From: Planctomycetota bacterium
Lineage (GTDB): Bacteria; Planctomycetota; PLA2; JAEUHO01
NCBI GenBank assembly: GCA_965222115.1
Contig: CBDCTJ010000003.1
Coordinates: 480,001 to 544,000, forward strand
Reading direction: 5' to 3'
DNA length: 64,000 bases
In this document: positions 1 through 64,000 of the stretch, piece after piece
Layout of the letters: each line of letters starts with the position of its first letter
Position numbering within the stretch: position 1 is the first letter of the stretch
Translations under genes and position numbers: made by a program
The notes under the pieces: generated by a model
What the model was told of the DNA's origin: nothing
What the model saw: the letters and a program-made list of their open reading frames with translations, nothing else
Database searches by the model: none

Positions 1-1327
1 TGCGGCTCGGGCCAAGGGTGATGTCTTCAAGATCGACTTCGCGACCGTCCGTTGGCGGTGGCACCGCCTCCGCAAAGTACCGGGCGTGGCCGCGCGCGAA
101 TACCGTCAAGCTGTGCGTCATCTCTCGACGTAAGCTTGAGATTGTAAATCGCCCCGCCGCGTCGGTAACCGTGCTGCCCATGGAGCTGACACTGCTCTGG
201 TATCCGATCGCGCTGACCTGAGCCTTTCCAATCGGATTGCCGTCCGCATCGACGACGCGCCCTACAAAGCGATGCCCGGGTACGAGTTTGAAGTCGAGCG
301 TCTCGTGCTGCTCGACGTCAATCTGGGCGCGGCCATAGCCTTCCGCCAGGACGTGAACATCCGTGACACCTTTGCCGGTCCATCCATGGAGCACGAAGCG
401 CCCGTCCGCATCCGTCTTGGTCCGCGGAGTCAGAACCCAGTTCATGCCGACGTGCGCTCCCTCGACTGCTTTGCCTGTCGTGGCATCGGTCACACGACCG
501 CGGAGGGTTCGGCCCTTTGGCAAGGTTAAGTCGTGAGTCGTCGTCCCAGATTTCTCCATCGAGATGGTAATCCAACTGGGGTTGCCCCAGCCTTCGCGCT
601 GAGGACGTGGGTCGAGGAAGATCCTTGGCATGGGCGGTATGTCGTCAAACACACATACCCCGGCCTCATTGGTTGTTCCCACGCGTCGGAATGACGTATC
701 GCGACGGCCGCGGCGAAACACGTGTAGCAACAGGCCCGCTGCCGGCTTGCCCTCCGGCGTCTTGACGTTGACAACAAGAACCCGAGGTTTTTGCATGACG
801 ATGCGCGCGCGCTCACCGGACAGGCGCAAGGTGTATTCGGTCGTCGCCAATCCATCGGCCGAGACACGAAGATTTACGTGCTCGCCCTTTCGAAGCCGAA
901 TCAAGAACGTCCCGTCAACCGCACTGCGAGTCGCGAGCCCTGCATGCGATTCGCCGTAGAGACCCCGTCTAGTCAATAGACCATCGTGACGCCAGGGGTA
1001 GTGGAGTACTTGCAGCGCCGCACCCGCAACCGGCGAACCATCTTCACGAACAACCACGCCATGCAGATCGCGCTCACGATCTGCTTTGCTGAGGTCTACG
1101 GGAGCAGGAAGCGCGGGAGCCTCTTCAACGTCTGTGGAGCCGCCGCCCTTGAGACCGACATGGTCCTTGGCGTTCTGCTCTACCGTGAGCGACGCGTTTG
1201 GCGTCCCCACATTGTTGGACTCGGCATTCGCGTCGCTAGGTGAATTATCACCCCGCCATCCGTAGTTCCAGACGAGCGCGACAATGACGAGTAGCGCCAG
1301 AACGATCAACCAGCGTCGTGTCTGCAT
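1..1327 (-). CDS. Membrane-anchored carboxypeptidase-regulatory-like (CarboxypepD_reg-type) repeat protein, partial (runs off window start)
   Basis: Not in ORF track. Manual translation of both ends: GGGGAG RBS, ATG at 1327, MQTRRWLIVLALLVIVALVW (TM); in the same frame near the window start FVGRVVDADGNPIGKAQV..TVTDAAGRFTISSL. Confidence 0.8.
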   Translation of the reverse strand, partial: MQTRRWLIVLALLVIVALVWNYGWRGDNSPSDANAESNNVGTPNASLTVEQNAKDHVGLKGGGSTDVEEAPALPAPVDLSKADRERDLHGVVVREDGSPVAGAALQVLHYPWRHDGLLTRRGLYGESHAGLATRSAVDGTFLIRLRKGEHVNLRVSADGLATTEYTLRLSGERARIVMQKPRVLVVNVKTPEGKPAAGLLLHVFRRGRRDTSFRRVGTTNEAGVCVFDDIPPMPRIFLDPRPQREGWGNPSWITISMEKSGTTTHDLTLPKGRTLRGRVTDATTGKAVEGAHVGMNWVLTPRTKTDADGRFVLHGWTGKGVTDVHVLAEGYGRAQIDVEQHETLDFKLVPGHRFVGRVVDADGNPIGKAQVSAIGYQSSVSSMGSTVTDAAGRFTISSLRREMTHSLTVFARGHARYFAEAVPPPTDGREVDLEDITLGPSR

Positions 1328-1387
1328 ATGTACTCCCCGCAGTGTTGAACGCGCACATCATAGCAAGGCTCGATTTAAGATACCGAG

Positions 1388-1891
1388 TTACATTCTGAAA
1401 TCTGTGTCCATGGCTCCGGATGGTAGAACCTTCTCGTATGGATAGCAGCGCGTGACGCCAAATCCGGGCGTGGCCTCGCATGTTGCGACGTATCCATGAC
1501 GCTCATAGAACGTCCTGGCGCAGACTGTGCTGTTGAGCGTGATTCGTTTTGTTCCCCAACGTGCCGCTTGCGTTTCCAGAGCAGCCAACATTTGGGCTCC
1601 AACGCCGCGGGATTCCTGTCCGGGCAGCACGTAACACAGCGTAATGGTGCCGCTTCGCCCGATCGATCCAACACCCACAATCTCGTCATGCAACTCGGCC
1701 ACGATCATGAAGGTCTCATTGCTGGCGATCCACTCTCCGACGCGTCGGGCCGTCTTGTTGGATAGCCACTGTGCCAACGTGTCGGGATCGTGCTGATGGT
1801 CGGCAGTGCAAAGTTCTTGAATGGAACGTCGAAGGACGTGGGCAGCCACGGGAGCATCGGAAGCCAGAGCGGGACGAACGGTTACGGACAT
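1388..1891 (-). CDS. GNAT family N-acetyltransferase
   Basis: MSVTVRPA..., motif A YVLPGQESRGVGAQML, motif B ARTFYERHGY; start trimmed to ATG 1891. Confidence 0.9.
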   Translation of the reverse strand: MSVTVRPALASDAPVAAHVLRRSIQELCTADHQHDPDTLAQWLSNKTARRVGEWIASNETFMIVAELHDEIVGVGSIGRSGTITLCYVLPGQESRGVGAQMLAALETQAARWGTKRITLNSTVCARTFYERHGYVATCEATPGFGVTRCYPYEKVLPSGAMDTDFRM

Positions 1892-2036
1892 GGTGTCGCG
1901 CCACTCTACTGGCACACCGCGCCGTCGTCGCGATCCTCGCTCTCCGCGCCAGCGTCGGGCTTGCAGCAGGCGGGATGCGGGGAAGGCCTCCGCTACGCGC
2001 AGAATCTGGTGCGGTGCAGCGTGTGATCCTCCCGCG

Positions 2037-2357
2037 ATGCTCACTGACCCCGATCCCGATGTGCAAGCGCTTCTGTCGGCCGGGCGCAATGCGGAAGCGC
2101 GCAAAGAGAGGCTCGGAGAGCTCCTCTTTCAGTACCGCGCACGGCTTTTGCGGGTGGTCGAGCTGCGGATGGATCCCGTATTGCGCGCTAGGCTCGGAGC
2201 ATCGGACGTGGTGCAAGATGCGTATGTAGAAATCGCCCGCCGTGTCGATCGCTACCTCAAGGCGCCCACCATGCCCTTTTTCTTGTGGGCGCGCTTCATC
2301 ACCGTTCAGCGAATCCTGAAGGCGCATCGCTTTCATGTGAGTGCCCAGCAACGAGAC
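2037..2357 (+). pseudogene. Truncated planctomycete-type ECF sigma factor (region 2 only), interrupted by repeat element E1
   Basis: RLLRVVELRMDPVLRARLGASDVVQDAY..PFFLWARFIT..AHRFHV.AQQRD; then frame runs into E1 and stops at 2420; no region 4 seen. Confidence 0.8.
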
Positions 2358-2680
2358 ACGGTGTACGGGCAAAATCCACACTTTTCTTGTCCTTATGGAG
2401 TGCGATGCGCACTCCTCTAGCGACGTGTAGATCATCGATGGAGCGTTCGTGTGAGACCGAAGCACCGGTGGGGTATCGAACTTTTGAGAACTCTTTGCGG
2501 TCGGCATGATGCATAGCTGATCGCAGCGGCAACGGACGCAAACACTGTGGACTGCACACAACAAGTATCATTGCCGATATGTGTGAATTTGCTTCTGACG
2601 CTGTACTCCTGCACACGGCATTCGCGCTGTTGACTGAACGCTGCCCTACGAAAGGTGTGGATTTTGTCCGTACACCGTAT
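2358..2680. repeat. Repeat element E1 (MITE/REPIN-like, terminal inverted repeats)
   Basis: ACGGTGTACGGGCAAAATCCACACTTTTC (2358-2386) vs reverse complement of 2650-2678, 27/29 identical; interior homologous to E2. Confidence 0.9.
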
Positions 2681-2743
2681 GCCCTGGGACTCCTGCAACA
2701 GCGGATGGCAGGCTGGCGGCCATCGTTCGGAGGACTTGAGTGA
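2681..2743 (+). pseudogene. Probable 3' tail of a NitT/TauT-type ABC permease
   Basis: ALGLLQQRMAGWRPSFGGLE* resembles the permease C-terminus (cf. IFGWIERRLVPW in 16145..17017); TGA overlaps the ATPase GTG start (GTGA). Confidence 0.45.
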
Positions 2744-3528
2744 CGACTGCACAGCTCGAAGTTGAACGAGCCCATTTCGTTGTGCGATCAAAGGCCTTCG
2801 GCGATCAGGTCGTGCTTCGAGCGGTGGACGCTACCGTGCGTCGGGGCGAGATTCTGGAAATCCTTGGCCCAAGCGGCATCGGCAAGACAACGCTGCTGCG
2901 GATAGTCGGCGGGCTGGACACGGACTACGACGGAGAGGTGGTGATCGCAGGCAGCGAGCTGACGGGCCCCTCAAGAAACGTCGCGTTTGTGTACCAAGAT
3001 CCGGCACTGTTGCCATGGAAGACAATCCACTCGAATCTGCGCTTCGCCCAGAGCCACGAGCTATCTCACAGTGAATCTGCGGCCCAGATAGAGCACGCCC
3101 TGGAGCTTGTAAACCTGGATCCTGAGACTGTCTCTCTGAAGCGGCCGAGTCAAGTGTCTCGCGGGATGGCCAAGCGAGTAGCGATTGCGCGTAGTATCGT
3201 GCAAGGTGCCCACACAATCTTGATGGATGAACCGCTGGCGGATGTTGATCAGTTCACGAGAGAAGCGATACAGGAAACGATTGTCCGCCTTCCCGTAGCG
3301 CGAAAGACGGAGCCCAGCATTCTCTTCGTCACCCATGACGTCAGAGAAGCCGTATTCATGGCTGATCGGCTCCTGCTTCTCTCCCCTGAGCGCCCGGCTA
3401 CGGCAGACAGGATCATCGAGGTCGGTGTTGCGCGGCCCCGCGACCGACTTGACAGACGACTCCTTGAACTCGAAGCAGAGATCGATGAACACTATCGCTC
3501 GGCGTGTGAGACTGGACGGACGGACTGA
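2740..3528 (+). CDS. NitT/TauT/SsuB-family ABC ATP-binding protein (orphan)
   Basis: Walker A GPSGIGKT, Q-loop YQDPALLPW, signature variant VSRGM, Walker B ILMDEP, FVTHD. Confidence 0.9.
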   Translation: MTTAQLEVERAHFVVRSKAFGDQVVLRAVDATVRRGEILEILGPSGIGKTTLLRIVGGLDTDYDGEVVIAGSELTGPSRNVAFVYQDPALLPWKTIHSNLRFAQSHELSHSESAAQIEHALELVNLDPETVSLKRPSQVSRGMAKRVAIARSIVQGAHTILMDEPLADVDQFTREAIQETIVRLPVARKTEPSILFVTHDVREAVFMADRLLLLSPERPATADRIIEVGVARPRDRLDRRLLELEAEIDEHYRSACETGRTD

Positions 3529-3579
3529 CAAGTAGCCGGCGAGCCTCCGGGCTGGCCCAATGCCGTTTCGCGATGGTCG

Positions 3580-4689
3580 CTACGCCTCCGGCAGGACCGT
3601 CAGTAGCAGAGCAGCCATTCGTACATGGAGGACCCGGGCTTCTTCGGCTGTCAGTTCAGACGGGACTCGGTGAACCGATTCGTCGAACAGCTTCAAGAAC
3701 GGACCCACAGCGTCGACGTCCGTGGCGACGTACTTCTGCATGGAGGCCGTTTCTTGCCTGGCAATGAAGCGAATCCTGGCCTTGCGCGTTGGCTTGCCAT
3801 TGCTGAAGTCCTTCGGGTCCGTCGACCAATCCTGAACCTTGTCATCCGGGGAGAGGGTGTGCAGCACGTATCGGAAGAGCTCGCGCAACGAGGCGCCAAC
3901 ATGGCGTGCGACATCCGGCCCGCCCGCGCTCAATGCGGCGGAGGCGCCCTCCCAAAGGCTGACGCACTCCGGATCGAGCGCTGTGAGTCGGTCCACGAGC
4001 ACCACCTCCGTCTGGTCGAGAACGAGCGTGGTCTGCGCTTCGGCATCCTCTTCGAGCTCGGGCTCGCGGTCTTCGCGGGGGAGCGTTACGACTTCGGCAA
4101 GCCGCGAAGCCACAAATCGCTCACGTGCAACGGTCGCGGCTGTCTGCAGCCGCACGTGCGTCTCAAGCGATGCTGCCCCAAGCTCCGCGAGTACGTCCGA
4201 CTCTGCAGCCCAGAGACGACCGAGTTTCGCGTCGATCTGTGTGGCGGCAGCCCAGTCTGACGGGACCAGGCCGCCAATCTTCAGCCCGGCCATCTGATCC
4301 GCGAGGCGAGAAGAGATCGACAGTGACTGCTCGAACGCAGCCAGAACTTTCGCAGACTCCGCCAACGTTGAGGCGTACCCCGGCAGCTTCGGGGTCGTTG
4401 CCTTGGCCAAGGCGTCTAGCTGGCGCTGGGATGCGTTCTGGATCTCCTGGAACTGCTGGCTGACGCGAGTCACGGAACTTGCGACCTCAATCGCCTTGAG
4501 ATTCGGAGCTGACAGCTGCTCCAAGCGCCGGGTCTGCTGGGCGATCTGCTCCACAACGTGCATTGCGCTGGCTGACTTTGCCATCTCCTGCATCGTCGTG
4601 CCAAGAAGGCGGGAGTTCTCGATCATCCTGACAAAGGCCTCGGTGGCGCGCATGTGCGCCATCAGGGCTGAACTGTCGTGCTTAGCCAC
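3580..4689 (-). CDS. Helical N-terminus plus predicted pPIWI-associating nuclease-like domain (pP_pnuc_1-like)
   Basis: C-terminal LWEGASAALSAGGPDVARHVGASLRELFRYVLHTLSPD..GKPTRKARIRFI..SVH pattern; GTG 4689 preceded by GGAG. Confidence 0.65.
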   Translation of the reverse strand: MAKHDSSALMAHMRATEAFVRMIENSRLLGTTMQEMAKSASAMHVVEQIAQQTRRLEQLSAPNLKAIEVASSVTRVSQQFQEIQNASQRQLDALAKATTPKLPGYASTLAESAKVLAAFEQSLSISSRLADQMAGLKIGGLVPSDWAAATQIDAKLGRLWAAESDVLAELGAASLETHVRLQTAATVARERFVASRLAEVVTLPREDREPELEEDAEAQTTLVLDQTEVVLVDRLTALDPECVSLWEGASAALSAGGPDVARHVGASLRELFRYVLHTLSPDDKVQDWSTDPKDFSNGKPTRKARIRFIARQETASMQKYVATDVDAVGPFLKLFDESVHRVPSELTAEEARVLHVRMAALLLTVLPEA

Positions 4690-4764
4690 GGTCTCACTCC
4701 CGGTCCTTGTGCGCCCCCGCACCGGATCATACCGGACGAAATACGGAGATGGGATGAAAAGGCC

Positions 4765-4842
4765 GGTAGCTCCTCTGTCGCGCAGTCACGGTAAACCGTG
4801 CTGCAAACAATAAACGGGCTCTACGGCCCAGGAGGAGCTACC
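4765..4842 (+). promoter_or_regulatory. Inverted repeat able to sequester the transposase RBS
   Basis: GGTAGCTCCT (4765-4774) is the perfect complement of AGGAGCTACC (4833-4842), which overlaps the GGAGG RBS before ATG 4846. Confidence 0.6.
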
Positions 4843-4845
4843 AGC

Positions 4846-5895
4846 ATGCATAAGCGTATCACCGAAACGATTGGCATCGACTTAGGCGACCGATTCTCTT
4901 GGTATTGTGTCTTAGATCAAGACACGGGGGTTCAGAAGGAAGAAGGCGAGATAGCGACAACGCGCGAATCGTTTCACGAGTTTCTCTCGAAGCACCGAAC
5001 CGCTCGAGTTGTGATGGAGGCGGGAACGCATTCGCCTTGGGCGAGTCGGGTCGTCGAAGGTCGATGTGCTCAGTCGCTAGTCGCGAATCCGCGAGAGCTA
5101 AGCTTTATTTACAGGAACGCTCGCAAGTCCGATCGAACGGATGCCAAGAAGTTGGCTGAAATCGGTCGCTTCGATCCCCAACTACTTGCCCCAATTCGGC
5201 ATCGACCGGAGTCCGCACAACGAGACCTTGCGCTGATTCGTGCACGAGCCGCGCTTGTGTCGTCACGAACCAAGTTGGTGAACTCGCTACGAGGTGTCAT
5301 TAAGAGCATGGGCGGGCGGTTGCGTAAGCAGGCATCAAAATGCATCGGATCGAAGACGCGGGCCGAGATTCCGGAGGAGCTCTGCGATGTGCTCAATCCC
5401 ATTCTCAGTGCAATCGAGCGAATCACTGAGTTGGTAAAGATCTACGACGCAAAGATCGATGAGTTGGCGAAGGAGCGATATCCAGATACACAGTTGCTCA
5501 CTCAGATTCCAGGCGTGGGCAATCTCACGGCACTCGCATTCATGTTGACCGTTCAAGATTGGGCGCGGTTTGAAGACCGCCGAGATGTCGGGGCGTTTCT
5601 CGGGATGGTTCCACGGCGTGATCAATCCGGCCAAATGGACAAGCAGCTACGCATAACGAAGGCTGGGGACCGTATGGTTCGGTCGTTGCTCGTTCAGTGC
5701 GCGCATCACATCCTCGGGCGACTGGGCCCGCCATGCGATCTAAAGTCCCACGGTGAGCGGATCATTGCGCGTGGAGGCGCAGTTGCGAAACGCAAGGCAG
5801 TCATCGCCGTGGCACGCAAGCTCTCCGTGCTCATGCTTGCGCTGTGGCGAACAGGCGAAGAGTACATACCGGTTCGATGCCCAGTGGCTGCCTGA
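4846..5895 (+). CDS. IS110 family transposase/recombinase
   Basis: DEDD RuvC-like motifs GIDLG, VVMEAG, KSDRTDA; IPGVG; catalytic-Ser motif RRDQSG; AVARKL. Confidence 0.97.
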   Translation: MHKRITETIGIDLGDRFSWYCVLDQDTGVQKEEGEIATTRESFHEFLSKHRTARVVMEAGTHSPWASRVVEGRCAQSLVANPRELSFIYRNARKSDRTDAKKLAEIGRFDPQLLAPIRHRPESAQRDLALIRARAALVSSRTKLVNSLRGVIKSMGGRLRKQASKCIGSKTRAEIPEELCDVLNPILSAIERITELVKIYDAKIDELAKERYPDTQLLTQIPGVGNLTALAFMLTVQDWARFEDRRDVGAFLGMVPRRDQSGQMDKQLRITKAGDRMVRSLLVQCAHHILGRLGPPCDLKSHGERIIARGGAVAKRKAVIAVARKLSVLMLALWRTGEEYIPVRCPVAA

Positions 5896-6264
5896 ACCTC
5901 GCGCAACAGCTTTAGGCAAGCATTAGAAAGGTCAGTTTCCACGTACCCCAATTCGAGTCCGGGTGACTGCGGTGCCCTGACCGACGTATAGCGACGTCGC
6001 TACTGAGTATGCAGCACCCAGACTCGTTCTCGGACCCCACCTTGCACCGGGTCGCATCAACTTCGATCCAACACGAGTGCGCATAGAAGCCTGAATGGGA
6101 CGTGTTTTCTGGCGCCAGTGACGATGGCTGGCAATTTGATTCGCTCCGATCCGCTGCCAGAAAGGCAAGGGCGATAAGGGTAAGTTGCGTACTCAAGGGG
6201 CCGAACTACACATGCACAACGCGGTAAATGCGCTCGCCGACGCGGCTTCGCACTTGACATGCCA
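5896..6264 (+). ncRNA. Candidate bridge RNA/seekRNA region of the IS1111-group element
   Basis: About 370 nt non-coding; hairpins CGACGT/ACGTCG (5982-5999) and ACTCGT/ACGAGT; CATAGAAG (6082-6089) equals the element right terminus (6273-6280); boundaries uncertain. Confidence 0.6.
6254..6259 (+). promoter_or_regulatory. Outward-facing -35 box (junction promoter on circularisation)
   Basis: Perfect TTGACA just inside the right IR; 17 nt later the circle junction would read GAAGAT (weak -10). Confidence 0.5.
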
Positions 6265-6280
6265 GGCCTTTTCATAGAAG

Positions 6281-6689
6281 TACGGGAAAAATCCACACTT
6301 TTCTTGTCCTTTAGGTGCGCCATGCACGCTCCTCTAGCGACGTGCAGTTCATCGATGAATTGTTCGGTCGAGATAGACGTCGCAGATGGGGCACCAAACT
6401 CTCAAGCTCTCTTTGCGCTGGGCAAGCCAGTCGAATTCGATCGCCAGCATGCCTCATGGTCATTGCAATGATCCTACTTCGTCACGTCGACATAGTCACT
6501 CGGCACGATCGGAATGACGCATAGCAGATCGCAGCGGCAACGGACGCAAACACTGTAGACTGTACACAACAAGTATCGTTGCCAATAAGTGTGAATTTGC
6601 TTCTGACGCTGTTCTCCTGCACGCAGCATTCGCGCTGTTGACTGAGCGCTGCCCTACGACAAGTGTGGATTTTTCCCGTACACCGTATT
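6281..6689. repeat. Repeat element E2; its first bases (AATACGG, 4740-4746) are displaced by the IS
   Basis: Reconstituted left end AATACGGAGTACGGGAAAAATCCACACTT vs reverse complement of 6661-6689, 28/29 identical; long left and right blocks shared with E1. Confidence 0.9.
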
Positions 6690-6726
6690 CTTGCGGAACG
6701 CGGTGCGGCGCTAGGCCACGGAGTGG

Positions 6727-7947
6727 TCAGCAGGCGATCTCCGAGACGGTCAGATTGCCTTTACCGTCACGGCAGAAGATCGTGGTGTCTCCGTCCGTGG
6801 AGACCACAAGGCCGAAAGAGTCCGAAACGCGGCTTGTCGCACATGCGATCGACTTGTGTCTCGTCCCCTTCTTGCGCGACTCCAAGAACTCCCGGACCCC
6901 AGGCGGTAGGTCGGGGTATGCATCCTCCGCAAGCAGCTTGCTGCCGACACCCAGGGGACGGAGCATGGGTCCGAGAACCACTGCCCCGTCGATGCGCGTC
7001 GCGTGGCAGAGACGCACGACCTCGTCGTCAGCCATTCGCGCCGACGTCAGCATGTGCTGGGTGTACGGATGCTTCAGTGCTGGCGGCGGCGCCGGAGGAT
7101 CGGCGGGGTCGATAGCACGGCACGCGAGCGACTCCTGCAACCCCCCCGACCAGTCATCGCCGGCCGACTTCAAGGCGTTTGCCTGGTCTACACACTTCAG
7201 TTCGTCGAGCGACGCGGCGCAGGTGACCAGTACCCCGGCGCCGCCGCCGAGTCTCCTTGCCGACCGCGCTAACTTGAGCAGGGACTGTCCCAAGCCATGA
7301 GCGATGCCAAGCAGCAACGGTGCGTCGGCACGCACGACCCAGTCGGCCTGTTCTTCCGCAGTGAACAGACTCCTATGCAGGTCGCCGGCGCGGAGTTGAA
7401 CATCCCAGCTGGAAATCAGCAGGTATGCGGGCGGGATCACCGTCCCCACTTCGATTAAGGTGGCTGGGCGTCGGCACGCCGTCTTCAGGAAGACAGCTTC
7501 ACCGTCGGCGTTCTTGACATACAGCTCCGCGACGTCCCGCAGCTCTACGACACAGCCCGCTCCCCACTCGAAGGCATGGCCACTCACGAAGTTCGCAACT
7601 TGACGGGAGACGATGCCACGGACACGAAGCCCATCGTTGCTCCCTTCGATGACGAATGCCGTCTCCCACGGATCGAAAGCCGAGCCGACTTTGCGAAGCC
7701 AGTCCACTGAAACGGAGGGCTTCTGCGAGAACTCGACGAGCAAGTTCAGTGTGGCGTCGGCGGGAAGCAGGAGAAACGACCCGCACGGCACGCGCCCCTC
7801 TTCCCGGTAGAGCCCGGTCTCGTAGAGCAGATCAAGCAACTCGGTCGTCGCGGGAGGCCACGGCAAGCGGTCACTTTCAGCGAGATGCTCTTGCGCCGCG
7901 TCGAGTAGTGACGACGCGTCAAAGCGCCGATAGCCTGCAGTAGCCAT
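6727..7947 (-). CDS. Diadenylate cyclase (DisA_N/DAC) domain protein with N-terminal DACNV-like sensor domain
   Basis: RIDGAVVL (DGA), GTRHKS (RHR-like), VVSTDG; N-terminal ETGLYREEGR; GGGAGG RBS; no TM helices evident. Confidence 0.8.
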   Translation of the reverse strand: MATAGYRRFDASSLLDAAQEHLAESDRLPWPPATTELLDLLYETGLYREEGRVPCGSFLLLPADATLNLLVEFSQKPSVSVDWLRKVGSAFDPWETAFVIEGSNDGLRVRGIVSRQVANFVSGHAFEWGAGCVVELRDVAELYVKNADGEAVFLKTACRRPATLIEVGTVIPPAYLLISSWDVQLRAGDLHRSLFTAEEQADWVVRADAPLLLGIAHGLGQSLLKLARSARRLGGGAGVLVTCAASLDELKCVDQANALKSAGDDWSGGLQESLACRAIDPADPPAPPPALKHPYTQHMLTSARMADDEVVRLCHATRIDGAVVLGPMLRPLGVGSKLLAEDAYPDLPPGVREFLESRKKGTRHKSIACATSRVSDSFGLVVSTDGDTTIFCRDGKGNLTVSEIAC

Positions 7948-7995
7948 GTGCCTCCCCGATCGAGCCTAGCACGCGGTCAATTGCCTCGCAGTACA

Positions 7996-8029
7996 TAATA
8001 CCGTAATACCGTGCCGTAATACCGTGCCG
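7996..8029. repeat. Short direct repeats, TAATACCG x3, upstream of the DAC gene
   Basis: TAATACCG at 7996, 8004 and 8017; TAATACCGTGCCG twice in tandem. Confidence 0.7.
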
Positions 8030-8075
8030 CGTTTCTTCCCACCAAGTAAGTGACTCTAGACCTATGCGCATTCAG

Positions 8076-8589
8076 AGATTCGGTGTGCGGGCGAAGTCCA
8101 CACGTTCTGTATTGCTCGGCGAAGTCAGAGGCATCTTGCCCACACGAAATGAGTGGAGGATCGGGGAAGAGTCGGAACTTCTGTGTAAGGCATGTCGTCC
8201 GATCCAAAGCCGAGAGAATGCACCGTGGCTCAACGTAAAGAAGAGCGAGCCCGTAGGCGTTACTGGTTCGAGCCCAGTAACGCACACCAACGAGTTCTCC
8301 TCCTTCTTAGCAATAGCCCAACTCACGCCATACTGGAGCCCCCCAAAATGGCAAGTTCCATGCTGCGACAAAACACGTGACCGCTTCTCAGCCACTTTGG
8401 CTGCCGAGCCGCCAACAGCTTGCGTCGACGGACTAATCTTTGGTCATTCAAATGGTGGGCTAATTTGTGGTGCGTATCAAGTCGTGTCGAATTGCCTCGG
8501 ACTGTCAAGGAAACGCTGCACTAGGCGTCCGCCCTGGTGACTGTGCGCTGTCCTACTAAAGGTGTGGATTCTGCCCGTGAACCGTATCT
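8076..8589. repeat. Repeat element E3 (diverged copy, different interior)
   Basis: Ends AGATTCGGTGTGCGGGCGAAGTCCACAC and GTGTGGATTCTGCCCGTGAACCGTATCT; last ~90 bp align with E1/E2 (CTGCAC..TGACTG..CGCTG.CCTAC..AGGTGTGGAT). Confidence 0.8.
8257..8289 (+). other. tRNA 3'-end-like fragment (T-arm plus ACCA) inside E3
   Basis: ACTGG-TTCGAGC-CCAGT T-arm, 7 nt, then ACCA; no complete cloverleaf. Confidence 0.5.
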
Positions 8590-8634
8590 TCAGAGCAATG
8601 AACACCGTTTTCGCATCCCGAAGCAAACTGTAGA

Positions 8635-9561
8635 TCACCTTCCCTGAAAGCCATGGCGCCTCATGATTTTGAGTTGCTCCAGCTGCAGTTTGTGGATCCC
8701 TTTCAGCTTAGTCTCCAGACTCGATGGATCCTGAATGAGTTTGTGCTCGAGCATATAATTCTTCCACCTCTCCGACTGGCCCGGTGACATTGTCCCAAGG
8801 TGTTCGATTAGCTTAAGAGAGTCCGTGGAGCTTAGCGTTGATCCATTTTGCTTGGCGAGTGCAACCATATTGCATCTCTGAAGATGTTTCAGAAGAGGAG
8901 TAGGTGCAATCGTTTTTTCAGTTTGGTAATTGAGCACCAACTCACGCAATTCGGAATCGTCCAACGCATTGCCAATTCGCTCTTGAACATATCGTGCGCA
9001 ATTGTTGAACAGTGCATGATAATTCCATTCAACATAGTTTTCTTCTGAGACTTCAACTCTCTTCATTGCTAGCAAGACGGAGCGCAGCATCTTGTGAACT
9101 GACCGATTTGACATTAGATCAGAAATAGACTCTTGAGTGATGTGCGTGTTCTCTCCCTTCTTCGACATCAACTGCTTCTTCCCAAACACTCTTAGGATCG
9201 AGATCGCCTCGTGATTGGCATTCTTGGGTCGTCTTCCCACGTCAATAACAAAGCTCTTCTGTTTAGCGTCAGACCCGAGGCTGACAGTGATGGCCGCATG
9301 TTCCCCATGCCCGAAGAGCCCCCTAGGATTCCACACCACATAGGCTACATTTGAGACTTCCTGTCCGGCGTCAACGCATGCGCGTAGTTCCTTTAGCGCC
9401 TTGGAAATGTTCTCCTTCGTAGTGTTGCCGTCGGGTCCCACAAATTTCTTGACCCAACGGCCGAAGTTCGAGTCACGCACTCCTGGGACAACGTGAGAGA
9501 CAAGGACTGTGAGTGCGATCAATATGACGAGCACTGCCATCCCGCGTGCAACAAGCTTCAT
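8635..9561 (-). CDS. Membrane-anchored permuted papain-like (PPPDE/LRAT-type) protein
   Basis: N-terminal TM; His before Cys: GEHAAITV ... YHALFNNCARY; AGGGGG RBS; visibly AT-richer than neighbours. Confidence 0.55.
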   Translation of the reverse strand: MKLVARGMAVLVILIALTVLVSHVVPGVRDSNFGRWVKKFVGPDGNTTKENISKALKELRACVDAGQEVSNVAYVVWNPRGLFGHGEHAAITVSLGSDAKQKSFVIDVGRRPKNANHEAISILRVFGKKQLMSKKGENTHITQESISDLMSNRSVHKMLRSVLLAMKRVEVSEENYVEWNYHALFNNCARYVQERIGNALDDSELRELVLNYQTEKTIAPTPLLKHLQRCNMVALAKQNGSTLSSTDSLKLIEHLGTMSPGQSERWKNYMLEHKLIQDPSSLETKLKGIHKLQLEQLKIMRRHGFQGR

Positions 9562-9931
9562 GTGATCCCCCTCTCGTAATAGATCTTACCGCTCAATACA
9601 GACCAACCGTATCTCTTGAGCAACTCTGCAGGGATTAGAACAGAACGACCAAAACATGCAATGGCGGCCCTCGACGATTTTCTGGCCAGTTGACTATTAT
9701 GGATTCTGAGGCATAGATCATGCGTCGAGTTCAGCGCGATCGCACCTATAGATCAATGTCTGGTGTCATATTGAGTGAAACGCAAGTGCCTAAAGGATAG
9801 GACATTGGAACTAGGTCCACGCCTTACGGGAATTCCAACTTATATGCTGATGCACACTTCGCACGGGACTTGGAAGACCGTGGAATCTATGGACCGACCT
9901 GACGTGCAAAGCGCGAATCTACCCACCCACC

Positions 9932-12160
9932 CTACTCCACCCCCAACTCCCCTATCGCCAACAAGGCAAGCGCAGTCGAACTCGCCTTCCCAACCATGAG
10001 CGAATCGGCGAAGCTACCGTCAACCTCCTGGAGCGGACGGATGATGTCGCGAAGACGCTTGACGTACTTTTTCTGCGCGGCTTCCGGTAGCACGGCAATC
10101 GTTCGTGCGGCGTACCAGACGCCGAAGAAGTAACGGTAGGAATCCTGCATTGACGTTGGATCCACGTAGCTCTCGAAGACCTTTACTGTGCTCCGAGCGC
10201 CCTTGAGGCCATCGAAAAACACGTCTAACGACTCGTGTAGTCGCTTCTCACCCTTGGAATGGCCGGCGGCGTGGAGTGCCAACTCGCAGAGCGGGCTGCG
10301 GAAACATGAGGAGGCGCGCGCAATGTCTTTGTCGCGGGCGGGCGTCATGTGTTCCATCTTCGTGCCGTAGTGGAAGACGCTCTTGCCATCGAGGCGATTC
10401 TGCTCGAGAAACGTTGCGCAGCGGGCGATCTGCGAGTCTTCGACGGCGAAACCCTGTGCTTTCGCATTGACCAATAGAAGGAGGATCGGTGCGGTGTTGA
10501 AGGTGTGGAGGCGCGCGGGTCCTGTGTAGGTCCAGCCTCCGCCGTGCTCCGTGTCCTTGAGCTTGGCAAGGAGCTTCTCGATGCGGGCCGCACCCTTTGT
10601 CTTTGCGGCGTCACGTCGATTCGGCTGTAAGGCCAGCTCAAGATGAAGGGCATAGGTCAGATGCCAGACCTTCGGCGTCGGATCACTCGACCACGCGGAA
10701 ACGATCCTTGTACCTTTCGCAATGGCCTTGTCCGCGCGCTTCGCAAGCTCACCCTTGAGAGCGCCGCGCCACGTACGAAGCGCGTCCACACAGAGTGCGG
10801 TGCGGGGAACGATGACGCCGTAGTCAATTGCACGTTCGCGACTCGGGTGGCGATGGCAGGGCTCTGGCCAGGAACCGTCGGCATCCTGCTGATCCAATAG
10901 GAAGCTGACTGCCGCACGCACGGCGTTGCGCTCACCAGGGGCTTGTTCCGTACTGTCGAGTAGCGGGTCGGTTGCATCCTGTGCGCGGGTCTCCCACACT
11001 CGCGGAAAAGGACCATTCTTATCGAGTAGAAGACGTGAGCGCGCTTCGAGGGGCCGAGGCTCACCGCGGCGCGCAATCGCTTGCAGGTGCGTGTGCGCCT
11101 TGTCGGTGTCACCCCTTTCAAGCGCGGCGAGCGCTTTGTCGTAGTCTGCGCGATCCTTCGGGTCGGCCGGATCGACGCCGACTTGGGGCATTTCCTTTGG
11201 GCGGTAGCGCTTGTTCTTATCGAGTATCGCACGACAGGTACGCTCGAAGAGTCGCGGATCAAACACTGCCATACGAACGACGCGATGGACACATTTACCG
11301 CTCGGCGTGGCGAAGATGATTGCCGGCGCATGGGAATCGGCCGCAGACGTGCCGAGTTGCGGAAGAGGATCGGACCACGTGCCCTTCCCCGAAGAAAGAA
11401 AGTGCCATGTGTGCATATGCACGCGCACGGGAATGAAACATGTGGCAACTAGATTGGACACGGCGGGATCGCCGAGGAATGCCGTGAGGATGGCGCGCTC
11501 CTTCCAGTAACCGGGATCGCGAGTGATCGGAGACGGCGGCGGCGCTGCCTGATTGGGATGACGAAACTCTGCGACCTTGCGGGCGCCTTCGTATCCCGCT
11601 TCCCAAACTTTGTTGTCCCACGGCGTCACGAATGCGAGGACAAGCTTGTTTTCGTCTTTGGCTCTTGCGCGCGCCGCTTCGATGGTGTCGGCCCAGGGGA
11701 TCCACGGAAACACGAGCTTACCGGATGCTGCGCCGGATAGCGCCTCGATGGCTTTTGTGATCTGAGTCTTCACGTTCGGTCGCTTGCACGCTACTTCGAG
11801 TGCCTTCAACTTGGGAAGCACGGAGCGGTCACCGATTCGCCCCAACGCCTCCGCAGCACAACCCGCTACGAGCGCGTTGGGATCCTCGACGCCAACGAGC
11901 AGATCCGCGACAGCGGCGCGTGCTTTCACTGAACCAAGGACTTTGGCGGCGTGCCAACGACGCGTCGGGTCCTTGTCGTCGCGGAACACCTTGTGAACCG
12001 CCGGGATCACCGGCTCGCCGAGCCGGGTCAACGCCTGCATAGCTTCAAATGGGTGCTTCTGATCACTCGTTCCGAGCTTCTTCACCCATGTGGCGACGTC
12101 ATCGTTTCCGGCAAATGCCATTCCTGTGAACAACAGCACCAACAAGATTGCACGCTTCAT
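9932..12160 (-). CDS. Secreted HEAT-repeat + thioredoxin-like + prenyltransferase/squalene-cyclase-repeat protein
   Basis: Signal peptide; AAEALGRIGD; IPWADTIEAARARAKDENKLVL; AVSFLLDQQDADGSW, LQEVDGSF. Confidence 0.75.
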   Translation of the reverse strand: MKRAILLVLLFTGMAFAGNDDVATWVKKLGTSDQKHPFEAMQALTRLGEPVIPAVHKVFRDDKDPTRRWHAAKVLGSVKARAAVADLLVGVEDPNALVAGCAAEALGRIGDRSVLPKLKALEVACKRPNVKTQITKAIEALSGAASGKLVFPWIPWADTIEAARARAKDENKLVLAFVTPWDNKVWEAGYEGARKVAEFRHPNQAAPPPSPITRDPGYWKERAILTAFLGDPAVSNLVATCFIPVRVHMHTWHFLSSGKGTWSDPLPQLGTSAADSHAPAIIFATPSGKCVHRVVRMAVFDPRLFERTCRAILDKNKRYRPKEMPQVGVDPADPKDRADYDKALAALERGDTDKAHTHLQAIARRGEPRPLEARSRLLLDKNGPFPRVWETRAQDATDPLLDSTEQAPGERNAVRAAVSFLLDQQDADGSWPEPCHRHPSRERAIDYGVIVPRTALCVDALRTWRGALKGELAKRADKAIAKGTRIVSAWSSDPTPKVWHLTYALHLELALQPNRRDAAKTKGAARIEKLLAKLKDTEHGGGWTYTGPARLHTFNTAPILLLLVNAKAQGFAVEDSQIARCATFLEQNRLDGKSVFHYGTKMEHMTPARDKDIARASSCFRSPLCELALHAAGHSKGEKRLHESLDVFFDGLKGARSTVKVFESYVDPTSMQDSYRYFFGVWYAARTIAVLPEAAQKKYVKRLRDIIRPLQEVDGSFADSLMVGKASSTALALLAIGELGVE

Positions 12161-12430
12161 TGCGTCCTCCTGCGATGATCCACAGTAAGGGGAAGGGCAG
12201 GGTGGGCGGTGGGGCTTCCAACAGCCTGCGCTGACGATTTTGTCCTTTGTTGTTCAAGTGGTACGTGAATACACGGATGCGTGTGTCAAAAGTAGACGGA
12301 CTTGGACCATTGTAGAAGCCCCTCGTGGGCACTTCGGGCACCTGGAGAGTACCGCGTGATAAAGTCAGAGGCGGCATTCGATAGAAGTACGAATCGGGCC
12401 GCGCGATTTGTGTAACACCTTCTTGGTGAG

Positions 12431-13960
12431 ATGGGGGATTTCCCATTCATGTCCAACGGTAAATCCAATGGTTGTGCCTTCGCTGTGCTACTCGTAGCGG
12501 CAGGTCTCCTGTACGGGCTTATTGACGTGCAACAACGGGTTGAGGCAAAAGAGGACATTAGAAGAGAAAAGCTGATCTTACTCGGTCAACCGAAACAAAG
12601 AACCATCCGCATCGCCTATATCCCACGAGATACTCCTCCGAAGATCAGGAAGGAACTCGGAGCGCTCAATATTGCTATCGAACAAGCCAAGAGGGCTACG
12701 ACAGAGGCGGACAAGATTGTCAATCTTCCGACCTACTTCGACCTCGAGGTCGATGTCTATCAGGTCAAGAGAACGGTGTTTGGGAAAAAGGTATCTTTCG
12801 CGGACGTCAACGGCGACGGTGATGTCCTTGACAGCAACACAGACGCGTTTCTGATCCACGACGTCGCGGGCAAGACCCCGATGTGGATCCCTTTCGAACC
12901 GAGTTGGGGATTCTCAATCGGGGTAACGTGGCTCTCCGAGTTTCAAAGAGGTCCAGAGCCCACTCAGCTCCGTTTTCAAGCCACAAGGCAAGAGGTCATC
13001 ATCTCCCTCAAAGAACTCCTCAAGCGTAACGACGAGGGGCTGGGTCTCCCGGCGGGAACGCTGCAGCGCTACTCGCTCACGCGATCGAAGGCCCCCGAAG
13101 ACGGACTCATCTCGAATGCGGCTATCAAGGGGCAGAAGAGCGGGTGGAAGGCAAATCGAAAGGGAGCAATCGAAGCCTACGTAGCACTAAACCAGCGGCG
13201 GCGGCAATTTGGTGGCCTCCCTTGTTCGCGTGCAATGCTCCACCTTTCGGCCCGCTGCTCGCTTCACTCTTGGTACCTAAAGAAATATGGGGATGAATAC
13301 GCTCATTATCAGGACAAGAGCCACACGGACCGCTACACCGTGGCTGGTGCGGCCGCAGCCGAGCTCTCAACTCTTGGCACCAGCGCGGGTGTTCTTGGGC
13401 TTGACGAAATGATGGGGACTTTCTTCCATCGAGTCTTGATGACAGAGAACGCGCTCCTTTACGTCGGCTCATCAACGGTTGGAAGCTATTGGGTGATGGA
13501 CGTTGGCGAGGGATGGAACAAAGCGGAAGCTAAAGAGCGGCGCCCGTGTCCAATCATCACCTTTCCTGCTGCCGGCGCAAGTGATGTCCCGAAAAGAGGT
13601 GTCGAAGACGAAGACCCCCAGTTCCAAGATGAGGACATTTCCGCTCCTGGGATGCCATTCACGGTTCGGCTCAATTACTGTTCTCCGTGGTTTGAACTCG
13701 CAGACGTCAAAAAGACAGGCGCGCAATTCTACCGAGGAGGCACACCTGGCCGCAAAGGGATGGCCCTGCCAACACGACACAGCTCTCCTGTCAACCCAAG
13801 ACATTCCGATAGCGGGAACAGCGGTGTCTCGAAGAACATGGTGGCAATCTGCGCCTACACGGAAAAGCCCTTAAAGTCAGGAACCAAGTACTGTCTCGAA
13901 GTGCTGATGTACGCTAACGGGGTGATATTTAGAGCCATCGTTCCCTTCCGAACAAAGTGA
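12431..13960 (+). CDS. Membrane-anchored CAP/SCP-like domain protein
   Basis: N-terminal TM; LNQRRRQFGGLP..CSLHSWYL..AHYQD..MGTFFHRVLM. Confidence 0.6.
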   Translation: MGDFPFMSNGKSNGCAFAVLLVAAGLLYGLIDVQQRVEAKEDIRREKLILLGQPKQRTIRIAYIPRDTPPKIRKELGALNIAIEQAKRATTEADKIVNLPTYFDLEVDVYQVKRTVFGKKVSFADVNGDGDVLDSNTDAFLIHDVAGKTPMWIPFEPSWGFSIGVTWLSEFQRGPEPTQLRFQATRQEVIISLKELLKRNDEGLGLPAGTLQRYSLTRSKAPEDGLISNAAIKGQKSGWKANRKGAIEAYVALNQRRRQFGGLPCSRAMLHLSARCSLHSWYLKKYGDEYAHYQDKSHTDRYTVAGAAAAELSTLGTSAGVLGLDEMMGTFFHRVLMTENALLYVGSSTVGSYWVMDVGEGWNKAEAKERRPCPIITFPAAGASDVPKRGVEDEDPQFQDEDISAPGMPFTVRLNYCSPWFELADVKKTGAQFYRGGTPGRKGMALPTRHSSPVNPRHSDSGNSGVSKNMVAICAYTEKPLKSGTKYCLEVLMYANGVIFRAIVPFRTK

Positions 13961-14399
13961 ACAAAGCCGGGGATACCCAGTCGGGACCAAATCCACACTA
14001 TTCGGGGATTGTGTTTGATCATGCTCGCGCGAGAATGCTCCGGTTCTTAGTATCGTACGGATTCGTCGCAAAAATCATTTCTCCAACGACGGGCGCTCCT
14101 CCATCGCGATCGAAGACACGGCCACAAATGGTGATCAACTCGTCGTGTTTCAGCCCAACTTTCAGGATACCGGAGATACGGCATGTTAAATGAAACGGCC
14201 GGACGTCTAACTTACGAAGCCACATCGGCGAGCGTAACTTATTCAGCGCGTGCATGGCCAGCAATCCACCTGAATTCGCGTATAGTACATACTCAGTCAA
14301 TCGCGTCGTTACTCTTGCGGCCATGCTGAGGAGCCAGGCATTTCATTCGTACCGTTTAATTCCGGCACGTACACGCATCGCTTTCCCGTTGCGGACGCA

Positions 14400-14735
14400 A
14401 TGCGTAGAGCGCGCTTGACGGAGGGGCAAGCGAACGCGTTGGAACGAGCGTTCAAACGTAAGGAACACATCGAGTGGGTCTTCAAATTTCGAAGCGATCA
14501 GACGTGTACTAGCTATTGGAAGCTGCCATCGGGAAGTCAAATGCCGGCGCTAACCGGATCTTGGCGCCAAACCGAAGAGACGACCGTGGAAGCATCGTTT
14601 GCCTGGGCATTTCTCATGCCGCCCGAGCTCGAATCTGGAGTGGACACGGATCCGTGGCGGATTGATTTAATTGATGAAGACGCCATTGACATTCACCACC
14701 CCACCCACGGTGTAATTCGCGCAATACGTTTGTAG
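14400..14735 (+). CDS. Hypothetical protein
   Basis: 111-aa ORF, plausible composition, co-oriented with downstream genes. Confidence 0.5.
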   Translation: MRRARLTEGQANALERAFKRKEHIEWVFKFRSDQTCTSYWKLPSGSQMPALTGSWRQTEETTVEASFAWAFLMPPELESGVDTDPWRIDLIDEDAIDIHHPTHGVIRAIRL

Positions 14736-14744
14736 ACTGTCCGC

Positions 14745-15092
14745 GTGAACAAGCACGGCGACGACTTGAAATGGGCAAAGCCCGGCGTGACGTTGCATGA
14801 GGGAAAGCAATCACTCGGCAAGCGCATAGGACTTGGCAAGTTTCTAGGTAACGCACGATTGGCATGGATTCTCTCGAGCGTGCTTTTGTTTGTTGCATAC
14901 TTGAATCTTCGTGCACAAGGAGCATGGGCGAGGGCGACGGCCAGTGTGGGTTCAAAGAGCCGAGTTCCGCAAATTGATGCAGCATGGAGTTGGATGAAGC
15001 TTGCGATTGCGGTATTCGTGATTGCGGGCGTAGTGTTCTTCATTGCGATGATTCGGCAATCGAGCAGAGACTACGATCGCACCAGGAGTTAG
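14745..15092 (+). CDS. Small two-TM membrane protein
   Basis: Hydrophobic segments LAWILSSVLLFVAYL and LAIAVFVIAGVVFFIAMI. Confidence 0.6.
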   Translation: MNKHGDDLKWAKPGVTLHEGKQSLGKRIGLGKFLGNARLAWILSSVLLFVAYLNLRAQGAWARATASVGSKSRVPQIDAAWSWMKLAIAVFVIAGVVFFIAMIRQSSRDYDRTRS

Positions 15093-15095
15093 TTC

Positions 15096-16070
15096 ATGAC
15101 CTCGCGGATCCCCGCCACAATCCTGCTCTGCGTTCTAACCCTCGGATGTGGTAATCGAGAACAAGCCAGCATCGTGTATGCAGGTTCCTCGTGGTACGGC
15201 CATGCACCCGTATGGGTAGGTCTGAAGCAGGGCATTTTCAAGAAGCACGGATTTCGGGTGGAGGAACGCGCCTTTGGAAGCAGCTCGGATCGGATCAATG
15301 CACTTGAGGCTGACAATGCACAATTTGCGAGCCTTGGCGAGGTGGCAATGCTCACGGCCATGTCTCGCAACCGAAGAGATTTCTATTGGATTGGTTGCCA
15401 GAACATCGCCCCCGGTAATGAGGGATTGGTCGCAAGCAAAGATGTCGCGTCCATTGCGGACCTCAAGGGAAAGCGTATTGCGCTCCAGCGCATTACGTCG
15501 GTGCATCTTACGGTTGCCATGTTGCTTGAAGGCGCGGGATTGGACATCACGAAAGACGTAACGGTGCTCAACGCAACCGATTCCACGGTCGTTGACATGG
15601 TTCGACGCGGTGATGCGGATGCGGGTGCGATGTGGGAGCCCTACTACACCGATTTGCGCGGAATCGACGGCATGCATGTGCTGGGCACCGACAAAGACAC
15701 GACGATCTACGAACGCTTCAAGACGATGAGTGGACCCGATGTCATCTGTGCATCTAAGGCGTGGGTTGATGCGGATCCGGAACGCGCCAAGCGATTCTTC
15801 AAGGCCTACTGGGAGGCGGTTGCGTGGTGCAAGGCTCATCCCGACGATCTCACCAAACTGATTGTTGAGCGCGTGCAGAAGGACGAGGCCTCGGTCAGAC
15901 GAGCCATGAAGAGCTTCGTATGGCTGACCTGGGACGATCAGCGGGAGATGCTGTCCGGCAATCGAATGTTTGGCCAAGCGCAAGTTGCAAGTGAACTTCT
16001 CAAGCGCATGGGATTGCTCGAAACAATTCCGCCATTTCGAGACTGGACGCGTACGGATTGGTTTCAGTAG
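15096..16070 (+). CDS. NitT/TauT ABC substrate-binding lipoprotein (SsuA/TauA-like)
   Basis: Lipobox LTLGC; SIADLKGKRIA; WEPY; first gene of ABC operon. Confidence 0.9.
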   Translation: MTSRIPATILLCVLTLGCGNREQASIVYAGSSWYGHAPVWVGLKQGIFKKHGFRVEERAFGSSSDRINALEADNAQFASLGEVAMLTAMSRNRRDFYWIGCQNIAPGNEGLVASKDVASIADLKGKRIALQRITSVHLTVAMLLEGAGLDITKDVTVLNATDSTVVDMVRRGDADAGAMWEPYYTDLRGIDGMHVLGTDKDTTIYERFKTMSGPDVICASKAWVDADPERAKRFFKAYWEAVAWCKAHPDDLTKLIVERVQKDEASVRRAMKSFVWLTWDDQREMLSGNRMFGQAQVASELLKRMGLLETIPPFRDWTRTDWFQ

Positions 16071-16144
16071 TCAAGCGCATGTAGGAACTGCCAAGTCTCC
16101 GGAAGCGGTAGCCGAGTAGCGCTTCAGTGCCGTAGAGTCGTGGC

Positions 16145-17017
16145 GTGAGCCGGTTTCCCCCCACCTTGCCGCGATCCAAGCGACTCCTCTATGGCGGCAT
16201 TGGAATCGTCCTGTTCTTCGGACTTTGGTGCTTGCTCACCACACCGTTCCTGACTGAGACACGCGTCGAACGCAAGGCGGTGGTAGGTACGAATGGCGAC
16301 GTCTTGCGCTACGAAGAAGTTGAACACGAGCGCGCTCGCGCTCTCGTGAATCCACCGGGGCTTGAGACCCCATGGCACACGTTTTCGCGCGCCCTTGAAA
16401 TCGGCCTCCCGCAGCACATTCTCCGATCCACGTTGCGGATTCTATTGGGGTTCCTTCTCTCCGTTGCATTGGCCGTACCGCTGGGCATTGCTATGGGCCT
16501 TTTTCCGCGCCTGCATGCCATCCTCAACCCACTCGTAAGCCTAATGCGCCCCCTACCGTCGATCGCCTGGGTACCGCTATTCGTGATCTGGTTCGGCGTA
16601 GATGAAGTTCAAAAGTTGGCCGTTGTGTTTGTCGGCAGCTTCGCTGCAGCACTCATCTACACAGTGGAAGCCACACGAAAGGTGGATCCCGATCTCGTTC
16701 GCGCCGCCACCAATCTCGGTGCGAGCAAGCGCCAACTGCTCACACGCGTGCTACTGCCAGCCGCTTTGCCAAACATTCTCAGCGGATTGAAAGTCGTGCT
16801 CGCCATCTGCTGGACCTGTGTCATCTCGGCGGAGATTGTGGGCACGCAACAGGGCTTGGGAAGTTTGATTTGGAGTCGCAAGGAGATCTCCGACACCGCC
16901 GCCGTGCTGGTAGGCATGGTGTCCATCAGCGTGGTTGTGCTCGCCATGGATGCGATCTTTGGATGGATTGAACGCCGACTTGTGCCGTGGACCTTTCTCT
17001 CGGATAACGCCGGATGA
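16145..17017 (+). CDS. NitT/TauT ABC permease
   Basis: RPLPSIAWVPL; EAA-like loop VRAATNLGAS; AEIVG..GLG. Confidence 0.92.
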   Translation: MSRFPPTLPRSKRLLYGGIGIVLFFGLWCLLTTPFLTETRVERKAVVGTNGDVLRYEEVEHERARALVNPPGLETPWHTFSRALEIGLPQHILRSTLRILLGFLLSVALAVPLGIAMGLFPRLHAILNPLVSLMRPLPSIAWVPLFVIWFGVDEVQKLAVVFVGSFAAALIYTVEATRKVDPDLVRAATNLGASKRQLLTRVLLPAALPNILSGLKVVLAICWTCVISAEIVGTQQGLGSLIWSRKEISDTAAVLVGMVSISVVVLAMDAIFGWIERRLVPWTFLSDNAG

Positions 17018-17784
17018 GTCAGATTGCCCTTGCAGCCACCAATGTGACCCACGTGTATGGCGACACCGTTGCACTCAACGAATTGAATCTGGAAGTTCAT
17101 GATGGCGAGTTCGTTGCGCTGCTCGGCGCCTCGGGTTGCGGCAAGTCCACACTACTCAATCTTTTTGCTGGATTCGAACGGCCAACAAAAGGATCGATCT
17201 CGCTCATGGGCGCCGACGTCACCGGCGTGGAACCGAGGTGTGGCATGGTCTTTCAGCAGTACGCGCTCTTTCCATGGCTGAGCGTCAAGAAAAACGTGGC
17301 ATTTGGCCCGCAGCTGCGCGGCAAGACAGATGAAGATCGAGTTTCCACGCTTCTTAAGACCGTTGGCATCGAAGACTTCGCCGATCATTATCCTGCACAA
17401 CTTTCGGGAGGCATGCGGCAGCGCGTTGCATTGGCCCGTGTGCTTGCAAACGACCCCGCCGTCCTGCTTTGCGACGAATCCTTTGCGGCTCTCGATGCAA
17501 TGACGCGCGAACTCCTTCAAGAGGAACTTGTGCGCTTGGTGGCGGCTTCGAAGAAGACCGTTGTGTTTGTCACCCACAGCATTGACGAAGCGCTTCTTTT
17601 GGCGGATCGCATTGTCGTTATGACCGCCCGACCCGGCCGCATCAAAGCAACGATAGACAACACCTTGCCGCGACCACGCGGACATAAGCAGCAACTGACG
17701 CCTGCCTATGCGGAGTTAAGGGAACGCATTTGGGGGTTGGTGAAAGAAGAAGTGTTGTCAAGTATGTCCGTCGACGCTCGTTGA
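17014..17784 (+). CDS. NitT/TauT ABC ATP-binding protein
   Basis: GASGCGKST, LSGGMRQR, LLCDE, FVTHS; ATGA overlap with permease. Confidence 0.95.
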   Translation: MSQIALAATNVTHVYGDTVALNELNLEVHDGEFVALLGASGCGKSTLLNLFAGFERPTKGSISLMGADVTGVEPRCGMVFQQYALFPWLSVKKNVAFGPQLRGKTDEDRVSTLLKTVGIEDFADHYPAQLSGGMRQRVALARVLANDPAVLLCDESFAALDAMTRELLQEELVRLVAASKKTVVFVTHSIDEALLLADRIVVMTARPGRIKATIDNTLPRPRGHKQQLTPAYAELRERIWGLVKEEVLSSMSVDAR

Positions 17785-17813
17785 TACGCCGCTAGGTCCG
17801 CGGCCCAGTCGTG

Positions 17814-18542
17814 CTACTTCATCTCACCCTTGGCGTCCCACTGGTCCCACTCACCGAGCCGTTTGCCGTCTTGCCAAACTCCTTGTTGGTGCAGCTCTCC
17901 ATTTTCATGCCACGTCCTACCGGGGCCGTGACGTTTCCCATGCCTGAACAAGGTCGCTTCTTTCTGATTTCCGTTCTTGTGGAATGACTCGAATTCACCG
18001 TGATAGCGACCCGCCTTGTGATCTGCACGAACATGAATCTTTCCGTTCGGATACCACGTGGTGAATACGCCGTCTTCCTTGCCATGCGCATATGTGCCTC
18101 GGCCAGCGATTTGACCATCCCGATACCACGAGGTGTACTCGCCATGCAAGACGCCATTTAAGTAGTGGCCCTCGTTCAACTTGGTGCCATCGCCAGCGTA
18201 GTTAATCCAGTGCCCCTCGGGTTTGAGTACGTAGCGTCCCTTTTCATAATAAACCTTGAGCGTACCGTGAGGCACACGAACGAGTTCACTAAGCGCCTGC
18301 TCATCAACCGTGGATTTCGAACCCGTCGGCAGGGACTTTGATCGTGGCTTAGGGCCAGGGTCCTTGGAACCTTCTTTGGAACGCAATGGTTGGTTCGGCA
18401 GAAGCATGGGCGCCGACGCGGGCTCCTTCGTTGAGGTCTCAATTGGCAGGTCAGAGGAAGCTGTATCGGTCGAGGCGGTAAGACGACCGAGGGCAAAGCC
18501 GGCTCCGATAAGAAGGATTAGCGTGATAACACGTATAGCCAT
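17814..18542 (-). CDS. MORN-variant repeat (YwqK-like) protein with N-terminal anchor
   Basis: Repeats EGHYLNGVLHGEYTSWYRDG, GTYAHGKEDGVFTTWYPNG. Confidence 0.85.
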   Translation of the reverse strand: MAIRVITLILLIGAGFALGRLTASTDTASSDLPIETSTKEPASAPMLLPNQPLRSKEGSKDPGPKPRSKSLPTGSKSTVDEQALSELVRVPHGTLKVYYEKGRYVLKPEGHWINYAGDGTKLNEGHYLNGVLHGEYTSWYRDGQIAGRGTYAHGKEDGVFTTWYPNGKIHVRADHKAGRYHGEFESFHKNGNQKEATLFRHGKRHGPGRTWHENGELHQQGVWQDGKRLGEWDQWDAKGEMK

Positions 18543-18715
18543 GTCTCCAGCTTAACCCGAACCGAGCGACGAGAGACCGGGTTGTATCCAGTTGATCTTG
18601 TCGCTGCACTCTTGTCGTTGGGCATGAGGACCTTAGTGCGATATCCTAGAACGATCCTATGCGCTATGAGTCGCCAGAATCTCTGATAGCTCATTCGGGA
18701 TCGGAGCGAAGCTAG

Positions 18716-19393
18716 ATGCAATTTAGTGGCCGATGCACGCTAGCGTTTCGATTACTCATGCTAGTGACCTGCCTAGCTACTGCGTCTGCCTGCGGAACGA
18801 AGTCGGGGCCGCCTGATCGGTCTATGCAAATCAACAAGGCCGTACTGACCTACTTGCTCGAGAATCATCTCGGTGTCGAAGATGACGAAGGGGCGCCGGC
18901 AATGTTGGTGATTGATCCCGCGAGCCGGGCGTTACGAACGAACAAGAGGGACTGGGTGAAACACTGGGCGTGGGTACGAGGCGACGGACCTCGCCACAAC
19001 CTAACTCCCTTGCCTGGATTGCGCCATGACACGTGCGTCAACTATGTAGCGTCCAATCGGCACACGCGAGACCACGTACTCCCCTTTGATGCACCACTGC
19101 CAGTTGTGCTGCTACGCGAGGACGAGTTCTCGAAACGGAGCGAGTACCGAGGCGTCGCCCACAATAGGGCGTATGAGACCTCACCTGCGTGGCAGTGGTT
19201 TCATGTCCGTTATCCACGGGCCAATGCACACATCCGCTTGTCCTACCCCGGCTTGGGCGATGACGGCAACCAAGCCATTGTGTGGGCATCGGTGTACCGA
19301 GGCTCGCTGAGTGGTTGGGGTGGATACTGCTTGCTGGAACGCGTAGACCAGCGGTGGAAAGTGACGAAGTTGTGCATCACGGTCATATCTTAG
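18716..19393 (+). CDS. Hypothetical lipoprotein
   Basis: Signal with ASAC; 225-aa ORF. Confidence 0.6.
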   Translation: MQFSGRCTLAFRLLMLVTCLATASACGTKSGPPDRSMQINKAVLTYLLENHLGVEDDEGAPAMLVIDPASRALRTNKRDWVKHWAWVRGDGPRHNLTPLPGLRHDTCVNYVASNRHTRDHVLPFDAPLPVVLLREDEFSKRSEYRGVAHNRAYETSPAWQWFHVRYPRANAHIRLSYPGLGDDGNQAIVWASVYRGSLSGWGGYCLLERVDQRWKVTKLCITVIS

Positions 19394-19469
19394 ATGACTA
19401 ACAAGATCGCGCCCGTGGACGCGCCGACGACTTCTAATCTGATTGACGAGAGGTTGATAACATACGCCG

Positions 19470-20948
19470 ATGCACCGCCCGCTACTGCTAGTCGTTTCCG
19501 CGCTGCTCCTACAGCCGGGATGTGGCGGGTCAGGCGGTAGTAGCACCAACATTGCACCCATGCTGCCGGAACTGATCGTTCGCGAGAGTTCACCGCATGA
19601 GTTGGCGCCCCCCTACCTCGATGACATCGATGCGTTCTGGGCACGCAGCGATATCTACGTCATGCGGCCGGATGTTGAGCCGCTTGATCGATGGCCCGAC
19701 GAAGTGCTTGCGCCACTAGATCACAGCATACGTATCATTGTGATGTTGCCGGGTGACTATCGAGGACGTTCAAACGGGACGGCGAGCGATGGCTGGCTCT
19801 ACATTCCTCAGTCGGGGACCGCGACGGAACCAATTCTCGTTGTCTATAGCCCGACGGTTGGTGCAGACATCCTAGCGGAGCCGCATCCCGCAGAGCGACT
19901 GGGCCAGAGCGAAGCTCAACTCATTGCGGTGCGCGTAATAGGAAATGCTCATCAGTTCTTTCACGGGCTGACTTTTGCGGATGGCTATGCACCCTGTCTA
20001 CTTCATGGTACAAGCCACTGCGTGTTCGATCGTTGCCTTTGGCATGAGGTGCTGGGCCAACCACTCAGGATCCGCTTCGATGCGCGAAGCAATATGGTTC
20101 AGCGATGCGTGTTTCGACGCTTCGAAAGGACGCTCTGGGGGCACGGCGACAACGTCGCGATTCAGGTCAGCGATGGCGTCTGCACACACAATCAGATCGT
20201 TAGCAATGTCATTCTGAACTACACGGACTCGTATCAACATACGGATCGCGATGGAGATCCATACGGATTGGGTGCCGGCACGCTGATTGACAACAATGTC
20301 TTTGGCTTCACGTCAGAGGCTTACTTACAGGAAGGGGCGAATGAGCTTCTGTGTGGAGAAAACGCCATCGATCTCAAAATGGGAGGAACACAGGCCGAGC
20401 CCGTCATGGTCACGAACAACGTGTTCTTTGGTGCACGCGCGAGCAAGGTGGGTTGTGCCGCCTCAGGTTCTGGCGGATACGCCGTTACGTTGCATCGTCT
20501 CGGGACGTGGATCCACATGGAGGGGAACCTCTTTGTCGATAACGACAGCGCGTTGTTTCTCAACAGTATGTTCTTGAATGCGGACCCGGCACAGGGCCGA
20601 ATCAATCCCGAGTGGCGCTTCGTTGACAATGTGTTCACGGGTGTTCGTAGCTATGCTGATGCGTTTCCGAGTCGTACGGGTCGTGTCATGTCTGGCTTGA
20701 GTCCCGCACTATTCGAATCGAATTGGGTGATGGATTCGGACCGCTTGATGGACACGGAACCCGCCTCGGGCCCTTGGTCGCTCGACATTCTAAGCAACCA
20801 GTTCGTGGGTCCAATCGTCCTCTATCCGCGCAATCAAGGCCAACTCGAAGCCGATGGGAACGTTTTTGTCGCAGCGAGCATGCACAAGATCGTTCGCTAC
20901 GCGATTCCTTGGCACGATCGCGAGCTGGAATTCAAAGCGCCTCGGTAG
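19470..20948 (+). CDS. Right-handed parallel beta-helix lipoprotein (pectin-lyase-like fold)
   Basis: Lipoprotein signal QPGC; IVSNVI, LIDNNVF, ENAIDLK, VTNNVF, MEGNLF repeats. Confidence 0.7.
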   Translation: MHRPLLLVVSALLLQPGCGGSGGSSTNIAPMLPELIVRESSPHELAPPYLDDIDAFWARSDIYVMRPDVEPLDRWPDEVLAPLDHSIRIIVMLPGDYRGRSNGTASDGWLYIPQSGTATEPILVVYSPTVGADILAEPHPAERLGQSEAQLIAVRVIGNAHQFFHGLTFADGYAPCLLHGTSHCVFDRCLWHEVLGQPLRIRFDARSNMVQRCVFRRFERTLWGHGDNVAIQVSDGVCTHNQIVSNVILNYTDSYQHTDRDGDPYGLGAGTLIDNNVFGFTSEAYLQEGANELLCGENAIDLKMGGTQAEPVMVTNNVFFGARASKVGCAASGSGGYAVTLHRLGTWIHMEGNLFVDNDSALFLNSMFLNADPAQGRINPEWRFVDNVFTGVRSYADAFPSRTGRVMSGLSPALFESNWVMDSDRLMDTEPASGPWSLDILSNQFVGPIVLYPRNQGQLEADGNVFVAASMHKIVRYAIPWHDRELEFKAPR

Positions 20949-20987
20949 GCGTCGATGACGCGCTGCGCGCCGTAGCGACGCACCACG

Positions 20988-22211
20988 TTACTTCACCGTG
21001 GGCGCATCTTTATCGCCGGGCGACTTGCTCTCTCTTGATGAGCCCTTCGCCTCTGATGGTTGCTCCCCTTCCACCTCTACGATCCACTTGTACTCTTGCC
21101 TGGGCTGGGCATTGGTGATTCCGCTTCCGCGCGGATACATAAGAGGTGCGACAATGACATTGGATACAAATTCGCTTCCGGTGGCGTCATCGACAGGAAT
21201 GTTGGGCTCAATGTGAAATGCAAGAAACTTGCCTACGGTGCGTCCAAAACCAAGGCTCATGGGTGGCTTGGCAACTTCGGCGAGGAATGGATCTACAGGG
21301 ACCCAGCCAACGTCTTTCGCATAGAACTCGGCGCGACCGTGATAGTGGTCGGGGGTCTTCTTCGGATCCTTGTCACGAATTGCCCAGCGCCCTGCAAGAA
21401 AGCGCGCTGGCACCTTGTTGGCACGCAACACAGCAATAAAGAGCGACGCGACCGCGGCGGCATACATTCTTTTCACGGTCAGTCCGTCCGATGCGCGATA
21501 ACAGTAGGCAGCCTTTGTTGAGATTTCGTATTTCGATACAAGGTAGGAGAGTACACGCCACGCGTATGCAAGGTCGCGTTCCTTGCCACCGCGCTTCAGC
21601 CCACTCTCGCGAATCCACTTCTTCATTTTCTTGGTGCGGTAGTCATACAGCGGCGTGTCTCGAAGGTAGAGCCGCTTTTCAGCGCTCGAGAGTGACTTGA
21701 CTTTTTCGGCGGGCTCTCCGGGTTGCAAGTCCACGGGATAGAGTGCGGCGCGCATAGAGAATCGACACGAAAGCGACGACGCACTACTAGCCCGTCGCGT
21801 ATCCACTTTTGCGCGGTGGAGACGCCGCTTCCCCTTGCCGTTCTCTTCAATTTCGTCGGTCTTCCAATCGGCACCTGGATCGGGATCGCCTGCGGGTCCA
21901 AGCGATTGGTGCAGGAGGTCCTGCGTAGTTAGCTGTGGAGCGACACAGGCATACAACACCCAATCCTTGCATGTCAGCCCCGGATAGGTCGTGTGCGCGA
22001 GAACGCATGCATCCACCGTACGCGGTTTCACACGCACTAGCTGAAAGGCGCCCACAAAGATTCCATCGAAAACGTCACGAGCAGGCTGCTTAGAAGGCGC
22101 ATCATCCTTGGCGTGCAAGGGCGGCAGCGAAAGTGAAGCCACGGCAGCAAACAACATCGTTAGAAGCACGCCACGTTGTAACCTCCGGCACAGGTTCATT
22201 GGATCCCCCAA
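20988..22211 (-). CDS. Secreted transglutaminase-like protein, catalytic Cys apparently replaced
   Basis: LFIAVLRANKVPAR, HGRAEFY..GWVPVDP; Ala at the expected Cys position. Confidence 0.8.
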   Translation of the reverse strand: MGDPMNLCRRLQRGVLLTMLFAAVASLSLPPLHAKDDAPSKQPARDVFDGIFVGAFQLVRVKPRTVDACVLAHTTYPGLTCKDWVLYACVAPQLTTQDLLHQSLGPAGDPDPGADWKTDEIEENGKGKRRLHRAKVDTRRASSASSLSCRFSMRAALYPVDLQPGEPAEKVKSLSSAEKRLYLRDTPLYDYRTKKMKKWIRESGLKRGGKERDLAYAWRVLSYLVSKYEISTKAAYCYRASDGLTVKRMYAAAVASLFIAVLRANKVPARFLAGRWAIRDKDPKKTPDHYHGRAEFYAKDVGWVPVDPFLAEVAKPPMSLGFGRTVGKFLAFHIEPNIPVDDATGSEFVSNVIVAPLMYPRGSGITNAQPRQEYKWIVEVEGEQPSEAKGSSRESKSPGDKDAPTVK

Positions 22212-22669
22212 CTAGGACAGGCACGTCCCTGTTGATCTATACGATTGTCTGGCATCGCCATACTATGCTCGAATCAGAATCTCATCCCAATGCAATCCAG
22301 GGGCTATTCATGAATCTCAGCCATGTACGAGCGCTTGGCATTGCCGCTATCTTCGTGGCAATCACGTTCTTGGCATGGACGTTGTGCTTGCCTATTGGCC
22401 TCAAGGTGTGGAGTACCTGCGACCTGCAAACCTAACGCTCCATCCCGATGTGGGAGAGCTTCGATTTCGAGCAAGGCGGTCCGTCCAAACGGCGGGTTGT
22501 TTAGGCATCTCCTAAGCTTTCTCACTGAAATCAGACTTGCAAGACAAGCACGCAACTAGGACAACAAGCGTCGGAACAAACTCTCTCATTGACCCTAAGG
22601 ACAATACGTCTAATCAACTCGCGCTACTCTGCCGTCCCGAGGTCTTTCCAATGCTGCAGAAGATGGTTG

Positions 22670-23758
22670 TCACCGCCCTCCTCGCCGCCCTCCAGGAGGA
22701 ATCCCAGGATCCGTCACGGGAATCTCCGACTCCCACGGCGCAACACCTTCACGGCGCGCGGCGCGGCGTTGGTCGCGGGTGTCTTTGGTGGCGGATTTGA
22801 ACTTTGATAGTCCCTTGTTGAACATGGCCGCGACTGATTGTTCGTTTGCCTTGGCAGTAGCGCTTTCGAGAACACTTCCGGTTAATCCGAAACGGCCTGG
22901 CTGAATGACGAATATGCCCTCTGCCTTAGGCATGTCCTTGATGGTACTTAAGTCTTTGCGATCGGAGACGACGATGTACTGCAGTCGGCCCACGAACGCC
23001 TGGCTCCACGCGAGCGTTGCAAGTGTTTTCGTCATGACGTCGCGCGTGGATTTTGACCTTGCGTAGGCGACGACGAGAGGCTGATTGTCGCAAGCGGCTA
23101 CATTGAGCGCACGCCGGAAGTCCAAACCTTGTGGTAGCGCCTTGATGGACGACTTGGGCTTGTGGCGCTTGCGATGAGCATCCAACACGGACGCCAACTT
23201 GCTTGCCTCTTTCGTGTCAACGCCCCCACCGGATGAGTCGGGAGGACCTGAGCGACGCTCCGGTGGACCACGACGCGCTCCGGTAACGCTATGGGGCCCG
23301 CGACCGGCGCGACTGAGCGGGGTCTTGCCATCGGGTGCAAGCAGCGCAAAGGTCGTGTTCTCAAGATTGCCGGAACGACCCGTGAAGATGCCCTCGAGGA
23401 ACGCACCCTCTGCCTTGTTCTCATAGGTGGCAAGTCGAACACAGATCCACTCGCGCGAAGCAGCCACGACCGTGGCATCGAACAAGACACGCTTGTCCGT
23501 CTCTTGCTTACCCGGTCACCAGATGCCGGGCGTACCCTTGCACTGCGGCGCGGCGGACGTGAGGAGAATCGGGCGACCGGTTCGTTTCGCTTCTGCGGCA
23601 GCTTCCTTCCACGTACCAAACCACTGGATCTTTGCGGCGGGGCCTGGCGTTGTCTCTTTTCGCTCCTCCTTGGCCCACGAACTGGGTGCCGCCGTCGATA
23701 CGGCGCCGAACATAATCAGTGTCAATACCGAGAATACGGGCTGGCGTTTGAAGTTCAT
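22670..23758 (-). CDS. Secreted thioredoxin-fold protein with in-frame UGA (putative selenoprotein, 362 aa)
   Basis: ORFs 23516..23758 and 22670..23485 share a frame and are separated only by TGA at 23516-23518; reads PQCKGTPGIW-U-PGKQETDKRVLFD; hairpin follows. Confidence 0.7.
23481..23508 (-). promoter_or_regulatory. Candidate bacterial SECIS element
   Basis: Minus strand AGCAAGAGACG-GACAAG-CGTGTCTTGTT; loop starts with G, 18 nt after UGA. Confidence 0.55.
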
Positions 23759-24041
23759 GAGTCATCTCCGTGAGGGGCTTAGATCCTTGGAAGCTATTCG
23801 CAGAATCTAACGAAATTCTGAAGGGCGATCGATTCGCGCGCCGAACCGAGCACCAACGGTGCTTAAACAACGGCGATCAAATCGAGTTTCGGGGAACTTG
23901 AGCATGTTGCTTGGACGATTGTGTCGTCACGCACCTCGCCCCTCTGCGTGCCTAACTCAATCCCCCAAGCGTATCCAAGGAGCCCGCCCCAACGAAGCGT
24001 TGCGATGGACCGACAAACGCGAGTCGTACTGTCGATTCGGC

Positions 24042-24515
24042 TCAACGCGAAACGTACAGGGACGACAGATCTGCCAGTTCTTCATGGAAGTAGTAAGCAA
24101 CACCCGCCGAGCAGCGAACGAGAGCTGTGCGCGGTGCTTCACCCGCGAGACTGCCCATAACAACTTCTAGTGCTACTGACCGACCGTCCCAGGCTGGATC
24201 CAAGGACGTGACGTAGCATCGACGGTCTACGCCAAGTTTCCGGAGTAGCTTCAATGCACTCGCGCCCGGCTCACAGGGACGTCGAGTGAATGCCGCGTCC
24301 TCTTTTCGGAGCCAGTGCTCGAGGCCGGCGATCATTTGATTGTATTTCCCTCGCTTCTTGAGGCTCTTCTTTGAGAGTCTGAACGGGAGTTCGCGCGTGG
24401 ACGCGATCTCAAGGAATCGATCTCGTCGATCTGGCGCGATCAAGGTCGCGGCTATTTGGTGTTCAAATCGACTACGATCAACGGCACTCGACAATTCAAG
24501 AGTAGGTGTGCTCAC
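24042..24515 (-). CDS. Hypothetical protein
   Basis: GGAG then GTG 24515; IAPDRRDRFLE..CYVTS..WDG. Confidence 0.6.
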   Translation of the reverse strand: MSTPTLELSSAVDRSRFEHQIAATLIAPDRRDRFLEIASTRELPFRLSKKSLKKRGKYNQMIAGLEHWLRKEDAAFTRRPCEPGASALKLLRKLGVDRRCYVTSLDPAWDGRSVALEVVMGSLAGEAPRTALVRCSAGVAYYFHEELADLSSLYVSR

Positions 24516-24822
24516 GTTACGATCTCTCCGAACGCAAGATGCGATCCACGAGTTGGCCCAAAGCCTGGAAGTAGCTCTCGACAATTCCCCGCATCGCGTC
24601 TGGCAGTCGCTCGTCCTACTGCCTTGTTTCGACCGCGTACGAGCGCCGCGGCAAATCGAGCGTGTTGTCGCAACTGCCGCGGATTCGTCTCGCGCACAAA
24701 CGATGTAATCCAGTATTTACAGCCGTATATCGACGCTGCCGTCCGGCGGTTCCATGCATTGGCTTTCATCCCATAACTCATGCGGACGACAGCCCCCGCA
24801 ATTTACTCGTGGAACTCGCGTA

Positions 24823-27276
24823 CTACTTTGCGGCGTTCTCCAAAACGTACATATAGCTCTCGACGGTTCCGCGCATCTCGATCGGAAGTCGCTTGTCCAC
24901 AATCAATGCGCGAAACGCTTCGATGGCCTGCGCACGATGATAACCAAGCTGAACGATCATGCTGAGCACAGTTGACAATTCGGGATCAGTTGGATCCAAC
25001 AGTTCAATCATCGCGCTTTGACCTTTGGAGCCCATAAGTTGAAGCGCGATCGGCACATCGAGGCGATCGGGAGCATTGCGATCAGCGAATCGCTCCCGAA
25101 GCGCTTCAAGCACGAGACCCGAGTCAGGCGCGATGAGTGCAAGCACGCTTGCGAGATGAGGCTCACGAACATCCGCGGGCTTCTTGAACATGGTAATCAA
25201 GCGCGTGAGCATGGGGCGTCCGCGCTTGCCGAGTGCTGCCGTCAATTGCGTGCCCGCTTCACGGGTTTCGGGGTTGTCCGAATCCAAGAGACGCGCCGCC
25301 AACCGGAGCAACTTCTCGCGCTCCCCAACTACCGTACCGAACGCTCTGTCTGCAGCCAAAACCCGCCCCGCACGAGCGGCCTTGATGGGATCGTCGCCAT
25401 CCAATCGGCGCTGCAGTTCTTGATGTGTGCGCCTGGGAAACACAGCAGCGAAGCTCTGAAGCGTCATGACAATGCGGTTCGTGTGAACCTTCGAGTCGGA
25501 GATATCCAGCGCGCGAAACAGATGGGGCACAAACGCCTCTTCAAACACACCAACGCCATACATGTTGGCGGCGAGTTCAACAAGCATGCGTGGCTCGAGG
25601 CTCGCCAACATGCTCTCTGCCTCTCCAACGACGCGTGCTCGGTCGACTTGATCTAGCTCCTTCAATGCGAGCCCTGGCCGATGGGTAACGATCATGCCCA
25701 CCCGACCGTCACGCGCCGTCGATCGTCGTAGTCCAATGAGCTTGCCCACGATCGCTTTTCGCGTTGCCGCGTCTACGTCATCGAGAATTCCCATAAGCAT
25801 CGCGGGTGTCGGTGCAGGCACGGCGGCGCGCTCCACAAGACTCATGGCGTAATCGCGTACATCACCATCCTTACTCTGTAGCGCTTCCAGGATCGCCAAA
25901 GGAAGGCCGCCCACTCGTTGAAGTTGAGCCTCAACGTCACGCTGAAGCGCCTCACTTCCCTTGGCGGCTGTGGCAAGTAGTGCACCGGTGGATGAGGAGT
26001 CCCCCGCCGAGATGCGCCGCAGCAATTCTAACGTCACATATCGCAAAGACCGGTCCGCTGACTCGTCGTGCAACGCACGCAATAGCGCCCGGCGCCACGT
26101 ACCAAGGTGAGGTTCGGAACGCGGAATACCTCGCTGAAGCGCCATCTGAAAGAGCCACGTACGCTCCGAACCGTCTAGCGATTGCAGAAGCTCGGCTATG
26201 TACCTTTGGATCGTTGGCCACAGCTCCCTCAATGCTGCACGCGCTTGTGTTGACCCATTGCGACCCTTCGCCAGCCGAAGTAACTCGGGCACTGCTGGAG
26301 CCGTAGCATCTCCGGCATGTCCAAGCGCCGCTGTGGCTACCGACCTAGCACGCGGATCAGCGCTGCGAAGCATTTCGAGCAACGCCGGGACGGCCTCCGA
26401 CTCCACACGTTTCGTAGCTGCAAGCGCACCAGCCGCCGCAATGCGCGTATGGGAATCGGGGTCATCAAGCATTGCAACGACTCTTGCTCGTGTGTCTGCG
26501 TCTGCGCCACGCGCCTTGAGCATTCGCTTCGCAGCAAACCTTCGCAGCAAAGGATGTGCAGCGCTCGACATTCGAACAAGAGTTTCGACGGCAACCGTGT
26601 CGGGTCGCCAACGCGCCATCTGCATCAGTGCCAGTCGCGCGACCCGTGCATCGCTATCTCCTGCAAGCGACTCGATCAAAACGCGCTGCCCCTTGCCCAG
26701 GTCCTTCGACTTGCCCAAGTGCTTGAGGGCAGTGAATCGGACGTGTGAATCTGGGGACGCCGCAAGGTGAATAATCAACTCAGGATCTAGCGTGACATTG
26801 AGATCGGAACGGGTATACACCTTCGCGGCATGGCGCGCGAGTTTCTTGTCGTATAGCAACTCTCTAACAACCGGCAAGAGTGCATCAATGCCCTGAGATT
26901 TCTCTATCACGTTCAACACGGCGATTCGATCGATCTGAGCATCGCGATGCAGCAAGCTGGCAAACGTGCTGGCTACCGAAGCGATGTCGAACGAACCGTC
27001 GTAAAAAACATCCAAGATGTATTGTCGCTTCTGTGTAGATGATTCCTCTCTAAGCGATTTTGCAAGCGCTGGAACGGCTGCCTGCCCCATCATACGCAAC
27101 GCTGCCCGCGCAGCCGATTGCCCCTTCGATTCCGACAGTTGTGTGATCCACCACGCGGCATCCTTTCCGCCATACACAGCTGGCGACGACTCTTCCTCGG
27201 CACATGCAACTTCGCATGCGCAAGTCGTACCTAAGATCAGGAACATCATGGCACAAGCGTAAGCAGTGACGCGCAT
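24823..27276 (-). CDS. HEAT/PBS-lyase repeat protein
   Basis: Many repeats such as LDDPDSHTRIAAAGAL, AVPALLEMLRSADPRARSVATAALG; signal-like N-terminus. Confidence 0.85.
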   Translation of the reverse strand: MRVTAYACAMMFLILGTTCACEVACAEEESSPAVYGGKDAAWWITQLSESKGQSAARAALRMMGQAAVPALAKSLREESSTQKRQYILDVFYDGSFDIASVASTFASLLHRDAQIDRIAVLNVIEKSQGIDALLPVVRELLYDKKLARHAAKVYTRSDLNVTLDPELIIHLAASPDSHVRFTALKHLGKSKDLGKGQRVLIESLAGDSDARVARLALMQMARWRPDTVAVETLVRMSSAAHPLLRRFAAKRMLKARGADADTRARVVAMLDDPDSHTRIAAAGALAATKRVESEAVPALLEMLRSADPRARSVATAALGHAGDATAPAVPELLRLAKGRNGSTQARAALRELWPTIQRYIAELLQSLDGSERTWLFQMALQRGIPRSEPHLGTWRRALLRALHDESADRSLRYVTLELLRRISAGDSSSTGALLATAAKGSEALQRDVEAQLQRVGGLPLAILEALQSKDGDVRDYAMSLVERAAVPAPTPAMLMGILDDVDAATRKAIVGKLIGLRRSTARDGRVGMIVTHRPGLALKELDQVDRARVVGEAESMLASLEPRMLVELAANMYGVGVFEEAFVPHLFRALDISDSKVHTNRIVMTLQSFAAVFPRRTHQELQRRLDGDDPIKAARAGRVLAADRAFGTVVGEREKLLRLAARLLDSDNPETREAGTQLTAALGKRGRPMLTRLITMFKKPADVREPHLASVLALIAPDSGLVLEALRERFADRNAPDRLDVPIALQLMGSKGQSAMIELLDPTDPELSTVLSMIVQLGYHRAQAIEAFRALIVDKRLPIEMRGTVESYMYVLENAAK

Positions 27277-27371
27277 GCGTGCGTTCTCCCTCCAGCCAGA
27301 GCAGCCGATGGAAGAGTATAGTCCCACAGAATGGGCGCGATGTCCGCCATCGAGTTCGGACGTGAATCTTG

Positions 27372-28175
27372 CTATTTGTGACTGAGGCGCCTCATTCGAT
27401 CTACCCGCAAACGATCGCGGTCATCAAATACGAGTCGCCTTGCGCCAAAGACGACGCCAAGCGTTCCAAGTGCAACGCCCCCAGCAATCGCGAGCAGGAT
27501 AAAGATCTGATAGCGCGCCGCTACGCCCGGATCGCCGCCCGCGAGGATCTGTCCCGTCATCATGCCGGGAATGCTGATGGCGCCGGCGGCGACCATCGCA
27601 TTCAGGATGGGCACCATACCAATGCGCACGGCACGGCGAACGACATCTCGCGAGGCCTCGGCCGATGTCGCGCCGTGGGCGAGCAGAATTTCGATTTCGG
27701 TGCGATCTTTGCGAAAGCCTTCGAGCACCGTTTCAAGACCAAGTGCGATACCGTTGAGTGTGTTGCCGAGCACCATGCCGAGAATCGGAATCGCATACTG
27801 TGGCTGATACCAAGGCTTCGTGCCAATGACCGCATTCAGCCCATAGAGCGTAACGACGAGCGAACTTACAAGCATTACGCCCATGCTCATGGCATAGATG
27901 CCGGGTACGCGATGTGTGGTTCGTCGAACGGCCTCAAATCCCGCAAGTGCAATCATGAAGGCCATCATCGCAACGACCGCCCACGGCCCCTCTTGTCGAA
28001 AGACCCATGTGAGTACGAGTCCGAGCAGCAACAACTGAATGACTCCACGCGCTACCGCGATGACAATGCGGCGACCCAAGCCAAGTCGGAGCGCAATCGC
28101 TACGCCCGCATTGAGAAGTATCAATAGCGACGCTAACGCAAGATCCACCCACCCTAGTGAAATCAACGCCATCAC
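27372..28175 (-). CDS. fetB: Iron export ABC permease FetB (UPF0014)
   Basis: IPILGMVLGN, ISIPGMMTGQILAG.DP..AARYQI. Confidence 0.9.
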   Translation of the reverse strand: MMALISLGWVDLALASLLILLNAGVAIALRLGLGRRIVIAVARGVIQLLLLGLVLTWVFRQEGPWAVVAMMAFMIALAGFEAVRRTTHRVPGIYAMSMGVMLVSSLVVTLYGLNAVIGTKPWYQPQYAIPILGMVLGNTLNGIALGLETVLEGFRKDRTEIEILLAHGATSAEASRDVVRRAVRIGMVPILNAMVAAGAISIPGMMTGQILAGGDPGVAARYQIFILLAIAGGVALGTLGVVFGARRLVFDDRDRLRVDRMRRLSHK

Positions 28176-28792
28176 GGAAACGACACCACGCGCGCACCCA
28201 CACGTGCCGCCAGTGCGTCTTCATGCGTCACCCACACAATCGCGCACTCACCACCGGAAACCCACGCCACCAGTCGTGACTCCCATGTTGCGGCGCGCGC
28301 CGGATCCATGGATGACGTCGACTCATCCAACAACAATGCAGTTGGGTTGCATGCCAGTGCGCGCGTGAGTGCCAATACCTGCGACTCGCCACTCGATAAA
28401 CGTTCGGTCGAAGCATTTGGCGCGAGTCCCTCAACGGATGTGTCGACATATTTCTCTTGCTGCACAGCAAGGTTCGCCACAACACTCATGCTGCTGGCCA
28501 CAGTCCCCGGAAGTCGCGCACCCTCTGGATGCACATAGACAACACGACTGCGCCACTCGGGCGCCGACATGGAGTCTAGGGTCATCCCTCGAAGCGCAAT
28601 CTGACCACGATCCGCCGGATCCAAGTCGGCGATTGTCCGCAACAGAAGCGTCTTACCCGACCCACTTGCTCCGCGAATCACGACAATCTCTCCCGCCGCT
28701 ACACCAAGATTAAAATCGCGAAACCATGGCGTTCGAGTGAGTCCCTTGATGGCAAGCAGTGGCGGCGGCGTGTTCACGGGGAGAGGGTACAC
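28172..28792 (-). CDS. FetA-like ABC ATP-binding protein
   Basis: GASGSGKT, LSSGE, LLDE, WVTH; overlaps fetB; start uncertain. Confidence 0.85.
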   Translation of the reverse strand: MYPLPVNTPPPLLAIKGLTRTPWFRDFNLGVAAGEIVVIRGASGSGKTLLLRTIADLDPADRGQIALRGMTLDSMSAPEWRSRVVYVHPEGARLPGTVASSMSVVANLAVQQEKYVDTSVEGLAPNASTERLSSGESQVLALTRALACNPTALLLDESTSSMDPARAATWESRLVAWVSGGECAIVWVTHEDALAARVGARVVSFP

Positions 28793-28820
28793 GGAGCACG
28801 CTGCACGCTACACTTCGAGC

Positions 28821-29270
28821 ATGTCAAACATCTTCGCGCAAGTTGCACAGCATTGGCTGGATGGTGGCGTACGACTCCACTCGCCAGCTACCGATGCACA
28901 AGTCGCCGAGTTTGAACATTCACAAGGCATCAAGTTGCCCGGCGATGTGCGCGAATATCTGCTCTCCGTCGGCGGTATGATGGATGGAGAAATGTGCTCC
29001 GAAGGGCTGACGTTCTACGGGTTGAGCGGAATCTATCTAGTCGACTCCCGATGGAAATTTGAGTCCAATCCACTGGGCCTATCTGTAATTGGGGATTACC
29101 TCGCGAACTGCTTCTGTTATGCCTTCAGCTCTACGGGAAATGGTAACGGCGAAGTGTACGAGATTCACAACAATGGCAATGATCCCGGACAACCCGTTGC
29201 CGCATCATTTCGAGAATTAATGAAGCGCTACCTAGCGAATCCGCACCAATTGTCATGCGGACTTCGCTAG
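28821..29270 (+). CDS. SMI1/KNR4 family protein
   Basis: PATDAQVAEFEHSQGIKLPGDVREYL..GGM; VAASFRELM. Confidence 0.85.
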   Translation: MSNIFAQVAQHWLDGGVRLHSPATDAQVAEFEHSQGIKLPGDVREYLLSVGGMMDGEMCSEGLTFYGLSGIYLVDSRWKFESNPLGLSVIGDYLANCFCYAFSSTGNGNGEVYEIHNNGNDPGQPVAASFRELMKRYLANPHQLSCGLR

Positions 29271-29562
29271 TGGATCTACTGTTGACTAACGCCACTCTGA
29301 GGATTTTCGAATACGCCAACGCGAGTATTTCGTTGACATTCCCTGCTCTTCACGATGTTTCAATCGGATCTTGTCTCAGCGGACTCAATACTTCTGGAAT
29401 CCTGACATAAACGCGATCGATACGTCGTCTATCAAGTGATGATGTGATCGCCTACGATGGAATCAGGACGATTGGACTTTCATCTAGGACTCCATACAAT
29501 GGAGGCGTGAACCAACGAAACTGGCTACTCATTCAAGTCATTGATCTTGCGCTATTCGCTCT

Positions 29563-29838
29563 ATGAACCAGTCCCGCACCAAACCCAGGACTCAACGCAC
29601 GTCAGGTTGGACGTATTTCGCATGCGGGCTCGTTTTCTTGTCTGGGGCGATCACGACACTTGAAGTCCTGCTGGGCTCTGTACCGGCGAAACAAGTGATC
29701 GTTGGGCTCGCGCTGCTCGGAATGGGTGTGGTCTATTTAATTCACGACGAACACCCCATCGCTGCCCGATGCATCGAGTTGGTCGCGTTGGCACTCTTCT
29801 TGACATACGTAGTCATGTACTTAATTGAGCACGTGTGA
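29563..29838 (+). CDS. Small three-TM membrane protein
   Basis: Three hydrophobic stretches in 91 aa. Confidence 0.55.
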   Translation: MNQSRTKPRTQRTSGWTYFACGLVFLSGAITTLEVLLGSVPAKQVIVGLALLGMGVVYLIHDEHPIAARCIELVALALFLTYVVMYLIEHV

Positions 29839-29932
29839 GTTCGTTCGCGTTCAATGCAGCTCCGCAGATTCAATGCGCACCCCTTCACCGACCTGAATCG
29901 TATAGACCCAATTCACAGGGCGGAACAACGGA

Positions 29933-30454
29933 TCAATCGAGATTCATCAATGACTTAAACGACCTCACGGACGAGGTGACCTGACCCCGCTTTGTATTGA
30001 TGAAACCAGGCACCTCCAGTTCTCTGTACATCCTGGTGTCGCTTAGGTTGCAGAGCTCGTGGTTCGCTCGGTAGGCCGCGCCTATGAGCATGACCTCTAA
30101 CGCCTTTACGGCGGGTCGCTCTCCAGACGAGTGCGATACGAATCGGTTCTTTGGCGTAATTTGCGACAACAGATAGAGACAGGGTGTGCCCCTCCGCCCT
30201 GCCAGAACGCGATTATAATGCGTCAACTTGTGGTGCGCGAAGCACTCGCGACGAAACACGCGAGAGGTTGCACGGCCTACGTACCAGGGCCGAATTCCTC
30301 GTCCGGCCTTTACACCAAAGACGTAACACCCAATGGCATAAGGTAGTCCCGGCACATCGGCATCGACATCTAACCAAAAATCGTCGAGCGCCTCGCGATC
30401 CACGATGCCTTGATAGCGGGGAATCTTGTACTCCCCATGAACAGTGAATTTCAT
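29933..30454 (-). CDS. GIY-YIG-like nuclease
   Basis: GCYVF..WYVGRA..R..; LEVMLI; ELCN; GGAG before ATG 30454. Confidence 0.7.
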   Translation of the reverse strand: MKFTVHGEYKIPRYQGIVDREALDDFWLDVDADVPGLPYAIGCYVFGVKAGRGIRPWYVGRATSRVFRRECFAHHKLTHYNRVLAGRRGTPCLYLLSQITPKNRFVSHSSGERPAVKALEVMLIGAAYRANHELCNLSDTRMYRELEVPGFINTKRGQVTSSVRSFKSLMNLD

Positions 30455-30667
30455 GTAAGTCTCCGTGGCGAGGATACAGGTGTGAATAATCGCCCATCGC
30501 AGGCAGTCGAAGGCAAGGGTATCGCAACACCATCTTCGTTCATCATCCAAATTCACGCCGGCATGTACGAAAGACTAGGAGATTGGGCGCTCATACGGCG
30601 AGCATTGACTTGGAAGAGACAATCTCAAAACCGTGGGTACCCTCGCGTAGGACTTCACGCAACTCGC

Positions 30668-31435
30668 CTACTTCCCGCCGCCCTTAACTTCATTGAGGGT
30701 GTCCTTGAGCGTCTCTCTAAGTGTCTCGCTGGGATCGACGCGTATCAACTCGTGAAGTCTTGACTGGACGCTTTCATCCTCGGGAAACAGCTCGGCCAAC
30801 GCCTCCGCGGCACTCAATCGAACATCCTCGTTCTCATCACGCGTGAGGGCAAGCAGCTTGGGGCGTGCTTGATTGCGCACGCGAGGAAGATAGGCAATCG
30901 CGTTCGGCGCGTACTTCCGCACCTCAATGCTGGAGTCGTCGAGTACGGCCAACAACGCTTCGCCGGCAGGGTCGGCCCTTTCCTCCAAATCCGTGAGCGC
31001 GTCCACTGCCCAAATGCGAGCTTTCTCATGCTGACTTGAAAGTGCCTTGGCTAAATACGGAACGCCGGGATCGCCAATCTGCCCCAACGCCCACGACGTA
31101 GTCGCACTACACTCGCCACCTTGGATGAGCCGACGGTAGAGCGCGGGTGCAGCGGGTTCCGCGATGGGACCAAGTGCTCCCAACACCCCGGCGATCCATG
31201 CGCCGATGCCGGCATCGACATCTGAACGATCGAGTGCCGCAGCGAGCGGCATCACAATCTTGGCGCCGTGCGCGGGAAGCGCCTTGTGTGCCGCGTCGCG
31301 CTTCTCTCCGTCGTCGCCATCTACGAGATCGTGAACTTGCGCCGCAATCGCCGGATCGAGAGCGGGCTCCGTAGGTGCAGATTCGCCACATCCAGAGAGC
31401 ATCAATATCAAGATGAATGAGCAGGCGATGCGCAT
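30668..31435 (-). CDS. HEAT-repeat lipoprotein
   Basis: Lipobox LSGC; ALGQIGDPGVPYL, DENEDVRLSAAEAL. Confidence 0.85.
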   Translation of the reverse strand: MRIACSFILILMLSGCGESAPTEPALDPAIAAQVHDLVDGDDGEKRDAAHKALPAHGAKIVMPLAAALDRSDVDAGIGAWIAGVLGALGPIAEPAAPALYRRLIQGGECSATTSWALGQIGDPGVPYLAKALSSQHEKARIWAVDALTDLEERADPAGEALLAVLDDSSIEVRKYAPNAIAYLPRVRNQARPKLLALTRDENEDVRLSAAEALAELFPEDESVQSRLHELIRVDPSETLRETLKDTLNEVKGGGK

Positions 31436-31502
31436 GATGTGCATCGTAGCTCTAGCGAAGGCAATTCCTAGTGAGGCGCAGTGTATGTCAGCATCCAATC
31501 GA

Positions 31503-32402
31503 CTACGCGTCCAAAGGAACAAGTCGCAACTCCGCCAATACCAATATGTGATCCGACAACGCGTCGTCGATCCCGTCGAAGTGGAGCGCGTGGTTGACAC
31601 GCTCAATGGCGATGGATTTGCCCGATCGAAAGAGTATGTGATCGGGGTCCCAACCCATGTGATTCTTGTGCTTGCGTGGCCACGGGACGCGAGTGTTCCA
31701 TGGTACCTGATGAATAGTGTGACCATCGATCCTGGTTTTCCCAAGCTTGTTTGCGTCCGTAAGTCCAGCGCGTAGGAGGCGTGTGTGCTGAGGATGTGGC
31801 TTGGCGTCGTCGTCCAGTGTGGGCGTATTGAAGTCACCCGCAATGACGAGCGCCTCGTGTTCATAGCGCTTCATGTAGTCGAGCAATACGCCTAGTTGCA
31901 TCGTGCGCGCTGGATTCTCGCCGAAGGCAAAGGTCAAATGTGTGTTGATCACACGAATAGGTCCAACGGGTGTCTGAATGTGAAGATCTTGAAAGCCCTT
32001 TGCAGCAAGTCGCTCTGCGAAAGACAGACTTTCATGGAGCGGAAACGTCTCCACGTGCTTCGAGAGAATCGGCCAGCGAGACAGAGTCAAAAGTCCACCT
32101 TTGGCGCCGGCCGAATGAGGATGCGACTTCGCCATGCCCTTGGCGATTAGGGCTCGATCGCCCTCAACCCAAATTTCCTGTAGGCAGATGATATCGAGCT
32201 GTAGCTTCGCCAATTCTATCGGCAGTTTGGTGCATCGCTCGCGCCAACGCTTGGCGACGAAGGGGATACCCCAACAGTTGAAATTCGCCACACGGATCGT
32301 AAGGGCAGTTGGTTGAGTGGCTTCACTTGAGGGTGACTTGGAGCAGCCCACAATCGACAGAAGCACAAACAACACAACCGAGGTGGCACGGAAGGCGTTC
32401 AC
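31503..32402 (-). CDS. Endonuclease/exonuclease/phosphatase family lipoprotein (neutral sphingomyelinase-like)
   Basis: NFNCWG, CLQEIW, NTHL, AGDFN, DHIL, LSDH. Confidence 0.9.
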   Translation of the reverse strand: MNAFRATSVVLFVLLSIVGCSKSPSSEATQPTALTIRVANFNCWGIPFVAKRWRERCTKLPIELAKLQLDIICLQEIWVEGDRALIAKGMAKSHPHSAGAKGGLLTLSRWPILSKHVETFPLHESLSFAERLAAKGFQDLHIQTPVGPIRVINTHLTFAFGENPARTMQLGVLLDYMKRYEHEALVIAGDFNTPTLDDDAKPHPQHTRLLRAGLTDANKLGKTRIDGHTIHQVPWNTRVPWPRKHKNHMGWDPDHILFRSGKSIAIERVNHALHFDGIDDALSDHILVLAELRLVPLDA

Positions 32403-32462
32403 AGCGACACGATAGCCGACTCATCACGAAGAACGCGTGCGATTCAGTGGCTGCCAACGATT

Positions 32463-32960
32463 TCACGCCTGAGCGTCTGGGCGCCAAGCGCGTAGACGTG
32501 GAATCCATCTCGGTACATGGCGTTTGTAGGTCGCCCAGTGATCAGGGAACGAGCGTGCGGCCCACGGCTCTTCGTGTACAAGCACACGGACATGAAAGAT
32601 GACAGATGCAACCAAAACGTAGCCAGCAAGTAGCGGCGACATGAACCACACTGCCCATCCAGCAATCAGCGTGAGCACGCCGATATACATAGGGTTACGA
32701 ACGCGGGCAAACAAGCCAACAGTGACGAGCTTTCGCGGAGGATCCCATGGTGCCAATGTTCCGCGACCGACCGAGAAGAAGTCGCGGACGGTCCAGCCAA
32801 CGATTAACACGCCCAGTGCAACTAATACAAGGCCCCAGTCCGTACGGATGCCGCGCCACGAGTCCATGCTTCCGATCAGCAGCGGAATCGCAATCGCCAC
32901 AATCATTGGCAGCGTGAGAATCGCACGAATGGCAGAAGCGGGGGTTGCGGGCACGCTCAT
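32463..32960 (-). CDS. Isoprenylcysteine carboxylmethyltransferase/PEMT family protein
   Basis: GRGTLAPWDPP.KLV..G....VRNPMY; EE..; Y...VPRW. Confidence 0.9.
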   Translation of the reverse strand: MSVPATPASAIRAILTLPMIVAIAIPLLIGSMDSWRGIRTDWGLVLVALGVLIVGWTVRDFFSVGRGTLAPWDPPRKLVTVGLFARVRNPMYIGVLTLIAGWAVWFMSPLLAGYVLVASVIFHVRVLVHEEPWAARSFPDHWATYKRHVPRWIPRLRAWRPDAQA

Positions 32961-32993
32961 GCACCTGAGGTTACTCGCGATGAGATGTGAGCG

Positions 32994-33566
32994 TTACGAC
33001 ATGCCCAACATCAGGAGCAATGGCAGCACGATCGAGAACGCCATCAGGGCCAACAACCCGATTCCCATCTTGCTTAGCGGTGCGTTTGTCGCTGGTTGAC
33101 TAGGCTCCAAGACGCGCTGAATGAGGTGACGAAACTTCCCATAGTAGAGTCCTCCCCACGCGGGCGTCTTTCGCACAAAGTAATTGAGCTTTGCGGTCGT
33201 GTCTCGTGCTGAAGGAACATGAAACCAAGCGAACCGCATGGGTGGCTTGGACTCACAGCGCTCGCGTGCCTCTTCCGTCACTTGACGGGCGAGATACGCC
33301 ACAATGACCGCGACGCCTTTTTGAAAACCGCGAGGAAGCAACGAGTTGTCTAACTGCTTCGCCTTCGCCGCAAGCGATTCGCGATCTTCGTCAATCATGG
33401 AGGCGGTCAATTCGTCCACGTGGCGTGCAACCACCACATACGTTAATTTCGTGAAGATGCAGTCCCAGTGCCACTGCTTCTTGATGGCAATGACCTCGTG
33501 TTCGCTCGTTTCAGCTATGTCGAATCCAAGTCGCTTCAGTTCGTCAACTTGAGGCTCTAAAGACAT
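32994..33566 (-). CDS. Hypothetical protein with C-terminal TM
   Basis: AGGAG RBS, ATG 33566; LPRGFQKGVAV. Confidence 0.7.
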   Translation of the reverse strand: MSLEPQVDELKRLGFDIAETSEHEVIAIKKQWHWDCIFTKLTYVVVARHVDELTASMIDEDRESLAAKAKQLDNSLLPRGFQKGVAVIVAYLARQVTEEARERCESKPPMRFAWFHVPSARDTTAKLNYFVRKTPAWGGLYYGKFRHLIQRVLEPSQPATNAPLSKMGIGLLALMAFSIVLPLLLMLGMS

Positions 33567-33644
33567 GGAGGCTCCTACGTTTGAATGATTATAGACTGAC
33601 CGCCCGCCTTGGATAGGATGCGCCCTCAACTAAAGGAGCACCCC

Positions 33645-34247
33645 ATGGATACACTTGAGGCCATTCGCGCGCGGCGCGCGGTCAAACACTACGACGCTAC
33701 CCATCAGATGACCGACGACGAGATCGATCAGTTGATGTCACTGGCCATGCAGGCGCCCACCGCGTTCAACATTCAGCATTGGCGTTTCGTATTGGTACGT
33801 GATCCTGCTCTGCGCAAGGAGATTCGCGCGGTTGCTTGGGATCAGGCTCAAGTGACCGATGCATCACTGCTGGTTGTGCTGTGTGCAGACCTCAAGGCAT
33901 GGGAACGGGAGCCCGGCCGCTACTGGAAGAACGCGCCCAAGGAAGTTGCAGACTTTCTCGTGCCCGCCATCGATCAGTATTATCGTGACAAGCCCCAGGT
34001 GGAGCGCGACGAGGCCATGCGCAGTTGTGGCATTGCGGCCCAAACCATCATGCTTGCTGCCAAGGCCATGGGCTACGACTCATGCCCCATGGACGGATTC
34101 GATTTCGACGCCGTGAGTAAGCTCATCAACTTGCCCGATGATCACGTCATCACGATGTTTGTAGCCGTTGGAAAGGGCACTCAAGCGGCGTGGCCGAAAC
34201 CCGGACAACTTCCCATGAGCGATGTGGTCATCACGGATCGCTTCTAG
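33645..34247 (+). CDS. Nitroreductase family protein
   Basis: RRAVK, APTAFNIQHWRF, GYDSCPMDGFD; AAGGAG RBS. Confidence 0.95.
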   Translation: MDTLEAIRARRAVKHYDATHQMTDDEIDQLMSLAMQAPTAFNIQHWRFVLVRDPALRKEIRAVAWDQAQVTDASLLVVLCADLKAWEREPGRYWKNAPKEVADFLVPAIDQYYRDKPQVERDEAMRSCGIAAQTIMLAAKAMGYDSCPMDGFDFDAVSKLINLPDDHVITMFVAVGKGTQAAWPKPGQLPMSDVVITDRF

Positions 34248-34295
34248 CCGCCCGAAATCTTGAACCATCAACCGCTCGAGCAGCGACAGAGTGGT

Positions 34296-37001
34296 ATGAG
34301 CAAGCCGATACGTCTGGTGGATTCCCTCGATCTCGCAACCCTAAGGAGCCACGACGGCTTCCTTCGGGCACTTGCGCGGGGACTCTTGATTGGCGACGTC
34401 GATGCCGACGATGTCGTACAGGACACGTGGTTGTCGGCGCTCAAGAACGAGGGGGCCGTCCGTCGACCACGAGCCTGGCTCGCGCGCGTCACACGCAGGC
34501 GCGCGATCGACCGCATACGGCGGGAACATACACGGGCGGGCTACGAGACAAGCACGCCCGGCCCACAACCCGTTCTCTCTCCTGCCGTCATCGCGGAGAG
34601 GGAAGAACTCCGGGCAAGATTGGTCGCTCGCGTACTCGCACTCCCACAACCGCTTCGCGAGGCCATTCTACTCCGGCACTATAACGGGCTCGCGCCTCGC
34701 AGCGCGGCCGAGGTCGCAGGAGTTCCGCTGGAGACGTTTCGTACGCGACTCAAGCGCGGCTATGCACGGTTGCGCGAGCAGTTTCTACGAGACGAACCCG
34801 ATCGCCGCTGGGTTTCCGGCCTCAGCGCGCTCGGCAACGTGTCGCTGGTGACGCCCGCGCTATCGCTCGGCATGTGTGCAGTTCTCTTCGGCCTCATCAC
34901 GACACTTGGACTCGTAATCGGCTATCTACTCGTCCACCGAAACACAGTCACGACCCCGGACGAAGCGTCCATACGAGAGGCCTCGGCAGATCGAGGCGCG
35001 GTACCTGATCGGGGGCCGATGCTCACGCCCGCAGTGCTTCAACAACAACGGGCGGTGAAGTCGAGCCCACCGCAGACCCGGAAGGGCTGTTGGCTTGTCG
35101 GACGAGTCAAGTCAGCGGTCGGATTTGGCAACACGCCGGTGACACTTCGCGTGCGCGACCCCAGGCAACCCGAACGACATGCGCTAACAAGCTTGAGTAA
35201 CATTGATGGCAGCGTCTCAATCGACGTGACTTCGCTCTTTCCGCAGTCGGATCCAAGGCGCTCACTTCTACAGTTGCTCGTTGAACTTGACCACCCGTTA
35301 CACATGCGAGCGTCTGTCAATGTCGAGGTATCTCGCCAGGCGCGACGCGTGGGTCGTTACCGGGAAGGACACGCGACACTAGCTCTTGAAGCCAAGCTCG
35401 AAGCAGCCTCACGGTGGGTTCGAGGCGTCGTAACGCCCCCACCCGGGATTGCGCCAGCCGACTTGCGCGTTGCCTTGCTCAGGTGGGATGTCGACGGTGA
35501 CCGTCCGTACCCATGCGCCTCGGATCACGCATCGCCAAACGATGACGGAAGCTACGAACTCCGTTCGACCACGGGAGGACGGCATGCGGTGGTCGCGTGG
35601 CCCGTGCCATCTACTACGTCCGCGTGCCTTCCAGGCCATATCTACGTGGACATCGGGCAACCAAACATCGAAGCGCCTCCGTTTGTTCTCGAAGCAGGCG
35701 ACGTTGTCGATGGACGTGTTGTCACTCGCGGTGAACTCCAGGACGGCGCGCGCCTTCATCTCGAGGCGACGCCCCGCGGCACCGGAGGAATGGCATGCAG
35801 TGACCCCGTACCACTTAAGTGGCAGCACGACTTGTTTCACATGAAGTATCGCGTCGTCCTTACGCGTCGCAACGGCTCCTTCGAGATTGCGGGCTTTCAT
35901 CACGGCCCCATCAATCTCCGACTCAAGCAAGACGTCTCGTGGAATGACGCGGTTTTACCTACCTATCGTGACGACGACGTTGAACTGCCCGAATGGTCGA
36001 TCCACGTACCAAGCGCGAATCACGAACTCGAGGTGCCACTGGAACTCTGGTTGCTACAGGTCGACTTTGATGGGATGGGCTATAGGAGGCTCGGCGTCCA
36101 CTGCGAGGGCTCGACTTTTGGCATGCACGATGTCGATGCGAAGGGGCGTACGGCGAACTTTGCGCAAGGCAACGGTAGCGTGCGCGAGCACGCCTTTCTT
36201 GCAGGAGAACTCGGGGTGGTAAAGGCAACCGTGCGGCCCGGTCAGTGGAGCCATGTTCGCTTTCGTCGTGCGGACGATCTCGGCTCGCTCAACATCGAGC
36301 TAGACGAAAACGCGGCCTCGAAGAGCGACCTGTTTCGTTTGTATCTTCGTGACGCGTCGCCAAACGGTCGCAACTGGCTTATGCGCATGCCGAGCTACGA
36401 GGCAGTTCGCCACGGGACTACGCTGAGCTACGCCAATGTGACGCCCGGAACATGGACCGGTGAACTCGTTCCGTGCTTCGGACGTGGAGCCGAGTGGAAC
36501 TCATTCCTTTGCGCGACGTTCTTCGACGTAGACGTTCCCGGTGGAGAGACGGCGCGCGTTCAAGTCACGCTTCCGGAAGGGGGCTACGTCCGAATCGAAA
36601 ATCTCCATGCCATTGCACATGCACTAGGCATTCGCGGCACGCGTTGGGCGCCCGGTAACCTACTTCGTTTGCGTATTCTGGACGACCAAGGCAAATCGCA
36701 GAAGGTGCGCTACGAAAGCACGGATCCAAAGCGCACGTTGGAGCCCTACGGGTGGCCACGGCGCCTGGATCGACCGGTGACGAGACACAGGAATGGCCGG
36801 TTTTGGCCTGCCTTGCAACCGGGGACGTACCGGCTGGAGATTCGGCGCCCCAAACCGCAGTCAAAAACTCCCCGTGTATGGGCGACAGATGACATACGGC
36901 TGCGAAACGAGGAGCTGCAAGACACCAAACCACGGTATGTCCCATTCTCAGTAGCGAAAGGAACGTGGACGGTCATTACTAGAGATCATGTTGCGCGATA
37001 A
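34296..37001 (+). CDS. ECF sigma factor fused to TM helix and large extracytoplasmic beta-sandwich region
   Basis: Region 2 ADDVVQDTW..AWL; region 4 LPQPLREAILLRHY..ETFRTRLKRG; TM; GSFEIAG/PGTY repeats. Confidence 0.85.
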   Translation: MSKPIRLVDSLDLATLRSHDGFLRALARGLLIGDVDADDVVQDTWLSALKNEGAVRRPRAWLARVTRRRAIDRIRREHTRAGYETSTPGPQPVLSPAVIAEREELRARLVARVLALPQPLREAILLRHYNGLAPRSAAEVAGVPLETFRTRLKRGYARLREQFLRDEPDRRWVSGLSALGNVSLVTPALSLGMCAVLFGLITTLGLVIGYLLVHRNTVTTPDEASIREASADRGAVPDRGPMLTPAVLQQQRAVKSSPPQTRKGCWLVGRVKSAVGFGNTPVTLRVRDPRQPERHALTSLSNIDGSVSIDVTSLFPQSDPRRSLLQLLVELDHPLHMRASVNVEVSRQARRVGRYREGHATLALEAKLEAASRWVRGVVTPPPGIAPADLRVALLRWDVDGDRPYPCASDHASPNDDGSYELRSTTGGRHAVVAWPVPSTTSACLPGHIYVDIGQPNIEAPPFVLEAGDVVDGRVVTRGELQDGARLHLEATPRGTGGMACSDPVPLKWQHDLFHMKYRVVLTRRNGSFEIAGFHHGPINLRLKQDVSWNDAVLPTYRDDDVELPEWSIHVPSANHELEVPLELWLLQVDFDGMGYRRLGVHCEGSTFGMHDVDAKGRTANFAQGNGSVREHAFLAGELGVVKATVRPGQWSHVRFRRADDLGSLNIELDENAASKSDLFRLYLRDASPNGRNWLMRMPSYEAVRHGTTLSYANVTPGTWTGELVPCFGRGAEWNSFLCATFFDVDVPGGETARVQVTLPEGGYVRIENLHAIAHALGIRGTRWAPGNLLRLRILDDQGKSQKVRYESTDPKRTLEPYGWPRRLDRPVTRHRNGRFWPALQPGTYRLEIRRPKPQSKTPRVWATDDIRLRNEELQDTKPRYVPFSVAKGTWTVITRDHVAR

Positions 37002-37534
37002 CGCGTTGGCTTGAGAGCCGCAGCCGCACCTTCGCAAGATCGCCGCTTGCGACGAATCCAGAATGCAATCACGACAATCGCAATCGCGCCGATTCCATAG
37101 GACGCGAGGTGGGCCCACAGGTCGGCAAGGAACGGCACGTGACGATCCGCGGGTACGCGCTGGGCCATTGGCCCGATGAGTTTCACCCATCCCTGCTGGG
37201 CTGCGAAGTATCCAAGGAACCCGGCAATCCATGCTCCCGAGGCCATGATCAAGAGACAACGCACGATGGGCCGAACAAGGTTGCGGGCGGTGAACTTCGG
37301 AGCGCTCCCCGCGCGAGCCGCAAGCGCGAGCAATACACCGCCAATCAAGCCGAACCACCATGTAGCCAACACGCCCCAAACGAGTGCCAGCGACACCGGA
37401 CTCCTTGACTCAATCACCTTGGGATGGCCGATGGTGAAGTACTCCACGCAGAAATGCGCGGTGACCATGTCGTGCATAATGCCGTAGACAATGGCCGCCA
37501 TGACGACGAGCAGAATGATCTTGAATACTTCCAC
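36986..37534 (-). CDS. Hypothetical membrane protein
   Basis: YGIMHDMVTAHFCVEYFTIGH, WGVLATWW; several TMs. Confidence 0.75.
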   Translation of the reverse strand: MEVFKIILLVVMAAIVYGIMHDMVTAHFCVEYFTIGHPKVIESRSPVSLALVWGVLATWWFGLIGGVLLALAARAGSAPKFTARNLVRPIVRCLLIMASGAWIAGFLGYFAAQQGWVKLIGPMAQRVPADRHVPFLADLWAHLASYGIGAIAIVVIAFWIRRKRRSCEGAAAALKPTRYRAT

Positions 37535-37593
37535 AGGTCTCCTTGCGCCGGGTCCTGCAACTTTGATTTGGGGTGCCTACCTACAGCGCACGT

Positions 37594-40500
37594 TCACTTT
37601 GACTTCTTGAGCGTCACATCAAACGATTCATCGATCGTGGCGTCGAGTGTTTTTTGGTACTCGCCATCCCGCGTGTGTGCAGTGATGGCGACTCTCCACG
37701 TGCCCGGAGGGAACCCGTCTTTTGAGAACTTGGTCACTGCGCCCACGCCGAAATCATAGGGACCCGTGGGCAAGTGAATACGAACCATCACGTGGCTCAA
37801 CTGCACACCTGCTGGAAGTTTGATCGAGCCCTTTAGAGGGCCGCCGTTCTTGGGCTCAATGGTCACGGATTCGCCAGGAAGAACACCGCGACGTAAGAAG
37901 TAGCGACCGTCTACACTACCGTAGGCACCCACGGCATAGGTCGCGTCCGGCGCAAAACCGTACAGCCTGTAGACATCGCGGTCACGACCAATGGGTCTTT
38001 GAACTTTAAGATTGTGGCGCACCTGATAGCCGGTTGTATTGCCAATGTAGATCTGGCGCATTTCGCCAAAGGACATGTCAGAAATGCCGGAGAGCGTGAT
38101 TGCCATTGGGGGATCGACGGAGGCGCGTATCTCTACATCTTCGTTGCCTGCATATAGCTCAACAGAATAGGCCTTTTTGCTGGAGCGATGGCTATGCGAA
38201 AGGAGTAACTGAACGGGCTCAAGCAATCCGTCTGGAACGACAGACACGTTATAAGTCCCCTCTGGCACGCCCGTAATCCGAAACCTACCTCTCTCGTTGA
38301 GTTTGCCATCCGCCTGTTGGTCGCTCTGCGCGGAATGCGCTCTAACGACGCCCGGACCTACGGGTCGCCCATCCGCATCAGCTACATGCCCGGCAATGAA
38401 GTAGCTCCGTTTCAGCGTGATCGTCTCATCCTTGGGACGCCACTCTTGAATCACACGATTGGCGTATCGAGCACGCAGGTCGTTCGGTGGCTCGACTTCA
38501 AGTCGGTAGGTACCAGATGGGTCAAGACTACCGAGCGTTATCTTTCCAAGGTTGTTGGTCTCAAGAACAAAGCCACCACCCCATTGATCGAATCGAATGA
38601 CGAGTGCTTCGGTAGAACGAAACGTAGATGCTCTTGCGTTCTCAATTGGTCGCCCATCTTCATCAACCACGGTGAGTGTTGCCGAAACCGCAGGCACCAT
38701 TTGAATCAATGCAGATCTTTGGCCCGTGGAGAGTTCGATCTCAGCCGCGGGTGGCATCCAGTCATCGGTTCCAGACAAGAAGAGTTGGTACTTACCGGGA
38801 TTGAGTCCCAAGATAACGAACTTTCCATCTCGGCCGGTGACGACCCAGCCGCGTGAATCTCCAAATACAAGAAGAGACGAATCGGCGTCATCAATCCTAC
38901 GCGCCGTTATTTGAATATCGGCGAGCCCCTGACCATCGCCAACGACTCTTCCAATGATCGATTCACCCTTCCTCGCACGAAGGATGAGCTCACCAGAGGG
39001 TGGAAAGCCTCCCGGCGGCGAAACATGTATCGGCGCAAGGTCGTCGGGTAACCCCTTCACATACACTGCGAACGTTCCATGCGCGGATACGTCACTGACA
39101 TCAAGAACCACTTGACCGCCAGTGAGGTCTCCCGACACCTCCGCCTCATCGCCATTTCTAGCCGTGTAATGGACCTGCACAGTGCCGTGCGTCACAGGCT
39201 TGTTATTCGGGTCCACGACGCGCACAAGAAGTCGTTCTCGCTTGTGCGACTTCTTCAGCACAAGGTTCACACCGCTGGAACCTGCATCCACGGTCTTCTT
39301 CGCCTCATAGCGCCACTCATCGCTCGTGGCCGTGGCCCTTAGCTCAACGGATCCTGCTTTGAGTCGGCCAATACGAAATGAACTCTCATTGAACACATGC
39401 ACCACTCGCCGTGTGCCCTCAGACTTTGCATTCGATTCCACGGCATAGACGCGTAGATTGCGAATCTCAACATCACTCGGCATCTCAATCGTTCCGTAAA
39501 CTGAGTATCCAGGCTCGAGCTTAATCGCCACGGCATGCTGATCAGCCGACAACGTGTACGGTTCAGTTTTGGCGTACGCAACGTCGTCTACATGGACTTT
39601 GAGTTCGCCATGAGGCGCATCGGCAAACACAACAACGCCATCGGCATCGGTTGTGCCCACCTGCCCGTTTCCAAAGACGAGCCTCTCGTCCCGGCCCTCT
39701 TCGGGTGTGGCTTTCAAGTAGACCTCCACATCCTTCAACGGCTCATTCGTACGCGATCGAGTCACGGTGACCGATACGGTGCGACCAAGGGGAAGTACCA
39801 CATCCACACGCGACGTTTGACCAGAGGTCGTGCGAATCTCTTGCGATAGGTGACGCGGGAACCCTGATGCCTCAACGCTGAGTCGCTGGGGCTCATCGGG
39901 GACGACATCGGTAAGCGTGAAGGTGCCGTCGGCTCCCGTCACTACGAAAGATTCGCCGACGGACGTGGGCTCTCCTACCGATGACACAGAGAGGGTGCCT
40001 GAATGGGAAGCATGGAAACGTACAAGCGCGCCTTCAATCGGCTCGCCCCTCTCATTGGTCACTCGTCCGGTGACCTTTGCGGCCCGCACAACCAACACGT
40101 CGGATTCAAGGACACCTTCGGATTCTAGTTGTTGTGTGTCTTGCATTGTGTCGAGGTCCCTATTCATGATCGAAAATAGGGTCCCAACGCCCGAGACATA
40201 TCCATTTCCCTGCGCAACGATGAGGATCTTGCCGGGCGCTACGTGTTCGACGAGAAAGTGGCCGCCCTTGGTCGAAGTCGCCGACGCGGTACTCACACTC
40301 TCCGTAGCCTCACTCGGAAGCTGCAATACGATGACGTTAACGCCTTCTACACCATTGCCTGTAGCGTCAATCACTCGTCCACGAACGCTCCCAACAGGAC
40401 TCATGCGAATGACATGCGTCGCTTCCAATAAGGTCGTGGACGGCTGATTGAACGCCTTGGGTGCAAAGCCATCAGCACGCACATGAAAGTTGCCGGATCC

Positions 40501-41511
40501 GCCGTCATCAAACACGGGCAACTCAAATTTCCCCTCTTGATCTGCGAGTGCGAAGACGCCAACGCGCTCAAACGCGCTGCCCGTGACGCCAAACACGATT
40601 GCATCGGGAACAGGTGAACCATCCACCGTCGAAATCAACTGTCCGCGGTACAGGTCAGAGAGCCGTGGCACAGTGACGACGAGTTCCTTGTTCGGCGAAA
40701 ACCGAACGCGATCCCTTGTGTAGGACGTATGTGTAAAGTTCATGAGCGAGAGAGACACGTGATTCGTACTCAAGTGAGTTACCGTGAAGCGCCCACGGCC
40801 GTCGGTGTGGACTTCGCGGTCTTGGCTCGCGAAGATGAAAGCTGCTCGATGAGCACTTCGCGACGTGCCCGTCTCACTCGCACGAACGACTACCCACCCG
40901 CGAAACGGAGTGCCGTCCTCATAGATCGCGCGACCGCGAAGCGTCATTGTGCCGTGAGGTATCGCCAGCGCGACGTTCGCCACGGCGTCATCTGAATGCA
41001 GCCAGACGCGGCTACGCACGATGGGTTCGTCGGTATGTGATGTTCGAAGTTCATAGTGCCCGGCACACAGACCTTCGAACCGAAAGCGCCCGTCGCGATC
41101 ACTGTGCGCGGTTTTCAATGGCGGACCCGGTAGCGGCGTTAGGTCACCGCCGATTGCGATTTCAGCAGCGACTCTTTGCTGCATCGACAGGCTCGAATCC
41201 TCGGACGGGAGCCGACACGAGAATCGAAGCTCAACGGTTCCACTATGCAGATTGTCTCCGCGCGACAATGTGCCAACAATCGCACCCATGCCCGTTGCGA
41301 AACCACGCGCCACGGAGTCCTTACCGCGCGCGCCTTCAATACGTCCCACAAGCGTCGGACTGGAACCATCGCGTCCGGAACGATCACTCATCTGCTCGAT
41401 TGCGGTCGACGATTGCGCTGGTTGGGTACGATCACGTTCCCCGAGGACCACAAAACCGATCCACCCAATCGCAATGAACGAAATCAGCCACATGAGGAGT
41501 CGATGGCGCAA
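37594..41511 (-). CDS. Large membrane-anchored carboxypeptidase-regulatory-like repeat protein (1305 aa)
   Basis: N-terminal TM; repeated GRV.D..G.PV.GA...TD.DG.F. Confidence 0.88.
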   Translation of the reverse strand: MRHRLLMWLISFIAIGWIGFVVLGERDRTQPAQSSTAIEQMSDRSGRDGSSPTLVGRIEGARGKDSVARGFATGMGAIVGTLSRGDNLHSGTVELRFSCRLPSEDSSLSMQQRVAAEIAIGGDLTPLPGPPLKTAHSDRDGRFRFEGLCAGHYELRTSHTDEPIVRSRVWLHSDDAVANVALAIPHGTMTLRGRAIYEDGTPFRGWVVVRASETGTSRSAHRAAFIFASQDREVHTDGRGRFTVTHLSTNHVSLSLMNFTHTSYTRDRVRFSPNKELVVTVPRLSDLYRGQLISTVDGSPVPDAIVFGVTGSAFERVGVFALADQEGKFELPVFDDGGSGNFHVRADGFAPKAFNQPSTTLLEATHVIRMSPVGSVRGRVIDATGNGVEGVNVIVLQLPSEATESVSTASATSTKGGHFLVEHVAPGKILIVAQGNGYVSGVGTLFSIMNRDLDTMQDTQQLESEGVLESDVLVVRAAKVTGRVTNERGEPIEGALVRFHASHSGTLSVSSVGEPTSVGESFVVTGADGTFTLTDVVPDEPQRLSVEASGFPRHLSQEIRTTSGQTSRVDVVLPLGRTVSVTVTRSRTNEPLKDVEVYLKATPEEGRDERLVFGNGQVGTTDADGVVVFADAPHGELKVHVDDVAYAKTEPYTLSADQHAVAIKLEPGYSVYGTIEMPSDVEIRNLRVYAVESNAKSEGTRRVVHVFNESSFRIGRLKAGSVELRATATSDEWRYEAKKTVDAGSSGVNLVLKKSHKRERLLVRVVDPNNKPVTHGTVQVHYTARNGDEAEVSGDLTGGQVVLDVSDVSAHGTFAVYVKGLPDDLAPIHVSPPGGFPPSGELILRARKGESIIGRVVGDGQGLADIQITARRIDDADSSLLVFGDSRGWVVTGRDGKFVILGLNPGKYQLFLSGTDDWMPPAAEIELSTGQRSALIQMVPAVSATLTVVDEDGRPIENARASTFRSTEALVIRFDQWGGGFVLETNNLGKITLGSLDPSGTYRLEVEPPNDLRARYANRVIQEWRPKDETITLKRSYFIAGHVADADGRPVGPGVVRAHSAQSDQQADGKLNERGRFRITGVPEGTYNVSVVPDGLLEPVQLLLSHSHRSSKKAYSVELYAGNEDVEIRASVDPPMAITLSGISDMSFGEMRQIYIGNTTGYQVRHNLKVQRPIGRDRDVYRLYGFAPDATYAVGAYGSVDGRYFLRRGVLPGESVTIEPKNGGPLKGSIKLPAGVQLSHVMVRIHLPTGPYDFGVGAVTKFSKDGFPPGTWRVAITAHTRDGEYQKTLDATIDESFDVTLKKSK

Positions 41512-41617
41512 AGATACGTCCTTCCACGTCGCGACAACAGAGTAGCCTGTTTCCAGGCGTCAAGCCCGCAAATCTGTGCCGGGTGCAAATTTGCGGGGTT
41601 CGCGTAGACTCCGGTTC

Positions 41618-42082
41618 ATGTGCTTCGTGCTCTACGCCGCATCGTCGGTCCCATTGCCTGCAATCGCGTGGAACGAACATGCGCCTGGGCTGAGTGTGAG
41701 ACCCATCGAAGGCCCGGCGCAGTTTGATCGTTCCCTGCGTGAGAAGTTTCGTTTTTCCAACCTTGCGGAGATCGGTTCCAGCAGTAGCTGCGCGTGCAAC
41801 TTTCGCCGAACGGGCGATGTAGGCCTCGAAGCGCTTGGCGAAGATGGGCGACTACCCACAACCAGCAATTTGACGGGTTCAGACCACGACGACGAGAACG
41901 AGAATGCGTGGCTCGCCAACTACTTGCGACCGCACCTTGAGGCAGGAACCCAGGTCGAGTTGTACGGCTGTTGGTCGGGTGACGAAACGGAGCCAGCGGA
42001 AACCAAGATAGAGCGTGTGACATTGGATGAGATTGAGCATTGCTTTCTTGCGGAGCGCGTGCTGCTTCGATTGACGAACTAG
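41618..42082 (+). CDS. Hypothetical protein
   Basis: MCFVLYAAS..GSSSSCACNF..VELYGCWSGDE. Confidence 0.65.
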   Translation: MCFVLYAASSVPLPAIAWNEHAPGLSVRPIEGPAQFDRSLREKFRFSNLAEIGSSSSCACNFRRTGDVGLEALGEDGRLPTTSNLTGSDHDDENENAWLANYLRPHLEAGTQVELYGCWSGDETEPAETKIERVTLDEIEHCFLAERVLLRLTN

Positions 42083-42495
42083 AGTAGCGAGTTCACGCGC
42101 ATCAAATCCTTGCGCATCGCGCGCCGCAAGAAGAAGCTTCCAATGGGATCTACAAGCCGCCACAATCCATGGCAACGCACATCGGTTTCTAGCGTGACGC
42201 GCGTTCCCTTGTCGCCGTCGTCCGCGAACGTAAGTCGTACGATGCCCGAGAAGGCGCGTGACCGAATGCGCTCGGCCCATCGTGTGGGACGATCAAATTC
42301 TGAGATCTCCATGTCGAAGGCACCAATACCGCGCACCGATTCGCGCCACGTGATGCCGACTCGCAGCGACCCCTGAGGCTCCATTTCGATCGACTGAAGA
42401 CTCGATTGCCATTTAGGTCGATTGGCGGGGTCACCGAGGAAGTCGAAGACCTCTTCACGATGTGCCTGAATCTCAACGTCAAATCGAAAGCGCAT
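42079..42495 (-). CDS. SRPBCC/polyketide cyclase family protein
   Basis: EEVFDFLGDPANRPKW; GTRVT; C-terminal helix. Confidence 0.88.
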   Translation of the reverse strand: MRFRFDVEIQAHREEVFDFLGDPANRPKWQSSLQSIEMEPQGSLRVGITWRESVRGIGAFDMEISEFDRPTRWAERIRSRAFSGIVRLTFADDGDKGTRVTLETDVRCHGLWRLVDPIGSFFLRRAMRKDLMRVNSLL

Positions 42496-42614
42496 TCGAG
42501 GAGCGTAGCCGACCTCATGGGGAAGGGGATTTTGTGGTCAACCCCAGGACCCTTTCGCGCCTATCTCCTCAGCGCCCCAAATCAACGCCCGTCGGGTGTC
42601 AACGAGGAGTCACC

Positions 42615-43094
42615 ATGTTGAAGCCCAACCGACAGATACTGGCCTGGAGCGCAGCCGCGCTCGGATTCGCAAGCATTGTCGCGTGCTTCTTGCCCTGGCG
42701 CGTGGTGGAGGCCACAGGAGACCTCGCTCGCTACGCACGGACGGGGCCTCGAGGTGACGCAACGGAGCTTGCGTTAGGATTCGCAGTAATGGGCACGGCC
42801 CTATTCGCGGGCTTCCTGTGTTGCATAATCGCTCGGAGAAAGGAGCACGCACTTCGCCTGCAACCCCGCACGGTAGCCATTGCTGCAACCGCCCTCTTTG
42901 CACTCGGCTTTGTACTCGCGGTGATGATCGCTCTCGACGACTGGTACGGCTATCGCTCCTTCGACAGTGGAACAATGAACAAGACGCGCGGACTTGGCCT
43001 ATGGCTCGCAATTGGACTACAAGGACTTGCATCTGCCGTGTCGTATTACGTGGTCGAAAAGAGTGCGTCGACCGCACGCCGCCGCAGATCTTGA
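42615..43094 (+). CDS. Four-TM membrane protein
   Basis: GAGGAG RBS; ACFLPW..GLGLWL. Confidence 0.7.
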   Translation: MLKPNRQILAWSAAALGFASIVACFLPWRVVEATGDLARYARTGPRGDATELALGFAVMGTALFAGFLCCIIARRKEHALRLQPRTVAIAATALFALGFVLAVMIALDDWYGYRSFDSGTMNKTRGLGLWLAIGLQGLASAVSYYVVEKSASTARRRRS

Positions 43095-43197
43095 TCGAAT
43101 AGTGCTCGCGTGACACGTGCAACTCACCGCAGACCTCGCGATTCCACGTAGGATAGACACCGGGCCTTGGATACGGTTCACGCTAGGCTAAAAAACA

Positions 43198-44898
43198 ATG
43201 CAGCGCGGACCTCGCTTTCCAGCACTAGGCCTTCTTTGTATTGCCGCCATTGCAATTGCCGGATGGCTAATCTCGTATAGCGTTGACGAATCGCATCAAT
43301 CGATATCCGAGTCGCATCTAGCGAATACACCATCGAAGAATCACGAGCCACTCGTGGCCTCGCCCAAAAAGCTAACTACAGCGCCAGTCACATTGCGCTC
43401 GTCGAAGGTCCGGAAAAAATTGAACGGCGGGCGGTTCACCGTAACAGCTCTAACGCAGTCGGGAGTACCACTAGCGCAGGCAGTCTTGATGGTTACCGAC
43501 GGACGCTCCAAATTCTACGCCGGTACAGACGCCGCGGGCCGAGCCACCATTTGTGATATCCCGTTTGATGGTTCGTACTCTGCATCAATCATTTCCGCGG
43601 GACGCCTATTGCCTGGCATACGTGCAAGCGCTGATCGGGCGCGAACCTGTTCATTCCCAATCACGGAACAATCACTCGATATCATTCACCCACAGAGGAT
43701 CCTGCTGACATTTCACGCGGTAGACGCGACCACCGGAATGCCCCTAGAAGACGGGGTCATTCGACTCGCCGACAGATCGTTACTCGCCGATCCAAATCCA
43801 ACCATCGTAGACGCGCAAGAACCCATACGTCTACCAATAGGGACGAGACTAAATGTGTCATTCGACGTACAAGCGCCCGGCGGCACGATCGCGGCGGATC
43901 CAATGTCCATCTCGTCGCCGATTAGTATCTATGCCAAGCGTGTGGAGATGCACTACCCGCTCCGGCAGGAAGCACTCATCTACGCGAACGACAACTGGCC
44001 AACAAGAACGTCGCAGCTTCCAGAACTGTTGGACGTGAGCGTTGAGTATCGCGACGTCGGTGAGCCCAAGTTCGAGTCGAGTATCGGCAATCGTGTGCGT
44101 ATCAGAGGTATACCTCATTTCCCAAATACCCGGCTGTCGGTGCGCGCGCAATTCTTCAGCGGAGAAGTAACTGAATCGTATACGCACACGACGATGCCGA
44201 AGGATGCTTGGATCCCCATCGAACTCGACAAGTTGATCACGGTTGCCTTGGGCAAGAACCTTCAACACACGAGTAGTTGGGGTAGACATACGAGAATCGA
44301 TTCACCCATAGATTGGCCAACACCGCGCTTCGGCGGCAAGCGAACAACTGAGGGAACCGCACGCGCAACTGTTACCGTCGTTCGACGCAACGGGGAACCG
44401 GCACGTGGTTCGACGGTCAGTATAGCGGGGCAGCATGTGATGACTGATGCCTATGGACGCGCGACTCTGTCCACCTTGCCCGATGGAAGGCACCGCGTTT
44501 TCGCCGCGCTACCGGGCATGGTGTGCGCGAAGAGTGAGATCCACGTCTCCGCAGGACGTCCTGCAACCGACTTGCGTCTTACGGAACCCAAAGGACTCAC
44601 AATCGATCTAGCCGTCGAGGACCATCGAGGCACGCCAACTCCCTACGCACAGGTCTACGTGGCGCAAGAGAGCGGAAATCCATGGGTCGATCTACAAGAC
44701 GGAGTACAGCGACTCGACCGCTACACGGATTACCTGGGCAAAAAACGACTGTGTCACGTCGAACCCGGCAAGATAAAGATAATCGTCGCGTGGGCCTGCA
44801 AGCGACACGAAGCGTCATTCGAACTGCGCGATGCATCCATCGTTCACGAGCTTCGAATTCGTATGAAGGATCCACTCGGTGACTCAACTGCCAAGTGA
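43198..44898 (+). CDS. Membrane-anchored carboxypeptidase-regulatory-like domain protein
   Basis: N-terminal TM; TDAAGRA, TDAYGRATLSTLPDG, VEDHRGTP. Confidence 0.75.
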   Translation: MQRGPRFPALGLLCIAAIAIAGWLISYSVDESHQSISESHLANTPSKNHEPLVASPKKLTTAPVTLRSSKVRKKLNGGRFTVTALTQSGVPLAQAVLMVTDGRSKFYAGTDAAGRATICDIPFDGSYSASIISAGRLLPGIRASADRARTCSFPITEQSLDIIHPQRILLTFHAVDATTGMPLEDGVIRLADRSLLADPNPTIVDAQEPIRLPIGTRLNVSFDVQAPGGTIAADPMSISSPISIYAKRVEMHYPLRQEALIYANDNWPTRTSQLPELLDVSVEYRDVGEPKFESSIGNRVRIRGIPHFPNTRLSVRAQFFSGEVTESYTHTTMPKDAWIPIELDKLITVALGKNLQHTSSWGRHTRIDSPIDWPTPRFGGKRTTEGTARATVTVVRRNGEPARGSTVSIAGQHVMTDAYGRATLSTLPDGRHRVFAALPGMVCAKSEIHVSAGRPATDLRLTEPKGLTIDLAVEDHRGTPTPYAQVYVAQESGNPWVDLQDGVQRLDRYTDYLGKKRLCHVEPGKIKIIVAWACKRHEASFELRDASIVHELRIRMKDPLGDSTAK

Positions 44899-46794
44899 AA
44901 TTCCCATTCGACCGGCATCAAGTGTGAGTGTGACCTCCTTGATTCCACGAACAACGACCACTTCCACGGTCTTGGCGCCGGAGTCCTTCACTTGCTGAAT
45001 GGCATCGATAAGGTCCTGCACTGCATCGATTCGCTTCCCGTTGTACGTCGCCAAGTAATCGCCGCGCCTCACGCCTGCCTTTCCAGCATTCCCATCCTTT
45101 TGAACGCTCGCTATGCGCAGCGTAGGCGCTGCGAATTGCTCATCTAATGGGCCATAGAGTATGAGAAATGAGCGAACCACGTGACTCGCCTTATTGACTT
45201 CTGCCTGTGGCGGTGACTTCTCTTTGCCACTGAAATCGTAGCGACTCGGCTCATAGTTCAGCAGCCATGTTCGGCTCGTCGTTAGAAGCGGGGACACATC
45301 AATCCACCAGGGATGCACAACATCACCAGGCGCCCAGCCAGCACGCGAGTACTTCCAAGTGCCAAACTGAGGCCGGTTGGGATTCAAGTAGCAGTCGGTT
45401 TTCCACAGCACATTCTCAAAGCGCTCGCTTTCCTGCGATTCCCCTTCGGCGCTCACGACGATCGCGCGCTTGGAACGCGTAAACTCCCCCACCTGTGAAT
45501 GGCCGGTAGTGGTCGTGACGATGCGCGCCTGCCTGACGTCGTCGTCGATCTCCACAGTTCGAGAGTCAAAGAAATCCCGAAAGTGATTTTCGTCGGACTT
45601 GTACTTTGCGGTTCCGTGCCAAAGTGGAACTACCTTGATCGGTGCCGTCTCAGGGGCGCCGTGATAGAAGTCGAGCGACACGCTCATCATATAGCCACGG
45701 TTCTTGTAAAACGTGGTGCCTGCAGCGATTTCGAACTTGCGCTTCCCGGTGAGCAAGGGGCGAAAGTGCGAAATGTCCACCTGCCAATGACAGGGTGTGC
45801 GGTACGACGTGATGAAAGGCACGATGCCGAGCTTTTTTCCCTCGTCGTCGAAGATCGATATCTCGCCGTTGCGATCCCACTCGTCCCAGTCCTTGCCCGC
45901 GTCGTGGATGTCCAACGTGAGAATCACACGACCTAAGGCCCACTTGATAGGCGGCAAATCGACAGTCGTCTGATAGGCAGTCTTCGAGTTATTCGTAAGT
46001 ACATGATTAAACACGCCCACGTGTAAGGGCGCTCGACGCTTCTTCGCTTTGGCACCTACCGTTTCCGATAACTGCTTCACATCAAATTGTGTTGAAGCAT
46101 CCTTTCGCGTGCCGGCGAAGAACCCAATCCGAGACTCATACGGCAGGAGCCCCGCCACAAAATACTTGTCGTACACCGACTCACCGGCAACGCGAACCGA
46201 TACGTCGGCACCGCCAATTCCATGAGCCACGACCACCTCGACGTCGGCGAAGTCGCCTCGAAACTCCTTGGGCGCCACGCGTTTCACAAGCTCACGCCCA
46301 TCGAAATGGAGCGAGATTTCTCGCTCGGGGTTTCCCATGTAGTTGCCCCACGCGCTGAACGGACTCTCATCCTTCGGATTGTGAACATCGAACCCTATGC
46401 CAAATGACCCCTTGAGATCGGGCGCTACGACGTCAGACAAATACGGCGCCGCACCTCGCCTTCCAAAGTGGGCGGTATTGAGAAACGCGATCGACCCACC
46501 ATCACCGCCTTCAAGCACCCGCAGCTTGAGTTTCAACGTGCGCGTCTCATAGGCCCCCGGATGCTCTACGTCGTACCCGGCGGTATTGGATTGGTTCGCC
46601 GTCTTGGCGGCATCGAGCAGAAGGAGGACCTCGCCCTCGCTCTTCGGCCCTTCACCCTCTCGATACGTACTGAGCTGAGGTGTTTGTTCGCTGGGCTCGG
46701 GCGATGCGAACGCCAACGACGAACTCGTTACAAGAAGCAGATAGAGCGCGATGTTTAATGACCGTCGAACTGTCTGGTGGGCGGTGGTTTGCAT
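44884..46794 (-). CDS. Peptide-N-glycosidase F-related protein with N-terminal lectin-like and C-terminal PDZ domain
   Basis: DEWDR, FITSY, TTGH, GTWKYSRAGWAPG; PDZ AGKAGVRRGDYLATYNG; GGDG..GIGFD lectin-like segment. Confidence 0.75.
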   Translation of the reverse strand: MQTTAHQTVRRSLNIALYLLLVTSSSLAFASPEPSEQTPQLSTYREGEGPKSEGEVLLLLDAAKTANQSNTAGYDVEHPGAYETRTLKLKLRVLEGGDGGSIAFLNTAHFGRRGAAPYLSDVVAPDLKGSFGIGFDVHNPKDESPFSAWGNYMGNPEREISLHFDGRELVKRVAPKEFRGDFADVEVVVAHGIGGADVSVRVAGESVYDKYFVAGLLPYESRIGFFAGTRKDASTQFDVKQLSETVGAKAKKRRAPLHVGVFNHVLTNNSKTAYQTTVDLPPIKWALGRVILTLDIHDAGKDWDEWDRNGEISIFDDEGKKLGIVPFITSYRTPCHWQVDISHFRPLLTGKRKFEIAAGTTFYKNRGYMMSVSLDFYHGAPETAPIKVVPLWHGTAKYKSDENHFRDFFDSRTVEIDDDVRQARIVTTTTGHSQVGEFTRSKRAIVVSAEGESQESERFENVLWKTDCYLNPNRPQFGTWKYSRAGWAPGDVVHPWWIDVSPLLTTSRTWLLNYEPSRYDFSGKEKSPPQAEVNKASHVVRSFLILYGPLDEQFAAPTLRIASVQKDGNAGKAGVRRGDYLATYNGKRIDAVQDLIDAIQQVKDSGAKTVEVVVVRGIKEVTLTLDAGRMGISLGS

Positions 46795-46839
46795 GCCAGA
46801 ACACTACGCGCAACACAGCTCGCGCTAAAACGAATGTAT

Positions 46840-47730
46840 CTAGTGAATCAGCACGCAGCGCGCGCCGTCGTTCCAGGCGACACCACCGGGGCCCACTGTA
46901 GACACTTCGGCGGGGGAAATGCCCGCACTCGGGTCGCTCAAGTCGATGCGATAAATCGTGCCACTGTCGTTGTCACTGAAGAAGGCATTGCCATCCCACG
47001 TCATGTAACCAGCACCGAGCGAGCGATGCGTACTAGGAATACCGGTGTCGCCGAGATTCGTCGTTTCGCCCGTAGTCGGGTCAATACGCCACAGGTCTCG
47101 CGTGTCGGGATCGGGGCGTCGATGGACGCCGTAGAGGAAGCCGTCTTGGAGTGAGTAGACCCAGTCGCCGATGTAGCCCGGGCGCCCCTCGCCGATGTAC
47201 GGTGTCCAAGTGACCTTATTCATATAGTCCGGCGAGTGGGGATTGACATCTACAGTAATCATGCCGTCGGCGGATCCCTCCGACATGATCAATTTTCCGT
47301 CGAGTGTAACGTCACCGATGTACATGCGGGCTGGCACATTTGGTTGCACGTCCGCGGGTACCGGTACAAGCACCACGTCTACATCTACGCGATCCGGAAG
47401 CACAGTCGCAACGACAATCGAAAGCGTGGTTGGGTCCGCCGCGTCCTGTTCACGCGCGATCCCGTAGATCTTGTGGTCAATCGGATTGTATCCAATGGCG
47501 TTTATCTGATCATCGAAGTTATCGGGTAGCAGGGTTGCATCGCCCGTCCCAAGGTCTACCTGATAAAAGTCGCCCTCCGCGCCTTGCACCATGTATCCAT
47601 ACGAACACAACGCTCGCTGAGAGGGAGTGAGCGCGGCCATCAGTCCTTCGTTACCGCCGCAACCACAACTTGACGCGAGCGATGCAATCAGGACGAGCAG
47701 CACGGCGTGTATTAGGGATCGAGCGTTCAT
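46840..47730 (-). CDS. DUF6923-like beta-propeller lipoprotein
   Basis: INAIGYNPIDHKIYG, LWRIDPTTG, C-terminal NDGARC. Confidence 0.7.
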   Translation of the reverse strand: MNARSLIHAVLLVLIASLASSCGCGGNEGLMAALTPSQRALCSYGYMVQGAEGDFYQVDLGTGDATLLPDNFDDQINAIGYNPIDHKIYGIAREQDAADPTTLSIVVATVLPDRVDVDVVLVPVPADVQPNVPARMYIGDVTLDGKLIMSEGSADGMITVDVNPHSPDYMNKVTWTPYIGEGRPGYIGDWVYSLQDGFLYGVHRRPDPDTRDLWRIDPTTGETTNLGDTGIPSTHRSLGAGYMTWDGNAFFSDNDSGTIYRIDLSDPSAGISPAEVSTVGPGGVAWNDGARCVLIH

Positions 47731-48048
47731 AGAGCCTCACAGGGGGAGCGCACGTGCCCCTCTCGACCTGCGAGCACCCAATCTTGACGGGAAACCGCCT
47801 GGCGAGGCCAAGGCGGACGAATTGAAGTTGGGGGAAGTATCAGCTCGATTCAACTGCGGCCTTCAATGGCGAAACATGCCCCATGGTTCGTGAATTCAAG
47901 TGCCGCTCGCTTCCCTACCTTGCGCGCCGTGACATTGGTCACCATCCAAGCGCTCCATGAGCAAGAAAGGAGTGAAGGAAGCACTTTCACACATGACATT
48001 GAGCGTGTGTGAATACGATACGCCGTTCTCCATCCCGAGGATCTCGCA

Positions 48049-49293
48049 ATGCGCGTGGCAGCGGTCGCACTCTTCTTCTTGATTCTGATCTTTCCGGTCC
48101 AGGCAGCGCTCGCGCGCGGTGGTCCACCCAGGCGGGCCAAACCTGTGAAGGCCGCGGCGCTTGAACGGCGTTCGGTTCAGGCCGGTCGCAGCTTCGTGGG
48201 CACGATTGAGCCCTCGCGACGCTCGCAGGTGAGTGTGGAGACGGCGGGGTTGGTTGTTACACGCCCTGCGACACTCGGGCAGCGGATCGAAGCAAAGTCA
48301 ACCATTGCGACGCTACGGGCCGACGTCATTTCAAAACTGATTCTGATTGCAGAGGCGCGTGTTACGAAAGCGACCCGCGCATTAGAAGTATTGCAGAACG
48401 GCGCACGCGAAGAGGACAAGCGCGCGGCTGCGGCGCGTGTTGTGCGATCCAAGGCAACGCTTGACACGGCGCGTTGGAAGCTCTCGCGGGTGAAACGGCT
48501 CTACGACGACGGGCGCAAAGTGCCGGAAGATGAAGTGCGCTCGGCATCACTCGCGGTCACGGTGGCAGAACGCGATTTGGAAGCCGCCAACGCGGAGCTC
48601 GACAAACTCCGGGCGGGCGCGCGCGCCGACGAGATTGCACAAGCGCAAGCCGAAGTTGCCGTGCAACAGGCCGAAGTGGGCCGGTTGAAACTCGTCGAAA
48701 AACAACACACGGCAAAGGCTCCATTTTCCGGCTACGTGGTTGCTGAACGAACAGAAGTCGGACAGTGGGTGCGGGCCGGTGATCCGGTGGTGGAACTTGT
48801 TGATTTGGATCACGTGGACGTCGTGATTCCCGTGCTCGAAGACTTCATCGGCGGGGTCGTAGTAGGAGCGACGCAAACGGTGACGATTCCGGCGCTAGGC
48901 GACACGCCCTTTGACGGCAAGATCGTTGGCATCGTTCCTCAGGCCGCAACCGGTACGCGCACAATTCCGGTTCGCATTCGCGTCAAGAACAAGATCACCG
49001 ACAGAGGACCCATACTCAAGGCGGGCATGTTTGCCCGCGTCTCGCTGCCGGTAGGCAAACCAACCAAAGCACTGATGGCACCGAAAGACGCGCTCAAACT
49101 GGGCGGGCGCCAGCCGGAAGTTTTCGTCGTCGATCCAGAGTCAAAGCGTGCACTGCCCGTGCCCGTAACGCTGGGCGTAACGGACGGTGCATGGATTGAA
49201 GTTCGCGGTGCGGTCCAAGAAGGTCAACAGGTAGTCACCAAAGGGAACGAACGTTTGATTCCCGGTGACGTCGTTCAGGTGGAGGCAAAGTAG
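48049..49293 (+). CDS. RND efflux periplasmic adaptor subunit
   Basis: Coiled hairpin, APFSGYV..VGQWV..G, LKAGMFARV. Confidence 0.93.
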   Translation: MRVAAVALFFLILIFPVQAALARGGPPRRAKPVKAAALERRSVQAGRSFVGTIEPSRRSQVSVETAGLVVTRPATLGQRIEAKSTIATLRADVISKLILIAEARVTKATRALEVLQNGAREEDKRAAAARVVRSKATLDTARWKLSRVKRLYDDGRKVPEDEVRSASLAVTVAERDLEAANAELDKLRAGARADEIAQAQAEVAVQQAEVGRLKLVEKQHTAKAPFSGYVVAERTEVGQWVRAGDPVVELVDLDHVDVVIPVLEDFIGGVVVGATQTVTIPALGDTPFDGKIVGIVPQAATGTRTIPVRIRVKNKITDRGPILKAGMFARVSLPVGKPTKALMAPKDALKLGGRQPEVFVVDPESKRALPVPVTLGVTDGAWIEVRGAVQEGQQVVTKGNERLIPGDVVQVEAK

Positions 49294-49295
49294 CC

Positions 49296-52200
49296 GTGGG
49301 CTTGATTGGCTCATTCGTTGCGAATCCGGTCAAAGTATCGGTGGGCGTCCTATTGCTGATTCTTTTTGGATCGCTTGCATTGGATCGCATGCCCATGCAG
49401 CTCACGCCCGAAGTGGCGCGCCCCACGATCACGGTGACCACCCGTTGGTCCGGTGCCAGCCCTCAAGAAGTTGAACAGGAGATCATTCAGGAACAAGAGG
49501 AGCAACTGAAGGGCGTCGAAGGCATCTACAAGATGACGGCGGAGTCGCAGGACTCGCAGGGAACAATCACTCTGGAGTTTGACGTAAACGCCGACATGCG
49601 CGAGGCATTGGTGAAGGTCAACGCGCGTCTCAACCAAGTGCCCGAATACCCCGAAGAGGCCGACCAGCCGGTTCTGTCTACCGCCAATTCATCGGACACC
49701 CCCATTGCTTGGTTCATTCTTCGTCCTCGCATTCCCTCCAACGAGGAAGTCGAAGTATTCCTCAAAGAACATCCCGATCTTCGAGAACCACTTTCGTCCT
49801 TCTTAAGCGTGACCAACACGGGGCTGCGACACAACCGTTTGACTGAGATCGCCGAGAAGCACCCGGCCATTAAGCCGCTGTTGCCGGTCGAAATCGACAT
49901 GCAGAAGCAGTTGCGCTTCGCAGAAGACACGATTGAAGCACGCTTTGAACGCGTGGAGGGCGTATCCAATTCCAACGTGTTGGGTGGACGCACGGATGAA
50001 ATGCGCGTTGTGGTCGATCCGTACCGCCTCTCGGTGCACGGGATCACCCTGGATGCCGTTCGGCAGGCCCTGCGCGGCGCGAACGCGGATACGTCGGCGG
50101 GTGACTTCTGGGAAGGCAAGCGACGGTACGTCGTGCGAACGCTCGGGCAATTTAAGAGCATTGCCGATGTGGAGTCGGTGCTCCTACGAAACAGCGAAGG
50201 CGGGCCCATCTACATTCGTGACGTCGCGCGCGTCGAACACAACTACAAGAAGCCCGATTCCATGGTCGCCTCTTTCGGGCTCACGGTTCTCGCGCTCAAC
50301 TGTATTCGTGAATCGGGTGCCAATGTTATCGAAGTGATGGAGGACCTTTACAAGGCGCGCGAGGAGCTCAATCGAGGCGTCCTGCGTGACCGTGGTCTGG
50401 TACTTGAACAGGTCTACGATGAAACGGAGTACATTCACTCCGCCGTGGGCCTAGTCCAACAGAACATTGTGCTGGGCGGCCTCCTAACAATCCTCGTATT
50501 GCTCGTGTTCTTGCGCAGTATGCGATCGACGCTGGTGATCGCTCTTGCCATTCCCACCAGCATCATTGGGACGTTTCTTATTCTGGGACTTCTTGGCCGT
50601 TCGCTCAACGTGATTAGCTTGGCCGGACTCGCCTTCGCGGTTGGCATGCTCGTTGACAACGCCGTTGTTGTTCTTGAGAACATCTACCGCCATCACCAAT
50701 TCGGCCTGAGTCGTCGCGAGGCGGCGGTGCGTGGCGCCAAGGAGGTGTGGGGCGCGGTGATCGCATCCACCCTCACAACGCTCGCCGTCTTTCTACCGAT
50801 TCTCTTTATTCGAGAGGAGGCCGGTCAACTCTTCAAGGATATCGCGCTTGCGATTAGTGCGTCGGTCGGGCTATCCCTGCTCATCTCGATAACACTGATT
50901 CCTACAGCATCGGCTCGAATGCTCGCCAAGCATCGCAGTGAGCATACAGGAACCGGCGAATCGTTCTGGCAACGACTATTGACGCCGCTCTACATTCCGG
51001 CACGAGCATTCGTGAATGCGCTCGTCGGATTTCATCGTTGGCTTTCAGGCGGCGTGGTCCGGCAACTTGCATTGGTGGCCGTACTCGTTGCAGGCGCGGT
51101 ACTTGGAACAATGGCACTCTTCCCCAAAGTTGAGTACTTGCCCACGGGCAACCGAAATCTCGCTATCGGCTTCCTATTGCCCCCACCGGGCTACAACCTC
51201 AATGAGCTCATCGACATGGGCGAACTCGTTGAGAAGCGGCTCAAGCCCTATTGGAACGTGGGCGCCGATGATCCCAAGCGTCACGAACTCGACTTTCCCG
51301 CGATTGAACACTTCTTCTTTGTGGCGCGCGGGCGATCGGTGTTCTTGGGCGTACGCGCCATGGATGAAACCCGCGCAAGCGAGCTTGTGCCCCTCATTGA
51401 GAATGCCGTGAGTGGCCTCCCGGGCGTCATTGCGTTCGCGCAACAGACGAGTCTCTTTGGTCGCGGTCTGGCTGCCGGACGCACCATCGATATTGAGATC
51501 TCAGGCCCCCACCTGCCACAACTCGTGAGACTCGGTGCCGAAGTATTCGTGAAATCTATGGGAGTCGTGCCCGGTGCACGAGCGCGCCCCTCACCAAGCC
51601 TCGACCTCAGCAATCCGGAAGTTCATGTGATTCCGAGGCGTGAACGAGCGGCCGAGTTGCGAGTGGACACACGATCGCTTGGTTACATGGTCAATAGTCT
51701 TGTTGATGGTGCGTATGCAGGCGACTATTACTTGAATGGCGAGAAGATTGATCTCACGCTCATTGGTGCCGAAGGACTTGTCGATCGCATGCAAGATCTT
51801 GAGGCTATGCCTATTGCCACGCCACAGGGAGGATTTGTACCGCTTGGCGCGATTGCCCGCGTTACGCCAGGTGGCGGTCCCGAACAGATCAATCGCCGTG
51901 AGCGCGAACGAACGATTACGATTCAGGTTACGCCGCCGGAAGCGACGGCGCTCGAAATCGCACTCAACGACATCGAGGAAAAGATCGTTGCCCCGCTCTT
52001 GGCGAAGCCCGATCGCAGCTATCAGATCAACCTGTCGGGTACGGCCGACAAGTTGACCGCCACGTGGAAAGCACTCAGCTTCAATATTGCGCTGGCCGTG
52101 CTGATTACCTATCTCCTACTCGCGGCGCTGTTCGAGTCGTGGCTCTACCCATTTATCATCATCCTGAGTGTGCCACTTGGTGCCGTCGGCGGCTTCCTTG

Positions 52201-52622
52201 GACTGTGGCTGCTCAATCACTGGGTGTTTCAATCGCTCGACGTGCTCACGATGATTGGGTTTGTCATCCTGATTGGCACTGTAGTGAATAACGCGATTCT
52301 GATTGTTCACCAGAGCCTGGTTCACGTGCGCGAAGAGGGTATGGGGCCCAATGAAGCAGTTGCGGAAAGCGTTCGCAATCGCGTGCGCCCCATCTTCATG
52401 ACGATGACCACCACCGTGTGTGGCCTACTTCCGTTGGTGCTCTTTCCCGGAGCGGGCAGCGAACTGTATCGAGGCCTCGGCAGTATTCTCATTGGTGGGC
52501 TCATCGTCTCAACAGTCTTTACGTTACTGCTGGTGCCAACGCTTATGCGGCTGGTGTTCTCGCTCAAGCTGGGCATCATGAGAGCGATATCCGGAAAACG
52601 ACCCGACACCGCTTCGAGCTAA
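49296..52622 (+). CDS. RND efflux permease (AcrB/AcrD/AcrF family)
   Basis: GMLVDNAVVVLEN, GTVVNNAIL, RVRPIFMT. Confidence 0.96.
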   Translation: MGLIGSFVANPVKVSVGVLLLILFGSLALDRMPMQLTPEVARPTITVTTRWSGASPQEVEQEIIQEQEEQLKGVEGIYKMTAESQDSQGTITLEFDVNADMREALVKVNARLNQVPEYPEEADQPVLSTANSSDTPIAWFILRPRIPSNEEVEVFLKEHPDLREPLSSFLSVTNTGLRHNRLTEIAEKHPAIKPLLPVEIDMQKQLRFAEDTIEARFERVEGVSNSNVLGGRTDEMRVVVDPYRLSVHGITLDAVRQALRGANADTSAGDFWEGKRRYVVRTLGQFKSIADVESVLLRNSEGGPIYIRDVARVEHNYKKPDSMVASFGLTVLALNCIRESGANVIEVMEDLYKAREELNRGVLRDRGLVLEQVYDETEYIHSAVGLVQQNIVLGGLLTILVLLVFLRSMRSTLVIALAIPTSIIGTFLILGLLGRSLNVISLAGLAFAVGMLVDNAVVVLENIYRHHQFGLSRREAAVRGAKEVWGAVIASTLTTLAVFLPILFIREEAGQLFKDIALAISASVGLSLLISITLIPTASARMLAKHRSEHTGTGESFWQRLLTPLYIPARAFVNALVGFHRWLSGGVVRQLALVAVLVAGAVLGTMALFPKVEYLPTGNRNLAIGFLLPPPGYNLNELIDMGELVEKRLKPYWNVGADDPKRHELDFPAIEHFFFVARGRSVFLGVRAMDETRASELVPLIENAVSGLPGVIAFAQQTSLFGRGLAAGRTIDIEISGPHLPQLVRLGAEVFVKSMGVVPGARARPSPSLDLSNPEVHVIPRRERAAELRVDTRSLGYMVNSLVDGAYAGDYYLNGEKIDLTLIGAEGLVDRMQDLEAMPIATPQGGFVPLGAIARVTPGGGPEQINRRERERTITIQVTPPEATALEIALNDIEEKIVAPLLAKPDRSYQINLSGTADKLTATWKALSFNIALAVLITYLLLAALFESWLYPFIIILSVPLGAVGGFLGLWLLNHWVFQSLDVLTMIGFVILIGTVVNNAILIVHQSLVHVREEGMGPNEAVAESVRNRVRPIFMTMTTTVCGLLPLVLFPGAGSELYRGLGSILIGGLIVSTVFTLLLVPTLMRLVFSLKLGIMRAISGKRPDTASS

Positions 52623-52643
52623 TCCGGACGAGGACGTTCAGAG

Positions 52644-53021
52644 CTATTCGTATGCCTCGTCCAACGCCCTCTCTTGTTCGTCGCTTAGTCGACAAATCAC
52701 CTCCGGGGCGGGCAGTGCGACCGAATCCACCAGCCATTCGAAGATCTGATCGACGATACCAAAATGACTCCGCGCGCGTTTCACACAGCGACGAATGGCC
52801 TCGGCATGCGCCAGCGTCACGCAGAGCGTGGCATCGTCAAACTCGACAATGCCTACGGCAAGAAACCGTTCTAAAGCTTGCCGAACCTCTCGTCTCATGG
52901 GCACCGCGTGATTCAACCCGTCAGCGGCTTTGATGACATGACTTAGCGTAAGAGGCGCCTGGTCACGAGATACATACACCGCTGCAAGAATCCATGCATC
53001 GCTGTGGTCCCATCGTGTCAC
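52644..53021 (-). CDS. Hypothetical protein
   Basis: DAWILAAV..VIKAADGLNHAVP; AGGAG upstream. Confidence 0.65.
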   Translation of the reverse strand: MTRWDHSDAWILAAVYVSRDQAPLTLSHVIKAADGLNHAVPMRREVRQALERFLAVGIVEFDDATLCVTLAHAEAIRRCVKRARSHFGIVDQIFEWLVDSVALPAPEVICRLSDEQERALDEAYE

Positions 53022-53109
53022 TTGTTCTGAAGCTCCTGTTTTAACTCTACTGGGTGCATCAGATGTATTAGACGTTGGGCTTCGGACTCAACCACAAACA
53101 GAGCCGATG

Positions 53110-54408
53110 CTACTTGTCTTCAAGCCCAAAGTGCTTGAGTACCTGAAATTTCATCGATTCATCTAGATTCGCCCGAGATAACGCCCAAGAGACCCAATCG
53201 ACATCAACCTTGGCCTTCGCGTACGTCATGAGGACACGAGCAAAGAGAGTTGCAGACGCACGATTGCCGTCGAGCCCGCGCTCAAGAAACGATTTCGCAG
53301 AGTCAAAATCGCGACGATTGCTATGTTGCAGATACTGCTGAATGATCCACTGCCCTACGTTGTTTTTCTGTTCCAGTGCAGAAAAGATCTGCTCATCAAT
53401 CGAGGCGATCGTTGCCCCACTCACGTTCGGCACGCGCCGCAAAATTTGAATGCCGTTCCAGTCCGATTTAACAATCATCGGACCCACAATGGGTGCAATG
53501 TCGATAGCAGCCCATGCCTCCTTAGGCACTTGGGGCAGCAACATCATCAATTCTTCGGGATTGAGATCACCCCGCTTCAGCTTCGCCAACGCGTCTTCAA
53601 CACTCAAGGGCGGCGACCACACGGCCACCAAACGCCGAATGTCACGTAAGTTGCGACTCAACGCTTTGGGAAGCTGATCTTCGGGATGCTTTAGGATGGC
53701 CTGGGCATACCCGCGCATACGATCCACGCGCGCGCGACTTGTAACGGCGGGCATCAACATGCCAATGCCTTCCGTAAAGATTTCAAAGGGATCGTCATCG
53801 AGCCCTTCAAAAAACTCCGGACGCTCGGCCGCCGTTTCAAAGAATGTCTCAGTTAGTGCAGCGACTTGCTGATCATGTTCGACGGCGTATTTGATGATGG
53901 GGTAGAGGTGCTTCACAGCGCGCGGCCCCTCTTGTTCAAATAGCGGCTGCATCTTTTCCTTGAATTCCTTCGTGCCCAGAGTGCCGAGCATTCGAAGTAA
54001 CGCCAAATGACCCTCCCGCCCCTTGCCGAGTTGTGTATGGAAGTAGCGCAGCATGTGGGACGCAAACTCGTCGGCTGATGAGATCTTTGAGATGTCGAAC
54101 TCGTCGAGGGGCTCAAGCTTGGCGAGCGCACTGGCCGTCGTTGCAGCGTTTGAAGCGTTGAGAGAATTCGACGCGGGGTCATTCGACTCGGACACGTCGG
54201 CATTCCCTTCGAGCGTCGGGGACCGACCGGCCAATTCCGTTCGCAGGCGTTCGTTCTCTGCACGCAACGTAGCATTCTGTGATTGGAACGACTCTTCGCT
54301 CTCGTCCACTCCAATGACGCCCGCGCTAGGCGCGGTGACGTGATGCCCAACAAACCAACCGGTGATGCCTGTCACGGCTAGAGCAAGTATCCAAAATCCG
54401 ATTTTCAT
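53110..54408 (-). CDS. Membrane-anchored helical hypothetical protein
   Basis: GGAGG RBS; N-terminal TM plus coiled coil. Confidence 0.75.
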   Translation of the reverse strand: MKIGFWILALAVTGITGWFVGHHVTAPSAGVIGVDESEESFQSQNATLRAENERLRTELAGRSPTLEGNADVSESNDPASNSLNASNAATTASALAKLEPLDEFDISKISSADEFASHMLRYFHTQLGKGREGHLALLRMLGTLGTKEFKEKMQPLFEQEGPRAVKHLYPIIKYAVEHDQQVAALTETFFETAAERPEFFEGLDDDPFEIFTEGIGMLMPAVTSRARVDRMRGYAQAILKHPEDQLPKALSRNLRDIRRLVAVWSPPLSVEDALAKLKRGDLNPEELMMLLPQVPKEAWAAIDIAPIVGPMIVKSDWNGIQILRRVPNVSGATIASIDEQIFSALEQKNNVGQWIIQQYLQHSNRRDFDSAKSFLERGLDGNRASATLFARVLMTYAKAKVDVDWVSWALSRANLDESMKFQVLKHFGLEDK

Positions 54409-54477
54409 GCTGCGCCTCCACGAGGGATGGTAGCGCCGAAGAGAACCGCGGTGGCCAAAACGAGAGGTCGCTGGAAC

Positions 54478-55980
54478 TTACAGGCCTCCCGACGGAGAGT
54501 ACCGCGCAATGAACGAATCAAAGTGCGCCACACTTGCCCGCATCGTTTCATTCGGGTGGCCCGGGTTGAAGGTCGCCAGATCCGTGAACTCGCCGCATAC
54601 GACGCATGTTCCATTCGGCCCCGCCGCGATGCCGTGGATGTAGTTGTTATCCGTGGATTCGATGCCTCGTACCCAATGGAGTGCGCCACTTCCACTGTAG
54701 GTCGCCACAAATCCATCGCGCCCTCCCGCCCCGACAAGCGTAGTTTCGGAAGGTTCCATGAATCCGAAAACAGCAATACCCTCATGCTCTCCGGACACCG
54801 CGATGCGGCCGTCAGGCAGCGTTGCCACACTCCGGACGGAGTCATGGCCGGCCCCACCGTCCGATCGGACCCAATCCAGTTCACCGTTTGCGTGGTAGCG
54901 CGCGAGGTATGCTTGATTGGTGCTGGTTGACGTCGTGAGCGTTGTCTCCCCCGCCTCGCCGGGACCGAACACGCTCATATCTCGAAAGAAGCCGCCAACG
55001 ATAAAGCTGTCATCATCAAACACGGCCAAACTGAATGCCTCGGTGAAACTCGATCCGCCGGCACGCCTTGCCCAGAGGAATTGTCCATCGGCACGGTAGC
55101 GCGCGACAAATGTATCGAGGGTGCCGGAGGCCGAGAGCGTTGTCTCGTTGGCCTCGCCGGGACCGAACGTCACGTTCAGCGAGTAGTAGCCGCATACCAG
55201 CGCATCGCCGTTCGCCAGCGTTGCGACATCGACCGCGGTGGCCGAGCCTGTCGAGTTGATCGCTTTCGCCCAGGCCAATGATCCGAAGGAATCGTACCTT
55301 GCTATGTATGCATCCTTGAAGGAACTGGCTCCGTTTAGAATCGTAAGGTTGGGTTCGCCGGAGCCAAACACGGATATCAGCTTGAAGGTTCCCGCGACGT
55401 AGGACGAACCGTCCGAGTCTCCGCTCACAGAATAGCCCGAGTCGCTTTCGTTTCGTCCGGCACGCTTGGCCCAAATCAGGCCGCCGGAAGCGGCGTACTT
55501 AGCGACGAAGATGTCGCCCATGCCATCAACATCGGTCAACGTCGTTTCATTGAAGTCGCCCGGGGCAAAAGTCGCGTCGCCTTCAAAGCGACCCGTTACG
55601 ACACAACTGCCATCAGCAAAGGCGTCAACACCATGAGGATTGACAATCGAGGAACTCTGAATTACGGCGACCCAATCCGTAAGGCCGTTGGAATCGATAT
55701 GCGCAACAAATCCGTTCACATTGCTGGTTGCGATAAACGTTCGCTGATTCCCCGCGGACATGTTGAACGTGATGCTGTCACTAAACTGGCCCGCGACAAC
55801 GCTCGAACCGTCGAGAAACGTTGCTATATCCCGCGAACCTTGCCGCCCGAGACCGGTATGGGTCTGAAGAAAGGATGACGTTGTGTTTTCGCCTTCACCT
55901 CCGCCGCCACCACCGCCACCGCTACAACCGATCAGCGATATCGTGACCATTAGGGCGAGTAGCGTGGTTGGCTGGCGCAT
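54478..55980 (-). CDS. Beta-propeller repeat lipoprotein (SBBP-like)
   Basis: Lipobox LIGC; ~7 repeats G.F.....FG.GE.NETTL...D.FVA.Y...G.L.WA. Confidence 0.85.
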   Translation of the reverse strand: MRQPTTLLALMVTISLIGCSGGGGGGGGEGENTTSSFLQTHTGLGRQGSRDIATFLDGSSVVAGQFSDSITFNMSAGNQRTFIATSNVNGFVAHIDSNGLTDWVAVIQSSSIVNPHGVDAFADGSCVVTGRFEGDATFAPGDFNETTLTDVDGMGDIFVAKYAASGGLIWAKRAGRNESDSGYSVSGDSDGSSYVAGTFKLISVFGSGEPNLTILNGASSFKDAYIARYDSFGSLAWAKAINSTGSATAVDVATLANGDALVCGYYSLNVTFGPGEANETTLSASGTLDTFVARYRADGQFLWARRAGGSSFTEAFSLAVFDDDSFIVGGFFRDMSVFGPGEAGETTLTTSTSTNQAYLARYHANGELDWVRSDGGAGHDSVRSVATLPDGRIAVSGEHEGIAVFGFMEPSETTLVGAGGRDGFVATYSGSGALHWVRGIESTDNNYIHGIAAGPNGTCVVCGEFTDLATFNPGHPNETMRASVAHFDSFIARYSPSGGL

Positions 55981-56257
55981 GACAATGACTCCTAGGTGAC
56001 TTGAGTGCTACAAGGGGTCGTGCCACGGGGCCGAGAGTTGCTAGTTCGTCTTCAGAGGCCTAAAAATGGACACATAGCTCACCTGCGAGCACCGACCGCT
56101 CGTGGTCACAGCGCGAGGATCAGCACGAATTTCGACCAACTCACCCGTCGTTACATGGTCTTTGCACGGTAGCGAGAGCACCTGCCGCTTCCATAGATCG
56201 TGCTCGCCGCATGGCGTTCCGGAAGTTGTGCTAGCAGCCACAACGAGGAGAGTCCGT

Positions 56258-56986
56258 ATGCGTTTCCTGTATCACACGGTTCGGCTGTCTCGATTCGCGG
56301 CAGCCCTGCTCTGCGTGTCATTGGTCGCGCTTGCTTCTTGTGGGAATGGTGGTGGTGGCGGCGACGATGTGGACGTAGGTGGTCAACAGCCGACCCCCAC
56401 CAACGAAGTCACCTACGCAGGCATGGGTGCGTCCGACGCGCGCGGCGCTGGAGCAATTCCTGGCACCAAGGGATACGTCTATTTGATTCGCGATCGGTTG
56501 CGGGATCGTGGTCTTGACACCACGCTCGTAAACACGGGCATCAACGGTGCCGAAATCGATGAACTGCTCGACCCCCAACTTCCGCAAGTACTCGACGCAG
56601 CGCCGCACATCGTAACGATTTGGACAGGTGCCAATGATATGATCGGCGGCGCAGACCCTGACGAGTTTGCCGATGGGCTCGACGAGTTGCTTTCGTCACT
56701 TCGTGCGAACACATCAGCCCGAATCTACGTAGGCGACCTCGTTGACTTTACGGTGGCCCCCATTTTCAATCTCTTTCCGCGCCCAACCGTAACGCTTGAA
56801 CGCCTAGCCGCATTCAATGCACGCATTCAGCAAGTCGTCGCCGACAATGGCTGCACACTTGTGCCCCTATCCGAAGGCACGCTCACGCGGGACATGTTCT
56901 TCATCGACGGCTTCCATCCCAATAACCTGGGGTACGAGATGCTGGCCGACGCATTTTGGGAGAAGATTGAAGCGGATCTGGAGTAG
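56258..56986 (+). CDS. SGNH/GDSL hydrolase lipoprotein
   Basis: Block I GASD, block II GING, block III GAND, block V DGFHP; lipobox LASC. Confidence 0.9.
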   Translation: MRFLYHTVRLSRFAAALLCVSLVALASCGNGGGGGDDVDVGGQQPTPTNEVTYAGMGASDARGAGAIPGTKGYVYLIRDRLRDRGLDTTLVNTGINGAEIDELLDPQLPQVLDAAPHIVTIWTGANDMIGGADPDEFADGLDELLSSLRANTSARIYVGDLVDFTVAPIFNLFPRPTVTLERLAAFNARIQQVVADNGCTLVPLSEGTLTRDMFFIDGFHPNNLGYEMLADAFWEKIEADLE

Positions 56987-56997
56987 CTGTTGGCCGC

Positions 56998-57603
56998 CTA
57001 CGATGGGCGGCGAACGGCCCGCTTGAGGTCAATGACGGCCTGCTCCAGCTGCTTGACCAGATCCTCAATCGCAGTAACGCGCTCAGCAATGTTCTCAGCG
57101 ACGGCATCATCGTGTGGCGCGTCATCCGTACGCTCACTTGACGGCGCTCTATCCGGTCCCATCAACTCAAGCACACACCATCGCACGCGATTGCTCTCAA
57201 TGCCTACTTCACTCAGGGCGCGCAGTGCCCGGGATCTTGTAAGGCTCAGCATGGCGATCAATAGATGCTCGGTACCTATGCGCGTGTGGCCAAGCCCGCG
57301 TGCTTCTTCGCGGGCGCGTTCAAGCGTCTGGTCGAAATCGATCGTACGCAGACGCAGATTGATAGGATCGTTCACAACGGTTGTGGGCGGACGGCACCGC
57401 CCCATGGCAAGGTCGAGAGCGTTCTCGTTGATTTCTAGTACACGCATCACGGCCATCGCCGTGCAGCGTCGCGACTTGCGAATGGCCTTTAGCAAGTGAA
57501 ACGACCCCACGTAGGTGCACGATTCCTGGGCCGCGATTGACTCGGCGCGCTTGATACAGTCCTCGGCGCGCCTTGTATAAGACAAACGGGTCTGCGTCGT
57601 CAT
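56998..57603 (-). CDS. Clp protease N-terminal (Clp_N) domain protein
   Basis: YVGSFHLL, AREEARGLGHTRIGTEHLLIAML; C-terminal coiled coil; no AAA+ module. Confidence 0.85.
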   Translation of the reverse strand: MTTQTRLSYTRRAEDCIKRAESIAAQESCTYVGSFHLLKAIRKSRRCTAMAVMRVLEINENALDLAMGRCRPPTTVVNDPINLRLRTIDFDQTLERAREEARGLGHTRIGTEHLLIAMLSLTRSRALRALSEVGIESNRVRWCVLELMGPDRAPSSERTDDAPHDDAVAENIAERVTAIEDLVKQLEQAVIDLKRAVRRPS

Positions 57604-57608
57604 GATGG

Positions 57609-58208
57609 CTATGCCTCCACCCGAAGCTCAGAGAGAGCGACTTGAAGCTGAGATACGCGATGAGAGAGCTGCCCAAGTTTGCTCACGGCAAGGGCATACG
57701 GGTCCACGTTGTCCGCGCGTTCGTCGTTCGGGGCACAATGCTGATCGGGAGGGAGCAGGTTACAAACGACGTTTCGGCATTCCAAAAACTTGAGACGAAA
57801 CTCATCGAAAAACGATCCACTTGAATGCCGAATGAGCCCCAGCACGAGATGCTCGGGCGAAATCCTAATACGTAGCAGCGCGTCAGCTTCCGTCTCTGCG
57901 CATCGAATGGCGGACCACGCGTCGTTCGCAATCGGAACAAACGGTGGCACGCGCTTTGAACGCATGCCCATGCTAATATCGCGAACCTCCGCGTCCTTCC
58001 TCTTGGCACGCTCATAGGTCGCGTCCAAGTCCAGTTCTTCGACGCCACAAGCTTCGAGCATTGCCTCAATACGCCGACGCAATCGTTCCACGTGCATAAC
58101 GGACTGAATCATGGCATCACCGGTTAGACGAGGCTGAGCATCTCGCTCCACACGTCTCCACGCATCCATGATCCAAGCTCGCGCATCCTCATCCATTCGT
58201 TCAAACAT
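57609..58208 (-). CDS. Clp_N domain protein
   Basis: MFERMDEDAR (ClpC-like start), AETEA..ISPEHLVLGLI; no AAA+ module. Confidence 0.8.
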   Translation of the reverse strand: MFERMDEDARAWIMDAWRRVERDAQPRLTGDAMIQSVMHVERLRRRIEAMLEACGVEELDLDATYERAKRKDAEVRDISMGMRSKRVPPFVPIANDAWSAIRCAETEADALLRIRISPEHLVLGLIRHSSGSFFDEFRLKFLECRNVVCNLLPPDQHCAPNDERADNVDPYALAVSKLGQLSHRVSQLQVALSELRVEA

Positions 58209-58420
58209 ACTCTGCTCCGACGAATATGGGCCTCTGACTCGACATCGCGAGCGCGCACTTCCCCCAATAGTAACAGACGCAAATCTAGGCGCGGGACGCA
58301 GTTGTTTCTAGCCCTGTGCGGGACGTATGATGCGAATGTCCACCGTGGGGCCGAGATTGTCATGGCACCGAAGTCGAGCGCAGTCGAAACGGGGCTCGTG
58401 GGAATCTACCTATAGACACA

Positions 58421-61400
58421 ATGCCAAATCCCAACCAACCCCAGCCTGCACACGCCATACTTCAGGAGCACGCTGCGGGCATTCGAGCGTTGGCGCTGCG
58501 GCTTTTGAGGGATCCTGGACTTGCCGATGACGTTGTCCAGGACACGTGGTTGGCAGCCACTGAATCGCCGCCGAACAACAGAGATAATCTGCGAGGATGG
58601 CTTTACGCCGTTTCGAAGAATCTCGCGAGCAAGCGAATGCGAAGTGAATCACGTCGAACAGCGCGTGAACGATATGTTGCCAAAGGCGAACGAATTCCAT
58701 CCACGCTAGAACTCGCCGAACGCATGGAGACCAAGCGACGATTGCTCGACGCGCTGGATGGTCTGCGTGAACCCTACCGCTCGACACTCATTGTGCGTTA
58801 CTTCGATGATCGCAAGCCACGCGAGATTGCCGCTGCCCAGAACGTTTCGGTTGCAACTGTAAAGTCACGCCTCTACCGCGGACTACTAGAGCTTCGCGAC
58901 GCGCTGGATGATTCTCACGACGGCGATCGACGCGCGTGGGCGTTACCGCTCGTGTCCATGGCTGCGACGCGTTCCGTCGGCAGTACGGGAATCACTGCCT
59001 TGCTGGGAGGAATCTTGACGAAGAAGACCACCGCGACCGTCGTCGTGCTGACTTTATTGACAGGCGGTGCTTGGGTTCTACTGCAAGACGTCACCAAGCA
59101 CTCGAGCAAAACCCTAGCGGCAGAGGACCCCCTTCATGCGCCGCCATTGCCCATTCATACGGACGAGGGGCTGGAAGTAGAGGCACCGAAGACTGAAACG
59201 CCGGTGCTTAAGCCACAGCCAAGGAAATCACTTTCGCCGCGTGGGCCAGCAACGGCGAACGTCCCCGAGCGCCGCGCGGGTGAACTGGTAGCGATCGGTC
59301 GAGTCGTAGACGAACGGCGTAAGCCACTCGAGGGCGCCATCGTCACATTCCACACGGTCAGTGGACTCGGTGAAAAGAAATCCTACACCGACGCTGCCAC
59401 GACAGCACGCGACGGCACGTTCGCCGTTGGTGGCATAGGACCTCACTCAGGAAACACTCGACTGCTCGCGACAATTCGACACGGACAACGTCGCGCGTTC
59501 GGCGGCGCCCTTGTTCGCGAAGCGTCCAGTACGCAAGTTGACTTGGGGACCATCGTTCTGCTTCCCATGCGAGCGCTACATGTACATGTGGTAGATCCCA
59601 TGGGCGCGCCGGTCGAAGGCGCGGCGATCTATGTGGAATCGATCGCGCGTTGGATGGGAGGTCTGACCCTTGCTCGTGCAGTAACCGCTTCGGGTACCAG
59701 CAATGACGAGGGCGCATGGAGCACTGGCAATCTTGCAGTAGGCGGGTACCGAATTGTTGCGAGCAAGCCGGGTTACGGCCGTGGCACGCAAGCGTGGCGA
59801 AGCGGTGAACCGGGCGAGGTTCGGGTGACGCTTGGCAAAGAACGCACACTCACGGTACGCGTGCATGATCAGCGAACAGACCAGCCCATTGTGGGCGCCT
59901 CGGTTCGCGTCGGTGAGACCTACGAGTGGATGAACACCTTTTCGGTCAGTCCCTATGTCCCGCCAATGGGCAGTTTGGTTACGAATGAGAAGGGCGAGGT
60001 CGTGTTATCAGGGCTCCATGCAGATGATTCACTGTATGTGAGCGCGACTGCGAACGGTTACCCCCGCATACCTCTCCCTCGGCATCCAGTTGCGGTTCCG
60101 CGGGACGCGGCAGAAACAACGATACGTCTCTACACGCCCCGAACCGTGCGCTGGAAGATTTCGACAACTAAGGGTGTACCGCCACCACCGGACGGAACGA
60201 TGCTCCGTCTTACGCGAACGCAAGGACGCCGAGAGTTGGCGATGCCAACGAGCGCAAGAATCGAGGGTGGCATGATTGTCGTCGAGGGGTGCATAGCGAT
60301 GCCGCTTGGATTCACCGTCGTAGCGCCGAATGGCTCCTACGCCGAGTTGTTTGTCATGGGGACAAGACATGAAGGCGGAGTAGTTCACTTTCGTCGACCG
60401 AACACGGTCAGACTCAAAGCCAAGACGCCCGACGGGAAACCTGCCGTCGGCATCTACCTATCCATGCGTACAGGTGGCAACATGGTCTATGCTCCTCCGG
60501 CCAAGACAGACGAGAACGGCCACGTCGTATTCGATGGACTTCCCCATTGGCATCAGGTGCATGTCTTTGCTGGACTCATTGACAACTCGTATGCGAGCCA
60601 CAGCGTAGGTACGATTGATCTCTCCGATGGCGAGACGGAACGAGAGATATTTGTCCCTCCCTTGGTCAACATTCACGTGCGTCCAAGCGTCGACGGCGCG
60701 CCTCGCATTCCGAATGATTACTTCGTCTTCGTAGATGACAAACCCACTGAAGTACACATAGAAGACGCGAAGAACCACTCAATCATGGTTCGCGCCTTTG
60801 TCCCTAAGCAAACTCGCGGATCGCTTTCTATGCGAGTCAAAGAACTCGCATGCGATCCCGTTTCGTTTGAACTCCCAGAGGACGACTCGCCGCTCGCGTT
60901 ATCCGTTCAGCTCTCGAGCACAAACTCGGTCACGGTGCGCGTGTTGCCGCCCAAAGACGGGAAGATGAGAATCCGCGCTCGCATGCCAAGGGCAGATCAA
61001 TCGCCTCCATTCAACTGGCAGAGGCCGCGCGCGTTTCGAGCAGAGCCAGATGGACGCGATGGTCCTTATGTTCTCTATCGTTACTCGGGCATACCCAGTG
61101 GCGCTTTTCAGGTAGGGGATGAGCTCTCCGGTGCTGCCACAAAGGTCATCGACATCAAATCGGGCATGAACTCGAACGTCATTACTCTCGATCTCAGTCA
61201 CGTCGGCGAAGTACGCGGTAGCATAACGGCACCGCCGGGTCGTCACGTGGGCTTGGCATCGATTGAGGCGAGTGGAGAGAACCTGCTGTGGGAGGGACAC
61301 AGACCATCGGGGCACAGCTTTGTCTATGAGAACAGCCGACTAGTCGCTCAAGACGGGACATTTTCAATACGAATACCCGGCGACCGCAAAGTACGCCTCT

Positions 61401-62029
61401 CTGTGAATCATCCCCTCGCGTTACCGGCGAAACAAGGCGGGTCCATTGAACTCACAAAGCCGCGCGACGGCGTGCGACTTGCGCTCGACGCGTCGCCAGT
61501 AATCCGATTCCGATTGACGCCCGAGTCACGGCCGGTCCACTCAAACACGCTGGGCGTAATGATCTTTGATGGCAAGTTGACCGAAAAGCCCCTGCGAAGC
61601 ACGCGAGTAAATGTACATCGCGATTCGACCCTACAAGTCGGAGGCATTGGCCCCGGAACCTATACGGTTGTCATCAATTCTGACGGACGAGCGCCCAAGA
61701 TCATCGAGAACGTTCGTATCGCTGGAAGCGACGTAGACCTTGGCGAACTTAGCACCGAACGAGGATCGTCGATACGAGTACGCATTCGCACCAAGTCCGG
61801 CACGAAACCACCGACACTCCAGGGAATGGCAACGGCGACGTCTCCATTTCGCTACATTCGGATGGCACAAACAACCGGAGAAGCCGAACTCGTGATCCCC
61901 GGCCTCCTTAAGGGCAAAGTACATCTGATCGTGCAACGATTCACCGGCTCGACCAGCACGACGCCCGAACTCGAGACTACAGTCGAAGTCAATGGCAAGG
62001 ATGATGTGACCGTAGACCTGGAGCTGTAG
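58421..62029 (+). CDS. ECF sigma factor fused to TM and carboxypeptidase-regulatory-like repeats (1202 aa)
   Basis: ADDVVQDTW..LRGWL; LREPYRSTLIVRYF..TVKSRLYRGL; TM; GRVVDERRKPLEGA repeats. Confidence 0.9.
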   Translation: MPNPNQPQPAHAILQEHAAGIRALALRLLRDPGLADDVVQDTWLAATESPPNNRDNLRGWLYAVSKNLASKRMRSESRRTARERYVAKGERIPSTLELAERMETKRRLLDALDGLREPYRSTLIVRYFDDRKPREIAAAQNVSVATVKSRLYRGLLELRDALDDSHDGDRRAWALPLVSMAATRSVGSTGITALLGGILTKKTTATVVVLTLLTGGAWVLLQDVTKHSSKTLAAEDPLHAPPLPIHTDEGLEVEAPKTETPVLKPQPRKSLSPRGPATANVPERRAGELVAIGRVVDERRKPLEGAIVTFHTVSGLGEKKSYTDAATTARDGTFAVGGIGPHSGNTRLLATIRHGQRRAFGGALVREASSTQVDLGTIVLLPMRALHVHVVDPMGAPVEGAAIYVESIARWMGGLTLARAVTASGTSNDEGAWSTGNLAVGGYRIVASKPGYGRGTQAWRSGEPGEVRVTLGKERTLTVRVHDQRTDQPIVGASVRVGETYEWMNTFSVSPYVPPMGSLVTNEKGEVVLSGLHADDSLYVSATANGYPRIPLPRHPVAVPRDAAETTIRLYTPRTVRWKISTTKGVPPPPDGTMLRLTRTQGRRELAMPTSARIEGGMIVVEGCIAMPLGFTVVAPNGSYAELFVMGTRHEGGVVHFRRPNTVRLKAKTPDGKPAVGIYLSMRTGGNMVYAPPAKTDENGHVVFDGLPHWHQVHVFAGLIDNSYASHSVGTIDLSDGETEREIFVPPLVNIHVRPSVDGAPRIPNDYFVFVDDKPTEVHIEDAKNHSIMVRAFVPKQTRGSLSMRVKELACDPVSFELPEDDSPLALSVQLSSTNSVTVRVLPPKDGKMRIRARMPRADQSPPFNWQRPRAFRAEPDGRDGPYVLYRYSGIPSGAFQVGDELSGAATKVIDIKSGMNSNVITLDLSHVGEVRGSITAPPGRHVGLASIEASGENLLWEGHRPSGHSFVYENSRLVAQDGTFSIRIPGDRKVRLSVNHPLALPAKQGGSIELTKPRDGVRLALDASPVIRFRLTPESRPVHSNTLGVMIFDGKLTEKPLRSTRVNVHRDSTLQVGGIGPGTYTVVINSDGRAPKIIENVRIAGSDVDLGELSTERGSSIRVRIRTKSGTKPPTLQGMATATSPFRYIRMAQTTGEAELVIPGLLKGKVHLIVQRFTGSTSTTPELETTVEVNGKDDVTVDLEL

Positions 62030-62043
62030 CTATAGCCCCACGA

Positions 62044-62074
62044 TGCGCCACAAAAGCCAGGCTTTTGTGGCGCA
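62044..62074. terminator. Perfect hairpin between convergent genes (probable bidirectional terminator)
   Basis: TGCGCCACAAAAGC-CAG-GCTTTTGTGGCGCA, 14-bp stem; no flanking U-tract. Confidence 0.6.
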
Positions 62075-62105
62075 CGAAACGCGGCGAGTAGGCGGTACGT
62101 TTCTC

Positions 62106-62561
62106 TCAGCGCTGGCAACACTTCTTATATTTCTTGCCGCTTCCGCAGGGGCACGGGTGGTTGCGGCCGATGCGGGACCCCGGATTGACGATTGGCTTGG
62201 TGGTGCCGGACGCGGCCTCGAGATACGCAGGGCGCAGCGCTCGAGTCACGCGGGCGAGATCGTGACCTCCGGCGAGGCGTCCGTGGTCTTGCATGGTGGC
62301 CAGGAATGAAGCGCAGAGTGCGGGTGCGTGGCTTCGAATGGACGCGGGCAAGGCGAGTTTGGCGACGCCATCGAGCATGCCCGGCTTCATGTCTTGTGGT
62401 TCAAGGTCATCGGGATTCACGTCGCGCGCACTGCAAGCCGCTTCGACAAAACGGACGAGTACTTCAGGTGCGAACTCGCGAATCGAAGCGTGCGTATCTC
62501 GAAACGCCGTAGAAGAAACAAAGTCCCCCACCCAGTGTTCGATGGTCTCGCGGCGACTCAT
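62106..62561 (-). CDS. SEC-C motif domain protein
   Basis: [19 protein letters not shown]. Confidence 0.9.
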
Positions 62562-63241
62562 GAATTCGGGTCCGTTTGCAAACGCTTCGGTGCTTGATCG
62601 AGTGTGGGCAGGAGTACATCCATCGATCGAATGACCTCGGCGCCGAGGGCGATGAACGGCGCCGGATCACCGTTGGGCACATAGGCAATCGCGCGCATCC
62701 CAGCTGCTCGGGCCGCGCGAATGCCATTGCTGGAGTCTTCAATGACCGCACAGCCCTCGGGCGTCGCTCCCATTTCGCGGGCCGCATGGAGAAAGAGATC
62801 GGGCTTGGGCTTAAAGGCATCGATGTCATAGGCGGAGTAGATGCGATCCCCGAAATGGTCGAGCAGACCGATCTTTCCAAGCGTCGTGGCCATCTTTGCA
62901 CGCGGACCATTGCTCGCGACACAGCATCGATAGGGCAGTTCGTTTAGTACGTCCTTGATGCCGGGCACCGGTTCAACGTGTTCATCGAGTGCACGGAACA
63001 GCGCTGAGCGAAAATCATTGGTGAACGTGTCGGGCACGGCGTGACCCAACCTCGATTCAATCTCGTTCACCACCATGCCCCAGTGCCCCCCTCGAAAGAG
63101 ATGCATGGCTTCGCTGAGCTCAAGCGTGAGCCCCAAGGGTCGGCACACGTCGATCAGCGTTTGCATCGTGATCGTCTCGCTGTCGACGAGCACGCCGTCG
63201 CAATCGAAGATCACGAGTTCGAGAAAGTCGTTGTTGGCCAT
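62558..63241 (-). CDS. HAD-IA family hydrolase (YieH-like)
   Basis: [27 protein letters not shown]. Confidence 0.93.
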
Positions 63242-63313
63242 GACGGCATTGTGCGTGCGCTTGGGCAATGCGAGCGAGAAAGTTGGGCGTGGCGCGTTGC
63301 TTTTGGACCCAGC

Positions 63314-63715
63314 CTATTCGTTGGGACCGTCATCTACCACGGCATCCGCCTCAATCTCTATCAGCATCTGCGGATCGATCAGGGCCTTCACTTCTACCAT
63401 GGTCGTTGCGGGCGGGTGATCCGCAAACACCTCGCGATGCGCACGGCCAATGCTCTCCCACAGTGAAATGTCCGTAACGAACAGACGCGTGCGTACGACG
63501 CTTTCGATGTCCGCACCCACATCTGCCAGGGCCTTTCGGATAATCTCCAAACATCGCTGCGTCTGCGCGTGCGCGTCGCCGGGCGCAAACACGCTTCCAT
63601 CCTCAGCCACGGGCGCCGTTCCAGTCACAAATACCTGCGCGCCAACGCGCACTGCGCGACAGTAACCGACCTTCGATTCCCATGGTGCACCACTGTATGC
63701 GCGCCGGACTGTCAT
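63314..63715 (-). CDS. RidA/YjgF family protein
   Basis: WESKVGYCRAVRVG, VVRTR, PATTMVEV..LIEIEADA. Confidence 0.93.
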   Translation of the reverse strand: MTVRRAYSGAPWESKVGYCRAVRVGAQVFVTGTAPVAEDGSVFAPGDAHAQTQRCLEIIRKALADVGADIESVVRTRLFVTDISLWESIGRAHREVFADHPPATTMVEVKALIDPQMLIEIEADAVVDDGPNE

Positions 63716-64000
63716 GAGCCGCCTCCTTGCATTGCCTTGGGATTGTGGGAGATCGCATTTTGGATTACGCTACGAATAAATACGGACTTGGCCTCGGTGT
63801 ATGCCTCTCGGTCATCGAAATGAATACGGGCGAGACTACGTTTGAGCATTGCATACCCATCACGATCCTTGGGATGCCGGCGAAGCCAGTCTCGAAACGT
63901 CACGTGCTCCACAAGCGGCACACTACCGTCCACGCACACGTAGAGATGGTGGTGCCTCCACCAACGCGAGGGCGAAGTGATCGGCACACAACGAGTCCGG
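63712..64000 (-). CDS. GrpB family protein, partial (5' end beyond window)
   Basis: HHLYVC..FRDWLR.H....Y..LK..LA..DREAYTEAKS.FI. Confidence 0.88.
   Translation of the reverse strand, partial: RTRCVPITSPSRWWRHHHLYVCVDGSVPLVEHVTFRDWLRRHPKDRDGYAMLKRSLARIHFDDREAYTEAKSVFIRSVIQNAISHNPKAMQGGGS

Follow-up and report, generated by a model that had tools for sequence, protein, structure and literature searches.

Bacterial MITEs, such as the Correia/NEMIS elements of Neisseria, are short, gene-less sequences with inverted repeats of approximately 26-30 bp, which occur in tens of copies, are mostly intergenic and have no transposase of their own. CALINs are clusters of attC sites without an integrase, in which sites of the same orientation separate unrelated, often defence-type genes. 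The insertion sequence IS26 generates 8-bp target duplications. Work on IS26 (PMC4196232, PMC4676283) describes translocatable units and arrays, in which same-orientation repeats are interleaved with unrelated cargo and internal copies lack target duplications. Insertion of IS110-family elements into resident repeats is described in two reports, on IS621 with its bridge RNA (PMC11208160) and on ISPpu10 (bioRxiv 10.64898/2026.03.19.712850).

We analysed a stretch of 64,000 nucleotides (the window) of a Planctomycetota genome available as a metagenome-type assembly of 7 contigs (90%-complete). The window contains E1, E2 and E3, real copies of one small, gene-less mobile element family, which is specific to this genome and located in variable defence-gene regions. 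Their appearance is that of ordinary transposon relics, and a new machinery for gene capture is less likely. The original prediction of three homologous, non-coding elements of the same orientation with inverted ends was borne out by a repeat search and alignment, and its interpretation was partly supported. E1 and its surroundings comprise the following features (the end repeat is designated R26).

2037-2352, plus strand: ECF-type sigma factor gene, 5' part only, ending at the left tip of E1 (Sigma70_r2 match)
2353-2680: E1, full-length non-coding element (repeat search, alignment of E1-E3)
2356-2381, minus orientation: left end repeat of E1
2581-2606: inner R26b-like site of E1, 20 of 26 positions as in the R26b variant (read from the sequence)
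2655-2680: right end repeat of E1
2681-2743, plus strand: 20-codon remnant of a gene upstream of the ABC ATPase gene, cut at the right tip of E1 (also read directly)
2740-3528, plus strand: ABC transporter ATPase, full length, 262 aa (PF00005, ABC_tran, 95.1 bits, profile positions 1-137 of 137)

Elements of the family range from 190 to 510 bp; E1 measures ~328 bp, E2 ~415 bp (without its insertion sequence) and E3 ~510 bp. The repeat search of the window defined inverted arms of 29 nt (2358-2386 and 2650-2678), 24 nt (6280-6303 and 6658-6681) and 32 nt, with complementarity of 93%, 96% and 84%, respectively, as well as direct-repeat families of 183 nt, common to E1 and E2 (91% identity), and 72 nt, common to all three (81-90% identity). 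The boundary of the family is an inverted end repeat of ~30-38 bp with the core GTGTGGATTTTG[C/T]CCGTACACCGTAT and the tip at ...CCGTAT. Its 27-mer (<=3 mismatches) occurs 3 times in the window (0.00 expected) and its degenerate core 8 times (0.33 expected). Coding signal was not found in the elements, and the only long ORF (8064-8540, in E3) has no Pfam family; no Rfam family was matched either.

E1 truncates genes on both sides. The Sigma70_r2 profile matches residues 109-170 of ORF 1821-2420, and two sigma paralogues (58% and 46% identity) run ~100 residues past the cut point; the orphan C-terminal half was not found beside any repeat copy. On the right, the stop codon of the remnant, which may derive from a permease gene, overlaps the start of the ATPase gene (GTGA). 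No target duplication was found around E1. The left boundary at 2353 coincides with the start of the match for community contigs from other contexts: from this point, the left end is joined to other flanks in three X1 and two X3 contigs.

Two cargo genes, E2 and its insertion sequence lie beyond the ATPase gene.

3580-4722, minus strand: protein with a C-terminal pPIWI-associating nuclease domain (PF18165, pP_pnuc_1, 72.9 bits; PADLOC Aga_Nuclease, 30.8 bits)
4741-4746, minus strand: outer 6 nt (ATACGG) of the left end of E2, cut off by the insertion sequence
4746-6279, plus strand: IS110-family insertion sequence inside the left end repeat of E2 (transposase 4798-5895)
6280-6688: remainder of E2, i.e. 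left end repeat from GTACGGG, interior, right block and right end repeat 6663-6688 (repeat search, alignment)
6727-7947, minus strand: protein with an N-terminal DACNV sensor domain (PF21751, 30.4 bits, cut-off 27)

The split of E2, originally placed at 4740-4748 plus 6281-6689, was confirmed with slightly shifted borders, and its cause is the IS110-family insertion sequence of 1.53 kb. The transposase of the latter matches PF01548, PF02371 and NF033542 (220 bits), and its boundaries were derived from an alignment of the three full copies in the genome. Two of these copies, of only three on which the pattern rests, are placed in the end repeat (the second at 506.9-508.4 kb of contig 7). This placement is the likeness to IS621 and ISPpu10, and the comparison covers the insertion sequence, not the repeat itself; no guide-target pairing was identified. 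The IS110-family element probably takes the end repeat as its landing site. No target duplication was found around E2.

The right part of the locus differs in that E3 has a target duplication.

8070-8077: left copy of the 8-bp target-site duplication of E3, ATTCAGAG (direct reading)
8078-8587: E3, full-length but diverged; its left end spans 8078-8103, its right block 8516-8561 and its right end 8562-8587
8588-8595: right copy of the duplication, CTTCAGAG (direct reading)
8635-9561, minus strand: low-GC gene, family-less, with a predicted N-terminal membrane anchor (read by eye)
9605-9623, plus strand: 19-nt repeat of the junction at the right tip of E3 (8580-8598), identical at 16/19 positions, beyond the low-GC gene (repeat family D16)
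13973-13998, minus strand: degenerate solo end repeat (repeat search and degenerate-core scan)

The two 8-bp copies are identical at 7/8 positions and directly abut both tips of E3, which corrects the earlier statement that target-site duplications are absent (a statement still valid for E1 and E2). The assignments of the cargo genes fared unevenly. The nuclease-like and sensor-DAC genes were confirmed, while the supposed ABC fragment proved to be a complete ATPase. The “papain-like” gene (8635-9561; GC 0.435-0.53 vs ~0.59 for the genome) has no match to any Pfam, NCBIfam, PADLOC or PHROG family; the language-model atlas leads only to TseH-like and IcsB-like clusters, with a score of 0.91 and 138-140 shared features, fewer than the 170 typical for true family members.

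The genome contains 28 strong copies of R26 (nhmmer, E<=1e-4), or 30 at <=5 mismatches. Both ends are present at 6 loci, and the majority of the copies are solo ends (~20); among the two-ended copies, only E3 has a target duplication (1/6). The copies are not dispersed, but tightly grouped in three islands, 20/28 lying within 10 kb of another copy (3.1 on average and 13 at most in 2000 random permutations). A picture of copies scattered singly with target duplications was not observed. The right end of E1 consists of two direct R26-type sites (2581-2606 and 2655-2680), and doublets of such sites, 43-59 nt apart, occur at four further loci, which resembles transposons whose ends hold several transposase-binding sites, putative ones in the present case. 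R26 was found in 0/40 relatives and in 0/39 of the examined genomes of the order, and public scans likewise gave no match.

With little more than even confidence, we regard E1-E3 as members of an orphan family of MITE-like elements, mobilised in trans by a transposase of the DDE type. Signs of transposition are the 8-bp duplication of E3, three tandem duplications next to tips with a spacing of exactly 8 nt (a2, a6, b5) and the paired sites at the right end. Genes cut exactly at the tips (on both sides of E1 and at the contig 7 copy at 645786) and the end sequences in other contexts of community contigs point the same way; in one X3 contig the IS110 sequence is broken at 5362 by an R26b-type end, and in one X4 contig 32 nt are deleted directly beside the left tip of E1. 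The family has terminal inverted repeats, small size without coding capacity and multiple copies; a parent insertion sequence with R26 ends was not found. In common with the Correia/NEMIS-type MITEs it is short and gene-less, with inverted ends, tens of copies and no transposase of its own; it differs from them in having no cognate insertion sequence, mostly solo ends clustered in three islands, two repeat sites at the right end and partial tips outside many ends. The expectation that the elements form a MITE family clustering in this region found support. No transposase-encoding element with R26 ends was found in the 90%-complete genome or in public scans; IS3-like, two-rve, ISL3, IS66 and IS110 elements were considered as parents and all have other ends, and the genome has no DDE_3, DDE_Tnp_1 or Tn3 family matches.

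According to this MITE reading, a transposase missing from the incomplete assembly would cut at the tips and insert the element, duplicating 8 bp of the target. Deletions adjacent to the ends, and recombination of copies that share an orientation, may later have erased most of the duplications, leaving “solo” right ends and neighbouring genes cut exactly at the tips. Copies would build up in defence-rich accessory islands, which would tolerate insertions and receive short-range hops, and such accumulation would produce the appearance of repeats alternating with foreign cargo.

Several observations count against the MITE reading. The uniform direction of the solo ends (6/6 and 7/7, see below) is not predicted by random MITE decay. 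Further points against it are the variable spacing of the partial tips, the 19-nt copy of the E3 junction and the DUF7684 pair, as well as the single target duplication among six full-length copies and the missing cognate transposase.

Another explanation, which we consider unlikely, is that the end repeat is a recombination site, at whose tip an enzyme encoded elsewhere joins or removes DNA exactly. The enzyme would be a site-specific recombinase, or a transposase acting in a targeted conservative mode, as in the IS26 translocatable units; cargo with one repeat would stack head to tail, and the E1-E3 pairs would be small modules between two sites. Evidence for it comes from two arrays of solo ends on contig 7, composed of 6 and 7 copies, all in plus orientation (end-repeat sites in the window alternate in orientation). 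The array repeats are 0.2-10 kb apart, among defence-type genes (PDC-S11, PDC-S39, PDC-S01, DUF7684 and a CdiI-like immunity gene, with a type I restriction system adjoining). Copies resemble one another over 72-490 nt to one side, but to the other side similarity never extends beyond the tip. Two DUF7684 paralogues (64% amino acid identity) are each located just past a tip, in the same orientation, and two RHS toxin loci terminate with a variable immunity-like ORF, after which come the tip and a block of 272 nt common to the two. Approximately 8 copies have partial tip copies of 6-12 nt in tandem just outside the element, with variable spacing (8-16 nt). The 19-nt tip-junction repeat bracketing the low-GC gene and the lack of target duplications at E1, E2 and the internal segments also speak for recombination, and a known parallel exists in the IS26 arrays, in which direct repeats alternate with cargo and duplications are lacking.

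Against this stands the transposition-type 8-bp duplication of E3. Moreover, the genome encodes no serine recombinase and no integron integrase (the best TIGR02249 scores, 112-114 bits vs the cut-off of 265, belong to proteins which score as XerC/XerD), and the only recombinase adjoining a repeat copy is truncated (a frameshifted tyrosine integrase cut by the copy at position 645786 of contig 7). The repeat has no significant fold and, by direct reading, no dyad-symmetric core (halves 5/12 complementary). Cargo occurs in both orientations and is often multi-gene, the array units measure between 167 nt and 10 kb and include many housekeeping-like genes, and the tips follow no orientation rule with respect to gene ends (17 of the 28 face a 3' end, 11 a 5' end). 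No contig joint from four runs skips or inverts a segment, although contigs drop rare variants.

It is rather doubtful that an enzyme acting in trans adds, removes or flips segments at the ...CCGTAT tip, so that defence and toxin-immunity genes come to form arrays in several islands of the genome. Such a system would represent integron-like or IS26-like capture without an integron integrase, an attC fold or a gene of its own. The resemblance to IS26 lies in same-orientation repeats with unrelated cargo, no internal duplications and one 8-bp duplication (E3); IS26, however, is a complete 820-bp insertion sequence with its own transposase, whereas the repeats studied here are gene-less end fragments of variable length for which no transposase was found. 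As in CALINs, same-orientation sites (contig 7) lie between defence-type genes with no integrase nearby; in contrast to them, the cargo orientation is mixed and inverted pairs are present. An integron/attC array was rejected, as the genome has no IntI, there is no significant attC-like fold or covariation, and GTTRRRY is absent from the boundary. Xer/dif modules (28-bp site, 11-bp arms around a 6-bp spacer) were rejected by direct reading of the consensus, which lacks two partly symmetric arms with such a spacer; XerC- and XerD-like genes are present. For the cassette system with an enzyme elsewhere, as originally proposed, neither a dedicated enzyme nor an attC-like site was found; the same-orientation arrays and the tip-limited similarity leave it some probability.

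It is very improbable that E1-E3 are invertible promoter switches (invertons), in which a recombinase encoded elsewhere would flip the segment and turn an adjacent defence gene on or off. Each element does consist of 260-480 bp of non-coding DNA between inverted repeats of 24-32 nt, and the left tip of E2 lies 18 nt upstream of the start of gene 3580-4722, that of E3 130 nt upstream of the start of gene 6727-7947 (both genes on the minus strand); five intact tyrosine recombinases encoded elsewhere in the genome would be candidate enzymes. However, the left side of E1 faces a truncated gene instead of a gene start, a search of the elements for sigma-70-like promoters gave none, and the contigs contain only the reference orientation, those spanning E1 and E3 having 0 differences (rare variants would be missed). 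This explanation also leaves the ~20 solo copies, the E3 duplication and the end sequences in new contexts unaccounted for.

Still less credible are REP/REPIN hairpins moved by a RAYT (HUH, Y1) transposase, the part of the original prediction that did not hold. R26 resembles REP/REPIN sequences in being a short clustered repeat with inverted pairs and an IS110-family target, it can be written as a small hairpin with a bulge, many copies carry a GTAG motif 5-15 nt to the inside, and the genome has one RAYT-like gene. The proposed hairpin, however, folds no better than shuffled sequences (-4.9 to -1.4 kcal/mol, z -1.6 to +0.65): the commonest variant reaches -1.4 kcal/mol (z +0.5) and the best -4.9 kcal/mol (z -1.6), with 11/200 shuffles as good. 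The alignment fold has a compensatory change in 2/15 pairs (covariation -0.19 kcal/mol). The RAYT-like gene (contig 7, 1066413-1067438) has another repeat at its flanks, the 22-nt TTCGCTCCCGGCACNAATTGTG, which occurs 16 times in the genome, and no R26 copy lies near it or near an IS200-like gene; a search for a RAYT/Y1 or other transposase flanked by R26 found none. Both defining features, a stable hairpin and copies of the repeat on either side of a RAYT gene, are thus contradicted.

An assembly artefact, in which unrelated segments were joined at a repeat, would suit a metagenome-type assembly of 7 contigs and the two unrelated truncated genes beside E1, but its probability is practically nil, as separately built contigs span the junctions across E1 (584-4775, 1-4775 and 1400-4770) and across the right part of E2, E3 and the cargo (6251-16000 and 6251-15707), which excludes the chimeric joining raised at the outset. 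The long contig pieces, from four runs of one study which possibly include the source sample and are not fully independent, show 0-5 differences; for 584-4775 and 6251-16000 the number is 0, which shows that the structure is real. The only place where contigs break off is the multi-copy IS110 sequence, at which their depth is higher.

If the MITE reading holds, R26 represents one more lineage-specific MITE family, which would serve mainly as a marker of variable, defence-rich islands, and the locus would show, in a natural setting, how an RNA-guided element of the IS110 family homes to a resident repeat. If, on the other hand, the tip is a recombination site, the contig 7 arrays and the junction repeat of the low-GC gene would illustrate a stacking of defence genes which needs neither an integron integrase nor a self-encoded transposase.

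Reading of positions 1800-10200 together with repeat finding bore out, with corrections, that the three elements E1, E2 and E3 are non-coding, homologous to one another and alike in orientation. The elements and their neighbouring genes are as follows.

Elements E1-E3 and neighbouring genes in the window
2353-2680, non-coding element E1 (sequence reading and repeat finding)
2740-3528, ABC ATPase, full-length
3580-4722, minus strand, protein with a pPIWI-associating nuclease domain, between the ABC ATPase and E2
4741-4746 plus 6280-6688, non-coding element E2, left end repeat split by an insertion sequence
6727-7947, minus strand, DACNV-sensor protein, between E2 and E3
8078-8587, non-coding element E3, diverged inverted-arm pair
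8635-9561, minus strand, low-GC gene (GC 0.435-0.53) of no known family, after E3

Repeat finding gave inverted arms of 29 nt (93%) in E1 and 24 nt (96%) in E2; the arms of E3 have diverged. Homology between E1 and E2 covers 183 nt on the right (91%) and 94 nt on the left (83%), and a 72-nt right block is common to all three elements at 81-90%. One 27-mer occurs three times in the window (0.00 expected) and a looser repeat core eight times (0.33 expected). An Rfam search of positions 1-16000 matched no family, and no promoters were found inside the elements by a sigma-70 consensus scan.

The left tip of E1 (tips being the outer edges, ...CCGTAT, of the end repeats) cuts an ECF-type sigma gene (Sigma70_r2) at 2352, while a 20-codon frame, whose stop overlaps the start of the ABC ATPase, begins at the right tip; E1 is therefore flanked by unrelated truncated genes. 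A tblastn search for the part that the sigma gene lacks, with C-terminal parts of two paralogues, returned complete sigma genes only, none of them beside a repeat. The ABC gene itself is not a fragment, as had been thought, and the description of the gene after E3 as papain-like retains only leads from a language model, which point to TseH-like and IcsB-like clusters (0.91). An NMT1-type substrate-binding protein gene is located at 15096-15998, 11.6 kb from the ATPase; the two may once have formed one transporter operon, broken by rearrangements at the elements.

The left end repeat of E2 is split by a 1.53-kb insertion sequence of the IS110 family (4746-6279), which has two further copies on contig C7 (506.9-508.4 kb and 2360.3-2362.0 kb; 98-100% identity). 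Two of the three copies lie inside an end repeat of the element family, and the third adjoins a partial copy of the same insertion sequence, at a GTCCGGG site resembling the GTACGGG of the end repeat. The long 3' non-coding part of this insertion sequence (about 385 nt) could be the place of a guide RNA; when the non-coding parts of IS110 were compared with its flanks for guide-target pairing, no 7-9-mers were shared.

Several features bear the marks of transposition. The original prediction noted no target-site duplications; this does not hold for E3, both tips of which are directly abutted by ATTCAGAG and CTTCAGAG (7/8 identical), the calculated chance of a match of at least 7/8 being ~4e-4 per register. 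Three tandem duplications adjacent to tips have 8-nt units, which match the 8-bp duplication at E3 and were also counted as evidence for transposition. In addition, the right ends of E1 and E2 carry two direct sites of the R26 type (R26 is the 26-nt core of the end repeat), spaced 74 nt, and doublets of such sites 43-59 nt apart occur at four other loci. Several binding sites per end are a known layout of transposon ends, which the right-end doublet matches, and we counted it as a further indication of transposition. In the window, both the sigma gene and the gene preceding the ATPase are truncated exactly at tips, as is an integrase at C7:645.8 kb; such cut-offs would result from adjacent deletions or from recombination between copies in the same orientation. 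Community contigs, one or a few of low depth in each case, add to the evidence for transposition. Different flanks adjoin the left end of E1, from 2353 on, in three contigs of run X1 and two of X3; in one X3 contig the IS110 sequence is broken at 5362 by an end of the R26b variant; and a 510-nt contig of run X4, with a depth of 3.7, has a single T in place of the 32 nt abutting the E1 left tip (2320-2353), other contigs of that sample having the reference form.

A TA-dinucleotide duplication of the IS630 type was rejected, since in this single, low-depth X3 contig the end sequence, including its TA, was inserted at 5362, where the target lacks TA. The absence of a DDE_3 transposase from the genome weakens this reading further; DDE_Tnp_1 and Tn3 transposases were not found there either. 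We also rejected a reversed polarity, with the cargo as the element and the E interiors as flanks, because conservation runs inward from GTGTGG and ends at CCGTAT.

Across the genome, 30 copies of R26 were found at up to 5 mismatches, and a profile search recovered 28 copies at E<=1e-4, rising to 73 at E<=10. The conserved stretch of the end repeat extends from about -8 to +26, with a weaker CYCY at +27 to +30 and background further out. Both ends are present at six loci, 190-510 bp apart, the remaining copies being solo ends. The proposed clustering was confirmed: for 20 of the 28, another copy lies at most 10 kb away, compared with 3.1 on average, and never more than 13, in 2000 trials of random placement. 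Two arrays of solo ends were distinguished.

Solo-end arrays
contig 7, 641.8-669.6 kb, all + orientation, first array, 6 copies
contig 7, 2273.5-2284.3 kb, all + orientation, second array, 7 copies

Among the neighbours of these arrays are candidate defence genes: PDC-S11, PDC-S39/DUF4209, PDC-S01, two DUF7684 genes, a CdiI-like immunity gene and, adjoining, a type I restriction system. A tRNA gene precedes the first array by 4 kb, and the array contains a phage-type tyrosine integrase, frameshifted and without its N-terminus, which starts exactly at a repeat tip; this region (C7:637875-646516; locus L031, 5875-14516) looks like an old tRNA-linked island. Two further R26 copies lie at the ends of loci for RHS-repeat toxins of 1722 and 1672 aa (C1:100038-106567, L034; C7:1568007-1573637, L033). 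Each locus ends in a different small ORF, after which come, in both, the repeat tip and a shared 272-nt block (88% identical) containing a small membrane-protein frame.

Interspersed repeats are abundant in this genome. Next to several solo ends the DNA is a patchwork of further short modules of repeat sequence, found at C7:2280700-2281170 and about 65 other places; one module of ~100 nt has two perfect hairpins and about 40 copies, and another of ~130 nt about 15 copies. Contig C6 (48116 bases) has 39.7% GC, against 55-59% in the other six contigs, and could belong to a foreign replicon or reflect a binning error.

None of 40 relatives contained the repeat pattern at up to 3 mismatches, and the 193-nt right half of E1 was not found in any of 39 further genomes from the order. 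The exact pattern gave no match in the public metagenome and genome collections; a looser one gave a single metagenome match and none in the genome collection. This only R26-like site found outside the genome studied, GTGTGGAATCTGCCCCGACACCGTATC (2001-2027 of L052, a 137-kb metagenome contig), matches the consensus of the R26a variant at 23/27 positions, among them 5 of the 8 that the search pattern did not fix, and sits just past the end of a gene.

No enzyme linked to the repeat was found in the genome, which is 90% complete. Its tyrosine recombinases comprise XerC- and XerD-like proteins, three others and a truncated one; it contains no serine recombinase and no integron integrase (TIGR02249 scores of 112-114 bits, cut-off 265). 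A Y2_Tnp search of the genome gave no match, but its control matched nowhere either, which makes the result uninformative. The insertion sequences (two IS3-like, two copies of a two-rve element, five ISL3, one IS66 and three IS110) all have other ends. The ISL3-family copies (C1:57.7 kb; C7:185.2, 1273.1, 2431.2 and 2557.8 kb) are near-identical, 1.43 kb long and each bounded by a clean 8-bp A/T-rich target duplication, with ends unrelated to the element family.

The best-supported explanation, which we favour with moderate confidence, is that the elements form an orphan, lineage-specific MITE-like family which accumulates and rearranges in accessory islands. It leaves unexplained why the solo ends of both contig-7 arrays all point in one direction, and a live, though clearly less probable, rival is a recombination site specific to the tips, or a cassette mechanism. 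This rival stays alive through these one-way arrays and through the similarity between copies, which extends inward over a variable length (72-490 nt) yet never runs past the tip. Just outside about eight ends, left ends included, there are also incomplete tip copies (6-12 nt) at a spacing of 8-16 nt, and two DUF7684 paralogues (64% amino acid identity) each lie just past a tip in the same orientation. Moreover, the E3 tip junction, made up of the 10 outermost nt of the end and 9 nt of flank, recurs beyond the low-GC gene (8580-8598 and 9605-9623; 16/19), so that a 19-nt direct repeat brackets this 1-kb gene; the repeat resembles a duplicated junction and fits no simple model. Integron arrays are one of the closest precedents for such recombination. 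IS26 translocatable units are another (PMC4196232, PMC4676283). Against a tip-specific mechanism stand the lack of an enzyme for it in our searches, a repeat without a symmetric core, and cargo of very unequal sizes in both orientations. Nor is there a rule of orientation between tips and gene ends, which also speaks against it: a suspected link of tips to gene 3' ends was dropped when crude gene calls across the genome showed 17 of the 28 tips facing a 3' end and the other 11 facing a 5' end. Comparison of community contigs with the window revealed no joint skipping or inverting cargo, a result without weight either way, as contigs drop rare variants.

An inverton is improbable.

Still less likely is a REP family, for which a small bulged hairpin had been proposed as the substrate of an HUH enzyme. 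The commonest repeat variant folds at -1.4 kcal/mol (z +0.5 against shuffled sequence) and that of E1 at -4.9 (z -1.6), while eight aligned right blocks give a weak consensus fold (-7.1 kcal/mol; covariation term -0.19, compensatory change in 2 of 15 pairs). With a fold no better than shuffled sequence, and a weak consensus with little covariation, the REP/HUH and attC readings both fail on their defining features. The sole RAYT-like gene (341 aa; region C7:1066196-1067466; locus L048, 2196-3508) is flanked not by the element repeats but by its own 22-nt repeat, TTCGCTCCCGGCACNAATTGTG, in two to three tandem copies in inverted orientation; with 16 genome copies, this is a separate small REP-type family.

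An assembly artefact is scarcely credible: the stretch is present in four runs of one study (which may include the source sample), where independently built contigs cross the junctions, spanning E1 (584-4775, 1-4775 and 1400-4770) and the rest (6251-16000 and 6251-15707), with 0-5 differences from the window in the long pieces and breaks only at the multi-copy insertion sequence.

Taken as a MITE-like family of accessory islands, the elements are a further example of an already known kind of element.

Follow-up and report, generated by a model that had tools for sequence, protein, structure and literature searches.

The locus described here raises the question of how an insertion sequence came to lie within the terminal repeat of another mobile element, and whether an RNA encoded by the IS itself may have directed it there. 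One copy of this IS is found in the window, i.e. the whole 64,000-nt stretch of DNA that was analysed. In our view it is very probably an intact RNA-guided IS1111 element, equipped with its own 3' guide RNA, which inserted into the terminus of the element E2 by guide-matched targeting.

Structure of the insertion sequence

The IS is 1532 bp long and occupies positions 4747-6278 of the forward strand (or, equivalently, 4749-6280, the boundary being ambiguous by the 2-bp AG core). At the left junction, AATACGG (4740-4746) is followed by AG (4747-4748), ATGGG (4749-4753) and the left subterminal inverted repeat ATGAAAAGGCC (4754-4764, forward strand), which is separated from the left end by 7 nt. 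On the right side, the repeat GGCCTTTTCAT (6265-6275, forward strand), located 3 nt from the right end, is followed by AGA (6276-6278), AG (6279-6280) and then TACGGG... from position 6281. Together the 11-nt arms form a perfect inverted repeat, while the terminal extensions are asymmetric (AGATGGG, 7 nt, on the left; AGA, 3 nt, on the right). The original prediction had correctly recognized the IS1111 pattern in these offsets, and the same offsets are seen in 48 related elements for which the two flanks could be read. In 47 of these 48, the right junction carries AG (the exception, L057, has GG).

According to excerpts of PMC11187229, members of the IS1111 family have perfect or near-perfect subterminal inverted repeats (usually 11-13 bp), a left extension of 7 bp (occasionally 6) and a right one of 3 bp, a long non-coding stretch after the transposase gene, and a transposase of 330-350 aa with the motif GL-P----S(t)G. 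The IS of the window has all of these features that can be judged from sequence. IS1111 elements are further characterised by a circular intermediate whose ends are joined, by an RNA which co-purifies with the transposase and is needed for movement, and by the location of every copy within a single target sequence and in a single orientation. Its transposase gene (4846-5895, forward strand) encodes a 349-aa protein with a DEDD/RuvC-like N-terminal domain and an IS110-family C-terminal domain (PF01548, 66.2 bits, cutoff 29; PF02371, 78.8 bits, cutoff 21.3), which scores 220 bits against the NCBIfam model transpos_IS110 (cutoff 140) and contains GMVPRRDQSG, the family motif with M for L. The ORF is intact and the catalytic-type residues are present: D12, E58, D96, D99 and G262 are invariant, and S261 nearly so, in an alignment of 42 sequences. 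Among solved structures, sequence matches were obtained only with IS621 and ISCro4, over approximately 75 residues.

The non-coding DNA amounts to 385 nt on the 3' side of the gene (counted to 6280) versus 97 nt upstream. The 3' non-coding region (5896-6278, forward strand) exceeds that of the nearest relatives by ~120 nt; the extra stretch corresponds roughly to 6100-6230, and a blastn comparison with 79 related loci yielded one weak 21-nt match to it (L025, E 0.036). A scan of 4600-6750 found no sigma-70-like promoters. An outward-facing TTGACA (6254-6259, forward strand), kept in 11 aligned sequences (10 relatives and the IS of the window), is a candidate -35 box, which would complete a promoter only at the junction of a circular form of the IS; excerpts of PMC11187229 describe such a junction-promoter role for an outward -35 box.

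The closest relatives of the IS were found in Planctomycetota MAGs, and most of the close transposase relatives (62-66% identity) are encoded on short metagenome contigs. The IS had no blastn match among the PLSDB plasmids, and a transposase-only scan of the genome contigs gave 595 pattern matches, none of which was confirmed.

Insertion into the terminal repeat of E2

The IS splits the left terminal repeat of E2, a MITE-like element of ~415 bp. The outer part of this repeat (AATACGG), together with the left copy of the AG core, lies at 4740-4748, and the remaining E2 (the right AG core copy, the inner left repeat, the body and the right repeat at 6664-6692) at 6279-6692, both on the forward strand. 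When the IS was deleted in silico, the restored terminus was 28/29 identical to the reverse complement of the right end of E2 (6664-6692), the single difference (A versus T) affecting the first base of the core. The junctions, this deletion and the family features described above therefore bear out two earlier claims, namely that an IS1111-group element is inserted precisely inside a repeat terminus and that its removal restores the opposite end except for one base within the 2-bp core.

E2 is one of three MITE-like copies in the window (E1-E3), which are ~320-510 bp long, have 29-nt terminal repeats and apparently contain no transposase gene. E1 (2356-2680, forward strand) is an intact member with 29-nt terminal inverted repeats and TG at the core position, and is 91% identical to E2 over 183 nt; E3 (8078-8589, forward strand) is diverged, with TG and TT at the core positions. 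With up to 3 mismatches allowed, the window contains four occurrences of the inner 20 nt of the terminus, as against 0.01 expected, and it was by further, more diverged copies that E3 was recognized. By inspection, no direct repeat that could represent a target-site duplication was seen beside E1, E2 or E3, two ORFs of E2 (6259-6471 and 6315-6524) had no match in Pfam, and blastn revealed no internal similarity between E1-E3 and any of the 79 related loci. IS110-family elements insert in REPs. The E-type termini start with ATAC or GTAC and not with the REP head GT(A/G)G, and the DNA folding of four termini was no better than that of shuffles (z -0.41 to +0.64). All five intact termini of E1-E3 carry TG (4) or TT (1) at the core position and never AG, which is present only in the IS-bearing terminus. 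The repeat family of the window is thus not obviously a multicopy set of ready targets.

The two closest relatives with DNA compared (L007 and L001, 60-61% identity) lie 6 nt within the left member of a pair of inverted repeats of 30-33 nt (matched at 93% and 91%, respectively). The termini of these repeats align with those of the E elements, and the two relatives thus occupy the equivalent position of similar terminal repeats. These repeats enclose an ORF for a Y1-like (IS200/RAYT-like) transposase of 343 or 327 aa, which scores 49-57 bits against the NCBIfam RAYT cutoff of 80; the L001 protein had no match among PDB sequences. The occurrence of L007 and L001 at the same position in Y1-flanking repeats indicates that the IS lineage targets transposon ends. 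A search of the window with the two Y1 proteins gave nothing with an E value below 0.47 and hence no Y1 gene, and it is the similarity of the repeat termini alone that links the E elements with a Y1 transposase.

The predicted guide RNA

A covariance model (R1) placed a predicted seekRNA/bridge RNA scaffold at 5949-6111 of the forward strand (115.9 bits, E 2e-29), its sole match in the window; for 78 of the 79 related loci, the model likewise found the RNA on the downstream side of the gene. The structure is conserved: an alignment of 15 sequences has 26 consensus pairs, 12 of them with compensatory changes, and 95.8% of its cells are paired, versus 87.7% in shuffles (0/500 shuffles reach the observed values); pairing in slid controls was 30-42%. 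The Rfam 15 scan of 4500-6900 (E up to 1) found no matching family. The scaffold is directly followed by a weak terminator-like hairpin (6114-6132, forward strand; 3 such sites found, 1.7 expected).

Target and donor strands, all on the forward strand, could be assigned within the scaffold. In the target-binding loop, the 5' strand (the right target guide, 5972-5981) complements the top strand of the core G and the right flank. The 3' strand (6000-6007), which consists of the left target guide CTACTG and AG, has the same sense as the left flank and core, and would therefore pair with the bottom strand. In the donor-binding region, the CCCA (6036-6039) of the 5' strand (6032-6041) complements the TGGG of the left end, and the 3' strand, CATAGAAG (6082-6089), reproduces the right end together with the core, an exact fit of the donor loop to its own IS end (8/8). 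The guides covary with the ends: a triplet of the RNA equals the right 3-nt extension (GGA, AGA, GAA or AAA) in 47/48 elements, and among the relatives the donor 5' strand changes along with the sequence of the left end. The guide order is that of IS1111 seekRNAs, in which, according to excerpts of PMC11187229, the complement of the top strand lies 5' of the bottom-strand match and the two overlap at the crossover.

In the mechanism that we propose, the DEDD recombinase would be guided by the RNA encoded in the 3' non-coding region (5949-6111). The IS would excise as a circle, with abutted ends reading ...CATAGA-AG-ATGGG..., and the donor region of the RNA would hold this circle junction, one strand being identical to the right end and core and the other complementary to the left end, while the target-binding loop would hold the chromosomal site. 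Recombination at the shared AG core would then place the IS within the left repeat of E2, ~6-7 nt from its outer edge, in a fixed orientation. The lineage is probably specialised on the ends of another mobile-element family, namely ~30-bp inverted repeats which in the relatives flank a Y1/HUH transposase gene. Expression of the RNA, the circle and the activity of the junction promoter are inferred.

Fit of the guides to the insertion site

At its own site, the IS agrees with 4/5 left and 5/8 right guide positions (9/13), and with both core positions (2/2); the mismatches are LT-2, RT2, RT3 and RT7. The fit is better than chance, since only 4 of the 6596 AG sites in the IS-free window (62.5 kb) reach 9/13, the own site among them, and none exceeds this value. 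The guides also covary with the flanks of the related elements. In 48 of the 79 loci (the 31 left out comprise 21 for which the repeat finder gave no canonical ends, with other repeats in 19 and none in 2, and 10 with too little flank), guide and flank agree in 69-92% of cases at left positions -5 to -1 and in 58-85% at right positions 1-8, and at left position -6 agreement falls to the chance level of 25%.

It would be possible to argue from the single copy visible in the window that the position of the IS is due to chance or to protein-DNA recognition, with no RNA-programmed preference for the repeat. We consider this extremely improbable, because the site is in the top 4 of the 6596 AG sites by guide fit, the IS of the window, L007 and L001 are all located 6-7 nt inside ~30-bp terminal inverted repeats, the agreement of guides and flanks extends across 48 elements, and multi-copy relatives share their flanks (L065/L068/L071/L072; L039/L053).

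Some pairings at this locus were tried and set aside. A 7-nt complement of the site at 6188-6194, within the extra non-coding stretch, was attributed to chance (by our estimate, about one such match is expected), as was a perfect match of the left guide near 36948 on the minus strand, whose right side does not fit. A bulged pairing of the right guide to the site brought no clear gain.

The original prediction that the IS is programmed against the repeat family of the window is therefore upheld in part. The fit of 9/13 plus core lies far above chance, but it includes mismatches at LT-2, RT2, RT3 and RT7, and the intact termini do not have the AG core. IS621, according to excerpts of PMC11208160, tolerates mismatches poorly. 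A possible, although not a likely, explanation is that the IS is programmed mainly for another repeat, roughly TACNG-AG-TCAGGGCA, perhaps the ends of a related Y1-type element elsewhere in the genome, and that E2 was struck only for the AG at its left terminus and its resemblance to the intended site. The four guide mismatches, two of which adjoin the core, are consistent with such a near-cognate insertion, as is the restriction of AG to the IS-bearing terminus among E1-E3; moreover, the guides fit the L001 repeat at 10/13, one position above the own site, and L001 has the very same left guide. Against this, the 62.5-kb IS-free window offers no better fit (maximum 9/13), and although 32 of the 48 family members fit their own sites better than the IS of the window does (median 10/13), 11 of the 48 fit theirs worse. 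Together with the LT-2 mismatch of L001 at its own site, these 11 cases suggest that the clade tolerates imperfect pairing, or that its guides drift.

Alternatively, a sibling copy with different guides could have supplied in trans the RNA that directed the insertion, or the guides of this copy could have mutated afterwards, and the present RNA would then not reflect the specificity behind the insertion. Sibling copies are likely to exist, as a 98%-identical protein (P0001), representing a cluster of 7 sequences, is present in public data, and the left guide of L007 matches the left flank of the site at 5/5 positions. This explanation nevertheless seems to us quite unlikely: the copy does not look decayed, with a donor loop exact to its own right end (8/8) and an intact ORF, and its left guide is common to L001 and therefore does not represent a recent random change. 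We infer that the RNA of this copy, and not that of a sibling, directed the insertion, and guide-matched targeting of the E2 terminus by the element itself remains our preferred reading.

Comparison with known systems

Partridge & Hall are said to have described, in 2003, IS1111-type elements in the terminal inverted repeats of Tn3-family transposons. The IS of the window resembles those elements in its subterminal repeats and in occupying a fixed place, in a fixed orientation, within a terminal inverted repeat that belongs to another mobile element. It differs from them in its host, which is here a small MITE-like repeat and in the relatives a Y1/HUH unit of ~1.1 kb; the repeats are unrelated in sequence, and the IS lineage is environmental.

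Experimentally shown seekRNAs are described in excerpts of PMC11187229 for the IS1111-family elements ISPa11, ISEc11, ISKpn4 and ISPst6, and their targets include multicopy repeats, namely REP (ISPa11) and attC (ISKpn4 and ISPst6). As far as these excerpts go, the IS of the window resembles them in that the non-coding region follows the gene on its 3' side, that the RNA is ~70-100 nt long or longer, and that within the RNA the complement to the top strand precedes the match to the bottom strand, the two overlapping at the crossover. In contrast to theirs, its RNA is predicted and its target is a non-palindromic terminal repeat; none of the characterised transposases is more than a distant relative of its own. 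With IS621, as presented in parts of PMC11208160 and in PDB 8wt6, it has in common a target loop and a donor loop, both of which read the two DNA strands and overlap a 2-nt core common to donor and target; the left guides pair with the bottom strand, while the top strand is read by the right guides. According to the same parts, IS621 belongs to the IS110 group and has its RNA in the left end, a reversed guide order, a CT core and very short subterminal repeats, whereas our element has an AG core, and in its RNA a stem with an inner hairpin lies between the donor-binding nucleotides, which do not form a simple internal loop.

The units that host L007 and L001 resemble REP/RAYT units (REPtrons), as outlined in excerpts of PMC2817692, in that a Y1/HUH gene lies between two inverted short repeats. 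Compared with REPtrons as described there, the repeats start with GTAC or ATAC and not with GT(A/G)G and are non-palindromic, and the Y1 proteins (327-343 aa) fall below the NCBIfam RAYT cutoff.

Conclusions

The IS of the window is a new example of a known behaviour and not a new kind of system, and the known mechanism is unchanged by our findings. The locus brings together all the natural components of a system from an environmental, so far uncharacterised branch of RNA-guided IS1111 recombinases: the enzyme itself, its donor ends, a predicted guide RNA whose target and donor strands can be assigned, the target that is occupied, and, as near-targets, intact termini with a different core. The comparison of 48 elements constitutes a per-position map of the flank bases that are read (5 on the left, ~8 on the right, and the AG core). 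The frequent mismatches at natural sites bear on the specificity of such enzymes, should they become tools.

We would also put forward, as a speculation that is rather unlikely to hold, that this IS1111 clade is a specialised hyperparasite of undescribed Y1/HUH elements with ~30-bp non-palindromic ends and of their MITE derivatives, and that the copy in the window was caught in the middle of a host jump. The short left guide would then be anchored on the outermost TAC-N-G of the ends, the guides would be intermediate between two end families (10/13 for the L001 type, 9/13 for the E type), and the IS would have entered the one E terminus with an AG core. Such a copy would represent a natural intermediate of guide reprogramming and would be evidence for loose pairing in the clade. 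In any case, our results indicate an undescribed pairing of mobile elements, in which IS1111 elements live in the ends of Y1-transposase units.

Insertion of the IS into a repeat terminus

The 1532-bp element at window positions 4747-6278 (or 4749-6280), here termed the IS, encodes a transposase of 349 aa (ORF 4846-5895), in which both IS110-family Pfam domains score above cutoff. The protein scores 220 bits against the NCBIfam model 'IS110 family RNA-guided transposase' and contains residues D12, E58, D96 and D99 as well as the motif GMVPRRDQSG. With its 11-bp subterminal repeats, extensions of 7 nt and 3 nt, and a 385-nt non-coding region 3' of the transposase gene, the IS has every sequence feature by which PMC11187229 defines the IS1111 family. 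It is a complete, apparently functional IS1111-type RNA-guided element residing in a transposon end.

The left junction consists of AATACGG (4740-4746), AG, ATGGG and the 11-nt arm ATGAAAAGGCC (4754-4764), while at the right junction the complementary arm (6265-6275) is followed by AGA, AG and TACGGG... from 6281. Excision of the IS in silico restored a terminus with a single mismatch in 29 nt to the reverse complement of 6664-6692, located in the first base of the 2-bp core (AG), which upholds the original prediction of these junctions and of a precise placement in a repeat terminus. The split terminus belongs to a small family of MITE-like elements, E1 (2356-2680), E2 (4740-6692 with the IS included; about 415 bp once it is removed) and E3 (8078-8589), all of which end in related 29-nt terminal inverted repeats. 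Over 183 nt, the identity between E1 and E2 is 91%, and no direct duplication was visible at the borders of E1-E3. The window contains one copy of the IS.

E2 is flanked by a gene with a predicted pPIWI-associating nuclease domain (3580-4722, minus strand; PF18165, 72.9 bits) and by one with a DACNV sensor domain (6727-7947, minus strand; PF21751, 30.4 bits); possibly, the E elements are interspersed in a defence-type neighbourhood. A short tandem repeat of taataccgtgccg-like units (8000-8035) lies just upstream of E3. Another region, 14186-14240 (with 14160-14186), carries about 55 nt that look like an inverted right end of the IS, with ATGAAACGGCC (14190-14200) followed by 20 nt of which 18 (hand count) match the sequence preceding the right subterminal repeat. 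It is adjoined on the left by GAGATACGG, similar to the outermost part of one more E-type left terminus, in an orientation unlike that of a canonical insertion. No transposase gene or guide-RNA match was found near this region, which may be what a rearrangement left of a related IS.

Relatives of the IS

In the protein collection, a 98%-identical transposase, encoded on a 3.07-Mb contig, represents a cluster of 7 sequences; the next matches reach at most 66% identity and are mostly from contigs of 1.3-2.4 kb. A plasmid search for the IS gave no match. Scanning of genome contigs with the transposase protein alone found nothing; a rescan with a 42-sequence alignment yielded 79 loci (44-61% identity), most of them from Planctomycetota, Verrucomicrobiota and Anaerolineales MAGs.

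With a simple repeat finder, the end architecture of the IS was recognised in 58 of these loci, the common plan being flank, AG, 5-6 nt, ATGAGAAGG-type arm, and at the other end arm, 3 nt, AG, flank. Flank statistics were based on the 48 loci with sufficient flank on both sides, leaving out 31: 21 without canonical ends (19 with other repeats, 2 with none) and 10 that were flank-poor. The right-junction AG is present in 47 of the 48 elements (GG in L057).

Predicted guide RNA

Alignment of the 3' non-coding regions of the relatives revealed a scaffold that is conserved but broken up by variable segments. RNAalifold predicted 26 pairs from 15 sequences, with compensatory changes in 12. Pair counting gave 95.8% paired cells versus 87.7% after shuffling (0/500 shuffles reached the observed values) and 30-42% in slid controls. 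The covariance model made from this alignment matches 3' of the gene in 78/79 loci and only once in the window (5949-6111, 115.9 bits); no matching family was found in Rfam 15.

In the predicted guide RNA of the IS, an internal loop sits inside a long outer stem. The loop's 5' strand (5972-5981) and the top strand of the core and right flank are complementary, the loop's 3' strand (6000-6007) reads in the same sense as the left flank and core, and an inner hairpin (5982-5999) separates the two loop strands. The strand order is that reported in the account of IS1111 seekRNAs in PMC11187229, and the strand assignment that of the bridge RNAs described in PMC11208160.

On the donor side, CATAGAAG (6082-6089) repeats the IS right end plus the core, and the variable triplet of the corresponding segment equals the 3-nt right extension (GGA, AGA, GAA or AAA) in 47/48 elements, L028 being the exception. 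Positions 6032-6041, on the far side of a conserved GCAC/GTGC stem, include the complement of the left-end bases, and among the relatives this segment covaries with that end (TGGG/CCCA, TGAG/CTCA, TGGA/TCCA, AGGA/TCCT). A conserved outward TTGACA (6254-6259) lies 17 nt ahead of a hexamer that is complete only when the ends are joined; we infer that together they could form a junction promoter, as described for these families in the promoter account of PMC11187229.

Compared with its nearest relatives, the IS has about 120 nt more in the 3' non-coding region. The additional sequence (about 6100-6230) separates the guide RNA from the TTGACA box and opens with a terminator-like hairpin (6114-6132). 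Several relatives show a tandem duplication of the 5' half of the target-binding stem-loop (L022:3583-3805; L065/L068/L071/L072:3561-3788; L039:3605-3813). The two copies carry differing right guides in L022 and the L065 group, where the second fits the actual flank 9/9 (with one G-T wobble in L022). Guide reprogramming may occur naturally through such duplications, or may have left them as its trace.

Fit of the guides to insertion sites

Across the 48 elements, guide and flank agree in 69-92% at left positions -5 to -1, in 25% (chance level) at -6, and in 58-85% at right positions 1-8. Therefore, this clade reads about 5 + 2 + 8 nt. At E2, the left guide of the IS fits 4/5 flank positions in register (mismatch at -2), the right guide 5/8 (mismatches at 2, 3 and 7) and the core 2/2. 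When all AG dinucleotides of the IS-free window, on the top and the bottom strand, were scored at the same 13 flank positions (5 left, 8 right; core counted apart), 9/13 was reached at 4/6596 sites, including the real one, and no site scored higher; a looser 15-position score placed the real site in the top 23/6596. The family median fit to the own site is 10/13, with 11/48 elements worse than the IS and 32/48 better. Non-cognate guide/site pairs average 4.6/13, and 6.3% of 2106 reach 9, many of the targets being interrelated. These scores show that site choice by the IS is far from random yet short of a perfect match.

A seventh, diverged E-type terminus-like sequence (13973-14005) has AG at the core position (ATACCC, AG, TCGGGACC...) and a guide fit of 8/13 (hand count); no partner terminus was found for it.

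Repeat ends as targets

The two nearest retrievable relatives, L007 and L001 (60% and 61% identity), are each inserted in the left-hand member of a pair of 30-33-nt inverted repeats, as restoration of the sites shows; the members of the pair match at 93% and 91%, respectively, and lie about 1.1 kb apart. In both loci, 6 nt of the repeat precede the AG core, as against about 6-7 nt in the window. The guides of the IS fit the L001 repeat at 10/13, slightly better than their own site; L001 has the same left guide and, at its own site, the same -2 mismatch. The intact partner repeats of L007 and L001 have an AG core, and the five intact E1-E3 termini have TG (4) or TT (1). The difference would mean either that the IS inserted into a rare variant with AG or that the core was converted to the donor AG during or after recombination.

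Between the repeats is a single ORF of 343 aa (L007) or 327 aa (L001); the two proteins are 37% identical and contain HFH (HUH-type) and RY(I/L)xxN motifs. Against the Pfam Y1_Tnp cutoff of 23, the L007 protein falls short with 21.7 bits and the L001 protein passes with 28.1 bits; with NCBIfam REP_Tyr_transpos they score 49 and 57 bits, respectively, each below the cutoff of 80. No solved relative of the L001 protein was found by sequence. These units (L007:2400-4981, L001:2399-4922), bounded by non-palindromic 30-33-nt inverted repeats and encoding 327-343-aa Y1/HUH (IS200/RAYT-like) proteins with a long C-terminal extension, seem to represent an IS-like family not yet described. We rejected classical REPs as an identity for the target repeats, which start with GTAC or ATAC and fold no better than shuffles. 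Since the window holds no Y1 gene and E1-E3 share nothing with the L007/L001 loci outside the terminal ~20 nt, the E elements can only tentatively be regarded as derivatives of Y1-bearing units.

The original prediction that the IS is programmed against this repeat family holds in part: a complete IS1111-type element is located in the end of a transposon, and such ends are what its lineage targets, but the programming of the present copy is imperfect for the E repeats. To conclude, three related IS elements (in the window, L007 and L001) each lie a few bases inside a terminal inverted repeat of a mobile-looking unit, and this observation is solid. The nearest precedents are IS4321/IS5075 in the ends of Tn21-family transposons, together with the REP- and attC-targeting IS1111 members covered in PMC11187229.

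Follow-up and report, generated by a model that had tools for sequence, protein, structure and literature searches.

A probable exported thioredoxin-like selenoprotein, representing a mostly planctomycete family whose genes are cut at the selenocysteine codon

A minus-strand gene in a 64-kb stretch of planctomycete DNA (the whole stretch analysed, hereafter the window) very probably encodes an exported thioredoxin-like selenoprotein, in which the UGA at codon 81 would be read as selenocysteine (Sec) by means of a hairpin in the coding sequence. The gene occupies 22670..23758 and, when translated through the in-frame TGA, comprises 362 codons with Sec at codon 81, followed by a terminal TGA (22670..22672). 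The family around it is widespread and found mostly in planctomycetes, and in public annotation its genes are cut at the Sec codon. No description of this family was found in the literature, and none of the curated families and catalogues that were checked lists it, so that we regard it as a selenoprotein family that is new but of a known kind. Its recognition would repair hundreds of gene models and add an abundant member to planctomycete selenoproteomes. Moreover, an exported single-Sec C-x7-U enzyme in a thioredoxin fold would represent a new active-site layout.

Conservation of the in-frame TGA

An earlier note on this DNA had described an 80-residue frame that ends at a TGA and continues open beyond it, and the minus-strand translation bears this out. 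The frame begins at the ATG at 23758..23756, which has a GGAG 7 nt to its 5′ side (23766..23769) that could act as a Shine-Dalgarno element, and after 80 codons it reaches the TGA at 23518..23516. Past this TGA the same frame stays open for 281 codons, until the TGA at 22672..22670. Ordinary gene calling renders the second part as a 271-aa frame with a TTG start (22670..23485; P0002, the window's stored prediction), which we regard as an artefact of splitting the gene. In 80 related genome loci, tblastn matches cross the TGA.

Conservation was assessed in 79 sequences, comprising the window and 78 loci; the remaining two, L056 and L079, are truncated where their contigs end and were left out. 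All 79 have TGA at the homologous codon (23516..23518 in the window, within W-U-P-G-K), while TAA or TAG, which the earlier note had named as grounds for abandoning its proposal, occurs there in none. Of the two outcomes that it had suggested looking for, a conserved TGA or Cys homologues, both are found: seven unbroken full-length homologues carry Cys at the Sec column (P0018, P0145, P0182, P0190, P0259, P0260, and P0261), and a single unbroken homologue carries Leu (P0019). The terminal stops of the 79 genes are mixed (TAG 33, TGA 26, TAA 20), and the two gene parts are always in the same frame. Over codons +1 to +4 (P-G-K-Q), entropy is 0–0.76 bits at positions 1 and 2 and 1.05–1.63 bits at position 3. 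The codons right after the TGA thus vary chiefly at their third positions, a pattern that supports translation past the TGA. Among 61 same-frame TGA junctions listed for the window, none stood out as a further selenoprotein gene.

A conserved SECIS-like hairpin

A hairpin conserved across the family, CGGACAAGCGTGTCTTGTTCG, lies at 23479..23499 on the minus strand, 17–37 nt 3′ of the UGA. The window's copy forms 8 pairs that enclose a 5-nt loop (23491..23487), situated 24 nt 3′ of the UGA and holding the conserved G-U at 23490..23489. Family loops measure 3–5 nt, start with G and then U, and lie 24–25 nt from the UGA, and in the family alignment G29 and U30 each reach 90% conservation or more. 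Compensatory changes occur in 8 of the 9 pairs, and 91.6% of alignment cells pair, versus 30–54% when the partners are slid; none of 500 shuffles reached any of the covariation measures. RNAalifold independently predicts the same helix. Over codons +6 to +11, third-position entropy falls to 0.24–0.77 bits.

The bacterial SECIS model of Zhang and Gladyshev, as summarized in the legend to Figure 2 of PMC13188914, calls for a loop of 3–9 nt, a stem of 4 bp or longer, a G in either of the first two loop positions, a spacing of 16–37 nt, and a minimum free energy of −7.5 kcal/mol or lower (PMC13188914). All four published bSECIS criteria agree with 74 of the 79 sequences. The window's hairpin agrees in loop, stem, G, and spacing, and on its own folds at −7.3 kcal/mol, 0.2 kcal/mol short of the threshold. 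It keeps all 8 model pairs as standard pairs. A covariance model derived from the remaining 78 sequences gives the window site 44.4 bits (E = 5e-15), versus 27.4 bits for a sequence-only model, and this is the only match with E < 0.5 in the 64 kb. Across the loci, the model finds only the family's own sites and the cut copy in L056. Members score 30–68 bits under it, the window lying lower than most. Rfam has no family that matches at the hairpin site or anywhere in the window.

The earlier note had drawn a different stem, of 11 bp with one mismatch (23481..23508). This alternative stem is part of the predicted minimum-energy fold of this part of the window, a more stable competing local structure, and it overlaps the conserved hairpin in a mutually exclusive manner. 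It lacks support from covariation, however: 70.7% of its positions pair across the family, as against 70.1% in shuffles, and the minimum-energy fold of the stretch is itself not unusual (z = −1.37; 20 of 200 shuffles fold equally well). The structure that fits the SECIS model in most of the family is the overlapping conserved hairpin, a different one from the stem originally drawn.

Protein architecture

The read-through product of 362 residues would comprise a signal peptide, a Thioredoxin_7-like domain with C-x7-U and W-U-P-G-K motifs, a linker, a second domain, and a conserved C-terminal motif. Residues 1–29 (23672..23758) resemble a signal peptide, starting with basic residues, continuing into a hydrophobic core, and ending at S-W-A, and by a hydrophobicity heuristic a hydrophobic segment follows the start codon in 78 of the 79 members. 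These features support the view, already put forward in the earlier note, that the protein is exported.

The catalytic domain covers approximately residues 44–160 (23279..23629) and is interrupted by the TGA. On the window protein, Pfam Thioredoxin_7 scores 14.9 bits (E = 0.03) against a gathering cut-off of 27 bits, while at E ≤ 0.01 the profile recognizes 50 of 56 members of the family, and the Cys form P0260 reaches 27.1 bits over residues 50–137, a match that spans the Sec site. Since the window protein scores below the cut-off and its relatives score better, it is best described as a divergent relative of Thioredoxin_7, and not as a scoring member. The earlier note's observation that a resolving Cys is missing at +3, where Lys stands, and that a Cys lies eight residues upstream extends to the family: of 76 distinct sequences, 71 have Lys at +3 (at least 90% of members) and 71 have Cys at codon −8 (at least 90% conserved in alignment A4). 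In the window this Cys is residue 73 (TGC, 23540..23542), a candidate resolving residue. In a weak match to TXNDC12, the nearly invariant N134 and its neighbor E133 align at the place of the thioredoxin cis-Pro, a position at which the alignment is uncertain by a residue or two.

A linker rich in Gly, Pro, and Arg follows (approximately residues 156–200, 23159..23293), longer than in most relatives in alignments A1 and A4. Beyond it lies a C-terminal domain (approximately residues 205–335, 22754..23146) that contains a conserved N-V-A-A-C-D-x-x-P-L, in which N219, D224, P227, and L228 show little or no variation (A1 and A4). The protein closes with a conserved motif, W-E-x-E-I-P-V-T-D-P-G (22703..22735), whose W342, P347, and D350 are nearly invariant in the same alignments, and an Arg/Gly-rich tail. 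The C-terminal domain has no Pfam match. The earlier note had seen in it a second thioredoxin-like repeat, an idea that the sequence comparison does not uphold (hhalign probability of 0.6% between N- and C-terminal domains); it is backed only by a weak structural resemblance to models of thioredoxin-like (TM 0.40/0.52) and UAS type, obtained from the ESM Atlas with the homologues P0048 and P0260. In the ESM Atlas, shortened pieces cluster as Pfam-less "hypothetical proteins," and 43% of the members of a 373-aa cluster have Thioredoxin_7. A PDB profile search with the Cys-form alignment produced spurious matches only.

A family split by annotation

Representative clusters that match the protein at E ≤ 1e-30 number 156. 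All public records examined for the gene, NCBI-annotated genomes included, divide it into two. Query coverage exceeds 76% in only 2 of the best 120 homologues. Thirty-six homologues are N-terminal pieces of 67–114 aa, and all nine of those examined end in G-x-W. The earlier note had expected standard annotation to split the gene, and in NCBI records the halves do adjoin as separate genes (DWQ01_19720/19725 and OER88_12110/12105). Of the 150 best representatives, only 3 extend across the Sec site, and with so few Cys forms, selenoprotein-finding methods that rely on Sec/Cys pairs (PMC12013277) would be poorly placed to find the family; its being nearly always Sec and rarely Cys would explain why such pipelines missed it. 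Table S9 of PMC4807772 names, for one planctomycete, split-gene candidates consisting of one "hypothetical" protein and two "thiol-disulfide isomerase-like thioredoxin" proteins, and the table itself gives no sequences. On a tree that joins the Sec and Cys forms, the most parsimonious history has three changes of the Cys label, and independent Sec-to-Cys changes are not established because well-supported branches force only one. The 64-kb window contains no paralogue.

In the genomic context, a Pfam profile search of the 64-kb window yielded no selA, selB, or selD, and no tRNA-Sec was found in the window or in the flanks of the loci. A 97-nt "tRNA-Cys" reported by ARAGORN in L020 gained no confirmation from Rfam. 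No neighboring gene is conserved over the 80 loci, and context therefore gives no hint of function.

Alternative explanations

Gene callers predict exactly two frames in the window and in its relatives, as they would if the TGA were a true stop separating a gene for a secreted 80-residue peptide from one for a protein of approximately 270 residues started downstream. An ATG six codons past the TGA, overlapping the hairpin stem, is available in 61 of the 79 sequences; however, the other 18, the window among them, have no start codon at +6. A conserved start of the downstream part, which the earlier note had considered fatal to its proposal, is thus a possibility in most relatives but not at this codon in the window. 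Frame and TGA are moreover the same throughout, and the four codons between the TGA and the ATG are conserved as protein, with free third positions. Furthermore, a single Thioredoxin_7 domain bridges the break, the Cys forms are continuous, and the downstream piece would be left with neither signal peptide nor the first strand of the fold. We consider two genes extremely unlikely. Read-through might instead insert Trp, Cys, or Arg by near-cognate decoding or through a reassigned UGA, with the hairpin merely stimulating it. The window's lack of Sec machinery would fit such selenium-free decoding, as would the C found directly 3′ of the UGA in at least 90% of the sequences, since a C after UGA is a weak termination context. 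Against this, UGA is an ordinary stop elsewhere, ending 13 of 33 reading frames in the window (32 of those 33 have a Pfam match) and 26 of the 79 family genes, so that the code is not reassigned. Of the eight unbroken homologues, seven carry Cys, the customary counterpart of Sec, at what is the nucleophilic position of the thioredoxin fold. The hairpin agrees with the SECIS model of the SelB type, in its loop G-U and its spacing as well. Complete sets of sel genes have been recorded in planctomycetes (PMC4807772, Table S8). Decoding without selenium is thus very unlikely.

The family might also consist of selenoproteins while the window's copy is decaying or not expressed. Its hairpin falls in the weakest energy class and below most members in covariance score, and its protein carries a long low-complexity insert. 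Both halves are nonetheless open and full length, the invariant residues of the family are all kept, the 8 stem pairs and the loop G-U have been maintained through compensatory changes, and one relative has an 80-aa N-terminal piece that stops at the same position and is 90% identical across the compared part. A decaying copy is accordingly judged highly unlikely, and a single gene in which UGA is read as Sec at the first active-site Cys of a thioredoxin fold, as the earlier note had proposed, is the reading that the universal TGA, the Cys homologues, the coding pattern, and the hairpin covariation support.

Proposed mechanism

Under the single-gene reading, the ribosome would decode UGA codon 81 as selenocysteine, with the coding-sequence hairpin presumably serving as a bacterial SECIS for SelB carrying Sec-tRNA. 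The 362-residue precursor would bear a Sec-type (secretion) signal peptide, followed by the divergent Thioredoxin_7 domain, the linker, the second domain, and the C-terminal motif, and would probably act as a periplasmic redox enzyme. Selenocysteine would replace the nucleophilic first Cys of a CxxC, with Lys at the place of the second, and the conserved Cys (C-x7-U) would come from an insertion of 8 residues that forms a loop directly ahead of the active site. In such an enzyme, the selenolate may attack a substrate disulfide or another oxidized sulfur or oxygen species, Cys73 may resolve the adduct as an intramolecular selenenylsulfide, and a further reductant would then recycle the enzyme.

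A peroxidase of the glutathione peroxidase or peroxiredoxin type, with Sec oxidized by peroxide and Cys73 resolving, would make similar use of these residues in place of thiol-disulfide exchange. The single Sec, the Lys in place of a +3 Cys, and the distant resolving Cys are compatible with it, as is the apparent replacement of the cis-Pro by E133/N134; the nearly invariant N134 may resemble the catalytic Asn of glutathione peroxidases. On the other hand, neither Pfam nor NCBIfam yields a glutathione peroxidase or peroxiredoxin match at E ≤ 1, homology is detectable only to domains of the Thioredoxin_7 and DUF255 types, and the residues at the cis-Pro place may be misaligned by one or two. Peroxidase function is thus a minority possibility that deserves to be kept in mind. 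A more ambitious proposal, which we put forward tentatively and would sooner doubt than assume, is that the protein founds a class of periplasmic redox enzymes that depend on selenium almost obligately. This class would combine a Thioredoxin_7 fold lacking the second CxxC Cys and the cis-proline, a C-x7-U selenenylsulfide cycle housed in the inserted loop, and a second, thioredoxin-like domain for substrates, and its substrates would lie outside the known Dsb and peroxidase systems.

Comparison with known systems

The stem-loop lies inside the coding sequence, as in the bacterial SECIS consensus, and here takes the form of a short simple helix of 8–9 pairs. As an enzyme, the protein differs from classical CxxC oxidoreductases of the thioredoxin/DsbA type, given that the second redox Cys at +3 is absent and replaced by Lys. 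A bacterial selenoprotein built likewise on a Thioredoxin_7-type domain is the Trx7/PDZ (seleno)protein NF041199, an NCBIfam entry given with a CxxU motif in Table 1 of PMC13188914. Its profile weakly matches 18 of 56 family members at E ≤ 0.01 (best 8.4e-4), over its first ~60 positions; the family scores 13–18 bits and the window protein 13 bits against a cut-off of 300, and the PDZ domain is absent, placing both outside NF041199. Moreover, Sec is the last residue of CxxU in NF041199, whereas in the present family it is the first of the motif, with Lys at +3, and the family has in addition the 8-residue Cys loop and a different C-terminal domain.

The VPGUxxT families NF041382 and NF041383 (NCBIfam) likewise comprise selenoproteins of thioredoxin-like type, in which V-P-G immediately precedes Sec. 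Their profiles weakly match 2 and 3 of the 56 relatives, respectively (E ~0.002, ~17 bits, versus cut-offs of 350 and 275), and do not match the window protein, which falls outside both. In the family described here, x-W lies between V/T-P/S-G and Sec (G-x-W-U), and Sec is followed by P-G-K and not by x-x-T. TXNDC12/ERp18 and other Thioredoxin_7 proteins (PF13899; PDB 1sen and 2k8v) belong by profile to the same fold family and show the same order of elements, and in a weak match (E = 0.14) U81 falls opposite the first Cys of the TXNDC12 C-G-A-C site. These are redox proteins of the secretory pathway or exported ones, as the present protein appears to be, and they differ from it in that they carry Cys in place of Sec, pair it in a CxxC, lack the inserted loop, and consist of one domain.

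Gene layout and conservation of the in-frame UGA

The gene lies on the minus strand and starts at an ATG at position 23758, with GGAG seven bases upstream. Its first open stretch of 80 codons is ended by a TGA (23518..23516) and, as an earlier note on this DNA had read, 281 further codons stay open in that frame before a second TGA (22672..22670), giving 362 residues in total when the first TGA is read through. That note had also expected standard annotation to split the gene, and this is borne out: ordinary gene calling on the window yields an 80-residue piece and a 271-residue piece (TTG start at 23485), and the database entry for the window sequence (P0002) is the 271-residue piece. The halves are likewise separate in public records, carrying neighbouring locus tags in two NCBI-annotated genomes (DWQ01_19720 and 19725; OER88_12110 and 12105). 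A protein database search gave 162 relatives of the read-through protein among the candidates scored; all but two of the best 120 have at most 76% query coverage and a length of 220-278 residues, and therefore start just after residue 81. In an exhaustive profile-free search (729 representative clusters at E ≤ 0.001, 156 at E ≤ 1e-30), a match spans residue 81 in only 3 of the best 150 clusters. Searching for short N-terminal pieces returned 36 proteins of 67-114 residues that match residues 30-81, and the nine that were fetched all end in G-x-W, one residue short of the TGA.

When one genome per species was scanned, a relative was encoded in 96 stretches, and the 80 best of these serve here as the loci. 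Nearly all 80 are labelled planctomycete; a few records are labelled Verrucomicrobiota, Omnitrophota, Armatimonadota, Vulcanimicrobiota, Melainabacteria-type or proteobacterial. Two loci that end at a contig edge before the selenocysteine (Sec) site were left out, and the other 78 together with the window make 79 sequences (76 distinct). TGA occupies the homologous codon in 79/79; at their true ends, these genes terminate with TAG (33), TGA (26) or TAA (20). The column is free of a stop in eight homologues, of which seven carry Cys (P0018, P0145, P0182, P0190 and P0259-P0261) and one Leu (P0019), so that both outcomes for which the earlier note had proposed to look, a conserved TGA and Cys, are found. 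The Cys forms are placed among the Sec forms on a quick tree, with support too weak for counting independent changes. Codons +1 to +4 after the TGA (P-G-K-Q) have an entropy of 0-0.76 bits at positions 1 and 2 and 1.05-1.63 bits at position 3; being near-fixed at the former and free at the latter, they bear the signature of a translated frame. An ATG six codons past the TGA in 61/79 sequences accounts for the point at which gene callers restart; it is absent from 18/79, the window among them. TGA is not reassigned in the source organism: 13 of 33 reading frames in the window terminate at TGA (32 of the 33 have a Pfam match, one has none).

Several assemblies hold two family copies (loci L020 and L037; L008 and L044; L009 and L047; L010 and L050; L013 and L052). 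In a subgroup (L044, L045, L047, L050 and L052), W-U-K-G-K replaces W-U-P-G-K and the upstream Cys stands one to three residues away from its usual place. The frame of L036 breaks 65 codons past the Sec codon and L075 stops shortly past the hairpin; either decay of these copies or faulty assembly may be the cause. The Leu form has a long N-terminal extension. P0145, a Cys form, is extended at the N-terminus too, and EF-hand models match that extension weakly (best E 3e-5, with 23.8 bits falling short of Pfam's cut-off of 25). In most Cys forms, Ala replaces Cys223 of the C-terminal domain and the C-terminal motif is altered. A 97-nt 'tRNA-Cys (gca)' called by ARAGORN at 8541-8637 of L020 is probably false, since Rfam finds no tRNA there.

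A covarying SECIS-type hairpin

The 55 bases from the TGA align gap-free in all 79 sequences (column 1 being the T of TGA). A helix of columns 20-28 with 32-40 has standard pairs in 91.6% of cells, against 30-54% after the partners are displaced by 1-3 columns; both sides change in 8 of its 9 pairs, and 0/500 column shuffles attain any of five measures. RNAalifold, unaided, finds the core of the same helix, with compensatory changes in 6/6 of its pairs. The loop opens with G-U, at least 90% conserved. Third codon positions across the hairpin have 0.24-0.77 bits versus about 1.1-2.0 elsewhere, an unusual fixity that indicates constraint on the RNA. The published model of the bacterial SECIS (PMC13188914, Fig. 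2 legend) asks for a 3-9 nt loop with G among its first two positions, 4 bp or more in the stem, a UGA-to-loop distance of 16-37 nt and an energy ≤ -7.5 kcal/mol; 74/79 sequences pass on every count.

In the window the hairpin lies at 23499..23479 on the minus strand, 24 nt from the UGA, with 8 pairs and a 5-nt loop whose G-U is at 23490..23489. The helix is retained even though the amino acids encoded across it depart here from the family consensus. In isolation it folds at -7.3 kcal/mol, energy being its only shortfall against the criteria. At this site, a covariance model trained on the other 78 sequences gives 44.4 bits (E 5e-15) with all pairs standard, compared with 27.4 bits for a sequence-only model of the same alignment, and no second match with E below 0.5 occurs in the 64 kb. 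The earlier note had likewise placed a SECIS-like hairpin after the UGA, but had chosen a different 11-bp stem. That stem exists and is part of the minimum-energy fold; it overlaps the conserved helix and the two are mutually exclusive. Across the family it pairs like shuffled columns (70.7% versus 70.1%) and its covariation score is attained by 114/500 shuffles, and it was rejected as the conserved element.

Domain organization and active site

Residues 1-29 resemble a Sec-type signal peptide, and a simple hydrophobicity rule finds an N-terminal hydrophobic segment in 78/79 members, the exception being truncated by a contig end; the proposal that the protein is exported agrees with this prediction. 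A predicted, divergent Thioredoxin_7 domain occupies residues 44-160 or so. Against its profile the window protein reaches only 14.9 bits, 50/56 members match at E ≤ 0.01, and the Cys form P0260 attains the cut-off over residues 50-137, spanning the Sec site (88 residues versus 80 profile positions). Sec in most members and Cys in a few share the nucleophile position of the thioredoxin fold: in a profile-based match to TXNDC12/ERp18 that is weak (E 0.14), residue 81 aligns to the first Cys of the C-G-A-C site, where the Sec had been placed from sequence. Relative to that protein, an 8-residue insertion immediately precedes residue 81 and includes Cys73, which is Cys in 71/76 distinct sequences; position +3 is Lys, and the description of a site with no resolving Cys there and a Cys eight residues upstream holds. 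Cys106, Arg108 and Glu117 are invariant in the family, and the nearly invariant Asn134 falls at or adjoining the usual cis-proline place in the same weak alignment.

A Gly/Pro/Arg-rich linker leads to a second conserved domain that has no Pfam match and no sequence similarity to the first, contrary to the suggestion of a second thioredoxin-like repeat. In a stored model of a truncated homologue this domain weakly resembles thioredoxin-like and UAS-type domains (TM 0.40-0.52), which provides a lead and no more. The C-terminus has a conserved W-E-x-E-I-P-V-T-D-P-G motif, then a basic tail.

Proposed mechanism and Sec machinery

Selenocysteine would be inserted at the UGA in a SelB-dependent manner, and the protein, exported via the Sec pathway, would act as a periplasmic redox protein whose selenolate attacks oxidised substrates, the resulting adduct being resolved by Cys73 through a selenenylsulfide. 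A cycle of the peroxidase type is a realistic alternative, and across the 80 loci there is no conserved neighbour gene by which to choose between these redox cycles. No sel genes or tRNA-Sec occur within the 64-kb window; the Sec trait is plausible in the phylum, since complete sel gene sets have been recorded in planctomycetes (PMC4807772, Table S8).

Other features of the window

Directly downstream of the selenoprotein gene, also on the minus strand, lies a transglutaminase-like gene (20991-22211; Transglut_core E 1.9e-11). According to the Fig. 6 legend and Table S8 of PMC4807772, such a gene belongs to the Sec-insertion operon in one planctomycete, and a second planctomycete has a homologue. 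Among the 80 related loci, none has a transglutaminase-like gene as a neighbour. Positions 3583-7947 bring together a nuclease predicted to associate with pPIWI (pP_pnuc_1, E 2.5e-20), a transposase of the IS110 family and a reading frame bearing a DACNV sensor domain, which may form a small defence islet; the window frames scanned gave no Argonaute/PIWI match. ECF-type sigma-70 regions 2 and 4 begin two very long plus-strand proteins of 913 and 1202 aa (34260-36998 and 58421-62026), whose large remaining parts look extracytoplasmic and include Big_1 and CarboxypepD_reg domains. On both strands, 61 window sites join two same-frame open stretches of at least 60 codons by a single TGA, and no further selenoprotein candidate was prominent among them by eye.

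Comparison with known selenoprotein families

The only NCBIfam model that the window protein matches is NF041199 (Trx7/PDZ selenoprotein), with 13 bits where the cut-off is 300. NF041199 is touched by 18/56 members and the VPGUxxT families by 2-3 of 56, in each case at about 17 bits. Neither the motif nor the architecture of the family is in any of the 119 prokaryotic selenoprotein families in Table 1 of a May 2026 review (PMC13188914), and passages of the GOS paper (PMC2398784), deep-Sep (PMC12013277), BSepDB (PMC13326102; its family table lies outside the comparison) and PMC5029168 do not describe it. A full-text literature search found no description of it either. Table S9 of PMC4807772 lists three unnamed split-gene candidates that may be members of the family. 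With that caveat, and because NCBIfam scores are far below the cut-offs and no matching description was found in the literature compared, we rate it as a new family of a well-known kind, the thioredoxin-fold selenoproteins, rather than a new mechanism.
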